Assembly (NCBI GenBank): GCA_030704615.1
Contig: CM060734.1
Coordinates: 13,826,001-13,890,000, forward strand
Reading direction: 5' to 3'
Length of the DNA: 64,000 nt
Source of the DNA: Takakia lepidozioides
Lineage: Eukaryota > Plantae > Bryophyta
Made by a program: the position numbers and the translations under genes. This document shows positions 1 through 64,000 of this stretch, one piece after another. Below the pieces are notes generated by a model. It was not told the origin of the DNA. It made no database searches and saw nothing but the letters and a program-made list of their open reading frames with translations. Positions within the stretch are counted from its first letter, which is position 1. Each line of letters opens with the position of its first letter.

Positions 1-122
1 ATGGCTTTGCTCTTTATAGCACCATAAAAAATACCCAATTCTGATATGCTGCTGGTAGATGTTTTGTCTGAATACCAGGTGGTAAACCCCTGCCAGACTT
101 CATTACCTAAGTCCCAATACCT

Positions 123-611
123 GCCCCCTTTGGTTTTGTACACATGTTTTACCCAAAACAAGGGGTGGGTAAACACTAAAAGTTTGATATAAGATTCTTT
201 CCTGATTGTTACTTTATGACCTTGGGAATTGAGGGTTCTTTCACTGGCCTCTTCTTCCGGTCACCAGAGCTTATATATAAACTAAAAGGTAAAACTCTAC
301 ATTTTGATGTATGTGTTGATGTACCTTCGTTTGTGTCACAACTTGCCAACTTGGAACATGCCAATGGCACAAAAATTCATTGCCTAAACCTACCCCCATT
401 GGTTTTGTACACATGTGGTACCCAAAAATATGGGCTAGGTAAACACTAAAGGGTTGATAAAAGTTTCTTTCCTGTTTGTTGCTTCATGAATTTCGGAGTT
501 AAGGTCCCTTCATTGGCCTCATCTTTCCATTATCAGAGCTTATGTGTAGCTAAAAGGTAAAACTCTACATTCTGATGTAAGTGTTGATGTACCTTTGTTT
601 GTCACGGCTTG
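123..611. repeat. Diverged ~270-bp tandem duplication (about 123-345 and 392-611)
   Basis: Shared blocks ggttttgtacacatg, ggtaaacactaaa, taaaaggtaaaactctacatt and gtgttgatgtacctt occur twice, ~270 bp apart. Confidence 0.7.
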
Positions 612-1272
612 TTTTGTTTGTTGACCTTGGAGAGTTGAGATTGTAGGCATGTTTATTTCTATGGTTCCTTTGTAACCAGAAGTAAAAGCTACAAAGAAGA
701 GGGAGGCCATTTATGTGATGGGGTCTGGTATGCACTCCCTTACGGGGTGAGTGCATACCACACTCACTCCATAAGGAGCTGCCATACCAGGGGATGGTTG
801 GTGGGTTCCATCTCTCTCCCTCCCTCCATGGATCTGGCTGGTTCTCTTAAAACTTGATAGTTTAAGACCGGTGGTATGTTACCTAACCCCTAATTAACCT
901 TCTTGGAATTTGGTTAATTTCGGTTATTTACATTACCCGGATTTTTGGTATAAGGTCGGGATCCTAATGGAGCCATCATATTATTTAATTTTTTCATCCA
1001 TAAATGGATGTCATCCTCAGAGGATGACACGGATGAAAAATCGATAGACAATTTACCTATTTTCCAAAATGGTAAGACATTGGTACATGTGAATAGAATG
1101 ATTCAGGCATTGTATTCAAGTTGCTTTAGGATAAATAATACCAAAGTAACCTGGTGGGACGAGCAATTCAGATTCTTTGTGTTTCCTATGGATGATTGCA
1201 TGGCATGTAAATCTGATTACAGCCTGTTGGAAGTGCCAAGGAATGATGGAGTTTTTGTGTAACTGATTGCAG

Positions 1273-1657
1273 TTTAGTGGATGATGACCAAGCTAAGTCT
1301 TCTATTGTGGATGCAGTGGGATCCTCACACCCTTCAGGTCTTTTTCTGTCCCTCTCTCTGCCCCCTACTCTCTCCAGTTAATGTATTCTGAGGTTGTGGG
1401 TTTTGATTCTTACATCAAGCATGTATGGAAGAAGTGTTTTGGAATAGAGGCTGTGATTATTTCTTCTGTACTAATTTGTCGAAAAGAAGATTATGTTTGA
1501 CTTGGGTGGCACAGTTCTCCTGCCAGAGGGCCTGCTGCGGGAATTGCCGGATGCAGATGTGACGGATGTCTCCCTGTCGGGAGATGGCTCATTTGTTCAG
1601 CCTGGAGGAGATTTGGAAGAGTTGCAAAAGCAACTTGAAGCTTTGAATGCGTTTTGA
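1273..1657 (+). CDS. Probable last two exons of an unidentified gene (…LVDDDQAKSSIVDAVGSSHPS / LLPEGLLRELPDADVTDVSLSGDGSFVQPGGDLEELQKQLEALNAF*)
   Basis: Short AG/GT-bounded open segments at about 1273-1338 and 1514-1657, ending in TGA with an amphipathic helical C-terminus; product not recognised. Confidence 0.3.
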
Positions 1658-1663
1658 CCAACA

Positions 1664-3691
1664 TTATTGTTGTCTGGTTTCAATGAGTTTAAGGGTGACT
1701 TGTGTAATGTTTTTCTTCTTAGCCTTCATTACGTTGGGCAGTGTCGCATAGCGTGGCTGATTCAGTCGTAGATCCGTTCTACACCAATCCCCTAACCCTA
1801 ATAAGTACAATCATCCTCCGAACAACCATATTAAGTCAACGCAAGAGCTTCAGGTTTGTCACTCTCTTGTTCAGGTCTGACAGGGCAGCACACACATACA
1901 TAATAGCAGCTGGCAGCTGCAGCTTCACCATCTCCAGGCCACTATCCACTTCCCATTTGACCGTCACTGTGCCTGCCTCTTTATCAACTGGAACCTGCAC
2001 CACCTTCCCTTCCATCTCATCACTTCTGACAGACTGGTAGTTGTTTTCCTGTAATACCATATGTTGTGAAAACGCCAACAGTAACACAGACCTTCTTTCA
2101 TCTATTACTAACAAACACTGATCACTCACATACCTTAGATGCAAAGGTGCCTTGTGGCCACTTAAAGAGGCCAGCCACCATCTGGCCAGTTTGATTAGCA
2201 TCATCATCAATAGCCTGTCATGCCATTGAATTGCAAGGGATTACTTTCTCCACTTATACCCCACCTCTTCCCCCATTTGTCCTTTCTTTTGCCAAAAGAA
2301 ATGTACTACAATTCTTTTTGAATGCCTGCAAAACACACATTTGGGCCTGCACTGTGGCAATTATTGTTTACATTCTTTCCGACTGAGCCACCACAAACCA
2401 GCAGACTGTCCTGAAAAACTAGCAGGAAATGGATACGAGATTCAGTAAGTTAAGCAGACCTCCCAGATTGTGTGGGAGTTCAATTGACAAAGGGAAGTTG
2501 GTGGGGGGGGGGAGGGGGTAAGCACATATAATGAAGTAAGGAATCCTTACAACCTGCTTGCCGAGAAGAATTAGTTGAGGATTCTCAGTGGTGGCAAGGG
2601 CTGTCAGCATTTTGACCACGACCAATGGGTAGAGCGACTCAGCAGTGGATATATGGATGGCACGATCGGCACCCATGGCCAGGCCAGTTCGCAGCGCATC
2701 ACTACATTGCGGACCTCCTATGCTCACCACCACCACTTCATTTGCGTGCCCTGCTTCTCGCAGCCGCAGAGCTTCCTCCAGTGTAATCTCACAGAAAGGG
2801 TTCATTGCCATCTTCACATTCGTGGTCTCCACCCCACTTTGCGCCCACCCCCTCCGTTCCTTCCCATTATTCTCTTCTCAACCAGCATGCAGTGAACATC
2901 ATGAACGCAATTGACCCTGTTATTGTGTGTGCTGCAGTGCAGTCTCCTGAAGCCATTACTTTACTGACTACATGCCAACAACATTACTGCGGGGCTAGCA
3001 GCATCAAGCGGCCGAGTGTTTTGGTAACAGTGAGACGAGCTCCAATATCAATAAAATCTGAATAAGACCATGGTATGTGCCCTTTATCTTACGGGAGGGA
3101 TGGGACTCGCTCTATATGCCGCACAACTGACCTGCTATAAAACTCCCATTGTTTCCAATAAGAAGCATGCATCGCCTGCCATCTCAACTAACCTGGGTGT
3201 GATTAATGTCTTAGAGATTGCTAGTCTCTTTGTGCATGGATGCCAGGCAATGCCCACCAACTAGCGTCCTTACAGTGGCTGCCTCACAGTAAAGGAAACA
3301 ACGACAAGACTATACGGAAATATCCTATGTTGCTGACTTCATTTTGCCCACATTGACCCCGGAACGAAAATGGAGTTCCTGTGAAAAGGAAAATGTACAA
3401 ATGCAGAGAAGCACAAGTGCTGCTGACCATTGCTGAAGATCTGGTGTGACAATTCTGCGTTATCTGGCTTTCAGTCACTTCAATTGTGTCTTTCAATGGA
3501 CGACTGTGCAAAATCAAGCAATTACTCTTAGAAAAGGTCTCAAATTCCATCGCATTGTCTTCTCAGCACCACCGAAAGCATTCGGACAGATACAAGTGCT
3601 TCAAAAGGCAAAGAGATCGCACTTTATCAGATTTCACACGGATCTTGACGGCATAATCAATAACACGCTTCACAGCAACCATGATCTTCAT
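1664..3691 (-). pseudogene. ETFB: Electron transfer flavoprotein beta subunit, degraded copy
   Basis: Exons: 3691-3623 (MKIMVAVKRVIDYAVKIRVKSDK), 2838-2554 (SGVETTNVKMAMNPFCEI…LILLGKQ), 2214-2134 ([16 protein letters not shown]…TFASK), ~1994-1900 (VDKEAGTVTVKWEVDSGLE…LPAAI), ~1778-1664 ([22 protein letters not shown]…*). The exon-2 acceptor reads CAA instead of CAG and the C-terminus is truncated. Confidence 0.85.
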
Positions 3692-6600
3692 GCTGCCAAC
3701 GCTGGTGCTATCCTGCGTGACCCACACAGAAGCCGATAATGAAACGCGACTGCAAACTGACCCACTCGCAATGAATCTTCCGGGGAGCCCTCAACCGCAT
3801 GGACAACGCTCGCTGTAGCGCCATGCACTCTGCCCCCGAGAGACTGCATTTGCTTTGCTGGAAGTCTTCAACCTTAGCTTGCTTTGCCTTTTCTTCAAAG
3901 GCTTGGCCTATAGGCAAGTTTTTGATTGGATCATTCGTTAGAGATCACTGAAAGCCGTTAATCGGATGAAAGTTCTATGGACGGGTCCCTCGCTGTTTGG
4001 GGGACCACGTCTTCAGAGGGATGGCCCGTTGGATAAGCCCTGAGAAACAAGGGGGCAGTTCAGAATTAGAGGTCTTGTAAGGCAAACCCCCCATGGTATC
4101 AATAAACTTTTTGAAGAGAACCTTCCCAGCTTGATTGACAATGATGGGACCGATCAGTTTTCCAAACAACGCGCCCAATTTTTCCCCAAAACCAAAATGG
4201 TGGCAAGGTGTAGGGAAGTTGAATGTCTGGATGCCCCGCCTCTGGATTCATAGAAAGGAACTCTGTCCAAGGAACTCTTGCCCACCTACCGTTTCACCTG
4301 TTTGTAATATCCCGGGAAATGACTATGTTTACATCCATTTCTGGAGGGCAGCACACATGCATGGCCCGCATGCATAGTATGTTACCACATGTATGTGATG
4401 ACAATGTATATAGAGATGGTCCATACTATGACAATGGTCCATCTCTTTTTATGGCATCATCTGCATGAGAGATGATATGATGGTATTGATCTACCATACA
4501 CTATTTGATGAATATCTCTTTCTTGAACTCGTTATTTATCAATTTGAAGTTCTTCTTTTCACCATATATAGCCATCTATCAATTATTTAATATAAAACAT
4601 ATTATTGATTTGTGAAGAAAACACTGTTCATGCAATTGAAATTGGCAGATGCCACACATGTGTATTAACAAAATTGGTGCATATACAAAATTGGCGGACT
4701 CCTATCAGTGTGTTCCAGAAATTCAAGGTACAACAAAAATCCACATTGTCTATGGACTACGTTGTCAGTCATTAAAAGCCTAGTCGTCACTGTCCGAGGA
4801 CAAGGGATGTGATGTTGTGGCCTGATTTGCACTGCCAATACGGAGAGCCTACGACCGTGATCTCGTGGTCAATGAGGGGCCCAATGACATGTTTCACTCA
4901 TGTGATGGAGAAGAAGTGGTTCACCCTGTAAGCAAATTTACAATGGTGTCATATTTGGTCATGACGTATATGTGGGTATCTGCAATGAACTCCGGAAGTT
5001 TCAGAACAATGAAAAATGATGTTAACCAATAAGTTATAACGAATTACGAACGGTCGTCTTCCAAACAAATTTCACCTACCGTACTTACCTAACTTATTAG
5101 ACACTTCTGCGACTAATAATTAATAAAAATGGAATATTATTAGGCAGATTAGTTTTTATTATTTAGGCGCCTCACCTAGGTAATTTCCAAACATTAGGCA
5201 CGTATTACAGTCGCCATATTTTGAGGTAATTTTGTTTTATGTATACCTACAAAGTTCTCGAAGCACAAAATAATTGCGATTGATCTTATATTACTCTGGG
5301 ACCTGTCAGATGGTACATTGAATATGTTGGCCAAGTTGTCAAGTTATTTTACCACTAGTATGAAACTAGCTAAGAAATAGCTAGTTTTTACATATTGACA
5401 TTTGGGATTGGCCCAAGTGTCAATCCAGGGGTCAAGGCAGATTTAGGCCCTGGAGTGGTTATCTTCACGGCAAGCGCGGGAGGCTCATCTTTCTCGAGTT
5501 GAGCCTCACCGCGCCTAGCTATGGCGCCATAGTATGGATTCCCCATGGCGTGGGGTGCACTTGGCTTGACTTGTATTTGAGTGATGAGGTTATATATGCA
5601 TGAGTTTATGCTTCAGATTTGTGAGCTCGTGCTTGTATTCTTCTTTTTTATCACTCGAGAAAGATGAGCTCGTATCTGTGAGTGCCAGATACGAGTTAAT
5701 TGTAGCACTTGTGGTTTTTGCTTGAGAATGAGAGAAACCAAGTTGTTATGCAAGGAACACCGTGGAGCTCTTGGTTGTTAGAAGCGGAGGCGATGTGGGT
5801 TACGAGGTGGTAGACCTTGGCATTCGATCTTCAGCTTCAGAGATGAAAGCACCATGCTGCAGGTAATTCCAGAGCACCTTGATGGTTTCAGATTGTGTAC
5901 ATGCATGAGCAAGCACGATTGGGAAGAGGACCAGTCAAGAGCAGGTTATAGTGGCTTTGGTGGCAAAGCTGAGAACTGGACTTGGGAATGCGAGCTTTCA
6001 TTGTGTGAAGGGTTGCAAGACCAAGCGAAAGGGCTGATTTGGCTTGGGGCAAATCAGTGCACTTTGTGGAGTAGGGTGAGATTGGGTTTCAATCTCGAGC
6101 TTCAGCATTGAGAGGGCTCTTGTCATGGCAAGAGCAGGGCTGGAACAGGAGCTAAGAGGTGCGGCAAGGCCATGGAATGTGCACCTAGGGATTCAGAGCT
6201 TGGAAGAAGAGCTCTTGCACCACAAGAGAAGTGTCTTGTGGCTGGAAATGTAAGCCTTAGGGTTTCAGGAGCTTGGCAAAGGCTGTGGAGTGCTTAGTCT
6301 TGTCTTAGAGAGCATCAAGGAGCCAAGGAGCCAAGATAGGGGGCTGATATCTTGTGTGTGAAGAGGTTGCATGTGTAGAGCATGTATTCAGCTCATTGAA
6401 GCTTCTATCTTCAAGCTTGGAGGGCAAGCAAGGAAGAGGGAAGGGCTGACTTCCCTTATATGAGGGCAATGCATGTGTGGAGCATGCTATCAGCCTGGTG
6501 AAGGCTTGCACTTTCAGGTGTGGGAGTGCAAGAAAGGAAGGAAGGGGCTGGTTTCCCTGTAGGGCATGTGGAGCATGCTTTCAGCCTGCTGAAGCTTGTA

Positions 6601-7189
6601 TTTTCAGGTTTGTGGGTGCAAGAAATGAAGCAAAGGAGCTGATTCTCTTATGGTGAGAGTGGGGCATGTGTGGAGCATGCCTTCAGCCCATTGAGGCTCT
6701 TGTTTTCAAGCTTTAGAGAGCTAGAACGGAAGGTCTAGGGCTGGTTTCCACTTGGAGTGAAAGAAAAGCACTTGTAGGGCCTATGTGAGTTGGGGTTTCA
6801 ACTTCAAGCTTGAAGGGAGCGCAACTCTTGAAGCAGCAGGTGTAGGGGGCTGGAATAGGCTCTAAGACAGATGCTATGGCCAAGGAGAGTGCTTGAATGA
6901 GTGCTCACAAGGGCTAGGAACCAGCAGGGCTTGGTTGTTTGCCATTGAGTTTAGTGGCGTGTTTGGGGAGGCTAAGTGAGAAAGAAGGCTTGGTTTGTGG
7001 CAACCACCTCATGGCTTAGGGCTACTATGGTGGTGTGTGGGAGCCGAAAGAGCAAGAATACCTTGCTGATTTCCTCACAACCGCCATAGCTCGGTGGAAA
7101 GAAGCCTAGAGTCCAAGAGACACAAACCCTAGCTTGGCGTGGCTAAACCCCTTGGAGAAATGGCTAAACTGCCAGAGCGGCCATGGATG

Positions 7190-8640
7190 GGGCTGTGCCG
7201 GGCTGCGCCGGTGGCCGTCAGGGCTGTGACGGGCTGTGCCGGTGGCCTTTTGGGGCTGTGACGGGCTGTGACAGGCTGTGCCCGTGGCCTTTGGGGCTGT
7301 GAGGGCTGTGAGGGGCTGTGACAGGCCGTGCCTGAGGCCTTTGGGGCTGTGACGGGCTGTGCCCATGGCCTTTGGGGCTGTGATGGGCTGTGACGGGCTG
7401 TGACAGGCCGTGCCTGAGGCCTTTGGGGCTGTGACGGGCTGTGAGGGGCTGTGACAGGCCGTGCCTAGGGCCTTTGGGGCTGTGAGGGGCTGTGGCGAGC
7501 TGTGACGGGCTGTGAGGGGCTGTGACAGGCCGTGCCTGGGGCCTTTGGGGCTGTGAGGGGCTGTGACAGGCTGTGCCCAGTGGCCTGTCGGGCTGTGACG
7601 GGCTGTGCAGGGCTGTGACAGGCTGTGCCCAGTGGCCTGCGGGGCTGTGACAGGCTGTGCCCAGTGGCCTGTGGGGCTGTGACGGGCTATGAGGGGCTGT
7701 GACAGGCTCTGCCCGTGGCCTTTGGGGCTGTGAGGGGCTGTGACAGGCCGTGCCTGAGGCCTTTGGGGCTGTGACGCGCTGTGAGGGGCTGTGACAGGCT
7801 GTGCCCGTAGCCTTTGGGGCTGTGAGGGGCTGTGACAGGCCGTGCCTGAGGCCTTTGGGGCTGTGAGGGGCTGTGGCGAGCTGTGACGGGCTGTGCCCAG
7901 TGGCCTGTGGGGCTGTGACAGGCTGTGCCCAGTGGCCTGTGGGGCTGTGACGGGCTGTGAGGGGCTGTGACAGGCTGTGCCCTGTGGCCTATGGGGCTGT
8001 GGCGAGCTGTGACAGGTTGTGATGGGCTGTGGCGGGCTGTGACAGGCTGTGGCGGGCTGTGCCCAGTGGCCTGTGGGGCTGTGACGGGCTGTGAGGGGCT
8101 TGACAGGCTGTGCCCTGTGGCCTGTGGGGCTGTGACGGGCTCTGAGGGGCTGTGACAGGCTGTGCCCTGTGGCCTGTGGGGCTGTGACGGGCTATAAGGG
8201 GCTGTGACAGGCTGTGCCCTGTGGCCTGTGGGGCTGTGACGGGCTGTGACAGGCTGTGGCGAACTGTGAGGGGCTGTGAGGGGCTGTGACAGGCTGTGCC
8301 CTGTGGCCTGTGGGGTTGTGACGGGCTGTGACAGGCTGTGCCCAGTGGCCTGTGGGGCTGTGAGGGGCTGTGAGGGGCTGTGGCCTTTGGGGCTGTGACC
8401 CCTGTGACCTGTGTCGGGCTGTGATAGGCTGTGCCCTGTGGCCTATGGGGCTGTGAGGGGCTGTGATAGGCTGTGGCCTTTGGGGCTGTGACCCTGTGAC
8501 CTTTGTAGGGCTGTGACAGGCTGTGCCTGTGGCCTTTGGGGTTGTGATGGGCTGTGACAGGCTGCGGCCTGTGGGGCTGTGACCCTGTGACCTGTGTAGG
8601 GCTGTGACAGGCTGTGGCCTGTGAGCTGTGTGGGCCTGTG
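7190..8640 (+). repeat. G-rich minisatellite (10-bp core GGGCTGTGAC / GGGGCTGTGA with GGCCTTTG/GGCCTGTG linkers) in the element's 5' leader
   Basis: Directly visible tandem array; a shorter homologous array lies at ~48100-48790 on the - strand in copy 2. Confidence 0.95.
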
Positions 8641-8782
8641 CTGGTCTGTGGTGGCCCGTGTTGACCTGTGGACGGCCTGTGCTGACTCGTGGAGGCACTG
8701 GTGGATTGCCTAAGGACTTACATGTGGTCTTGAAGGCCGAATTTTGAAGCTCGTGGAGGGCGGTTTGAGGAGTATCTTCCCT

Positions 8783-9738
8783 CTTGTGTGGCAGTGCCCG
8801 GATAAAGGCATATGCCTTCTGGACTTGTTTGGCGGGATCAGCACTGGATTGGATGCAGTGCTGCAGGCAGGTGTACGAGTTCGACGTTACCTGTATATGG
8901 AGAGGGATGAGACTGCACGACGCGTCTCAGTGCGCCATGTTGCTCAGTTGGTACAGCAGCTCCCTGATTTGTTGCTGGTATCTGCAGTTCGTGGATACCA
9001 ACAAGCCTTGTCAGCAAACATCTCTTTGCTGGGGGTGCATGATTTGGAGCGGGTTGGCCCTATTCACTTAGTAGTGGCAGGTTGGCCCTGCCAAGGGCAT
9101 TCATCAGCTGGGCATGGCAATGGGTTACAAGACTCAAGGTCACGCCTATTTTGGGAGATGTTGAGGGTCCCGCGTTATTTACAACTTCAGCAGACATACT
9201 CTCCGGCATATATCTTGGAGAATGTGCCATTGATGGGTGATTCTCGGGCCAAGGTGATGGCTAGTGTGCATCAAGTGCGGTCTTGGCTTGGGTGTTGCTG
9301 GATGCAGCTGCAGTGGGGTCACGGGCTCATCGCCCACGACTATGGTGGACCAACTTGATGCCACCTGCACTGCTCAAGCGTGCATTTGATGGGGTGCAGC
9401 GGCCACCAAACCTGACGGTGGATAGCATTTTGGACATAGGGAGGCAGTCTCAGCGTGTGAGACACGATGACCGATCACCTTTGGCAGTGGTCAATAAGGT
9501 GGGTCACCCACGAGCAGCATTGCCTACACTGCTCAGCTTTCCAGGATCTCATGTTTTCCGGGATGGTAGACCTGGCCTCTTGTGGGATAGCCAGTTGCAG
9601 CAGTTAGTGGAACCCAATGCTGACGAGCGCGAGCGGACGATGGGTTTTACCACTGGTACCACGGCGGTGCCATCTCTTTCTGAGGTATCACGTCGTCAGG
9701 TGTTGGGGCAAGCAATGGATCTCAATTGCTTGACCTAG
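8783..9738 (+). pseudogene. C5 DNA cytosine methyltransferase domain (DNMT3-like, non-permuted) within pol, copy 1
   Basis: Motif I LLDLFGGISTG, II YMERDE, IV VVAGWPCQGHS, VI YILENV, VIII AHRPRLWWTNL, IX ERERTMGF, X RRQVLGQAMD. Frameshift at ~9290 and TGG>TAG at 9736. Confidence 0.9.
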
Positions 9739-9747
9739 ATTATCAGC

Positions 9748-10847
9748 TTGGCTATGGCTGAGCAGCGCAGAGTGCGGAGTACACTTCCCTTGATAGTCTT
9801 TCTGCCTACCGAGACGGTACAGGCAGTGAGTGGGGGCGAACAGGTGAGGACCACGAGGTGCAGGCTGCATCCATGGCACACGTGGGAGGTACTCGAGGTT
9901 CAGAGGGAGTTGGTAGCCAAGGCGGCGGTGATGGATGAGGTTGGGGATTTTTCTCGGGTTGAGGAGGTCCTCAAAGATGAGATGGTAGGGCAGGATGAGA
10001 CATTGTCACTGACAGAGCAGGCAGTGGTCACTGCTCAAGAGGTTGCAGTCACGGAGGACAATTGGGAGCCTGATGTTGGACCCATAATCACCGGAGGAGA
10101 GAGACGACGTATACGGCGGTTCTTGAGGGCTTACAGGAACTGCTTTGCCTTCAGTTTGAAGGACTTGGGAGCACTGAAGGGTCAAGAGATTCGCATTGAA
10201 TTGGCCACTGACACGCCAATCTTTCGGAGACCCTATAGATACAGTGACATGGAGAGGTCCTTGATTCAGATGAGGACTCAGGACCTCTGGGAGGCTGGTT
10301 TGGTGGAGCTATCTGGTGGAGAATATGCTTCAGCCACAGTGATGCCAGCCAAGAAGGATGTCTATGGCAATTGGACGGAGAGACATATGTGCGGTGATTA
10401 CCGGCCTGTAAATCGTCAGACCAAATCCGATAGGTATGCCATGCCAACACCAGAGGAGATCTTTGATGCCATTGGGCATGCCAAGGTCTTTAGCACTTTG
10501 GATTTACGATCCGGATATCACCAGTTGCCGATCAAAGAGGCGGATAAGCAGAAGACGACATTTTGGGGGATCAATGAGTATGGGAAGGATTGCCTATACC
10601 AGTGGTGGTTCTTACCATTTGGGCTTAAGAACGCTCCTGCAAAGTTTCAGAGAGTCATGGACAGGATTCTAGCAGGGGTGGAGTTTGCTCGGTGCTACAT
10701 AGATGACATCATCATCTTTAGTGCTACGGTGGAAGAGCATGAGAGACACCTTCAGGTGGTATTTGAGCGCTTGAGGGCGCACGGATTGAAGTTACATCCG
10801 GGAAAGTGCAAGTTTTTCCACAACCAGATTGAGTATCTGGGTCACAT
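9748..10847 (+). pseudogene. Ty3/Gypsy reverse transcriptase (truncated), copy 1
   Basis: MCGDYRPVN, FSTLDLRSGYHQ, LPFGLKNAPAKFQRVMD, YIDDIIIFS, GLKLHPGKC, EYLGH motifs. Confidence 0.9.
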
Positions 10848-10945
10848 ACTACGTCCTGCAGTTATCGCGTGATCGAGGTCTTGAATCAGGCACCGAAGAG
10901 TTGATTAGGGAGGCCTGTGAATTGAGTCGATTGGATCAAGGCAAG

Positions 10946-13900
10946 ATGCGGATAGGATTTGAGAGCAGCATCGATATCTACCTCCGAGTGAGGCCCATAA
11001 GCAGTGGCGCTAGTGCTATCTACGAGCTGGATGTAGAGGAAGGGAATGTGAGGTGGACGGTTCCCAGGCACATATTGCCAGGAATGATCAACAACCAGCG
11101 CGAGCACTACAACTTTTCATTCACTGGCATTTTTGACTTGGAATCCAAGCAAGAGGTGGTTTTTGACAAGGTCGCCCAGAAGGTAAAAGCACTTCTTAAC
11201 AACCGCATTTGTACAGTGTATGGGTGTGAGTAGCAGGAGAGGGTTTTCAAACTCATAAAATTGTGCACCAGGGACGACAGTGAGAAATTGCATATTTATC
11301 CTCAAGGTTTGCTTCCAATATTAAGCCTTAGTCCCTGGAGTCACATGCTCCATAATAACAGAATCCGGGCCCAGGAGGTGTATTGGCTCCCCTTATATTG
11401 AGTTTGCCTGGTTTCTCTCTTGCAAGCTTGCTATGATGGTACAAGGAAAAACATTGCTGCATTTATGCGCATGCTCACTGTCATCTGGTGATTTCTTGGC
11501 CATGCTTGCTAATTTCAGATAAAAAGCCAAACTAAGAATGTTTCCACCTCATGCTTTGTTTATACCCTCTTCCCACTTCCCTCTATAATTGTAGCTTATA
11601 TAGCCTTTTCTTTCTGTCATCTCTCTTATATCAAGAGGCGGATGCATTGAGTGGCAGAGCAGGTGGTAGTGGGGGCGCTGGACGGGTACCGATGGGACGA
11701 TTTTCGCTTATGGGCAAACAGGGTCAGGAAAGACCTACACTATCACAGGAGGAGCTGAGCGCTATGTAGATCGCGGAATTATTCCCCGCGCCATCTCTCT
11801 CATCTTTAGCGAGGTGGCCCAAAGGAGCAAGTACACATACACTCTGCATTTTTCCTATCTGGAAATCTATAATGAGATGGGCTATGACCTCCTCAACCCT
11901 GACCATGAGACAAAAGCTCTTGAAGATCTGCCCAAGGTTTCCTGCTTCTCTCCTCATCTGGAACTGTACTTTGGTCTGACAGTTTCCTCGTCCTCGTCGG
12001 CTCTTGCATCTGCCTCCCTTTGGCTTGGTCATGTCTTTCCTTCGATACCATTCATCTGTGCTTGGGTTCTGTCTCAGGGAGGTAGTACCATGTAAGCTCA
12101 ATTAGCCATCCTAGTGCTATGTCTAAGAGGGTTAATACTGTGGGTCTAGGTCAAAATTTGGGCAAACAGATGTCCTCTGTCTTTCTGTCTGTCAGATCTT
12201 TCTCTGGTCCTGAGTATTCAGAAGAAGAGCCATCTCATCTGAGTTGAGGTAGAGGGCCACAGTTCATCACACAAGGGGCATTTTGCATATGAATGGAAAA
12301 ACTGCGGATTTTTGCAGGTAACATTGCTGGAAGACGAGGATAGTGTCTTCCATCTCCGCAATCTGTCACAGCACCTTGCCACGTATGTACGTGATGCTTG
12401 TCATTGCTATGTCTTTTAATGTGTAACTTTGATTCCCTTTGCAAACTCTGTGGATCTGTTTTCCTTGGTTACTGTGCCCACCATGAAGCACCTAAATAGA
12501 AAACAAAAAGCCCTCTTTGGTTTGAAGGCTGATTTGCAGGATTTTGTTTGTGGGAGACACAAATCGGACAATAAGCTCAACACCTATGAACATGGCCAGT
12601 AGTCGCTCACATTGCATTTTTACAGCCCACATTCTAGCATGCAAGGCAGGAGAGGACAGTGTGCGGAGGTCAAAGCTCAATTTAGTGGATCTCTGAACAT
12701 GTCTGGAAAACAGGGCTTGATGGTGAGGTATGTGACACTCTCAGCCCAAAATATCACTTCCAACATCTGATAATGCAGCCGTCTAATTGCTTCATAGGTG
12801 AGGATCCTCTCGGCACTTCTTCAGTCGAATTTCAAGTTATGTTACTCAGTGTGATATATCGGTCTGTGTTAGCAGAGAGGCGAAGTACATCAACCTGCCA
12901 CTGCACTTTCTGGAACAGGCATAGCTCTCCACCTATTCAGTCATGATGTATACTTAATAATCTTTTTGAGTATTCGATTCAAGATTCTTTCTGAGATGGA
13001 CTGTTAGTGACTTGAAAAACACCTGGGGGGAGGGGGAAGGGCAGGTGATAGTAGCACTACAGGAGAGATGCCAGGGAAAAACTCGCCACCACATTCCCTA
13101 CCGTAATTCTATGATGACCTCAGTCCTGCGAGATTCCATTGGAGGGAACTGCTGCACGGTAACATGGTTGACCATACTTACGTGCAATTTCATGAGGCTC
13201 CGCATGTGCGTTTGCTGCTGGAACTGTTCTACAGCTATATGCTTCACTAATTTATGACCTCATCACTTGTATATATGTGTCTCATGTCTGTTCACCTCCT
13301 TCAGCACTGCATTTGGAACTTCAATGGCAGGGCATACTAGACCAAGGTCTTTTTATGCTGTCTACATGATGCATAGCATCCACATACAAGATTTATGCAG
13401 GTGATGATAGCAACAGTGACAGTGGCGCAAGAGCAACTGGAAGAGACCATCTCCACCTGCCGCTTTGCTCAGCGTGTTACCCTCGTGTCCAATCAGGTAC
13501 AATTTTGGCAAGACTAGAAGCTAACATGCTAGTTTATCCTCATCTGCTACAAACTGAATGAGGGTATTTAATGGAGCCTAACAAAACAGAATGGGAACTG
13601 GAAATTGGGATGACAGGTAACACTGAACGAGGAGGTGGATCCAAACTTGCTCATAAAGCGGCTCAAGCAGCAAGTTCGAGACCTCAAGGTGAGCTCCTAC
13701 TTTCCTCCTCCAGCTTCGTCTTCTATACCGAAAGCCTGTGCTGCAAATTGAGACTGTGGTGAAGCTTTTTGGATGAATCGAAGGAAAATCAACCTCATAT
13801 GAAATCCTGTCTCCCACTACTGGAGCAAGCCCCTAACAATCCTCTCTCAACCTTTTCCTTTTCCCCGTTTCTATTGAACCAAATCAACTCAGATACGAAT

Positions 13901-16900
13901 GCTTTCCTCCCTTCCCGAAATACCTCCAGAGACCAGGCCCAACCCTCACTCTAATACTCCACGTACAGCATATCTCTTCCGCTTTTCCACTGTTCAGTTG
14001 GGATGCTAGGTCCGTGGGCCACAGGGTACGGCAAGAAAGTCCAATGAGTGTATCTAAACAAGGACATAAATGTGAACTATTTGAATGAGCAAAGGGGTTT
14101 TTGATTCATCCGGGAAGCACAGATAGCAGCAAAGGGAATGGATTTGCAATGGAGGCCGCAAAAGATTGTAAAGATCAGCTTCATGTTTTTGACATCTTGG
14201 TTCTTTGTAACTCACTAGGGTAGTCCCACGGGGGCAGTGCTGCAACATCATCTTTTGAGTTTAGTCTTTAGCTCCAGTCAATGTGCTCTCAAGTGGATTG
14301 TCATATGCTATGGATGGCTTGGATGGTCTAGATGCAAGTTGGACGCAACCAACTTTTGATTTTGGAGGTGATTCTAAAGGCCTTCTCTTCTGAGTTGTTC
14401 TTCTTGTCTGCTTATTCTTCGCACTAGATCTGCAAGCACTCATTTCCTGCACATATTCAATAACCAAGTTCTCTGATTGCAAATGACCCCTGTTCAGTAC
14501 TGTTCGGCACCAAAGTTTGAAAAAGGACCATACTGTAAACCATAATTAGTGTCGAGTTACGTTCGTCACAGCTCCAGCTGCAATCTATGGAGCATGGCCT
14601 GTTTCCTCTCTTCTGTCTCTGTTGTTATGACCATTGACATTCTCCATTGAATCCTTCATCCAAGCAACTCCTGTAGCCCATTGAAATTCGCTGGGCCTCT
14701 ACTCAGATCTCATTAATTTTTCAGTGTTGACAAAACTCCCTCTTGCAATATAATAGGTTGGCCCATTGTGCCAGGAACGATCACAGCTCAGCATCTCATC
14801 TTCTGACCTTTTCTCTCTGATAAGGACGGGTTCAATTGCTGCACCCTTCTGTGGCTGTGGCTTGTCGGCCCTGGCAGATTCTTAGTGCATAAGACTTGGT
14901 GCTTGGCCTTTCAAATGTTGATGAAACCTTGTCATGATTACAAATCCATAGTTGGGATTTGTAAAGGGAGGCTTGAGTCAGCTTACTTATCCTGCATATG
15001 AGCAGATTGTGCCTGGAAGTCGCAACACATGTGTCCCTCTGTAAGAAAGATCTGTGGGGTTGCGAAGTGAAGAATACTGGTAAAAGTGAAAGAGGTAATA
15101 AAGATATCATCTGCCTTATACCCATTGCTTGGTTGAAGTGGGTTGACAGTAAGCATGATGCAGATAAGAGCTGCCTTTGAAATTTTCAAGGAAATGCTCA
15201 ACCACAGTGGACTCAAAAAGCTTCAAGATGCGAATGGAGATTTTCCACCCATATCAGACTCCCTTGTCGCTGTAGAACTGTCAAATGTTGCAACCCTCCA
15301 ATCTCGCATCAGTGACTTACAATACCAGGTTTTGAGCCAATAGTTGCCACACTCCACTGACTCTCTGACTACAAACTGAGCACCCACTGTTTTTTCTCAA
15401 AGTATGGGACAGATCTACTGTAGAGCTCTGCAATTCTTATCTCATAGCAATTCTGGATATCTGCCACTCATTGAAAGATGTGCTAAATTGTGAAAGTGTT
15501 TGCATGTTTGGCATTGGTAGGTCCTAGGTGAGAATACATGCATTTCATCAAGTTTCAGGACAACCGAGTGAACTTGTGGGTAGTATCTTATTCACTGAAA
15601 TCCAACCTCAAAATGATATCTTTATGCCCTTGAACTATGCAACAGGAAAAGCATTCCATTAATGTACTATCAATTGCCTTATGTGTGGGTGATGCATGCA
15701 GTTGCAACAACGAGACAATGAGATCAACATCCTAGTCGCCTTCATCAGGAAACTGGAGGCAGCAGGCAAGATTGGACCTGTCTGTACTGATGGGCACACC
15801 AAAGAGGCAGGGATCTGTGGAGGCACCCAAAGTGGGACCGAGTCCTGTAATGTCTCAAGTGGAATCCAAGCAAGGATGCTGCACTTCTCAGAGAAGATGG
15901 AAGGAAGTAAACTGCAAGGGATCACCCAAGATGGAATGATGTGTGGAAGGACCCCAAATTCGGCTGAGTCTAGTATTGCCTCAATAGGAGTTCCGGAAAG
16001 AATGCTAAACATCTCAAAGAACATGGTAGAAGAAAAAAAACTGGAACAGATCGGATTGCAAGTCACTGCCAAGGACTCCGGGGATCAACCAGCACAAGCA
16101 CACAATTCTGTAGTGGATCGACAACAGGCCTTTGAGTTGTATGTTCCATGCACCATCGGTGAAGTTCTAGGGTACTCGTCAGTGTGTTTATCCGAGTACA
16201 GTTGTGTAGGCAGATGGTTCTGGGACAATGAGAGATGTGAGAGAGAATGTACTTGATGTTGTTTTCCATAGCCTTGTGGCCATAGACTCCGCGCCTGGTG
16301 TGGGCAGAACAAGAGGGAGCAGATACTACCTTTGTGAGGGGCTCACTCCTGTAGTGGGACTCACCTTGATATAAAAAAATGGGGCTTTCTAGAAATCCTC
16401 TAGAAAGCCCTGCCCAGCAGTTGTTCTGCCTGGTGTGGGCAGAACAAGAGGGAGCAGACACTACCTTTGTGAGGGGCTCACTCCTGTAGTGGGACTCACC
16501 TTGATATAAAAAGATCGGGCTTTCTAGAAATCCTCTAGAAAGCCCTGCCCAGCAGTTGGACCCCAGCAGGGCCAGGGCTAGAGGCTCAGCCTTGAGATTT
16601 CGAAAGTTGGTGAACAGAGGTGCAGTGACTATGTTCTTCATGGTCAAGAAGAGGGTCCTCGCTGATGAGAATCCGCGAGACATTATATCAGAAAATGGAT
16701 ACTGTCTTCAGACTGCTTGCACATTAGGCATTGACAATGTCCCTTTCCTCTCTGCATCTGTTTATTGTTCAAAGGTAGAATCACACCCTGAGTTTGACAT
16801 CCTAGCGCTGAGGGTAGGTAGGCCCTTCAGGTCAGCCTTAAGGTCCTCACCCATGTCAGAGAGATGTGAGAGAATGTACTCAGAAGACGTTTGCCATAGC

Positions 16901-19672
16901 CTTGTGGCCATAGACCCTGTGCCCAGTTTGGGGGAACTAGAGGACACCACTACCTTTGTGAAGGGCTCACTCCAGCAGTGGGACTTACCTTGATATAAGC
17001 AATTAGTTTGGGCTTTCCAGATTCCTCTAGAATGCCCTTCGCACAAACATCAATCTGCTGTGTGTGAGCTGCCCAGCAATTAGACCCCAACAGGGCCAGG
17101 GTTTTAGGCTCAGCCTCAAGATGTGAGAGAAGACAAGAAGGGAGGGGGTGCGAACACAGCAAACGTCCAATCCAAGGTATTGTTTGCTATCTCTCTGTCA
17201 ATCTTTGGTCTCATCATGCACATGCACTGATTGCAGGTTCTCACAAAACTACGATAAGATGGATGCTATTGAAGAGAATAAGGCACTTCTAAAAACCATA
17301 ACATGAACAAAGTCACATGAGAAAAACAGAGAAGGGGATTGAAACCATAGCAAGTACTCACCTCCCGGGGGTGGTTGACTTGCTCGCCAAGGGCTTTGGC
17401 TTCTTTGTACATGGATCACTTGAGACTAGATTGATGATGAAGCTGAAGTCAAATGAGGGCTCTCACTGGTTGAACATTCCTGCATCCTCAGAGTCTGCTT
17501 GGACTTGCCTTCAGGAAACGACACACAGGAAGGCACACAGATCGGGTTTATGATTTGTAGTTGGAGTTTTGGCATAGTTAATGATCAGTGGGGGTTAGAT
17601 GCTATCTTGTTCAACACATTTATGTCCCTTTCAATGGTTTTACGCTTTTACCATACCGTGCATTGGGAACAATCTCCTCTCTCATCCAAGAGTAGAACCA
17701 GTTTGGAAAGATTTATGAATATGAGGATTTTTTGTTTTCCAAATGGTTCCGCTTTGATATGGACGTGGAATTTTATACAAGAGACACTTTTAAGTGGCCA
17801 GGCATGAAACCTGAGCATTGTCTTGGGTAACTATGGTCCAGCACAATGAAAGGGCTGTTGTATAACTCCATTTTGCAGAATTCCTGATTTGTTCATATCT
17901 AGTTGTTCAGCCCTAGTCAGTCAGTAGTCAGTATTGCACTTATTCTGCTCTGCACAAGCTTAAGGGATGATTATTCTTACTAACTCATTTAGCTAAAGCT
18001 GCCTGTCTATGTTGCTTGATGGGTGTTCGAATAGAATATCAATGAGCTGAAGACCCAGATTGAGAAGCACCATGTGGAATGTGCCAGGAAGTACCTTGTG
18101 TCCGGTAGTGAGGGCACAGTCTTTGAGCCTGATCATGAGGAAGACCACCTTGTCTCTCTCATAGACGCTGAGAAGGTATCTGTCACAAACAGCAGTGTTC
18201 AACTAACTTGAACTCATCTGTTTTTAGGTAGAAAGCGACAGCACCACTGTTGCAGTCAGCATAATATCAATTTCAGTCCTTACGTCCACACTCAATCCAC
18301 TTTGACTGGCTTGTCTTGGCTCTAAGGTCCAAGTTTCATTGCTGGTGGGTAAATGCCTTTACTGGCTCTGAGAGGGTTGGGATCACGGAAGAATTCCCTC
18401 AAGGGTACACCACAACAATACTCAAGACGAAATAACAGTTGATGAGTGAACCTAGTGCAGTAAGTGCAATCAATATCAGAGTTATATTCCTGATTGTTTG
18501 GCTGCGGTTGAAAATCATTGAACCCAGCTGCGTAGAGCACTGCAGCCCAGAGCAATCAGGAGCATCAAGGACTTACGATTAATTTGCGGTACCAAAGTCG
18601 GGTTTCTTTCAAGAAGATTGTCCCTGTACTCTCAGCAGGCTGTGTCCGGCAGGCACAGACTGAACTTGAGCACATTCACAAATGCGGCAAGTAGTACTGT
18701 GGCTTTTAACTGTGTACTGTGACACTAGTAAAACTTTACAATACACCTCATCAAATTTGTCAGGTGATGAGCCTACTGGCTGCTCCTGAAATTCTCTAAA
18801 TGTTGTGTACATGATTGCTGATAGGAATAGTGGGCTCAGAAACTGATAACAAGAGCACACAATGTCAATTTTAGTTGTTTTTCCTTGCTGGTTGCAAGCA
18901 GGGTTTGTTGTAACATCATCAGTGAAAGCCCTCTGAACTTTCTGGTGAGTGTGACATGTACCAACAAGACTACAAGAAAGGATTTAGCCATTTACGGGAC
19001 CTGAAGAAAGAGATTGAGCATCTTCACAAACTTCTAGAGCAAGGCCGTGTTCGCCTCCAGGTAAGCCTTCTTAGTCTTAACTACTGGCACTTGTCCGTGA
19101 AAAGGTCATTGGTGAAACATAACCAATACACCACTTAGAGGCTTGCTTGGTTGCTGTGGATACAAAAGTCCTGGATAAAGGTCTCCTTATCTCCCTCTGT
19201 CCTCCTCTCTTCTGGCTCTTTATGCTGTCCATGGATGTTGTAAATTTTCTTTCCTACTGTCTGTCTTTCTCTCTTCTGTCTGTCTTGGAAATCTCATTTG
19301 GAACTTGCTTTTCATCCCATACCCTCCCTCCTCCTAGGGCGTCCTGTGATACACAAACAGACACACATATTTATGTGTTGTGGTGAGGCATCGACTCTCT
19401 CTCTCTCTCTCTCTCTTGCTAACAAAAATGATTTCATTCATTAGTAGTATATTGACAATCAAAGAGAACTACAGATGGATTTTGAACACTACCTGAGTGC
19501 CATGGCTCGCCCGCAACTATCACCCTCCACATTAGCAGCAGAGACAGCCTCCTTGGGCCGTCCCTCATCACTGCTGGGCACAAAAGTAGGGTCGGGCCAA
19601 ACCGTCTTAAATTCTGCGTGCAAGAACTTGATTACAAGTGGACAGGAGCTGGAGACCTTTGTGCGTACTTGA
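10946..19672 (+). pseudogene. KIF6: Kinesin-9 family (KIF6-like) multi-exon gene with disabling lesions
   Basis: Exons approx. 10946-11182, 11663-11936, 12318-12382, 12540-12727, 12874-12918, 13045-13158, 13401-13496, 13617-13688, 15164-15328, 15702-16138, 17238-17300, 18956-19060, 19475-19672. Motifs IYLRVRP, IFAYGQTGSGKT, SYLEIYNEMGYDLL, SSRSHCIF, HIPYRNSMMTSVLRDSIGGNC, STCRFAQRV. There is a +1 frameshift at ~11689 (TACCGATGGG) and the DLAGSE motif is broken at ~12690 (GTGGATCTCTGA). Confidence 0.8.
16293..16558. repeat. 135-bp tandem duplication in a kinesin intron, with a diverged third copy at ~16860-17130
   Basis: gcctggtgtgggcagaacaagagg… starts at 16293 and 16428; each unit holds the hairpin gggctttctaga-aatcc-tctagaaagccc. 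Confidence 0.8.
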
Positions 19673-20629
19673 GCTTAACGGGAGGGATCACATGGAAGTT
19701 CAGCTCCAAGGTTTCAACTCTCCCTCCTGTCTTCAGTTTTGTATTGAAGATATGGTTGTCCACGTATTAGTGCAGTCATTTAGCTCTGCTATGATCTTCT
19801 CCAATGATGGCAAGCTTTCTGCAAAGGGGCCAGTACTTCCTCTTAGACAGAACCAAGAGTTGCAGTTAATTTATCAATTCATCCCATGCATGTTTTGTAC
19901 ACAAGAGTGTCCACCGGGAGGCTACTTGCGGATTCTCTGGGCCCACACTATGCTTGGGAGGTGGAGTCTGGTCATTGCTCATTGGTCTCAGTAAATTACT
20001 TACAAGATTTGTTATTGATGTAAGCATTTTTTGTTCATTCATGTAGTGGGTGCAACTTCAGGGCATCGTCGGTAACCATCCCAGAGTCGCTGTGGGATTT
20101 CCACGACAGGCTCAATGGTGATATGCAGTTGAAGTGCTAAATGAGTATCCTGGCATTGGCATCATGTAAGCATATTGATTGCAACACAGCTACATGCACC
20201 ATCTGATTAACACAGATGCGTATGACATGAAGATCACGTTATTGATTAAACTTTGCATGCCTTGGCTTTATTGCCATAGGTTCTTGCCCGTTGTCACGAG
20301 TGGGAGCCAGAGCAGAGAGATGTGTGAAAAACAAAGAAAGGAATGTCTAATGTCCACTAAGAGCCCAAGTAACAAACATAAATGTACAGCCACAAAACAA
20401 AAGGCGGAGTGAGATTAGATGCATGACGATTTCACTGAGGCTGGCTTAGCTCAACTTAAAATAGGGAGAATAAGCAAGAAAAATGAATATAAGAATTACT
20501 TTTGGAAGGCTTAACCATTCAACATCTGGCATGTTGGGGCATAATAACAGGTGCAGGCATGAAAAGGGGTGTGCACTTTGGAAGTCTCTCAAGTGGATCT
20601 CGTAGAGAGGCACCTTCAAAGGAAGGCTA

Positions 20630-21845
20630 GGGAATTCCAAAAAGGCCTTGATGTGAAATGCATCGCAATTCACTTGATCACCCCCTAAAAGTGCGCAATT
20701 CAATTGAATTGCAAGGGCAATTCAATTGAACTAACCCTAATTTGCAATTCAATTGAATTGTTGGCACACGATTCAATTGAATTGCGAATTGGCAATTCAA
20801 TTGAATTGCAAGGGCAATTCAATTGAACTAACCCTAATTTGCAATTCAATTGAATTGTTGGCACACGATTCAATTGAATTGCGAATTGGCAATTCAATTG
20901 AATTGTCAACTCGCAATTCAATTGAATTGCTGACTACAATCTATAATTTTTAACTTATTTTTGTATATAATATATAATATATATGTACATGTATATATTC
21001 AAATTATATTTATACACATATAAGAGTATAAGCTAAAAATACATGTTGCCCGTCTATTCTTGTTGGCCCTCTTTCTTGTGCCCTTGAGGAAATTGTGGAG
21101 CTGTGAAGCCACCCTCAGCCTCAGCGAGAAAGGGAGAGCCAGAGACGGAGACAGATCAGCAGCTTCCTGTGATTCACTGGCAAAAGAAACATGGCTGGCT
21201 CCGAAAAAAACAGACAAAATCAAACCTGACAATTGATGAAAGGCTTCCCCTGCATCACCATGTAGTCCCCTAACACTAGTATCTGGCCCAGGACAAAGGA
21301 AACAAAAAATATGTTCATCTTGAGAATTATCAAAAATTTCGATACCCTTACAAAGGTATCATGTTGAAGTTGGGATGTGTGTTCTATATAAGTTTAATAT
21401 ATCAAACTCTTACACGTTGATACTCTTACATGGGTATCATGTTTGGTATATGTACATAGCCATATATTGGCACCAACATCCACAAAGAGAGACAATCCCG
21501 CTTTTACTAGCGCTTCGTGACTTCCTCTCTCTCTCTCTCCCTCTCTCGCTCTCCCTTAGGCTTATCTCGGGCTCAAGCCTTACCACGGGCAAAGGATTGA
21601 CAGACGGACAGCAAGCAACATGTATTTTTAGCTTATACCTGTGTATGTATATATGTATAATTTAAATATATACATATATATATTATATACAGAAATAAGT
21701 TAAAAATTATAGATTACAATTCAATTGAATTGTAATCAGCAATTCAATTGAATTGCCAACTAGCGATTCAATTGAATTGCACACTTTTAGGGGGTGATCG
21801 AGTGAATTGCGATGCATTTCACATCAAGGCCTTTTTGGAATTCCC
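20630..21845. mobile_element. Non-autonomous TIR element (MITE/foldback) with long inverted ends
   Basis: GGGAATTCCAAAAAGGCCTTGATGTGAAATGCATCGC… at 20630 is the reverse complement of the end at 21845. Inverted similarity extends a few hundred bp inward. Flanked by TA (or CTAG) on both sides; subterminal repeats of the palindrome AATTCAATTGAATT. Confidence 0.85.
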
Positions 21846-22828
21846 TAGAAGGCGACTCTTTGAATGGTGCAATTCCACTGACAGGCGGCCCTAGTACCGA
21901 CGTTTGCACGGACCAACATTCTCAACCTCAAACCGCAGCTCCAATAATATGCTATCATTACTGGAAATCACAAAGACTGGTAATCCAGCCATGTTTTGGC
22001 CTGATGGGGTGAGGGTGGAGTTAATGAACTTTTGACTTGCACAATTGGAGTTCTCTTACTACTGTATTCCCTCAATCTAATCAAGAATTAATCTCTCTAA
22101 GCCACTTGTTATCATTCTTAACCTCTCGTAGCCTAAGCTTCCACTGCCCAACTACACATTTGTGTTCATCTATATTACAAACATGAATGTTGCGAGGCAA
22201 GTTTTCAATTCACTTCCATGCAAGCAAGCAAAAGATGGCAGTAGCCATACAGCCATAAGGTAGACACGCTGGCTACAGCCGGTGTCTTCTCTCTCTCTCT
22301 CTCTCTCTCTCACTTCATCATTTCACCGTTAATTCCTGCGGGGGGCTAATTGCCCCTCTCACAGTTATCACAGCAGGGTCCAAGATGAGATACACAGCCT
22401 CAAATCATCACACAAAAACCTCCATCTGCCTAACATACCGATTTCAGCGCTGGCATTCAGTTTAGTTTAGCTTGATTTTAGTTGGTGGGTTCCTTGCCCT
22501 GTCTTTCCTCTCTCTCATCATTGAGGCTAGCAGCTTCTTGAGAGTAAGAGCTGGGGAAGTCATAGCAGCCACACTGGCGGAGAGGTACAAGCAAGAGTGC
22601 CACACATTGCAGAAAGGCTGGAGGGACTGGAATCATCAGGCCAACACGGCCGCCCGAGCTTGAGGATGTGCAATACCGTGGTTCCTGCTGGTGCCTAGAG
22701 ATATACGTCAAAATCAGCTTCAGGGGAATCCCTCACTTAAACTACCATAACATCAAACACCATTGATAGGATTCAGTGTGAAAGAATACTTACAACTAGT
22801 GTGTTGTGGATGAGGTGTTCGAACATTG

Positions 22829-24046
22829 CTAGCTGAGTAGTTGCTCTGCAATTTGCACAGCATTCAGCGCAGCTCCCTTGCGTATTTGGTCACCGCATAC
22901 AAACAGATCAAGTCCGTAGTTTCCTTCTTGAGAAATATCGTGCCGTATCCGTCCAACAGCCACGGCATCCTTGGTGGATACCTCAAGAGGTGTAGGAAAG
23001 TTGTTTCCGTAGCGATCATCAACAACTATAACACCCTTCGCGTGTTGCAAGATCTCCCTGGCCGTGTCCTCATCCAAAGGATTCTCAAATTGAAGGTTGA
23101 TGCTTTCAGCATGGGCGCGCATCACCGGCACCCGGATACACGTGGCGGTCACTTTCACATCCTGGTCATTCCAGATTTTGCGGGTCTCCTTCACCAGCTT
23201 CATTTCCTCCTCATTGTAGCCATTCTCCGTCACTGGCGAGTTGTGTGAGAACAGGTTGAATGCATACTGGCGATTAAAAATGTTGCAAGTTGGTTCTTTT
23301 CCGTCAAGCACCTCACGTGTTTGTTGCTCCAGCTCAGCCATAGCTGCCGCCCCAGCTCCACTAGCAGCCTGATACGTGCTCACAACCATCCTTTTCACTT
23401 TCGCATGCCGATGGAGAGGAGTGGCAGCCATAAGACAAATGATGGTGGAGCAATTAGGGTTGGCAATGAGTGCTCCTTGCTTGTTGCTCAGCTTGATGTG
23501 TGCCATTGCATCCACATTCACCTCAGGCACCACAAGCGGGACGTCCTCAGCCATCCGAAAGGCAGAGCTGTTGTCCACAACAATGGACCCTCCTGCTGCT
23601 GCCAATCGCCCATACTCTTTACTGATGGACCCCCCGGCACTGAAGAGGGCAATGTCGATGCCCTCGAAGCTACCTTCAACGAGTTCCTCCACCTCATAAT
23701 CGCGACCCTCAAACGTCATATGCTTCCCAGCTGAGCGCTTGCTGGCGAGAAGCTTCAGATTGCGGTATGGAAAGTCCCGGTCCGACAACACACTCAGAAA
23801 TTCCTGACCCACCGCACCCGTCACGCCCACCACCGCCACTGTTGGCCCATGCTCGCTCAAACCCATTCTGATAACCCCCCTTCTTTGTCTCCTTGAAGAA
23901 TGTTGTCGCCCGCATACCTTCTGCTTCCAATTGAGAATCCTCCACATGCATGGGTAGCAGCTCGGACTGGAGACAACCTGAGAGCCCTGGGCTGAAGAGA
24001 AACTAGATTCAGAAAGAGCTTGCGACAGATGCAGAGACGTAGCCAT
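22829..24046 (-). CDS. ASD: Aspartate-semialdehyde dehydrogenase, plastid-targeted precursor (405 aa, intronless)
   Basis: Uninterrupted ORF from ATG 24046 with a Ser/Arg-rich transit-peptide-like N-terminus. Rossmann VAVVGVTGAVG, VVDNSSAFRM, catalytic IANPNCSTI, STYQAASGAG, TCIRVPVMRAHAES, GDQIRKGAALNAVQIAE. Confidence 0.95.
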   Translation of the reverse strand: MATSLHLSQALSESSFSSAQGSQVVSSPSCYPCMWRILNWKQKVCGRQHSSRRQRRGVIRMGLSEHGPTVAVVGVTGAVGQEFLSVLSDRDFPYRNLKLLASKRSAGKHMTFEGRDYEVEELVEGSFEGIDIALFSAGGSISKEYGRLAAAGGSIVVDNSSAFRMAEDVPLVVPEVNVDAMAHIKLSNKQGALIANPNCSTIICLMAATPLHRHAKVKRMVVSTYQAASGAGAAAMAELEQQTREVLDGKEPTCNIFNRQYAFNLFSHNSPVTENGYNEEEMKLVKETRKIWNDQDVKVTATCIRVPVMRAHAESINLQFENPLDEDTAREILQHAKGVIVVDDRYGNNFPTPLEVSTKDAVAVGRIRHDISQEGNYGLDLFVCGDQIRKGAALNAVQIAEQLLS

Positions 24047-24256
24047 CTTCCTTCTCGCGATCGTTTCCAAGCTCGAGCGCGATCGCGAATGTGCGAGCTT
24101 GAGCTCAGCGCAGAGATGTCTGCATCACAAGTCTGTGTACTCCGGTATGGATGAAAGATTCAGGGTTTAGCGCCACCCCCATCTCATCCCGTTATCGTCC
24201 ATCCATATTTTAGGCGGAATTTACGCAAGACTTTACGACAATTTCCTTAATTTCTG

Positions 24257-25861
24257 TTTTTTTTAATTTTTTTAATTTTTAATTTTTTTTTAGTAACAGG
24301 GGGATTGTAGCCCTGGAAATTTTATTATAGTAAGGAAAAATAACGTTACAAAAACCATAAGGTAGAGAACAAAGGTACCACTCAGAGCCTATAGTCCAAA
24401 GAAAGGAGGGGGAAGAGAAGTAATCAGGGACCTAAGAATGTCCCGGAGAAGCCTAAGGACTATCATCTCTAACCAGATAAGAGCATGACTACCATAGCCA
24501 CTATAGCAAGAAGAGAACCAGCTAAGAGCTAACCTCGAAGCCAGACCTGGGAAGGGAACTGAAACTAACAATGCCAGAGAAGTATGCTAATGGCAGCCCT
24601 ACAAAGGGCAAAACACCACTTAAGCATCAGAATCACTGTCATCTAACCAGAAAGAACCAGATCAGTTTGTCAAATTTGTAACAAAACCCAGTGTGCCTGC
24701 AACTGAACAAGCCACAGCCAGGGCCATACAAAGATGAAATTCAGAATTAGAGAGCCAGAGCGCTGATGAATAATCCTGCAAGGAAACATCGATCAGGCAG
24801 CATATAGCAATTGAGAAACAATGAAGACAGAGCTAAGAGCTAGTCCTCTTCCTTTTGGGAGCTTCAAAAGACAGTCGCGCCTTCGACTTTCCATTCCTAA
24901 GGCTATGCTTGTGCCTCCAGTTGACTTCACCATCTTCAACCTCAGCAGGAGAACTCCTAGCACTAACTGAGCTTCCAGCTGGGAGGGAGAGTTTCGAACC
25001 ATTCAATTCGGTCTTCCGTGTATCTGTAACAAAAGACACCAGATTTGCCCCAAGACTTGTCGAAGGAATCAAGGAGCTGGGCCTTTCTCCCGACACTGCA
25101 TTTGGAAACAGCTGCCATCAAAACAACCCATGCCTTCCGAGCTTCAGACAATAAGTCTGAGTGAGCTAAGCACAGTGTCTTCTGCAAACAGGGCATAGAG
25201 TTTTGGAAAAGGACTGAGCAGCGTGTTTTCCAAATGTTCCACAGAATTATGCCCCTAAGGGATTCCCAAACCGGACATGAACTGAAGGTTCTCCCATCTT
25301 TGATGTTGAGTAAAATGGCAGACATAGGGAGAGTGAGTCCATTGTCCCAGGCGGAATATAGAGCAGCAGCACGAGACCATACTGCTGAAGCGAATGGGCA
25401 GGAAACCAAGCAGTGTTCCAGATCCTCTGGCGCATTAAGATTACAAGTAGCACAGGCAGAGGGGGGATCCGAGATAAAGCAGCTCACCGGAACAATACTG
25501 ATTACTATTTTCCAAAGGAAGGAGGAGATTTTGGAAGATCTGTGTTTCCTCCAGACATCAGCCCACACATTTTTCCAAAGGATAGGCTATGGAATTAAGT
25601 GTTCTCACTTTTTAGACCACTTCCTATCAAAGGATTGTTTTGGGACCAGTAGTGAATAGCCAAGTTTAACCGTGTAAGAGAAAAAATGGTCATGTTTTTT
25701 GTTCATCCACCCCATTCACCGGGGGTCGAATTGCAACAAACTTATTGGAGCAGATAGGAACCAAAAGAAGGAATGACTGTAGTTTTGCAATTCCAGGGGA
25801 GGAGAAGGGTTGGCTTTACCAATGATAGAACAAAACACTCGGATCTCATAGCACTGGGTAC
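24257..25861 (-). mobile_element. LINE (L1-type) 3' fragment: zf-RVT region and ORF2 C-terminus plus A-rich tail
   Basis: ORF 24963-25568 has FLWKI…CATC…EDLEHCLVSCPFASAVW…ILWNIWKTRC, typical of the L1 ORF2 end. T-runs at 24257-24291 correspond to a poly(A) tail on the - strand. Confidence 0.75.
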
Positions 25862-26744
25862 TGTTACAGGGCTGTCTGGGACTTAGACGATTTATGGGTT
25901 CTGTGGGGTACCCTTAATTTTGCGCAGACATGGCTCTGCTGCCATAAGTCATCACAGGCCCACACAGGCCTTAAGGTGTGGCAGACACAGGCCCACACAG
26001 GTCTTACGAGGCAGGAGTCACAGGCTTACACAGGCCTCGGGGCATGATAGGCACAGGTCTGCACGGGCTTTAAGCTGTACAGGCTATCGCAGGCAGGGGG
26101 GTACGATAGTTGTGACCTCATAACTGAGCTTGACACAGCTGGTCACAGCTCCACACAACTCCACACGGGTCACAGGGCGCTGTTACCACTGGCGAGGAAC
26201 GAGAATGCGGGAACGTCACCAACATAGGGAACAATAGTACCGTGCGTACTGTCTTGGCTGACGGTTAGTTAGTTAAACGGTTAGAACAGCTTGCGGGTAG
26301 AAAGGGGAGATGAGCTACGGAGGAGGGATCACTTCTGGGCGCATGGACTTGGATTACACGGAGGCAAGTATGCGGGGAGGAGAGAGACGATGGGAGAAGC
26401 TTGATACTTGCAAGCTGTAGAGATGTTACTGTAGAGTAGACTTAGAGACACCATGGCTTTGGCTTGACATATGATAGTTATAAATACGATTCCTATTTCA
26501 TACTCACACTGTGTAGAGAGACCTGAGAGAAGCTGTGGAATGAATAACTAGAATATAAGATGGAACTTGGTAGATTGCAGAAGCAATCTGATACATAACC
26601 CTAGGTAGTAAGGTGTCTTAACTAAACATGAATGCAAGAAAGAATAGAATTAGGAAGGCACCCCCATGATACACTAGGTGTAGGTCCAAACTTTGTTTCG
26701 TAGAGAAGCTTTGGCCTAAAATTGTGAAAGGAGCGTTCCTCACA
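25862..26744. mobile_element. Probable LTR-derived segment (TG…CA bounded) between the LINE and the gag fragment
   Basis: Begins TGTTACA and ends …CCTCACA, non-coding, TATAAATA at ~26479. No matching TSD found. Confidence 0.35.
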
Positions 26745-28589
26745 CTTTCACTTCAATGGTCCATTCTGGGATTATTTCTATAATCCTGATTCCCTGGCAG
26801 CTAGTAATTTCCCCTTGGATTACCCTGATAGTTGCCTCTAGGATTACCTTGGTAATTCCCTCTTGGATTACCTCTTCTTGGCATATCATTGCTATATCCA
26901 CCAGGTCTACCATAGTTCCCGTGGTCATTGTTCCTTCTAGGCTGGGGTTGCACTTGATGCACTCTCACCCGCCTATTTTCCCTTGTACCTGCCTTTCTGT
27001 TGTAATAACAATTCTCAGTAGAATGGTTATCTATTTTACAGATAGCACAGTGTTTCTCCTTCATGTGGCATTCGGCTGTGGTATGGCCTTCATTTTGGCA
27101 TTTTGAGCACCAGGCACCCTGATAACGGCTAAGATACGAGGGCCAGACAGCAAGGGTCACGATGGGACATACCGGGTGGTGATTGGTCTACACTACGGGC
27201 AGAAAAGGCTAAGTACGCGGCACTTAGCAAACGGCGGAACATGGGTACATTACACGGGAGCAGTAGTGAGTAGTGTAGCAACCGTGGGCCGTGAACCACG
27301 ATATCACACGGCCACGTTAGCATCGGCTTTTACTAATAGAGGAAGTAGTGAAGGACCGTGGACCGTGTACCACTATGGCACACACCACTACAACGAGCCA
27401 TTTTTTTTTTTTGCAAACCCTTTAGGTTGCGTAGGCAGTTAGGCAACGGTCATTAACGATCGCAGGCTGTAACGGCTCTTTCGAGCATAGTATAAAAGGG
27501 CTGCACGCGACTTAGAAGGTATCAATGATCAGTGTGTATTCAGTGAACTCAGAGTGATTCGATGTGTACTTATGTTATGATGTGATGAACTCTGAAGTAA
27601 AGCCATGCTATTCGAAGTATCTCTGTGTAGAGTGAACGTGAAATGGAGAGAATGTGTATCATCTCAAAATAGCTCTTGTCTTGTCTTGACTACCATCTGA
27701 TTGTATGAACAAAGAAGCTTCAGTCTTTCCGACTAAGATCTTTTAGGCCAATGAGACTGTAGGTTGGGCTTAATCAATAGGATTAAGCAACCTGTAGAGA
27801 TATTGATTCATACGACGGCCATGGTTTAGCTATCCTTAGAACGATTACTTTGTAATCGTTTCTGAAAGCATACCGTCGGACAACCTCTGTTGCATGTCCT
27901 GGGAAATGGGCAGTAGTGCTGAGAGCCTGTTTTGTCTAAGTCATAAACCAGCGGTTAACATTTGGCGACCATACTGGGGACTAACGGTATGTTGAGTTCA
28001 AGTGAACTCAAGGAAGGATGGCTACTCAGTGATTTCTTGAAATCACAAAAGAATGAGTCAACGGAGGCAGAGGAATGGAAAGCATTCATGAAAAAATTTC
28101 ATGGCTTACCAATAGCAATACAACAGAAGATCTTTCTTTCAATTGCGAAAGAAGATGACAAATGGGATTAAAGGGAGGAGTGATCAGTATTACGACCTTG
28201 GGAATGTAGAATCAGAAGTGAAGAATGGTTGTCTCGTCTAGCTTTATTGATTACTCTAATCCCAATCAGAAAAGTTTGTTACACTAGTTATATTTTCAGG
28301 GAAGGATGTTCAAATTATGAATATTGTCATATGATCATAGAAGCAGTGGAGTACTGGATACCCAAAGACTTGTTACAAGTCAAATACACTGAGAAAGACA
28401 AATGGTATTATTGTGCCCATTAAAAGATTGGTGATCAATCAGTAAAGGAAAATTAAGTCGTGATACGGATTCTGGCAAGATAGTGTAAATCTTGGATAAA
28501 GAGTAGAGACCACTATAATTTTCTTTACTGACATACCAAGGCTTATTAAAGGGTGCTGAAAATGAACTCTGTATATGATGTGGGAATGA

Positions 28590-31500
28590 ATGAGGAAATT
28601 AGGAAAAAAGCAAGACAGAGCTGAAAGAATAGAGAAATATGTTGCAGAAAGGGAAGCTCGGTTGAAAAAAGAGTTCCCAGAATTACAAAACTTGAATATT
28701 ATTCAAGGTGAGACATCAAGACAAATTGACAGTGATAAACCAGAAGATCAGGAAATCGGATCTTTGGAAAGTGAAAACACTACACCAGAAGGAGTTGCAA
28801 GTAATAAACTTGGCGAATGGTTACCACAAGAAAGATCTGAAGGACCTTCTACAATAACAAGTCCGAATCGAGGTTTTGCTGAAATATTGGAAGAAAGATT
28901 TGAGAATATTCTGAGTGAAGAAGGTGAAAAAAGTGAAACTACTTCTCCAGAAAGGATAACCATGACTGCACTCAAAGCTTTTAAAGATTCATTAAACTTA
29001 GTAGGGACAGCAGCTGGAAGACGGCTATCATTGGGACAAGGACCTCCTAGTTTTGAATCATTGTTTGGAAGACAAACACCAACAACACCACTAGCCTTGA
29101 CAATCCCAACACCACCATAGCCAGCAGCACCGGGACCATTCCAGTTTGGACAGCCGGTTGCACCAGCAGCACCAATGGCTTTAGCGACAAGCAAAACCAG
29201 ACCGTCGTTTCCTTGATATGATGGGAAATCTGATCCGAATATCCATCTTAATCAATTTGAGAACATGTGCACCATTTACAATGAAGCAACAGACCAGGAA
29301 AATATCCGATTATTTCCTTGTTCAATGGCCAAAAAAGGCATTGAATGGTTGGCAACCTTTCCAGCCCATCACTTTGCAAATTAGGCGGATATGAGAGCCG
29401 CATTTCAAGAACGATATAGATCCAACAAATCCACGTCTAAAATCTTTACAGGATTACAGAACCTAAGACCAAAAAAAAAAGAATTGGTAGTCGACTACCT
29501 GGAGAGAATGAAGACTCTGATCAGGAAGCTACCTCAAGCACCAAGTGACGACTTGCAAAAATCATGGTTCATCAACGGACTTCGTCCTGAATATGTAACC
29601 ATGGTTACAGTCATGCCTAACAACACTTTGGCTGAAGCAGTAGGAACTACAAAGAAATTGGAATTGGGATTTCATCAGAGCAAAAGTAAAGATTCCAAGG
29701 ATCCCTTGGAAGAAGAAGACTCTGATGATGAAGAAAAACCCAAGCAAAAGAAGAAAGAAGTGATTGACAAAACCACTTTGGATCAGAAGATAGCAGAGGC
29801 TATCAAGAATTTTAAAGATGAAGGGCCACGAAAGGTGACATGGTGTCACAAATGCGGGACTGCATGACACTTGGCAACAGAATGCCACATGAAATACAAA
29901 TACTGTGATATTTGTCATATGAACAATCATAATACCAGCCATTGTATTTACAATCAACGGGCCAAGAAGAGTGGGTACACACGAGAGGTAGGGGTACACC
30001 AAGTCCAAATCCGACGGGAAGGATTGGATGGACCAAGACGATACAATATGGGTAATCGTTATCAGAGGCCATGAGATGACTATCCACCACGGGATAGAGA
30101 ACATCAACCCAAAAACAAAGAAATCACGAGATGTCACTATTGCAAGAAAGAAGGACACTGGAAACATGAATGCCAGTTGCGAATCAAGCATGAGGCAGAA
30201 GTGGGAAATATGGAAGCCGGACCGAGTGTAGCCGTGAGTGTGATAACTCCTGTAGTGGATACCTTTGTGGTAACCCGAACTCAGGCCAAGAAACAGAAAC
30301 CTCCAGATAAGGAGATTGAAGAAGAACGAAAACAATATCCAGAAAGTACAGCATGGCAGGAAGAAAAGAGCTTACACCAGGAGGTAAGTAAAGCCATAGC
30401 TCAAATGCAAGAGGGAACCCATATACCTTCTGGAGAGCCAACTCCAGATAATCAAATCAGACCAACGGTGAAGACCACGAATGCAACCACGGAAACAGAA
30501 TTGGCTGAAGTAATCAGCCAGACCAAGACCCAAATTACCATTGGACAATTATTAAAAATTGCTCCACACTGCAAAAAAAAACTTTATTTCGGGCAATTGA
30601 GGCATTGACCCCCACAAAAAAAACAAAAAACAAAAAACCCAACACCAGAGGTTTACACGATTAAACCCACAACTATACAACAAACTCCAGACTACGATGA
30701 CGCAATACCAGTAATACAAGTACGTATTGGACGGAAGCTGAAAACGGATGTACTCATCGATGGAGGATCCGGAGTGAATATCATGACAGAGAAGATGAAG
30801 AAGTCACTAGGATTGGGGCACATGGAACCTGCTCCATTCACGGTACGAATGGCCGATCAACGAAAAGTACAGCCATTGGGTATCATCAGACGACTTGCAA
30901 TGGAAGTAGCAGGACTGGTATATGAAGTATCAGTAACCATTCTCAGAATGGAGGATGTGGCAGAAGGATATTCGCTACTACTTGGCCGACCATGGTTAAC
31001 ACAAGCCCAATCACACATTGGGGAAGTCAGACTCTCACGATCAAAAAGGGATCAGAACAAGTCACTATCACTACGAAGCAACGAGGTACCATTCCACGAG
31101 AGAGACGACCTTGCATAGTGGAAGAGTATGATTGGTCCAGTGGACTGTCGGATAAAGAAGAAGCCACAGTATATGCAGCCCATCCACAGCTGGAACCTAT
31201 TGGGCAATCAGTGGTCAAACATACCACAATAGTAGGATGTCACATGGTGAACACCCAAGGAGAACCGAATACTCCGAGAACGGAAGATCCGGAGGAAGAA
31301 GCTATAGACACACCTCAACACCCTGCCCGTTTTTATCAAGAAAGGAAAGAGGACATTAAAAACAGTGAAGTACCTGCCACGATTTCAACCATCGGACAAG
31401 AGATTGCAGGATGGACAGTAACGGAAAAAACTCAATTGATTCAAGTGAATCTGGGAACAGTGGAAGAACCACAGATAATACGAGTAAGTGCAGGTCTTGA

Positions 31501-32033
31501 AGAATCATTTCTACAAGAAGCCACTGCATTATTCACTGAATACAAGGATGTATTCGCCTGGAACTACAAAGATTTGAAGGGTATACCTTCTAACATCTGT
31601 CAACACCGAATTGAATTAGAAGTTGACACAAAACCAATTCGTCAGAACCGTTACAGAATGGACCCCAACTATGCAGCTAAAGTTTGGGAAGAAATCAAGA
31701 AATTACTGGATGCAAGATTCATATATCCAGTAGAGACACCACAATGATTATCACCCATTGTGATAGTCCCCAAGAAGAATGGAAAATTACGAGTGTGTGT
31801 GGACTACCGCAAGTTAAACGCATGAACCAAGAAAGACCCATTTCCACTACCTTTCACCGAAATAGTGTTGGACACAATGGCAGGACATGAGATGTACTCA
31901 TTCATGGATGGGTTCAAGTGGGTACATCCAGGTGCAGATGGCAGAAGAAGACCGAGAAAAGACCGCATTCATCACTGAATGGGGAGCCTATGATTACAAA
32001 GTCATGTCATTTGGACTTTGCAACGCACCAGCT
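28590..32033 (+). pseudogene. gag-protease-partial RT of the 27120-36774 element
   Basis: Gag (WFINGLRPE, CHKC/CDIC knuckles), protease VLIDGGSGVNIM…LLLGRPWL, RT KKNGKLRVCVDYRKLN…MSFGLCNAPA. Multiple stops/frameshifts; homology ends at ~32033 (no YxDD, RNase H or integrase seen). Confidence 0.85.
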
Positions 32034-32941
32034 ATGATAGAGTCCTTATACATGACTTATACGCCAACGAGGAAGACCAAACCGCAGATGAGGAGTATGA
32101 AACCGCCAGTGCATACTACATTCATCACGACACGGTGAATCGACATGTACTAAGACAGGTGGCAATACGAGGCTAGACCACCATTCATTTGGAGGACAGC
32201 ATTACCACCCCGTATACCGTATGGTGAACCGTGGCCAGCACATATGCCCTACAGAACCGTGAACGAATACGAAGCAGCCAACGAGTCACTACTTGTGTTA
32301 AACTCCGAGATGTACGCTCCAGATTACCCCACCGACCGTGGGTATCATACACCACTAACCATCGATCATAACACGGAGGAAGAACGACGGCGCAATCCAA
32401 CGGATTGCCAAAAGACGGCGGATGATAAGGGCAAAGCCATTAAACCAAGCTGCAAATACTGCGCACACGCCACCCATCTAAAAACAGACCACATACCAAA
32501 ATGGATGAACACATCCAAGATGGATGAACGTAAACTGACCAAAACCGGACAATCATCAACAACCATCAGTTCCATCCAAGACAAACCACGAAGAAAACAC
32601 CAACGGAAGAAAATAATGCACATCCAGAAAAGGGATGAGGTTTACTCAAAACCGTTACCAGAAGCTAAATGCTTATTGGTAAGCCCGGGCCCAGCAATTA
32701 AAGCTAACTGCGCTTCAAACCTAGGTGGACAGCAGGACAGAATTACCTCCACGAGAACCTCGAGAGAAGTTAGAGAAGAAGCCTACAAAGGAGAACCCCT
32801 ACTTAAACCCAGAAACGAACCCCACACCTTCTCTTCCGCAAACTGGAAATTGCCGTCTACACAAATTCCAGTGTGCTTCATACTGCTCTTGATACAGGAA
32901 TGGTGTTCCAATTCCTTACAACAACATCAAAACTAAGGGAA

Positions 32942-35810
32942 ATGGCAGGCACCAAGCGGAAGACACCAAGCTCTTATGCGCAAGTGAATTTCAAAATCAG
33001 CCCGGCGTTGCGGAAAATCGAGCAGGACACAGAGACGCATGAGACGTTGGATAGTCTTGGCTTGCGGTACTTCATCACTACGGTGGACTGGAACCTTAAG
33101 CACAACGAGCTGTGCAGGGAGTTCTTGGAGAACTACAAAACCAGCACGTGAAGCACAAATGTCCATGACACACAGATTCTATTGACGGAGAAGTACTTGG
33201 CGGAAGTGTTTCACCTTCCCAGTCTGGACGTACCGCCGCACGGCGGCAAACCTCCAAGGTTTGTACTTGCGGACCTGTTTGAGAATCTCAACTAAGCCGA
33301 TCAGGGCTACACATGCAGTCACAACAAAAACCCCGGCTTTAAGAAGATAGCCCCGGTACTTAGCACGTTGTTTTGCCTCAGGCAAAACCACAGCTACTGC
33401 ACCAAAGAGCTAATCGATCAAGTGTTGATTTGCCTCAATGGGCAAATCGTGAATTGGGCAAGCTTCTTATTGAAAAAGTTAACCCAAGAATTGACCCGGT
33501 TGACAAAGAAGAAGAAGGAAGCGACTGTTACCATGGCTACTCCCTTGTTACTCCAAATGATTCGACACACTGTACACTTAACACCCGAAGAGCAAACGAC
33601 ATTGGGAATCATGCAGCGGGTAGAAACGATGGAGAAGGAAGGAAGCGACACAGCAGCAGGCAAGAGGAAGAAACACAACAATTGGAAGAAGAGGACGGAC
33701 TTGCAAAGAGAGCCCGGATCAACGAAGCAACCACAAGTGCAATAGCATAAAACATCTTCAACTTGACGGTTGATTCCACACTGCAGAGAGAAGGAGAGAA
33801 TCAACCGCAGACCAATGAAGCATCACCCATGGAAATTAGCCATGGTAACACCGAAACCCAGCAAACAGCACCTGCAGAGGCTACACAACCAGGAACAGAG
33901 GAGGGAGCCATAGTGGCGCAGCAATAGCAGGTGGTGCAAGAGGCACACAGTCAGCAGCAGCAAGACAATAATTCCAATTTGGAATTACTACTCGCACAAC
34001 AGGTTCTAGATACAACAGCATGGGACACAGGTTTGGAAGAAACGCCACAGAATGTAATTCTGCAGGCAATACAAGCATTGGGTCAAGTAACAACTTGCAT
34101 GGACAGGGCCAAGGATTACATAAGCCCGGAGAACCTTAGCATGATCTTAAACCACATCAAAGATAAACATCAGAGGGAATTGGCGACAGCAAGAACAGTA
34201 TGTAACCACGAGGTTACAATCACATCATTGGAAGATCAAAAGATCACTTTACTTCGCCAATACAACACTCTGATACAACGTAGAGACGAGTGGGAACAGA
34301 AGTGGCAAAGACAGAGAGACGAAACACGCCATGTCCAAGCCGACCTCGATGCAGAAAGAGAGTGATCTCGGAAAACGGAGACAGAAGTGGAAACACTCAC
34401 AGGACAGGTGCAAACACTTAAGGAGCAGGTGGATACACTCAAGGGGCAGCTGAAGACTGCCAAAGACCAAGGAAGCAAGTGGCTCTCATGCAACACTGTA
34501 CTGCTGAGGGAAAGGGAAAATGCTGAAAGCAGGCTGTTCACAGCCACCACAGAAAGGGAATGAACAAGAATGGAAACAGTAGCTGGAGAAGTTGACACTG
34601 CAAGCAGGGGTGGACGCAGCAGACGCAGCCTTGGCCCGCACCTGGTTGAGTGAAGGGAGTGAACTGGAAATGAAGAAACTCAACAGGGCAATGGTAAGAC
34701 AAATGAAATGTCAATTGGCAAAGTTGGTGACAGACATTCACGAGGAATTTCTGCCACCAATTCCAGAACAAGATGAGCTCATGGACGAAGACGATCAAGA
34801 GGAGCAAGACCATGAACAAGAAGCACTAATACAATCAACAACAACAACACCAGCACAAACACCACCAACAACACAACCACCACAAAGTCTACAGGCACTG
34901 GTATAGGCCACAGCAAGGCCATCTACTCAGGAGGTAAACCCCGTACCATTACCAAGTGTTCTGGTGGCATCATCTTCGGTAGCAGTGGATGATTTCCAAA
35001 TCATGCCATGCAAGCAGGATGGGGAGTGGCTAAAGTATTCAGAGGAATACTTTAAAATGATGATAGTCCCATCCCACCAAATCCCATAAATACTAGAAAA
35101 GGTATTCAAAACCTTAAACCCCCTGCAGGTCATTGGGTCAATTGCATCTGCTCAATCAAACTCTCATACCTTTGAGATATAGGATGAGGCCACTGGCTAG
35201 GGAGGAGACATGGTCAGGGGCACAATTGGTTGAATTCTGGCGCCAGGCTCCCCTGGAGTACAAGGAGCTGGTCGCTTACATGTGGGCAGTGGGGCGATTG
35301 AAGATTAATCCTACCCCGGCAGTAGACATTGTAATGGGCTGCCCAAGTTTTTATATTGGCAGTTACTTGTACCGGATGTTCGTGACAATGAGGGGAAGCT
35401 GGCAGTGCTATGAGAGTATTGAAAAAGATACTCACTGGGAATTATCCAAATTCCAGCCACCAGAGAGAGTCGTAGGCACTTCAACATATATGAACAGACC
35501 ATTATATGCTGAAGCATGGCGCCAGGCGAAATACCACTTTTCACCATTGGTCTTGGACAGAGACCACCCTTTCAGAGAAACAGGGACGCAAGCTGTTAAC
35601 TGGTTAATGGGCAGCAGGGCGACTAAAAATATTATACCCTGGACCAAGGAGGAGCTGCAAACCTACCGAGAAACCCTAACCACCAAAATTGACATGGTAC
35701 GTGGGGACAGAATAATAGAACACCCTGATGACGAAAGTTGGCCCACTCACGAACCACAGGAGCAACCAGACAGTGATAACAATAGAAACAAGAAGCTGCC
35801 ACCACGCTAA
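32942..35810 (+). pseudogene. Additional 3' ORF (unknown function, coiled-coil middle) of the 27120-36774 element
   Basis: Chain of same-strand ORF fragments (MAGTKRKTP…LCREFLENY; 33931-34365; 34592-34906; 35133-35810) between pol and the PPT. Confidence 0.55.
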
Positions 35811-38800
35811 TCCTGGGACGCACTTCCTAACCAGCAGACAGGCATGCCACCACCCTACATCCCCAAGAGATACAGCAAACACAGGAACTGACGAAATTGT
35901 GCGGACACAATTTCAAAAGAGAGGGGGGAATAAATGATAACGGCTAAGATACGAGGGCCAGACAGCAAGGGTCACGATGGGACATACCGGGTGGTGATTG
36001 GTCTACACTACGGGCAGAAAAGACTAAGTACGCGGCACTTAGCAAACGGCGGAACAAGGGTACATTACCACGGGAGCAGTATTGAGTAGTGTAGCAACCG
36101 TGGGCCGTGAACCACAATATCACACGGCCACGTTAGCATCGGCTTTTACTAATAGAGGAAGTAGTGAAGGACCGTGGACCGTGTACCCCGATGGCACACG
36201 ACCACTACAACGAGCCATTCTTTTTAGCAAACCCTTTAGGTTGCGTAGGCAGTTAGGCAACGGTCATTAACGATCGCAGGCTGTAATGGCTCTTTCGAGC
36301 ATAGTATAAAAGGGCTGCACACGACTTAGAAGGTATCAATGATTAGTGTGTATTCAGTGAACTCAGAGTGATTTGATGTGTACTTATGCTATGATGTGAT
36401 GAACTTTGAAGTAAAGCCATGTTATTCGAAGTATTTGTGTGTAGAGTGAACGTGAGATGGAGAGAATGTGTATCATCTCAAAATAGCTGTTGTCTTGTCT
36501 TGACTACCATCTGATTGTATGAACAAAGAGGCTTCAGTCTTTACGACTAAGATCTTTTAGGCCAATGAGACTGTAGGTTGGGCTTAATCAATATGATTAA
36601 GCAACCTGTAGAGATATTGATTCATACAACGGCCATGGTTTAGCTATCCTTAAAACGACTACTTTGTAATCGTTTCTGAAAGCATATCGTCAGACAACCT
36701 CTATTGCATGTTTTGGGAAATGGGCAGTAGTGCTGAGAGCCTGTTTTGTCTAAGTCATAAACCAACGGTTAACACATACTTCCTCCAGTGTACTGCAGCT
36801 TCTGTAGCATACTTCTTCAGAATGTCTTCCATTCTTTTCTCATAGTTATCTCTCTTTAACTTTTCCTTCTTCTTGGACTTTTTCTTAGCCTCTTGTTCCT
36901 CTTCCTCATCTGAATCATCTTCAGAGTCGTCATCATCCTTTTTATCCTTCCTGAGCATTTTTCCTTGCTCAATTCTGTTGGCTGTTTCAAATTCCTCTTC
37001 CACTGTATTATGTGGTAACATATCCACTTTCTTTTGTACCTCTGGTCTCAAACCATTTACAAACCAAGCCTTTTCTAAACTTGCAGGTGGCACATCAGCC
37101 AGTTTCCTGACCATTAATTCAATCTTTTCCAGATATTCCTCAACAGTTTCATGCTTCTTCTGTCTCAACTGTTGTAGGCTACTATACACTTCCTCCGCGA
37201 TTTTGCTTGTCCTGAATTTCCGGAATGCTATTCTAAGAGCATTCCAGGTTTGAAAATGGTTATCAACAAATCGTGCATACCACTCAATTGCTTTCTTGAT
37301 AAGTGAACAAGGAAATAATCTCAATTTTGCATCATCATCATTCTTGTTGTTCACTACACACATGTGCTCAAATTGATTGATGTGTACATCAGGATCCCCT
37401 TTTTCTTGAGTAAATCGGAAAATGTGGTCTCATACGTGTTGGAACTATTGCTGCCATCTGTGGCCCTTATACTACCGGCCCTGTGGCTAGTGTTGGACCT
37501 CCTGTGGGTGCTGGTCCTTGAGGACCCCATGTGGTAGTGGTTGAACCCCCACCAAGTGTTCCTTGAGCACTTACTATTACAGACCCCACTGTATTTGCAG
37601 TACCCCTAGTTCCAGTTGCACTACTTCCCACACTCCCTGTCCCCCCAAAGACGGATCCAAGCTGCTTGCCCGATCCCCCTGAGCCGACACCTTTGTTGGC
37701 TAGTGATCAAAGTGTGTCACTTGATCCTGGTCCAACAGGCTGGGATGTCCTGGTTGCAGTACCAACATCAACTATTGGGTCTATGTCTTCATAATCATCA
37801 TCTTCCAAGTTTCTATCTCGTCTTTCATCATCCAAATTCTTATCATGAGTTTCTTCTTCGCTTATATAACTCAATTGAATTGTTGTTGGAGAGTTTGAAC
37901 TCTCTGCAGGCTCTTCCTCATCCTCCTCTCCTTCATTGGCTGGTTTATCAGAAACTGGAGTTCCTGCTCTTGGTGTACCGTGCCAACTTTGATCAAAGAT
38001 TTATGTCAAATCTTTTATCCAGGGATGCACCTCCGATCTTTCCCCTTGAGATTAACCCTCTTCATGTACCAAATCTCTTAATCTTTCTTGTAAAGAATAA
38101 GAAAGAGTGGCATCTAAATTAGGATCTTCAGGTATTGGTGATGTACCATCTGGTTTTGGTGGAGTGAGAGGTCCATATGATTCTCCTATGTCTATTCCTC
38201 TCGAATATTCTCAAGAGAGTGCATGATGCTGATCCAGAGTGGGGTCTGGAAAAATGAGTGATAAAGATTTATCAAGTGGCCTGTAAAGGGAGAGCGAGAT
38301 GGGTACTGGTCAACACTAGTTTATATGATAGCGTTGCTATCTATTAAACGAGTAGAGTTTGAAAGCTGGGAAGAATCAAGAGTGAACGTTTACACTCATA
38401 TGCATGAAGAGCTTGAATTTAAAGAATTGGATTCCCAAGGATATCTTGTGGATCAAGCTTACACCAAAAACAGCTTTTCAGACCTGCCTACCATATGGTT
38501 ATATGGTAACTGAGTCTTCTAGTCTAGCCAAGGGTGCGTTAAAGCTCAAAAGAAATCCAGGCATGCGTGGTATGGCGGAGTTGTCTGCCATGGTTGCTCA
38601 CACTCCATTGTGGGGTACGAGCAAGGATTTGCAGCAGGCTGCTGATAGACGGGTGCAACAAGCCTGGGTAGAGGCCTTTGTACCGTCAAGAGAGGAGGAG
38701 AGTGCGGTGATTGCACCAGGACCACCTCAGTTGTCGCCATTGGACACCACACCTCTTGTGTGGCAGTGCCCGGATGAAGGCATATGCCTTCTGGACTTGT

Positions 38801-40856
38801 TTGGCGGGATCAGCACTGGATTGGCTATAGTACTGCAGGCAGGTGTACGAGTTCGACGTTACTTGTATGTGGAGAGGGATGAGACTGCACGATGCGTCTC
38901 ACTGCGTCATGTTGCTCAGTTGGTGCAGCAGTACCTTAATTTGTTGCCAGTGTCTGCAGTTTGTGGATACCAACAAGCCTTGTCAGCAGACATTTCTTTG
39001 CTAGGGGCGCATGATTTGGAGCGGGTTGGCCCTATTCACTTGGTAGTGGCAGGTTGGCCCTGCCAAGGGCATTCATCAGCCGGGCATATATCTTGGAGAA
39101 TGTGCCATTGATGGATGATTCTCGGGCCAAGGTGATGGCCAGTGTGCATCAAGTGCGGTTTTGGCTTGGGTTAGCAGTGTTGTTGGATGCAGCTGCAGTG
39201 GGGTCACGGGCTCATCGCCCACAACTATGGTGGACCAACTTGATGTCACCTGCACTGCTCAAGTGTGCATTTGATGGGGTGCAGCGGCCACCAAACCTGA
39301 CGGTGGATAGCATTTTGGACACAGGGAGGCAGTCTCAGCATGTGAGACACGATGACCGATCACCTTTGGTAGTGGTCAATAAGGTAGGTCACCCACGAGC
39401 AGCATTGCCTGCACTGCTCAGCTTTCCAGGATCTCATGCTTTCCGGGATGGTGGACCTGGCCTCTTGTGGGATAGCCAGTTGCAGCAATTAGTGGAGCCC
39501 AATGCTGACGAGCGCGAGCGGGCGATGGGTTTTACCACGGCGGTGTCATCTCTTTCTGAGGCATCACGTCGTCAGGTGTTGGGGCAAGCAATGGATCTCA
39601 ATTGCTTGACCTGGATTATCAGCTTGGCTATGGCTGAGCAGCGCAGAGTACGGAGTACACTTCCCTTGATGGTCTCTCTGCCTACCGAGACGGTACAGGC
39701 AGTGAGTGGGGGCGAACAGGTGAGGACCACGAGGTGCAGGCCGCATCCATGGCACATGTGGGAGGTGCTCGAGTTCAGGGAGTTGGCAGCCAAGGCGGCG
39801 GTGATGGATGAGGTTGGGGATTTTTCTCGGGTTGAGGAGGTCCTCAAGGATGAGATGATGGGGCAGGATGAGGCATTGTCACTGACAGAGTAGGCAGTGG
39901 TTACTACTCAAGAGGTTGCAGCATAGCAACCACGGGACGCGTCTTCTACCTCTAAGCCTGCTGGACTCAAGGTTGCAGTCACGAAGGACAACTGGGAGCC
40001 TGATGTTGGACCCATAGTCACCGGAGGAGAGAGACGACGTATACGGCGGTTGTTGAGGGCTTACAGGAACTGTTTTGTTTTTAGTTTGAAGGACTTGGGA
40101 GCACTGAAGGGTGAAGAGATTTGCATTGAATTGGCCACTGACACGCCAATCTTTCAGACCCTATAGATACAGTGACATGGAGAGGTCCTTGATTCAGATG
40201 AGGACTCAGGACCTCTGGGAGGCTGGTTTGGTGAAGCTATCTGGTGGAGAGTATGCTTCAGCCACAGTGATGCCAGCCAAGAAGGATGTCTATGGCAATT
40301 GGACGGAGAGACGTATGTGCGGTGATTACCGGCCTGTAAATCGTCAGACCAAGTCCGATAGGTATGCCATGCCAACACCAGAGGAGATTTTTGATGCCAT
40401 TGGGCATGCCAAGGTCTTTAGCACTTTGGATTTACGATCCGGATATCACCAGTTGCCGATCAAGGAGGCGGATAAGCAGAAGACGACATTCTGGGGGATC
40501 AATGAGCACGGGAAGGATTGCCTATACCCAGTGGCGGTTCTTACCATTTGGGCTTAGGAACGCTCCTGCAGAGTTTCAGAGAGTCATGGACAAGATTCTA
40601 GCAGGGGTGGAGTTTGCTCGGTGCTACATAGATGACATCTTCATCTTTAGTGCTACAGTGGAGGAGCATGTCGTGCGCATACATATCGCTACACAACTAC
40701 ATCGTTGTCCAAAACCACACAACACATGTGCACACCACACACTAGTATACCACTAGTCCCCACTAGTCCAGCCACTAGTCCAACCACTATGCTACAACTA
40801 GTCAGTCACTAGGCTGCCACTATGCTGCCCACTATGGCAGTCACTAGTCCACACAA

Positions 40857-41373
40857 TGATAAAGAAGAAGAATACAAGCACAAGCTCATGCGAACTCACA
40901 AAGCTGAAGCATAAACTCATGCATATATAACCTCATCACTCAAATACAAGTCAAGCCAAGTGCACCCCACGCCATGGGGAATCCACACTACGGCGCCATA
41001 GCTAGGCGCGGTGAGGCTCAACTCGAGAAAGATGAGCCTCCCGCGCTTGCCATGAAGATAATCACTCCAGGGCCTAAATCTGCCTTGACCCCTGGATTGA
41101 CACTTGGGCCAATCCCAAATGTCAATATGTAAAAGCTAGCTATTTCCTAGCTAGTTTCACACTAGTGGTAAAATAACTTGACAGCTGTCGTGCGCATACA
41201 TATCGCTACACAACTACATCGTTGTCCAAAACCACACAACACATGTGCACACCACACACTAGTATACCACTAGTCCACCACTAGTCCAGCCACTAGTCCA
41301 ACCACTAGGCTACAACTAGTCAGTCACTAGGCTGCCACTATGCTGCCCACTATGGCAGTCACTAGTCCACACA
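40857..41373 (-). repeat. Only intact LTR unit (B1+GC+A2, 517 bp, TG…CA) of copy 2
   Basis: On the - strand it starts TGTGTGG right after the purine tract AGCAGGGGGGCGAT, ends TTTATCA, and contains the palindrome GACAGCTGTC at 41180-41189. Confidence 0.8.
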
Positions 41374-41387
41374 ATCGCCCCCCTGCT
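41374..41387 (-). promoter_or_regulatory. Polypurine tract (PPT)
   Basis: AGCAGGGGGGCGAT immediately upstream of the B1 TG on the - strand, downstream of integrase. Confidence 0.7.
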
Positions 41388-41475
41388 GTGCTTAGGTCCC
41401 TCTAAGTCCAGGTAGCCACAAGATGTGATAGTGACCATAGCCTCACTAAGTCCTCCACCATTATCCCTACTACAC

Positions 41476-42943
41476 TCAAACTCGATACCCTTTGGCAGAC
41501 CCACAGAGCATGCACCTCAAACCTGCAGGTACCACTGCCAAGTTTGGGTCAACTCTGCCATCGACATTGGGAAGGTGACATGGCGCACAATTACGCACAT
41601 GGTCCTTCCAAGTCATGCCATCCCGACCCTCCAAGATCAGGACCCCTGAGGGCAACACCTCTCGAACCCTCAGAATACGCCCTGCAGTAACATCCAGAGT
41701 CGTAGGAGCAGTCTGCTGCAAATAAACATAGTCACCAGGGCTAAACCTCCGAACCCCAGGACGATATCCTCCACCACGTATAGTGGCATACCTCAACGTA
41801 TCACGGTGCTGTGCAATGGCAAGGTTCTCAAAAGCCATGGGCATGACTTTCTTGAACAACTCTGCACGCTGATCACATGCACGTACCCACACGTCCGGAT
41901 CGTCAAGGTTAAGGACTTGAGCAGTGTCCCTACGAATGGCTGCAGGCAAATCCGGCTCTCGGCCAAAGAGAAGGAAATATGGTGAGAAGGAGGCAAGTGA
42001 TGCTTGTTTGCTGAACCTGTAGCCCATGGCTAACCAAGGAACCTGAAGATCCCAATCTCCTAGGTGTCCCTTCTGCAAGCCATACTTGCGCAAACCCCTC
42101 TTCACCGTCTGAACAACTCTCTCTGCCAAGCCATCGGCCTCAGGATGATCCCGAGAAGTGGTGCGGTGGTCTATCAAGGCTTTATCACACAAAGCCTGAA
42201 ACTCCCCCAAGAACTCTCTCCCTTGGTCCGTGAGTACCTCAGCTGGAGCACCAAATCGGCTAAGCACACGATCCAAGAATGCATACGCAGCCCCCTCACT
42301 AGCCTTGTCAGGCAATGGAACCAACTCAATCCACTTGGAGAAGTGCTCCACCATCACCAACACATATCTGTGGTGGCGCATAGTCAGTGGCAACGGTCCT
42401 GCGAAGTCAAGACTCCACCTGTAGCCCAATCCCATGATTGGTAAAGGATGCAACTGTGGTGTAGGGGTTTGAATGAAGCACGCACCCTGTCACACACCAT
42501 GCACCTAGCCACGAACTGTTTGCACCTCTGTATGCATACCACCACCAATACTGCCCCTGCAGTAAACTGTGAGTGCGTCGCACTCCAAAATGCCCCAACT
42601 CCTCATGGGCATGCCGCACTAACCGTGCACGCTGTGTGGGGTGAGGCACAATCCTCACCCGACCATCCTCCCACACTCGAAATAGGTGTATCCCCTCCCA
42701 CTTAAACCTCTTGGCTCGTTGTAGGATCCGATCCCTCTCCCTGGCAGTCACAGTGGCTGCCGTGTCTCCTGTGCGGAGGTAGTCCAACACAGCCGAATCC
42801 TCATGTATATCTCTGGCACCACCTGGCTCATCACTAGCCTCAGGGTCCTCAGACACTCCGTCTACAGTCATCCCTGTTGTAGGTCCAACCTGACCTCCCG
42901 ATGCCAAGATACACAAAAATGCAGATGCGTGCCATCCCGACAC
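41476..42943 (-). CDS. Ty3/Gypsy DDE integrase (frameshifted N-terminal part) with C-terminal CxxC remnant
   Basis: HHCC region HAHEELGHFG…; core WSLDFAGP, VLTDQGREF, GLAERVVQT; C-terminal HVRNCAP then LRCMLCG. Confidence 0.9.
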
Positions 42944-43530
42944 ATCTCCTCGTCCGTCTCACCATGCCACCGAGCTCAGTGTCATCCTGCTGGCTCGCAT
43001 GGATTGCGACTCAATCCATCCGCATCCTTATTGACCAAACCCGGTCGATGCACAACCTGAACATGTCTCTCATGCTCCTCCACCGTAGCAGAAGAGGCAA
43101 AGCAATTCCTGCAAGCCTCAGGAACCGCCGTATACGTTGTCTCTCTCCTCTAGTGACAATAGGTCCAATGTCAGCTCCAATTGTCCTCCGTAACTGCAAC
43201 CTTAAGTCCAGCAGACTTAGAGGTAGAGGACGCGTCCCGTGGTTGCTATGCCAACCTCTTGAGCAGTACTCCTACCTGCTCAGTCAATGACAAGCCTCAT
43301 CCTGCCCCATCATCTCATCCTTGAGGACCTCCTCAACCCGAGAAGAATCCCCAACCTCATCTATCACAGCCGCCTTGGCTGCCAACTCCCTCTGAACCTC
43401 GAGCACCTCCCACGTGTGCCATGGATGACTTCGCCCTGTGGTCCTCACCGGCTCGCCCCCACTCACTGCCTGTACCGTCTCGGTAGGCAGAGAGACCATC
43501 GAGGGAAGTGTACTCCGCACTCTGCGTTGC

Positions 43531-44510
43531 TCAGCCAGACAAGCTGATAATCCAGGTCAAGCAATTGAGATCCATTGCTTGCCCCAACACTTGACGACGT
43601 GATGCCTCAGAAAGAGACGACACCGCCGTGGTACCAGTGGTAAAACCCATTGCCCGCTCACGCTCGTCAGCATTAGGCTCCACTAACTGCTGCAACTGAG
43701 CATCCCACAGGAGGCCAGGTCCACTATCCCGGAAAGCATGCGATCCTGGGAAGCTGAGCAGTGTAGGTAATGCTGCTCGTGGTTGACCCACCTTGTTGAC
43801 CACTGCCAAAGGCGAACGGTCATCGTGTCTCACACGCTGAGACTGCCTCCCTGTGTCCAGAATGATCCACTGTGAGATGTGCTGGCCGCTGCACCCCATC
43901 AAATGCACGCTTGAGCAGTGCGGGTGGCATCAAGTTAGTCCCACCATAGCCGTGGACGATGAGCCCGTGACCCCACTGTAGCTGCATCTAGCAACACTGC
44001 TGACCCAAGCCACGACCGGACTTGATGCACACTGGCCATCACCCTGGCCCGAGAATCGCCCATCAGTGGCACATTCTCCAAGATGTATGCTGGAGATACA
44101 GCTTGATGAAGCTGCAAGTGGCGCAAAACCCGCACCATCTCCCAAAACAGACCCGACCTCGAGTCTCGCAATCCATTGCCATGCCCGGCTGATGAATGCC
44201 CTTGGCAGGGCCAACCTGCCACTACCAGATCAATGGAGCCAACCCGCTCCAAATCCTGCGCCCCCAGCAACGAAATGTCTGCTGGCAAGGCCTGCTGATA
44301 TCCACGAATTGCACACCAACAACAACTCAGGGTACCGCTGCACCAACTGAGCAACATGGCGAAAGTGAAACGCGTCGTGCAGTCTCATCCCTCTCCACAT
44401 ACAGGTAACGCCGAACTCGTACACCTGCCTGTAACACAGCAGCCAATCCGGTGCTGATCCCGCCAAACAAGTCCAGAAGACAAATGCCTTCATCCGGATA
44501 CTGCCACACA
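43531..44510 (-). pseudogene. C5 DNA cytosine methyltransferase domain, copy 2
   Basis: LLDLFGGISTG, VVAGWPCQGHS, YILENV, AHRPRLWW, ERERAMGF, RRQVLGQAMD across several frames. Confidence 0.9.
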
Positions 44511-44699
44511 ATAGGTGTGGTGTCCAATGGAGACAATTGAGGTGGTCCTGGTGCAATCCCCACACTCTCCTCCTCTCCTGACGGTACAAAAGCCTCCACC
44601 CAGGCTTGTTGCACCCGTCGATCAGCATCCCGCTGCAAATCCTTGCTCGTGCCCCACAATGGAGTCTGAGCAACCATGGTAGGCAACTCCGCCATACCA

Positions 44700-47410
44700 C
44701 ATGTCATCCTGCTCTCCCGGAGGTGGTACATCCTCTGAATGAGCATTGCCCTCAAGCAACTCTCTAGGCCAACTCACTGCCGCTGTGAATGCTGCTAGTG
44801 TCGGCATCTTGCCTCGCTGGGCAACCGCAACTCCTCCTATGAACGTCACAGGGAGCTGCACACGCCGGCCCTCCCCTGACTGCCATGCAGGCCTATAGGA
44901 AGCTGACTCCTCCCAAAAATCCAGGGTGAAGCCCATGGGGTACAACACTGCCCCACCAACCAGGACATCGTATGAGACTGCGTCTGTCACAATGGCCTTG
45001 GCTCGCATCACTGAGCCATCTGTAGGTGATCCGGCCGTAGTCTGATAGCCAACTCACGCCGTGTCATGCCCCGAGCCTGCTCCGATCCTCCCAGAGACGT
45101 CTGTATCTGGAAAGGACAAGGCTCCATATCCGCCTCCGTGAGGCCCAAGCCTGCAATAGCAGCTCTGCCCAGCATCAATGGCTGAGCTCCCGAGTCCAAC
45201 AAGACCCGCAGTGGCCGGTACCTCTTGCCTGCCGGTCCACTCAAACAGAAAATGCCATCCTGGTTGTCTAACATGACAACTCCAGGTGTCACCATGGCGC
45301 GCTCAATGGCTGGCCTAGCTGGCAGCTCCATCAACCTGGCAGCTGCAGCTTGCCATGGCGCCGCCGTGGCAGTCTTGACCCTCAAATCCGAGGATCCCTC
45401 CGGCACTACAACACCTCCCACTATCTCCGCAGAAGATGAAGTAACCTCCCCACTCTCACAGAGTGTAGCTGCCAGCCTGAACACCTCAGCTGGTCTTACC
45501 CCCGCGTCGCAATCATGGTAGCCGAGAACAATGGAGCCTGGCACACAGATGTGGCCGCTCCTAGCAGCACACTAGCTGCCGTAGCCTTGGCAACACTAGG
45601 TAGTGGTGCTACCCGTGTAGCTCTCCCCAATGGCATAGTAACCTCCGCCTCGGTAACAGTCGGGCGAGAACTAGGTGCCATGGATGGCGTCGACACTGTC
45701 TCCGCCAATGTGAATGACTGGAAGCCTAGCCTGACGGCTTGCCTCCCCACGCTGTGGATCCAACTCCACCTCTGCACCTCGTGGCTCAGGAACTCGTGCT
45801 GCTCCTCGAGTCACGGCTGCAGCAGACTCCACCTGCACTAGTGGTAGTGCTGCTCCACACATGAATCCCATGCCTCCCATATCTCCTCCCTCAGGAGCAG
45901 GAGGTGGACCATCCGGCCTTAGAGCCGGTACCACCTGAGCTGTAGCCATGGCAGCGAGCCTCTGCTCTAGCTGCTGAAGCCGGTTGGCCATGCCTTGGTC
46001 AACACCCTGACCTCCGCGTCCTTGGCCACGTTGAGCTTGCCCTTGGCCTGCACCTCGTGGCTGGCCACCTCGTCCTCTCTGGGCTGCTCCACCTCGCCCC
46101 CGGCCACCATTGTTCCCTTGGAACTGGCCTGGGCGCAACTCAGGATGCAAACCATAACACTGGGCCTCTCCATGCCCGTGCTTGCCACAATGCCCACACT
46201 GCAACTGTGCAGGCTGTGCATGTGCCGGCCCTTTGCCCCCTCTGGGCAATCCTTCTTGACATGGGGTCCTCCACATGTCCAGCACACCACATCCGCCCGT
46301 TGTGGCCAGCAAATGAAGGGAGAGACCCCTGCATCTGAGGTCCTCTCTGCCCTTCCCTGAGCTTCACCTGAGCCCCCTTGTTGCCTTGAGCACGTTGAGG
46401 TAGTGGTTGGCTAGGAGCACCACTACCCCGTGGTGTCTCCTTAGCAAATCCCACCATGACCACTCGTTCCTCCACCATGTTGAGCTCTATCCGCTCTGCC
46501 AGCAAAAACACATTTGCTAAGGTGGGTTGGGCCGCTTGTAGGAGAGTTGCATCCCGCACCCTTCTCCTCAGCTCCTTGTCCAATATCCCATACCAGAATT
46601 GGACTGCCTGAGCTTCCGTAACCCCTTGGGTTACATTTATCAAGCGCCTCATGCGAGTGAAAGCCTCCCTCAAGCTCTCGGTCGGCTTCCGTTGGAACTC
46701 TTGCAAGCTCCGCAACTTCTCTGTCCTCACCCCTTGGTAGTTCCCTCTCAACTCTTCGAAGAACTCCACAACAGGGTTGAAGGCAGGCACGGGTGCTAGT
46801 GCTGGTGCGGTAGTGGCTTGGGTGGACGTCGTAGCTACTGTACCACCAGTCCCACTAGTCCCTGCTACTTGCTGAAGCTGCCGGTGCAGCGGCAGGTGTA
46901 GCCACTGCCCTCGTGGCTCTAGTGCCCCTAGTGATGGAGACATAGTCGGGTGACCAGTACATCCCTCCACTCCTCGATCTCAACCTCATGCCCCCGCCTG
47001 AACTCATGGTAATCATCCATAGGCGGCCCCTCAAGGTGCTGAAACAGCCCTTTCCATGCCATGAAAGGCGTAAATAGTTGTGGATTGCGCATTTGCTGCA
47101 AATCACACCCAACTATCAAACTCTTGGATAAAATCATCCAACTCGATGGTGCCCACCGCCCCAGAGTACCTTCGTGGCCCCTTGGTAGCTCCATACATCT
47201 CCTCCATTGTGTCCCACAACAATGGCAAAGAAACAACTTGCACCGCCGGTATGAGTCCTCCTGATTCACAATCCGAATCAGAACCTTCCGTGAAGACACA
47301 GGAGGTGAAGGTGGCCTAAACCGCACACCTCGTCTCGTGTACCCACTAGTATCGCTAGTGCTCGAACCGGCACTGTCCCCAGCAACTAGTGGCACCCTCC
47401 GTGTTGACAC
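44700..47410 (-). pseudogene. gag (two zinc knuckles) and aspartic protease of copy 2
   Basis: Gag LQEFQRKPTESLREAFTRM; knuckles CWTCGGPHVKKDC and CGHCGKHGHGEAQC; protease VLLDSGAQ…YDVLVG; frameshifted. Confidence 0.85.
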
Positions 47411-50175
47411 TCAACCGGTCATGAACATGTCCCTAACCCCCTCTCCACAAGGTAACCGGGTAGAGAACCTGTTGCGGCTTATGGTTTGGAATACTAAGTT
47501 CCTAACATAGCCTACACCTGTACCTGCATCCACCGCAAGCACTCCTATGGTTGGCTGGTCATCACCTCCAACCTCACCACAGGAGAAACAATGATGGTCT
47601 GGCTGGTCATCACCCCAGCCTCACCATCGACAGCATGCTCTAGGACTGGCCGGTGATCAAATCCGGACCAATCACCTATAAAAACAAGCGCCCACACAAA
47701 ACTAGCATGGCGCACAGTCAAGCATGCAGGTATGGAGGGGATCCAAACACAAGAAATCAGAACGACAACTCCCCCACACCAAAAACAACTCCACGGTGTT
47801 GCTCCTGCAAGGACACCCCAGCCCAAACCCGGACTGACTCTTGCCTCCACCTACGGAAAGGTCTTGGCCTAATGAGAGGGTGGAAACTACGAGGAAGAGA
47901 AGCTAAAGCAATGCCTAACCCCAGCATGCCCTCATCCCAACACTCTTCCTCTCCTCTCTTCCCTCACTTGCATGACCATGGGAATATCATGAAGATACTC
48001 CTCAAACCCGCCCTCCACGAGCTTCAAAATTCGGCCTTCCAGACCACATGCCAGTCCTTAGGCAGTCCACCAGTGCCTCCACGAGTCAGCACAGGCCGTC
48101 CACAGGTCAACACGGGCCACCACAGACCAGCAGGCCCACACAGCTCACTGGTCACAGCCGTCACAGTCCCACAGGCCCTGGGCACATGGCCGGGGCCTGT
48201 CACAGTTGTCAGCCCGCCCCAAAGGCCTCATCACAGCCCAAGCTGGTCACAGCCCCTCACAGCCCCACAGCCTCAGGCACGGCCTGTCATCACCCTGTCA
48301 CAGCCCCTCACAGCCCGTCACAGCCCCAAGCCCAGGCCTGTCACAGCCCCTCACAGCCCGTCACAGCCCACCAACAGCCTGGGCCACACAGCCTGTCACA
48401 GCCCACACAGCCTCAAAGGCCTCAGGCACAGCGGCCCTCTCACAGCCCCAAAGGCCTCACAGCCTGTCACAGCCCCACAGCCCCGTCACAGCCCCACAGG
48501 CCACTGGGCACAGCCTGTCAGCCCGTCACAGCCCATGTCACAGCCCCTCACAGCCCATCACAGGCCCGCCTCCAGGCCACAGCCCCTCTCACACATCACA
48601 CAGCCCCTCACAGCCCTCACAGGGGTGGCACAGCCCTCATCTCACACATCAACAGCCCCTCAGTGGCACAGCCCCTCACATCTGGCACAGCCTGCCCGTC
48701 ACAGCTTTTCACAGCCCCACAGGCCTCACACACAGCCCGGCCTTTGTCACAGACAGCCTGTCACAGCGCCGGTGCCCTTTTGGCCAGTTTAGCCATTTCT
48801 CCAAGGGGTTTAGCCACGCCAAGCTAGGGTTTGTGTCTCTTGGACTCTAGGCTTCTTTCCACCGAGCTATGGCGGCTGTGAGGAAATCAGCAAGGTATTC
48901 TTGCTCTTTCGGCTCCCACACACCACCATAGTAGCCCTAAGCCATGAGGTGGTTGCCACAAACCAAGCCTTCTTTCTCACTTAGCCTCCCCAAACACGCC
49001 ACTAAACTCAATGGCAAACAACCAGCCCTGCTGGTTCCCACCCTTGTGAGCACTCATTCAAGCACTCTCCTTGGCCATAGCATCTGTCTAGAGCCTATTC
49101 CAGCCCCCTACACCTGCTGCTTCAAGAGTTGCGCTCCCTTCAAGCTTGAAGTTGAAACCCCAACTCACATAGGCCCTACAAGTGTTTTCTTTCACTCCAA
49201 GTGGAAACCAGCCCTAGACCTTCCGTTCTAGCTCTCTAAAGCTTGAAAACAAGAGCCTCAATGGGCTGAAGGCATGCTCCACACATGCCCCACTCTCACC
49301 ATAAGAGAATCAGCTCCTTTGCTTCATTTCTTGCACCCCCACAACCTGAAAATACAAGCTTCAGCAGGCTGAAAGCATGCTCCACATGCCCTACAGGGAA
49401 ACCAGCCCCTTCCTTCCTTTCTTGCACTCCCACACCTGAAAGTGCAAGCCTTCACCAGGCTGATAGCATGCTCCACACATGCAACCTCTTCACACAAGAG
49501 ATATCAGCCCCCTATCTTGGCTCCTTGGCTCCTTGATGCTCTCTAAGACAAGACTAAGCACTCCACAGCCTTTGCCAAGCTCCTGAAACCCTAAGGCTTA
49601 CATTTCCAGCCACAAGACACTTCTCTTGGTGCAAGAGCTCTTCTTCCAAGCTCTGAAACCCTAGGTGCACATTCCATGGCCTTGCCGCACCTCTTAGCTC
49701 CTGTTCCAGCCCTGCTCTCGCCATGACAAGAGCCCTCTCAATGCTGAAGCTCGAGATTGAAACCTCTCACCATACTCCACAAAGTGCACTGATTTGCCCC
49801 AAGCCAAATCAGCCCTTTCGCTTGGTCTTGCAATCCTTCACACAATGAAGCTCGCATTCCCAAGTCCAGTTCTCAGCTTTGCCACCAAAGCCACTATAAC
49901 CTGCTCTTGACTGGTCCTCTTCCCAATCGTGCTTGCTCATGCATGTACACAATCTGAAACCATCAAGGTGCTCTGGAATTACCTACAGTATGGTGCTTTC
50001 ATCTCTGAAGCTGAAGATCGAATGCCAAGGTTTACCACCTCGTAACCCACATCGCCTCCGCTTCTAACAACCAAGAGCTCCACGGTGCTCCTTGCATAAC
50101 AACTTGGTTTCTCTCATTCTCAAGCAAAAACCACAAGTGCTACAACTAACTCGTATCTAGCACTCATAGATACGA

Positions 50176-50191
50176 GCTCATCTTTCTCGAG
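50176..50191 (-). promoter_or_regulatory. Self-priming primer-binding site
   Basis: On the - strand CTCGAGAAAGATGAGC follows the LTR end TTTATCA and is complementary (17 bp) to 50355-50371 inside A1. Same arrangement in copy 1 (5653-5669 vs 5483-5499). Confidence 0.75.
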
Positions 50192-52189
50192 TGATAAAGA
50201 AGAAGAATACAAGCACAAGCTCATGCGAGCTCACAAAGCTGAAGCATAAACTCATGCATATATAACCTCATCACTCAAATACAAGTCAAGCCAAGTGCAC
50301 CCCACGCCATGGGGAATCCACACTACGCGCCATAGCTAGGCGCGGTGAGGCTCAACTCGAGAAAGATGAGCCTCCCGCGCTTGCCGTGAAGATAACCACT
50401 CCAGGGCCTAAATCTGCCTTGACCCCTGGATTGACACTTGGGCCAATCCCAAATGTCAATATGTAAAAGCTAGCTATTTCCTAGCTAGTTTCACACTAGT
50501 GGTAAAATAACTTGACAAGCATGAAAGACACCTTCAGGTGGTATTTGAGCGCTTGAGGGCGCACGATTGAAGTTGCATCCAGGGAAGTGCAAGTTTTTCC
50601 ACAACCGATTGATTATCTGGGTCACATGATATAATCCTGGAGGATTAGGAGTACAACAGCTAAGGTAGAGGCCATTGCACAGATTCCACCCCCGGATATG
50701 ACCGAGTTTGAGCTTTCATGGGGTTGCAAACTATTATAGACGGTTTGTCAAGGGATTTAGTGCCATTGCAAAGGCTTTTACCAAGCTGACCAAGGTGGAC
50801 CAGGACTGGCAATGGGAAGATGAAGCAGAACGAGCTTTTCAAGAGCTCAAGGCAAGGTTGACCTCGGCGCTCATCTTGACGACCTATCAGGGGGCGTCCT
50901 TTTCACTGCATACAGAATTGGAGCATGCTGGGGCTTGCGGTGCTCACACAGTTGGATGATGAGGGAAGAGAGTTCGTAGTGGCTTATGCTAGCCGCTTGA
51001 ACAACGCTGCAGAGGCTAAGTATAGCTCATATGAGGAGAGTGCTTAGCTGCAGTGTGGGTCATGGCACACTTCAGGTGCTATCTATACGGCAATCTCTTC
51101 ACCCTTGTCACGGATCACCAGCCACTCAAGTGGTTGATGGAGTCAGACAAGCTACGGGGAGCTTGCACGGTGGGCACTCATACTCAAGAGTATGACTTTC
51201 AGGTTGTGCATCGACCGGTTTGGTCACGGGATGCGGATGGGTTGAGTCGCATCCATGCACAAGCCAGCAGGATGACACTGGTGTTCGGTGGCATGGTGAG
51301 ACGGACGAGGAGATGGTGCCCGGATGGGAGGTTTACTATTTCATGAGCAGAAACCATGAGCCATGAGCCATGAGCCGCATGAGCCCGCATGAGCGGTGAG
51401 CCGAAGTCTAAGACACGCGAATTTCATGAGCGGACTTCTCCAAATTTGGAAATGCGGCAGATTAAACAAGTATTAAAATAATAGTTTTTTTTTAATTTGA
51501 CCTTGCCGTTTTTGGAAGTTCCAGATCTTGTAATGCGGCGAAGATATGTCGTCAGTAACAACTCCGCTCATGGTTTTTAGATCCGCTCATGGAAATGAAC
51601 CGTGCCGTGCAACGAGAAATCCAGTATACCACGGCAAAAGGACGTCGCATACTGGCCTGTATAGAGTATTCCGCGGTTTTACATGCCTTAACATTGGAAT
51701 GAAGCTGACCCTTTTGCCGCGATTGAACCAATAGAGTCTGCACAATTCTGTCATCTTCGAGTATTCGGCGGGAAAGGTTTGCGACTCAACTGGGAAATGC
51801 GGTGCCGCATTAGGGTTCGCACGTGCGAAATTTCTAGGCAGTTTGGTGTTGGTGAATGCCGCATCTACCAGTACCTACGACGTTACTTGGAAATGCGGCG
51901 CCGCATTTCCTTGCCAGGGGTCGAATGAGGAAAGCAAAGTTTGGGAGAGCAGAAAAACAGAACCCTCCAACACACAAAAATACATGCACGTGGAAACAAG
52001 TGAATGACATAGTATTATCTTAGTTCGAGCAAAACAGGTTACTGTAGGCAAGACATAAGTCGGACCTTTCTTTGGCCAGAGTCAGAGCTACTTGCAGCAG
52101 TACAGTTCTACTATCCGAAAAGGATAGACGTACCATAGTGTTGGGACCGCAAGCCAAGGTCACTGGTCGGGTCTCAACCCTGGTGCATG

Positions 52190-55100
52190 TATGAAGTGAT
52201 GAGTTGTGGAATTACACCGGAGTCTCTTTAGGTACACGTAGTACAGATGCTTGCAAGGGCAGTATGATGCCCCCTTGTTCGCCATGATCTAGAAGTCGGT
52301 GCAATTGCAGGTGGGTAATTCTGAAATGGTGATGGTGTACACCTCATTGCAAACAGCTGAGCCTGCCGTGGCCATCTGATACACACGCCCCAAAGCCTGA
52401 TGGGGGCACTTCTGTCGAGCTCTGGATTGTACAGTTCATCCGAAGTGCATTCCCCATCCTTGTCTCGTTCACTTTTGAGGGAGGTCGCCGCCTCTTCGGT
52501 TTCCCCCAACGGTGTGTAGGATGCTTAGAGCTGTCGGTCCCATTGTTCTTGCTCTCACAGGGGTCGGTGGTGGAGGCTGTGGAAGCGGAAATGGTTGTCT
52601 GGGGACGTCAGTGCGCTGCACCATCCGAAATCCTGCGGCGGTAAGGGCGTCGGCCTCAACCTGACTCAGATCGCAGCCTGGTTCCACCGGCCACACCGGG
52701 GGAGCCTCTGGCATTGTTTGTATGCCGTACTTGGGCTTTCCATACACGCAAGTCATAATGTCGTGCCTGCAGAACCAGAACTGGGTGGTTGTCGCCTCCG
52801 CAAACTTTGCATGGACAAAAATCTTCCTGTAAAAGTAGGAGCAGGGACAACCCATCTGGATTCCTCCTTATCATCTCTAAACAACGTTGCCGTGTATCCA
52901 CTCGAATTGCGGAACACCTACCCCTCGAAACGACGGCTTTGTGCGAGCAATTCTCTCCACTGTGACGCAGACACAGTCGTCTCCACAATGGCTTGGCCAT
53001 ACTGCATAACAGCGGGCGGAATCTGGGGCAAGCGAGCGGTGGGAATTTCTTGCACGGAATCCCCGCTTGAAGGCGATGGCGATCTGGAATTTCTTGGGCT
53101 TCCACTGCTGGAAGACACATTGTGCGGCAACATGATGGGCCCTCGAGGTGTTGTCCGAATGTTCCTGTCGGATCTCCAGGAATCCTCTTCGCACCCGGGT
53201 TCCTCTTCAATCCTCCGCCTCACAGGGCGAGTACGGACGTCCCCCTCTAGGTGCTCACCTCTGCGGTGCAGAGGCGTCCCTTTGATCTTCTCTCGCAATG
53301 TTGTCGCCCCATTTCAGTGGATTCTTCGACCTCGAAGCTGTTCGTACCAACAATTCCTTCCTGTCCGGCCCAAAGCCCCATTGTTTCCCGCTCAGGAACT
53401 TGTAGTACGTGGCTTGCTGCATGATTGCTCTGTCGATGTCCTCCGTTGTGGCCGTCACTACGTCCACCAGATGTGCGGCAGAAGACGCTCGCCAGGAGGA
53501 GTGCACTGATTCTGCCATATCGTGTTCGGCATGTCCGTGTCGGAATCCAAGCACCGCTCCTACAAGGACACAAAAACAATGGTGAGGACCAATGGAAAGG
53601 TCCGTAATAGAAAGACAATTGCACGAAAATGACAACATCATACCTCCCGCATGTACTGTCCGAATTGTCGATACCGGAAATGCCACCACCCCAACCAGCT
53701 GTGCAAGGCTCCCGGATTGGTTGTCTCCACTGCACCTGACGTGTTCCACCAAGCCTCGATGATAGCAAACTTAACCTCCGCATCATCAAATGTGGGTGCA
53801 TCCTTCCACGCCGTACAAAGGACACGGTGTTCAGCCTGGAATGAGCTAGCAACAAATTTGGTAGTGTAGTGAGATAGACTCTGCATCCAATGGAATCCAC
53901 AGGATCTCTCTTTCCCTCCATTGGAACATTGGGGTCCTCACCGTACACGCCGCACCGCTGCCCCAGTTGGCCTGAGCGTTGTCTGCCATGAATCCCCTGA
54001 AATTGGGGCTCTGGCAATCCCGCCCTTGCCATCTGCTCGTTTATATGCCCTCCCACAGATCTCCCGACTGTGTGTCCTCCCCCCTTTCATCTCGCAGATT
54101 GCAATCATCATGAGCCTCTTGGAGTGAAGTCATAACATGATGCGCACCCATAGTCACCCACTGATGGTTTGTAATTCGCTTGATGTGATCAAACATCACC
54201 CAAGCATTCGACAAGTTTCCAGTGTCATGCGAGTGACCAAGTCGACTCCACTCCCAGGCCCACACGTCGACATTTTAAAAATGTAACAACGATCGGATTC
54301 GCTGCCTTGCCCTGGAAACCTGCTACCTTGGATGTAGTCATATCCAGTCATTCGTTTCACCTCCAGGATTGAGTGCATGTCCGACCCCCGGCCGAACTCC
54401 TGCTTGCAAGATACGATGTGATTCCGCACATTCGGACTACAAACGTGCGAGACGGACTCCAACAGGTCAAGCATCTCCTCTTCGTTCAAGGGCACTCGGT
54501 CTGAACCATCTTCAGACATGATTTTGCCAAGAGCAATTTGTGGGCTGCCTTCAGCTGAATCTGCTTTGGTCTGGCTCCGGGGCTCAATTTCACTCCTCTT
54601 TATGATGTCGTGTGCTTCCTGCACAGCCTCACGCATGTTGCCTCTCGCCAAGGGGTGGCAGTGGACCCCAACGTGTATGCAAGCTCTAGTCAAGTCCGGG
54701 AGCAAATGGATTACGTAATATTGCTTGGCTCTGCACATGGACATGCACGTCGGTGGTTCTTTGCAATGTGCGCACTTGAAAGTACCCGCAGGAGCTTGGC
54801 TGGAGACAATGAATGGATGATGCGTTGTGCCAGTCCAATCCGTCTCGTTTCTCCGCCTCCTTTGGAGAGAAAGTGGAAGCGGGATTGAGGCACCTCAGCT
54901 TCCCCGCACAGAGGACGTATCGTACACGAACACCATCAGCAATTTTGTGCTACTGGTCTTCGTCACACACCAGGGGTGTCCGTCATGCTTTCGATCCATG
55001 TCTGTTAACATCCCTGAGGCTTTGTTTGACGAAGTAACAGGTGGAAACTCGAAGATGACATTGCCATCGACTTCGGGAGGCAGATACGTTACCTTCCTGA

Positions 55101-55746
55101 CTGGAAATTGGCATAGTCGAGAGCAGCCAGCTCGGAGCGAGAACCATCAGGTGATGTTGCCGTAGGAGCTGCACAATGGACCGGGTTGGAGTTATGCTCG
55201 AGGGTACATGCGTAGCACCTGCAGAGACGTCCATGTCGGATTTGAACACCGTGTGGAGGACATGGGGACCTCAATGCACTCATCTTCATCGTCGGAAATG
55301 TCGAATACGTCCACACGAGAAGCTATGGAGGGTCTTGACGGTCCAGGTCGGGAATGATTATCGTTGCATACCTCTCTGTTGGCAGTGGCCGCCTGTCGGT
55401 TTCCGGACTCCTTTGTGGATGGTGTGGGCAGCGACTGATTCGGAAAGGGAATGGGCATTCCCACAGCTCGGTACAGGATGGTGTCTGATGGGGGTACGTG
55501 CCATTCGATTCCGCAACCTCCGTCGTTACCTAGCACGACAATGGTCTCGTCAACCTGTCCAGGAACATCCTTCCTTTCTTCTTCCAAATAAACTGTGCCC
55601 GGTTTGAGCTTGAATTTGGAACAAAGGTAAGTTTCAGTCACTCTGCAAAGTCCTCCCTCGTTTGGGATCCAGGCTCTCCCAAGTTGCGGAGGACAGCAAA
55701 CTAGCGTAGGAATTCGGAGCCATCGAACACCGCACGAAGTTGGCAA
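52190..55746 (-). pseudogene. MULE-like DDE transposase with N-terminal Cys/His region and C-terminal SWIM finger (many frameshifts)
   Basis: CAHCKEPP…ACIHVGVHCHP; WVMFDHIKR (first D, ~54190); FMADNAQANW (second D, ~53980); AESVHSSW (E, ~53510); PTCN…CKHLYYV SWIM-like (~52240-52300). Confidence 0.65.
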
Positions 55747-56089
55747 GTGCGAGGTTCAGTATAGCGACAGACCAAGGCTCACAGGCACCATGCGGAGTCC
55801 ATCGACGATTGGAAGTCGCACATTGAAGTGGAAAGTATTGTTTCAAGCTACATGCATGAAGGTGGGAGGTGTGATTCCATAGCCAGTAAGTATGACAATG
55901 ATGGCCGATTCGGCGACGAAATAACATCTCCTGACAGTTTCTCCTGAGGTGGATCCAGCAGTATTCTCGGTGCAGACATGAACGTTCGCACTGACAAGTG
56001 CCAGACTGTAGTTAAAACGGTCAGACAACCAAGTTGTGCTCATCAAGACAGGCCGCAATTGTGTTTTCGGATGCAACCATTCAGGTTCC

Positions 56090-57010
56090 GCATGCGGAAA
56101 TGAGGTTCCGTTTCCGTCGGAGTGACTTTCATTGAACGGAAATACGGCGCCGCATTTCCGGTTGCATCTTTCATGACGGAAAAACCTGCACCATTTCCGT
56201 CGGGGGATACTCTCCAAACGGAAATGTTATTCCATCCAACAAGCACAGAAAACGCGGTACCGCATTTCCGTTCTGTGAATCATGAACAACGGGAACTGAA
56301 ATGCGGCACCGCATTTCCACCGAGTCGCACCATCCGACAACCAGAACGGAAATGCGGCGCCGCATTTCCTTTGTATCTCCCACCGCATTTCCGTCGGGTG
56401 AGGAACATGCGGTACGCATTTCCGTTCTGACCGGAAGAAATGCGGCACCGCATTTCCGTCCGAGTCGCACCTTCCGACATTCCAGAACGGAAATGCGGCG
56501 CGCATTTCCGTTTGTATATGAGGCCGGACGGAAATGCGGTGCCGCATTTCCATCCATGTGAGAACGGACCGGAAATGCGGCACCGCATTTCCTGAGACCA
56601 CTTTCGGAAATGTGGCACGGCATTTCCGTTCATCAACTAAGGTATGTGAAGGGGAACGGAAATGCGGTACCGCATTTCCGTTCAGATTGAAAATCATGAA
56701 CCACGGGAACTGAAATGTTGTGCCGCATTTCCGTCCATCGCACCTTTCGACATTCCAGAACGGAAATGCGGCGCCGCATTTCCTTTTGTATCGGACGGAA
56801 ATGCGGCACCGTATTTCCGTTCAACAACTAAGGTATGTGAAGGTGGACGGAAATGCGGTGCCGCATTTTCTTCCAACAAGTACGGATGTGTAGCTTCGTG
56901 ATGGTACTTAACGGAAATGCGGCGCCGCATTGCATTTTCACTCCAACTCATCAGATGGGACGGAAATGCCATGAAATGTGAACACGTGGAGCAACGGAAT
57001 TGCGGCACAT
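56090..57010. repeat. Array of ~17 palindromes (consensus GGAAATGCGGCGCCGCATTTCC) with variable spacers
   Basis: Copies at approx. 56138, 56248, 56298, 56348, 56437, 56488, 56529, 56570, 56605, 56657, 56712, 56761, 56796, 56848, 56912 and partial ones; lies between two divergent genes. Confidence 0.9.
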
Positions 57011-57363
57011 GTCTGCACTCTATCTGACTGAAGTGGCATGAGGCGGCGCGGCCTGACCGTTGGATAATGATGTTTGTTTTTCGGACGGCAGGCGTACCCT
57101 GAACGATTCGAATTTCGTAATGACGCAAAGTCCACGAGGAGACACTTTCGTCCAACCCTTTCGAACCCAAGTGGTGCATCACCGCCGTTTCATCTCTTTT
57201 GTCGTGTCTCCTCAGTCACCCCTCTCGCGCCCTTTCCATCTGCACTCTTCGCCCCTTTTCCCTGTCTCTGTTCTTCTTATGCTCGAACCTGAGAGGGAGG
57301 GAGTGCGTGCACCAGAGAGAGACATCGTCGCAAGCTCCAAAATTGTACTTCGGACGTAGGCCA

Positions 57364-60300
57364 ATGCCGAAGGGGAGGAAGCAGATGCGTCTACAGGAGG
57401 AGATTGCCATCTCAGCATCAGGCCACGCAGGCAACCCAGCCACCAGTGAGAGCTCCGTGCTATCGGGATTCGCCAGCTGATCGAGCACCGAAACCCGCCT
57501 CATTTTTCTGCAATTCTTAGACTGTATGCTAGGAGACTTGAATGCAGAAGATGTTTGCATGCCTAACCGGAAAGGTGGACGTGCTGAGGGATCGCAGGAA
57601 TCCGAAGAGCCGCAGGCAGAGTCCGTGGAGCTAGCTGCAGCACGCACACCAGCCGATCCACGAGCACGGGTCTTCCTGCCGGGCCTAGCCCTGTGCGTTT
57701 CAAGGACGCGGCTTCGAAGGGCAAGTCTTTGCAGTTCAAAGCCCCAGAGAGCGACTCGCGTTCGAAGGTCATGGAGAATCGCCAGCAGGGGTCTAGCCCT
57801 TCTCCAGCAAAGACGAAGAAGAAGCAGCCCGTCCTTCAACTTGTTTCTGAACCGACCAGGCCGTTTCCCCCCCACCCAGGCGAATGAAGCAGATTCAATT
57901 GCAGCAGACACCTTCACCTGCAAGAATGAGGAAGCACAAGGCAATCAGGGGGAGGGCGGAGCAGCAGTCTCCGCAAAACCGATTCCACGAGCTGAAGCCC
58001 AGTTCCTGCTTGATTTCCAGCCTGGTGATGTTGGGGGCGTCTCTGCTGCAGCGAAGGCAATGGGATCGACCGTCGATCTGGTACCGGAGGAGGTGCTGCC
58101 TCTCAACGTTCAGCAAGACCTGACCACGTTGAGGAAGACCTGCAGGCCCGGAGGAGGCCTCTGCAATTGCAGAATTGTCCGCAAAGATTCCCCAGAGTGC
58201 AGCTCCAGTTGGGGATGCTCCAGCTGCTCAGCCCCTACCGCCACCAGCAGAAATGTCTCCGGAGGAATTCCAAAGTGCAGCGGATACAATGTTGGAGGAG
58301 ACACATAGTAGCATTGGCAGAGTTCTGGGCAGCAGGGTATTCCAGCGGACTCTTCGAATCCCACTCTGTCGCATGGTCTCCCTTCCCATCGTCAGGCAGG
58401 CACTTCCCGGAGAGATGTGGATAAGCTCAAGTTCGCATTTCGAGAAGGGTACCGTCTAGGTTCGCAGCCTTCTACGTTTCCCTTGAGAATGAGGACGGCG
58501 AATCTCGTGGACCCACTGCGGATGAATTGTCAACATGGGATACCCACTGGCACACTCGCAACGACGAATTCGAGGCAACGCTGAAGGGTGATCCAGACTT
58601 CGGCCATATGTCGGGTAAAATGTTCTTTGTGTGGGACGGGAATCACCGACTTCTCGCCTGGTGGGAGTACATCAAGCAGAACCATGCCAAGCACATTGGC
58701 TGGCATTACATGGTGGAGTGTGTCATCCTCAAGGTGAAGGCGGCAGACTCCTCCCTGCTCAAGAATGCCATGGCGGACCTCAACTCGTAAGATACTCATA
58801 CCCTCCCAAGCACGTTCGAAATGCGGTGCCGCATTTCGGTTTCCAATCTGTTTTGTTTCCGTGCTTCGTGGACTGAACTGGAGAGTGTGCCTTGCAGGGT
58901 CACTGAAAATGCGTACGTGCATACCCACATGGCATATGCTGTACAGGGTGAGGAAAACTGGTCTCACTGATCCGCACATGTTTGCGGAAATGCTGGAGCC
59001 CGAGCTCATTCAGAAAGCCGTGGCAAAAACTGACCGGACATGGTATCGTCTCACTATGGATGGAATGGTGGAGGTGATATACGAAGTAAGTCGTCCTCCC
59101 CATTTCCCTCTGCTCATCCTTCCCCAATTTTCAGTAATCTTTCCACATGAATCGAATGTAACGCTTCTGCATGTTTTTGTTGGCAGTCAAACATCAAGCT
59201 GGATTTGGCCCATGCCAAACGCTTCTTCATGGAAAGTGAGGGGCAGGTCAAAACGTTGCAGTCATTGACTGAGCACTTGAAGGAAGCCGGGGTCAAGTCC
59301 AGAACGAAATACAAGTCAAAGCTTGTGAAGCTGGTGGCCATTGCAGATCCGGCACTTGGAAAGGACTTCATCCCCGAGATTGCAAAACACTATTCTCGGG
59401 CCATGCAGCCGACCATGCAGTTGGAGAAACTGCATCACCTCTCAACGGCATGTGTTGAAGCGAAAGAGAAGGTGATGTTTCAATGCACTGAAGTTCCTTC
59501 CTAGCAATAGCCACTCTTCTTCTGCTCCTGACATTGGATCGGAAATGGCAGACACGGTGGCTGTCGATCTGGAATGCATCGGAGAGTATAAGGACAATGT
59601 GGTCTTTTCCACTCGAAGTTTCCGACCCTGCAGTGGATGTGTGGCTCAACCGCATGACTTGGTGGTTCCAGGTAATTCAAGGTACTTCCCCAGATTTGCT
59701 TTTCTGAAATGAATTCCCTGAACTGCTACGTGACAATGCATGGGAATCGCAGGTAATGACGAATGCGAAGGAGCAAGTCGTAATGCATACAAATTCGTTC
59801 GGCTTGTACGTCAAATGGGATGGAACACAGACATTGGAAGACTACGTGACACGTTTCAGATGTGCGTACAAGGACAACCTCTTCGCCAGGGAGCTGCAGA
59901 CAGCAAGAAGGAGCGTGGAGTTTACACATCAGGAGGGAGCGGGAAAAGCTGCAATGCGAATTGTTTACAGGTGAAGCCCAGCTGTCCTTGTATGCGAAGC
60001 CTGGTTATGAGGTTTGTCTGGGAAATGCGGCACCGCATTCGCATTTTATGTTTTCGGTTGCACTCTGCGAGTACGTTGGTCTCAACTTTTGCTCACGCAT
60101 GCTGACTGCCCTGCAGGTATATGAAATACGTGCTTCTTCAGACAGGGGCCCTGGCTCAAGAGCCCCCGTTTCATGGCTTGGACCGTGGCGGGCCCAAGCT
60201 GTGTCTACACACCCGATGCAGAAACAATGGCATGCGCGCGCATCTGGTTGGATGCCCGTGGTACCTGGACATGTCTGGCGGAATTGTTGACGAGTCTGAG

Positions 60301-62407
60301 AAAGATCTGCACGCGAAAGCAGAAGAGAAGAGAAAGGAAAGACGTGTCCCTGCTCGGCCAGAGTCGGCAAAAGGAAGCTGCTGCTCTGGAACAATCCAGA
60401 AAGGCAGCTGAGATGGCACAGAAGACGGTGGATGCAGCTGTGCAGGCTCAACAGAAGGGGTCCAAGAAGCGGACTCGCCAGCAAGGAGCAGCAGTTGTGA
60501 CACCCAAGAAAACGAAGAAGCAGAAACAGATAGTGCAGGTAGAGGGTGAGGAAGAGGACTCCGATGGAGACTTTGCAACCAGCCCACCCCCCGAGACGCA
60601 GCCGAAATCCCCTGTGCCCACCGTTGTCACGAGAGGGACGAGAACTGGCTCGGCAAAGAAGGCACTCTTCAACCCCCGGGGGGGCACCCTTTCGAGCCGG
60701 TGGAAATGAAGAGGCCGAAAGTGGATCCCGATACAGTAGTCCAGTGTGTGAATGAGAGTTTCTTGGCGGCTTTGGATGGACGGGCAGCCAAGTTGGCATA
60801 CATGAAGACCATGGAGGGTCTGAAGGGCAGAGCACTGAAGAAGGCGGCTGCCGAAGAGCCTTCCGACACCCCGGGTTTCTGAAGATGGTCTCGTTCTTTG
60901 AGAGGGTGTGTGCAGACAAGGATTGCAGGAGGGGCGGAAATGCCACCGAGTGGTCTTGCGATATGATCATCTTGGATATTCCGGACGGAGAGCCTGTGGA
61001 AGGACTGCAAGCTTTGCCATCTTGGAACAGGTACTCCGAGGACTTTTGGAAGAAAGGATTCGGGCTCGCCCGCATGGTGTTGGACGACAGAGGCTGTGTG
61101 GTTGTCCTGGCGAGCAGAGGCAAAAACACGCAGACAGGAATTGCGAAGTGGACCCGCAAGAGCGCCGTCCCAATTCTGAAGAAGAAGTGGACGTGCATCA
61201 ACACATTGGGCCTTCGGTCGGAAGGGAAGAAGGTAATTACGACATTGGCACTCGTCCTTTCATTTTCTTTAGAGTTTTGAAATGCGGTGCCGCATTCGAT
61301 TTCTAATCGTTCCCCACTGTGTATGCAGACGAAGCAGTTCGATGCATACTGCTTTGTGAAGGAGAACTCCACCTTTGCTTTCCGGAAGGAGGGATTGTTG
61401 GTTGACCCGAACTGCGACCCCATCGATTACGACGTCCTGTTCAACAACGTTCCCACGGAACTTCTCCCTCATAGCCTCACTTCAACTGAACCCCTGCGGT
61501 ATTCACGGACTCGGAGCCCTGCCTTCATTCAGACAATTATGGAGACATGCACTGACGTGGAGGGCACAGTGCTCGACCTCATCTGTGGGACAGGTATGCA
61601 GAATCTTGTTGTATGTTGTTCTGCAAATTCTCGTTATGCTTTCATTCGCAACATCTGAAGGGCCATGTCATAATGTGTGGATGGCATTGTAACAGGTGCC
61701 TCAATGTGGGCTGGGCGGTTTTCCGACCGGCACCTCTTTGCCTACGAGGAGGACACATCCGTCTGGGGATCCCATCTGGAAGGGCTGCAACGGAATGTGA
61801 AGGCTCCCATCGAAGCCAAAGACTCCTCGGATTCGTCGGAGTCGGAGTCGGAGGAAGAGACAGTGGACATTGATGCCGAGGAGAACCCGGAATACGAGTG
61901 AGTGCAAACATTGTAAGTTTGCAAAGCCTTCTGGGTGATTTTTTGTCAAACGCATTTCCGGACTGTGGTTCTCATTGGTCTCGTTGGTGATTGTTATGCA
62001 GGATTCCAGGATCCGGGTCGAAACATGTAGGGCCTACACTTCCTGCCAGGAAGAATGTCCCGTTCTTTGCGAGGGCCGACTTCATGACGAGCCCGGTGAA
62101 GGACTACTCCCTTCCTAGTTATGCAGCTAAACTCGCAAATACAGCGATTAGACGATGTGAGAATCCCAGTAAAGTAGAGCAGATTTTGGAGAGGGCTAGG
62201 GAGGACAGAAGGATAAGGAAAGAGTTGGCAGCTGAGACAGGTAGACGGGTGCGAAAGTTCATATGTGATTCAGCGGATGAGAGCGATGCAGACAGGGAGG
62301 ACGACGAGCCAACGGAGGTGAGATGGTCGGTTCCACAAGGTGAAGATGGGATTTTTGAAAGCCTGGCCAATGAGCAGTCGCTGGAAGAGAAAGCAATGAC
62401 GGGGTGA
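57364..62407 (+). CDS. Multi-exon gene: ParB/Srx-like domain + beta-class DNA amino-methyltransferase-like domain (frameshifted in this assembly)
   Basis: RIPLCRMVSLPIVRQAL…FYVS…MFFVWDGNHRLLAW (58635-58649). Motif-IV-like CDMIILDIPDG (60975-60986) precedes motif X/I-like RSPAFIQTIMETCTDVEGTVLDLICGT|GASMWAGRFSDRHLFAYEED (intron 61594-61695). GT-AG introns. Confidence 0.6.
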
Positions 62408-62775
62408 GGCGGAGCAGGACAGTCAAGGACAGGACGACGATAGTGATGATTTTCAAGATTATAGAATTTTAATGAACTCTCTGATTCCATAAAGGAAATT
62501 CCCCGTCCTTTAATTTCAAGTATGGACATGGACAAGCATTAGCGACTGGACATGCTGGACAATTCAAGGTCCAATATGGAAATGCGGCGCCGCATTTCAA
62601 ATTTGAAGTATGGTAATGCCATGTCAGGAAATGAAATGTTGTACAGCATTTCCGTTACGACGACAACGGAGGAAAGGGAGCTGCCAGAAATCGCTGCATG
62701 GAGAAAATGAAATGCGGTGCCGAATTTCCGAGCTTCGGCGTGTACATGTTTCCTTTTACTCATAATGGATTTTCT

Positions 62776-64000
62776 TCACCTCAGGACTCTGATATCGCTG
62801 ACTCCGGTATATTCATATGGACAGACACATTGTAGAAATGAGACCTCAAATTGTAACAGTGGGCCAATTACGGCAGTTCTTGAACACGATGAAACACAAG
62901 CACACAGAAGTGAGGTACGATGGGTTGTTTTATTGATCGAACACGGTGTCTCACATTTAGCAACTCCAGACAAATCTAAGCCCTTCCTCCTTCTACATGG
63001 GCGTCACCAAGTCGACGGAACTTCGATAGCCCTCAAAACAAGCTCATTACTGATGCGGCACCTCGAGGTAAACTGCAATGCGGTCGATCTGGTGCCCTTG
63101 GTGGAGCTGACGACAATGTCATGCCCATCAATCATACCACCATCATACATGACAAGGTCACTGTGGGGCCTGTGCCCGTGCGATTCGTCTTCGCAACTAG
63201 TGAACGATATAACCGTCCTCCCTGGTCCACTGGCAGCAGTTCCAGCGCCAAAGTGAGGCCGTGCGTGATCTGTCCGGCATCCCATTCCACCTTGGTATAT
63301 CGAGGTCAACAATTTTCAGGACCCACGGACCGCATTGACCCTCGCCCTCACCTCGCTCAAAGCGGTAATAGCCCTCCAGATACTCCATTGCGCGCAAAGA
63401 CTCCCGCTTGATTCCAGAAGCGTCTGTGAAAAATAGAGAGCCAGACAATGATGTCTCCTGATTCTGGTTTGAACATAGCATAATCGTGGCCATGATAAGG
63501 GCAGTCAGCAGGATTTCGGAGGCACGGCATCCTGAAAAAGAGTAGCGGAGTACGCTCAATGACAGCAGCTCCCGGATGGAGGAGGAGCAGCAGCGCGGTG
63601 GCTGGAAGAAATTCAAGCAAACGCTGCAATTCCTCACAAACACTCCAGGGCACATTTAAATTTCCCCCCGACAGGAACCTGCACGGATGAAGATTGGCTG
63701 CTCCATGAATGTAGCCGTTCAGTTTCCTCCCTGCCATGCAAAGTGGGGCATAAAGTGCAGGTGGGCCTATAGCCACTCGAGACGAACGAGAGTCCATTCC
63801 CCCCCTTCGATTGTTGTAAATGCGGGCCGAATTTCCATACGGGGGATGGAATTCGGTGGCAGATTCAAAACTATACCCCTGGATGAGAAAGAGGGTATCG
63901 GTTCATCCACCATTGGCGTGATAAACACGTTACACGATGATTGGTGGGTACGTGTGACCCAGATGCTTCCATCTATTGAGCCCGCACTGCTTCTCCGCTT
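62776..64000 (-). other. Possible further cargo coding sequence of the DNA transposon (unidentified)
   Basis: Overlapping GC-rich - strand ORF fragments; no motif recognised. Confidence 0.25.

Follow-up and report, generated by a model that had tools for sequence, protein, structure and literature searches.

Retroelements of the PAT/Ngaro type integrate as a circle and lack a target-site duplication (TSD) of fixed length. For retroviruses, circular cDNA with joined ends is usually regarded as a dead end, and it has long been asked whether a DDE-type retroelement can truly integrate from circular cDNA. Cleavage of circle junctions in vitro brought the question back: the palindromic junction between two LTRs is cut by the integrases of foamy virus and HIV-1, and in foamy virus exactly the 2 nt that separate CA from TG are lost (PMC1180852, PMC1905944).

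A permuted layout is itself already known for Gypsy elements, from a figure legend and a repeat library. For KnitGypsy-Dnmt3 of Klebsormidium nitens (de Mendoza et al. 2018, PMC5890265), the legend of Fig. 4c equates the repeats with those of a DIRS retrotransposon. The main text of that paper uses "circular" 0 times and mentions TSDs once, for LINEs; the sections covered here describe neither an att palindrome nor priming, a short form or a mechanism. In the Chlamydomonas repeat library (Craig et al. 2023, PMC9940879), the entries Gypsy-14a, -18 and -22_cRei start with TGTC, carry a G-run followed by B, GACAGCTGTC and A, and have B again at the end; Gypsy-14b and Gypsy-3_cInc fit this layout judging by their visible ends, and Gypsy-7a/8/2a/10b/11_cRei are further comparable entries. 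The internal part of Gypsy-7a_cRei ends in a G-run, 8 bp and GC, its LTR terminates in the same 8 bp, and its left LTR lacks these final 8 bp according to the Fig. 6 legend. The sections of PMC9977147, PMC8226300, PMC8557442 and PMC12477816 covered by our search hold nothing on this layout. Self-priming primer-binding sites (PBSs) of Ty3/Gypsy elements in non-seed plants are described for the Tf1/Sushi and Tcn1 chromoviruses (PMC6317226). That survey, as described there, required two LTRs with TG/CA plus a TSD, and such criteria would likely miss permuted elements.

An earlier note on the DNA studied here proposed integration through a palindrome inside the LTR, a pathway not known to its author for Ty3/Gypsy. 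This holds for the mechanism, which we did not find in the literature searched (the Craig 2021 thesis may describe it), but not for the layout, which is in the legend and library cited above.

Results

Architecture of the element

The window (the whole 64-kb stretch of Takakia lepidozioides DNA that was analysed) contains an element with the minus-strand order A1-gag-protease-DNMT-(RT deleted)-integrase-PPT-B1-GC-A2-T-B2, plus a 4-bp TSD. The coordinates that the earlier note gave for A1, B1, GC, A2, T and B2 all hold:

50518..50521, plus strand: TSD AGCA, right copy, 4 bp
50192..50517, minus strand: A1, 5' terminal repeat, 326 nt; starts TGTCAAG, the left att half-site
41186..41373, minus strand: B1, first part of the RT-defined LTR, 188 nt; ends CACGACA
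41184-41185, minus strand: GC spacer between B1 and A2, missing at the element ends
41180..41189, no strand: palindrome GACA-GC-TGTC, the intact putative att site
40857..41183, minus strand: A2, 327 nt
40856..40857, minus strand: A2/B2 junction, the probable join of two cDNA ends; the A at 40857 is compatible with either end
40856, minus strand: single T between A2 and B2
40669..40855, minus strand: B2, 3' terminal repeat, 187 nt; ends CACGACA, the right att half-site
40665..40668, plus strand: TSD AGCA, left copy, 4 bp

A1 and A2 differ by three substitutions and one gap, B1 and B2 by one substitution and one gap. The duplication is clean at both ends, as had been claimed: AGCA matches, and duplications of 3, 5 or 6 bp do not match the flanks. 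Exact GACAGCTGTC occurs once in the 64-kb window. With one mismatch allowed, 2.45 matches are expected there by chance, so the lone site is not probative by itself and the weight is carried by conservation among relatives. Among the tables listed, two differing contigs (runs X1 and X4) bridge A2/B2, with very high summed depth; X1, X3 and X4 are a single sample, which may be that from which the window comes, and these read tables display no flanks of the element ends.

The insertion lies in the RT gene of a relative, and the interrupted flanks rejoin when compared with a second copy (39970-40670 with 10040-10741, and 50518-50627 with 10736-10847):

38567..40668, plus strand: host element (relative, about 89% identical), left part, with DNMT and RT up to the insertion
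50522..51327, plus strand: host element, right part, with the remaining RT and RNase H
5337..10848, plus strand: second copy, 3'-truncated, with DNMT and RT; TGTCAAG start, no B upstream

The second copy does start at the identical TGTCAAG, as first observed, and its 3' end is absent; the species of the window thus provides two 5' ends and one 3' end.

Priming and the ends of the cDNA

Three features define the cDNA:

50355..50371, minus strand: predicted self-primer, A positions 147-163; exact PBS complement (0/200 shuffles reach 17 nt), close to the putative transcript start
50176..50192, minus strand: self-priming PBS directly after A1, the 17-nt complement of A positions 147-163
41378..41384, minus strand: polypurine tract (PPT) AGGGGGG, four bases upstream of B1

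The PBS is of the self-priming type and not a tRNA site, which corrects the earlier reading, and its complement is retained in three families despite their differing sequences. B+A, delimited by PPT and PBS, is indeed the RT-defined LTR, and these positions imply an ordinary B+A cDNA. The description of B+A as TG...CA is right for the window family and fails for two others, F2 (ATACATG...CAAT) and F3 (ATTTG...TTGA); the cDNA ends carry no conserved TG/CA.

Coding region

48247..48622, minus strand: GC-rich 10-mer tandem array in the long 5' region
46143..46979, minus strand: gag fragment (PF03732, E 0.002, below cut-off)
45011..45571, minus strand: aspartic protease fragment (PF13650, E 0.008, below cut-off; relatives match the same family)
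43534..44500, minus strand: C5 cytosine DNA methyltransferase region, frameshifted, outer limits approximate (PF00145, E 7e-14 in ORF 43938-44384)
43040..43200, minus strand: RT and RNase H remnant, with two large internal deletions
41479..42958, minus strand: integrase with H2C2 zinc finger and rve core, D27, D87, E122 (D,D35E); the PHD finger of relatives is shortened here

Two points go beyond what had been recorded before: pol encodes a C5 DNA methyltransferase, and little of RT and RNase H is left in this copy, which the two large deletions make non-autonomous. A methyltransferase, scored by the Pfam family PF00145, lies inside gag-pol in the window and in loci L005, L013, L016 and L073. 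The pol order protease-RT-RNase H-integrase is seen in L005, L016 and L073, and the window's remnants follow it. The integrase finds its best PDB match in Ty3 Gag-Pol (E 3e-12); its D,D35E triad aligns with the Ty3 integrase and is invariant across 32 integrase sequences. At the C-terminus of L003, L013, L016, L052 and most homologues there is a PHD finger and not a chromodomain.

Ends and target sites across families

Relatives were 80 related metagenome loci; 31 of these are unclassified (not enough flank, or LTRs of other families) and 3 run into a contig end. Scans of viral contigs for related loci found none. In three families, F1-F3, the LTRs cannot be aligned with those of the window save for one 30-nt patch. 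F1-F3 nevertheless share with it the ends TGTCA...CACGACA and the internal GACA-GC-TGTC, and the B1/A2 join reads GACA-NN-TGTC, or a decayed version of it, in all of them and in the window. Across 842 kb of loci, GACAGCTGTC is matched perfectly 11 times, each time at the B1/A2 position of the LTR, relatives with 49-51% integrase identity included. A clear palindrome after the integrase was not found in five distant relatives (L055, L058, L059, L061 and L074).

All 17 distinct 5' ends begin with TGTCA or a one-base variant, without an upstream B. Conventional B+A LTRs at both ends, which would have spoken against the proposal, were looked for: two full LTRs colinear with the cDNA occur at 0/17 of the 5' ends and 0/40 of the distinct 3' ends. 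The placement of the physical ends at GACA^GC^TGTC, with loss of the GC, is therefore upheld and extends to related loci. TSDs are 4 bp long and varied in sequence, perfect in 9/13 two-ended copies (window included) versus 1/156 cross-paired controls; none was found in two of the 13 (L064 and L032).

The window copy is nested, frameshifted and deleted, as might befit an isolated accident at this locus, whether a rearrangement, autointegration or an assembly error. The A1...B1-A2-B2 layout is nonetheless found in 21 distinct metagenome loci of three families and in the curated Chlamydomonas entries, and seven loci, five of them long and two short, came out the same in two assemblies, with none in both forms; as a general explanation such an accident is refuted, and its chance is negligible. 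Autointegration produces random breakpoints and was rejected, as the breakpoint is conserved.

The same layout is that of PAT and Ngaro (PMC4157794), and a tyrosine recombinase, own or borrowed, might insert a circle as in those elements, with the DDE integrase a passenger. No such recombinase, whose presence in autonomous members would have spoken against the proposal, was matched among 151 ORFs from 10 elements and loci (for four pol ORFs, among the best 5 families). The catalytic triad does not vary in the sequences aligned. TSDs of 4 bp with varied sequence, ends in CA and the missing central GC all bear the mark of DDE chemistry. We consider a tyrosine recombinase very improbable, and the initial assignment of the integrase to the DDE type is sustained. 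Integration through the internal att site GACA-GC-TGTC by the element's own DDE integrase is, to our reading, highly probable.

The A/B junction

The A/B junction is invariant in F1 (5/5) and F3 (3/3). In F2 its length is altered in 8/14 copies, compared with 16 indel events in 4,294 bp of repeat sequence. The F2 junctions range from +1 to about -215 nt and their distribution does not track the tree; one starred three-copy clade contains three junction types (2/20 inner F2 branches are starred and the tree is mostly unresolved). Such length variation is as end-joining would give, which suggests that A2/B2 behaves like a join of cDNA ends, as originally proposed.

The fixed junctions of F1 and F3 fit templated inheritance as well as they fit precise ligation. 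Reverse transcriptase might thus make A/B, by an end-to-end template jump or by PAT/Ngaro-like copying of a donor B2, and the integrase would then act at the palindrome. The one base that fits either end in F1 and F3, as it does in the window, would agree with this, and a strand-specific jump could yield the asymmetry described below. But with the PPT next to B1 and the PBS next to A1, a standard template would include neither B2 nor the first 146 nt of A1, and the F2 junctions vary without following the tree. We regard an RT-made junction as improbable, and prefer the joining of finished cDNA ends.

Long, short and mirror forms

The two-LTR circle put forward in the earlier note accounts for the ends, the 4-bp TSD, the GC loss and the DDE integrase. 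It accounts less well for the range of forms. A short form, A-internal-B, makes up 19/40 3' ends; it needs no two-LTR circle and strains the simple circle model. A two-LTR circle has two identical palindromes, yet every one of the 10 long copies whose 5' end is visible shows opening at the same palindrome (p about 0.001 if the two were equal), so an extra rule is needed. The mirror form A-B-A-internal-B, which a symmetric circle predicts at equal frequency, is found at 0/17 5' ends.

Assembly collapse is an unlikely origin of the short copies, with B1 and B2 of long copies differing by 6-13% and no locus long in one assembly and short in another. Slow B-by-B recombination after insertion was rejected for want of an age gap: terminal branches measure 0.069 in short (n=9) and 0.070 in long copies (n=14); a rapid form of such recombination could still contribute. 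No solo A/B unit was noticed among repeat matches in the loci.

These forms bear on an alternative that dispenses with the free circle. The left-LTR palindrome of linear cDNA would be cut, both halves inserted, and the loose cDNA ends joined in the chromosome by host repair, so that att site and product are unchanged and the steps differ in their order. The ends, TSD, GC loss and variable junction are explained equally well; loading from the left cDNA end would account for the absent mirror form, and cutting of both palindromes gives short copies. Against this, each insertion would leave a chromosomal break, and the scheme is hard to picture with the 8-bp B of Gypsy-7a, where the right-end piece would probably be too short to hold alone. 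We judge this alternative rather unlikely.

Discussion

We lean towards a Ty3/Gypsy-type element whose integrase cuts an internal LTR palindrome after the cDNA ends are joined, most likely in a two-LTR circle. Self-primed reverse transcription would give an ordinary linear cDNA, B-GC-A-internal-B-GC-A, judging from the PBS and PPT positions. The conserved att half-sites (...GACA and TGTC...) are adjacent, two bases apart, one B-length inside the left cDNA end. Host end-joining may link the cDNA ends and create the A/B junction. The integrase would cut after CA on both strands at the palindrome reached from the left cDNA end, producing 5'-GC overhangs, and insertion with a 4-bp stagger would result in A-internal-B-GC-A-B. 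Short copies could come from one-LTR circles or from linear cDNA cut at both palindromes. All of this evidence comes from inserted copies, and that the integrase substrate is a covalent circle seems to us somewhat more probable than otherwise.

The element shares with Ty3/Gypsy its pol order, H2C2 and D,D35E integrase, PBS and PPT placement and fixed 4-bp TSD. It is Gypsy-type by its proteins and structurally not a conventional Ty3/Gypsy LTR member, because none of the ends examined is that of a complete LTR colinear with the cDNA. Tentatively, a Gypsy lineage extending from chlorophyte algae to land plants may have relocated both att sites to a palindrome within its LTR. Making a replication-competent copy would then require that the cDNA ends be joined, with the two-LTR circle the normal substrate of a DDE integrase, and the B series (8, about 55 and 97-200 bp) would trace the change from conventional LTRs to PAT/Ngaro-type split repeats without a tyrosine recombinase. 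The signature is borne family-wide by the inserted copies themselves. If true, the boundary between LTR and DIRS-type elements is blurred and a route to split direct repeats is suggested; LTR finders that rely on a complete LTR at each end overlook or misinterpret a widespread group that includes DNA methyltransferase carriers. Mechanistic interest also attaches to an integrase opening an internal palindrome of 10 bp.

Comparison with known systems

PAT, TOC, Kangaroo and Ngaro have, as described in PMC4157794, the same split direct repeats; theirs is a tyrosine recombinase, whereas the window element has a DDE integrase, PPT, PBS and 4-bp TSD, and its group differs from PAT/Ngaro in the fixed TSD length. 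The foamy virus and HIV-1 integrases (as reported in the sources cited above) resemble the cleavage proposed here: each strand of a palindrome is cut after CA, and the bases between CA and TG are lost. Their palindrome arises from cDNA end joining and the provirus is colinear; in the window element it is encoded within the LTR and the product is permuted. Tf1/Sushi and Tcn1, as surveyed in PMC6317226, share the self-priming PBS of the window group, but have chromodomains and conventional LTRs where that group has a PHD finger.

KnitGypsy-Dnmt3, according to its description, combines Gypsy domains, a C5 methyltransferase in pol and DIRS-like repeats, as does the window element (PMC5890265). The K. 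nitens rve+DNMT protein KFL_009030040, presumably that of KnitGypsy-Dnmt3, is 59% identical and falls with the window integrase in a 100/99 group of 17 rows (midpoint root, no outgroup). In the Chlamydomonas library, Gypsy-14a encodes, by eye, the integrase motifs of the window group, and B measures about 50-60 bp or about 8 bp, compared with 97-200 bp in the plant-type families. Gypsy-7a resembles the group in layout; from its library entry we read a tRNA-type PBS and differing integrase motifs, as against the self-priming window group. Gypsy-7a_cRei is actively transposing in the laboratory, with 86 new insertions in CC-4532 (PMC9940879), and this layout relative makes the model testable now.

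Anatomy of the element in the window

Re-examination of the window sequence reproduced exactly the map of the element given in the earlier note, in which the LTR defined by reverse transcription (B+A) is divided into its two parts, A and B.

Parts of the element in the window
50517-50192, minus strand: A1
between A1 and B1, minus strand: internal region
41373-41186, minus strand: B1, followed by GC
41183-40857, minus strand: A2, followed by T
40855-40669, minus strand: B2

The element is 9,849 bp long with a copy of AGCA on either side, and its repeats are ~99% identical, which marks the insertion as recent. The target was the RT gene of a relative, both halves of which rejoin when aligned to the copy at 8780-10850. 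The copy at 5337 does start at the same TGTCAAG, as had been claimed; B is absent before this start, and the copy is without a 3' end. The in-window contrast to the permuted element is a conventional Gypsy element (27120-36774, plus strand) with two 841-bp TG...CA LTRs (95.7% identical), decayed flanks and, as read by eye, a tRNA-type primer binding site (PBS).

The long 5' region typical of the family contains a tandem array of GC-rich 10-mers, whose length is very different in the two copies (7190-8623 versus 48247-48622). Elsewhere the window holds a MITE-like inverted-repeat element with arms made of CAATTCAATTGAATTG units (20627-21848) and a palindromic word like GAAATGCGGCGCCGCATTTC that is dispersed over 51777-62604 in at least 16 copies, with a cluster at 56122-56939; it may belong to a Helitron or MITE family. 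An intronless aspartate-semialdehyde dehydrogenase gene of land-plant type lies at 22829-24124 (minus strand), and kinesin and ETF exons lie near 11670 and 2422-2877, respectively. For a host gene in the window, the best matches that carry a name are from land plants.

Coding content and integrase

Pfam analysis of the element gave matches to H2C2, rve and a C5 DNA methyltransferase (E 7e-14), and weak ones to gag and protease. Most of RT and RNase H is missing from this copy, which would thus have moved in trans. Two large neighbouring deletions (43040-43100, minus strand) remove most of RT/RNase H and leave ~35 nt in the middle; at the second deletion, two occurrences of a short shared word are joined. 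The element then inserted into a relative's RT gene, in the stretch that matches the retained one.

The integrase residues D27, D87 and E122 are invariant across 32 aligned relatives and align with the Ty3 integrase. Among the 120 matches listed of 336, a PHD finger terminates most homologues, and those named come from Marchantia, Klebsormidium, Volvox, Pleodorina, Tetrabaena and Haematococcus. The element is of DDE type, as proposed earlier. Of its 54 ORFs of at least 70 aa, 42 were scanned (the other 12 being short antisense, LTR or tandem-array frames), together with 109 ORFs from nine loci (minimum 90-200 aa), and no tyrosine recombinase was found, with the top five families considered for each of four pol ORFs. 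Three distant relatives have an apparent long extra coding stretch between the PHD finger and the polypurine tract (PPT) (L061:11330-11840, L074:5700-6750 and L080:4950-5600; L numbers denote metagenome loci).

Element ends in relatives

A metagenome scan confirmed 485 stretches, of which the best 80 served as the set of relatives. Three families among them (F1, F2 and F3) have integrases about 76%, 55% and 62% identical to that of the window, and LTR parts that cannot be aligned with the window's or with one another, save for one 30-nt patch. Seventeen distinct 5' ends, two of them from the window, start with TGTCA (15), TGCCA (1) or TGTTA (1), and none has B upstream. At the 3' side, 46 of the 80 loci were classified (three were cut inside repeats and 31 were unclassifiable), yielding 40 distinct ends. 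Of these, 21 are long, with a final A-B that is B-A-B in most, 19 are short, with a single B, and none is conventional. Target-site duplications (TSDs) in the 13 two-ended copies, window included, were perfect over 4 bp in nine, had one mismatch in two and were absent in two, with no 5- or 6-bp match in any; 156 cross-paired controls gave one perfect and 14 one-mismatch cases. Three of the four short copies with both ends have a perfect TSD. The permuted layout is the rule in this group, family-wide. Related copies share the start and the 4-bp TSD anticipated from the window copy, and the conventional LTRs that would be at odds with this reading appear at neither end.

The perfect palindrome GACAGCTGTC, the putative att site, occurs 11 times in 842 kb of loci, each time at the B|A position; L049, L069 and L075 (49-51% integrase identity) also carry it there. 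F2 and F3 retain it, whereas they do not retain TG...CA at the ends of the cDNA. The spacer of nine full copies is GC in five and AC, GT or AA in the rest, mostly, we infer, through changes expected from methyl-C decay. After the PPT, L005, L077 and L080 have a one-mismatch palindrome and L079 a two-mismatch one; L055, L058, L059, L061 and L074 have no clear palindrome at this position. At L055:7400-7721 and L058:1690-1900, with related integrases (48%) and a PPT, repeated CCTGCAGG words are present instead of GACAGCTGTC; these loci may represent a sister group with a different end structure.

Reverse transcription and the A|B junction

In the window, a 17-nt stretch that begins with the last base of A1 is exactly complementary to A positions 147-163. 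Among 16 5' ends, the self-complement match was reached by 0 of 200 shuffles in nine and by at most five in two, and five fared worse; the paired sequences differ among the window family, F1 and F2. These pairings are of the self-priming kind known from Tf1/Tcn1 elements (PMC6317226). A G-rich PPT immediately precedes B1 in all four families. Standard LTR reverse transcription would thus yield the cDNA B-GC-A-internal-B-GC-A, of which the inserted form is a permutation, and the anatomy indicates that both att half-sites have moved to a point that lies the length of B inward from the left cDNA end.

The earlier note proposed a two-LTR circle cut after CA. Such a cut on each palindrome strand would produce CA-3' ends and 5'-GC overhangs, arranged as in processed retroviral ends, and would account for the TSD as well as for the loss of GC. 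The integrases of foamy virus and HIV-1 are reported to cleave palindromic circle junctions in the same manner (PMC1180852, PMC1905944). This part of the proposal is supported. In all ten long copies whose 5' end is visible, the opening was at the left palindrome. Short copies make up half of the total and are as old as the long ones. Neither the one-sided opening nor the abundance of short copies follows from a symmetric circle. We therefore favour joining of the cDNA ends, probably into a circle, and action of the integrase at the palindrome to which the left cDNA end gives access. At L071:2494-2600, ~99 bp of A stand ahead of a full A1, inside the TSD; they could stem from a tandem duplication or be what is left of the mirror form (A-B-A-internal-B), of which this is the sole possible trace.

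In long copies, the right end can come only from joining of the cDNA ends. In Takakia runs (one sample, possibly the window's source), two contigs differing from the window copy bridge the A|B junction. The junction is fixed in F1 (5/5) and F3 (3/3); among 14 F2 junctions, five are blunt, one is a same-length variant and eight are changed in length (+1 in one, -1 in two, -2 in three, about -7 in one and about -215, at a short shared word, in one). The indel background is 16 events per 4,294 bp of paired repeats, a figure that reflects decay after insertion and not divergence between subfamilies. In the F2 tree, with stars on only 2 of its 20 inner branches, the sole starred three-copy clade has three junction types, and long and short copies are intermixed. 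The serious rivals are joining of the ends by repair after insertion, which seems to us rather unlikely, and a junction made by RT itself, which is less probable again. An R region at each end is retained in long copies alone, which would thus be the only ones capable of standard replication.

Comparison with known systems

In the literature other than subscription journals, Repbase and the Craig 2021 thesis, a search brought up no account of Gypsy elements that use an internal att site or integrate by way of a circle. A figure legend in de Mendoza et al. 2018 (PMC5890265) gives KnitGypsy-Dnmt3 DIRS-type repeats with Gypsy domains, and the searched text of that paper, figures aside, offers no mechanism for this layout. 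A protein of K. nitens that combines rve and DNMT falls into one group with the window integrase (100/99; midpoint-rooted tree, 33 rows). In the supplement of PMC9940879, a curated Chlamydomonas repeat library holds at least 11 GACAGCTGTC matches, nine of them ~40-60 nt from a G-run. By eye, the full entries of Gypsy-14a and -18 have the same A...B-GC-A-B layout, and the ends of Gypsy-22, -14b and -3_cInc fit it. Also by eye, the internal part of Gypsy-7a, -7b, -8a, -2a, -10b and -11 ends in ...ACAGC, followed by a TGT start; in Gypsy-7a the 8 bp preceding GC are repeated at the LTR end, and PMC9940879 notes that its left LTR is without them. Gypsy-21_cRei and Gypsy-5a_cRei have LTRs ending ...GACA and internal parts starting GCTGTC..., which places the palindrome at the 5' LTR/internal boundary; the motif is thus arranged differently there, perhaps as the mirror form. 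The layout is already on record, the mechanism apparently not. The element is real, family-wide and of Gypsy type by its proteins; it is not a member of PAT/Ngaro, and by structure it stands apart from conventional LTR elements.
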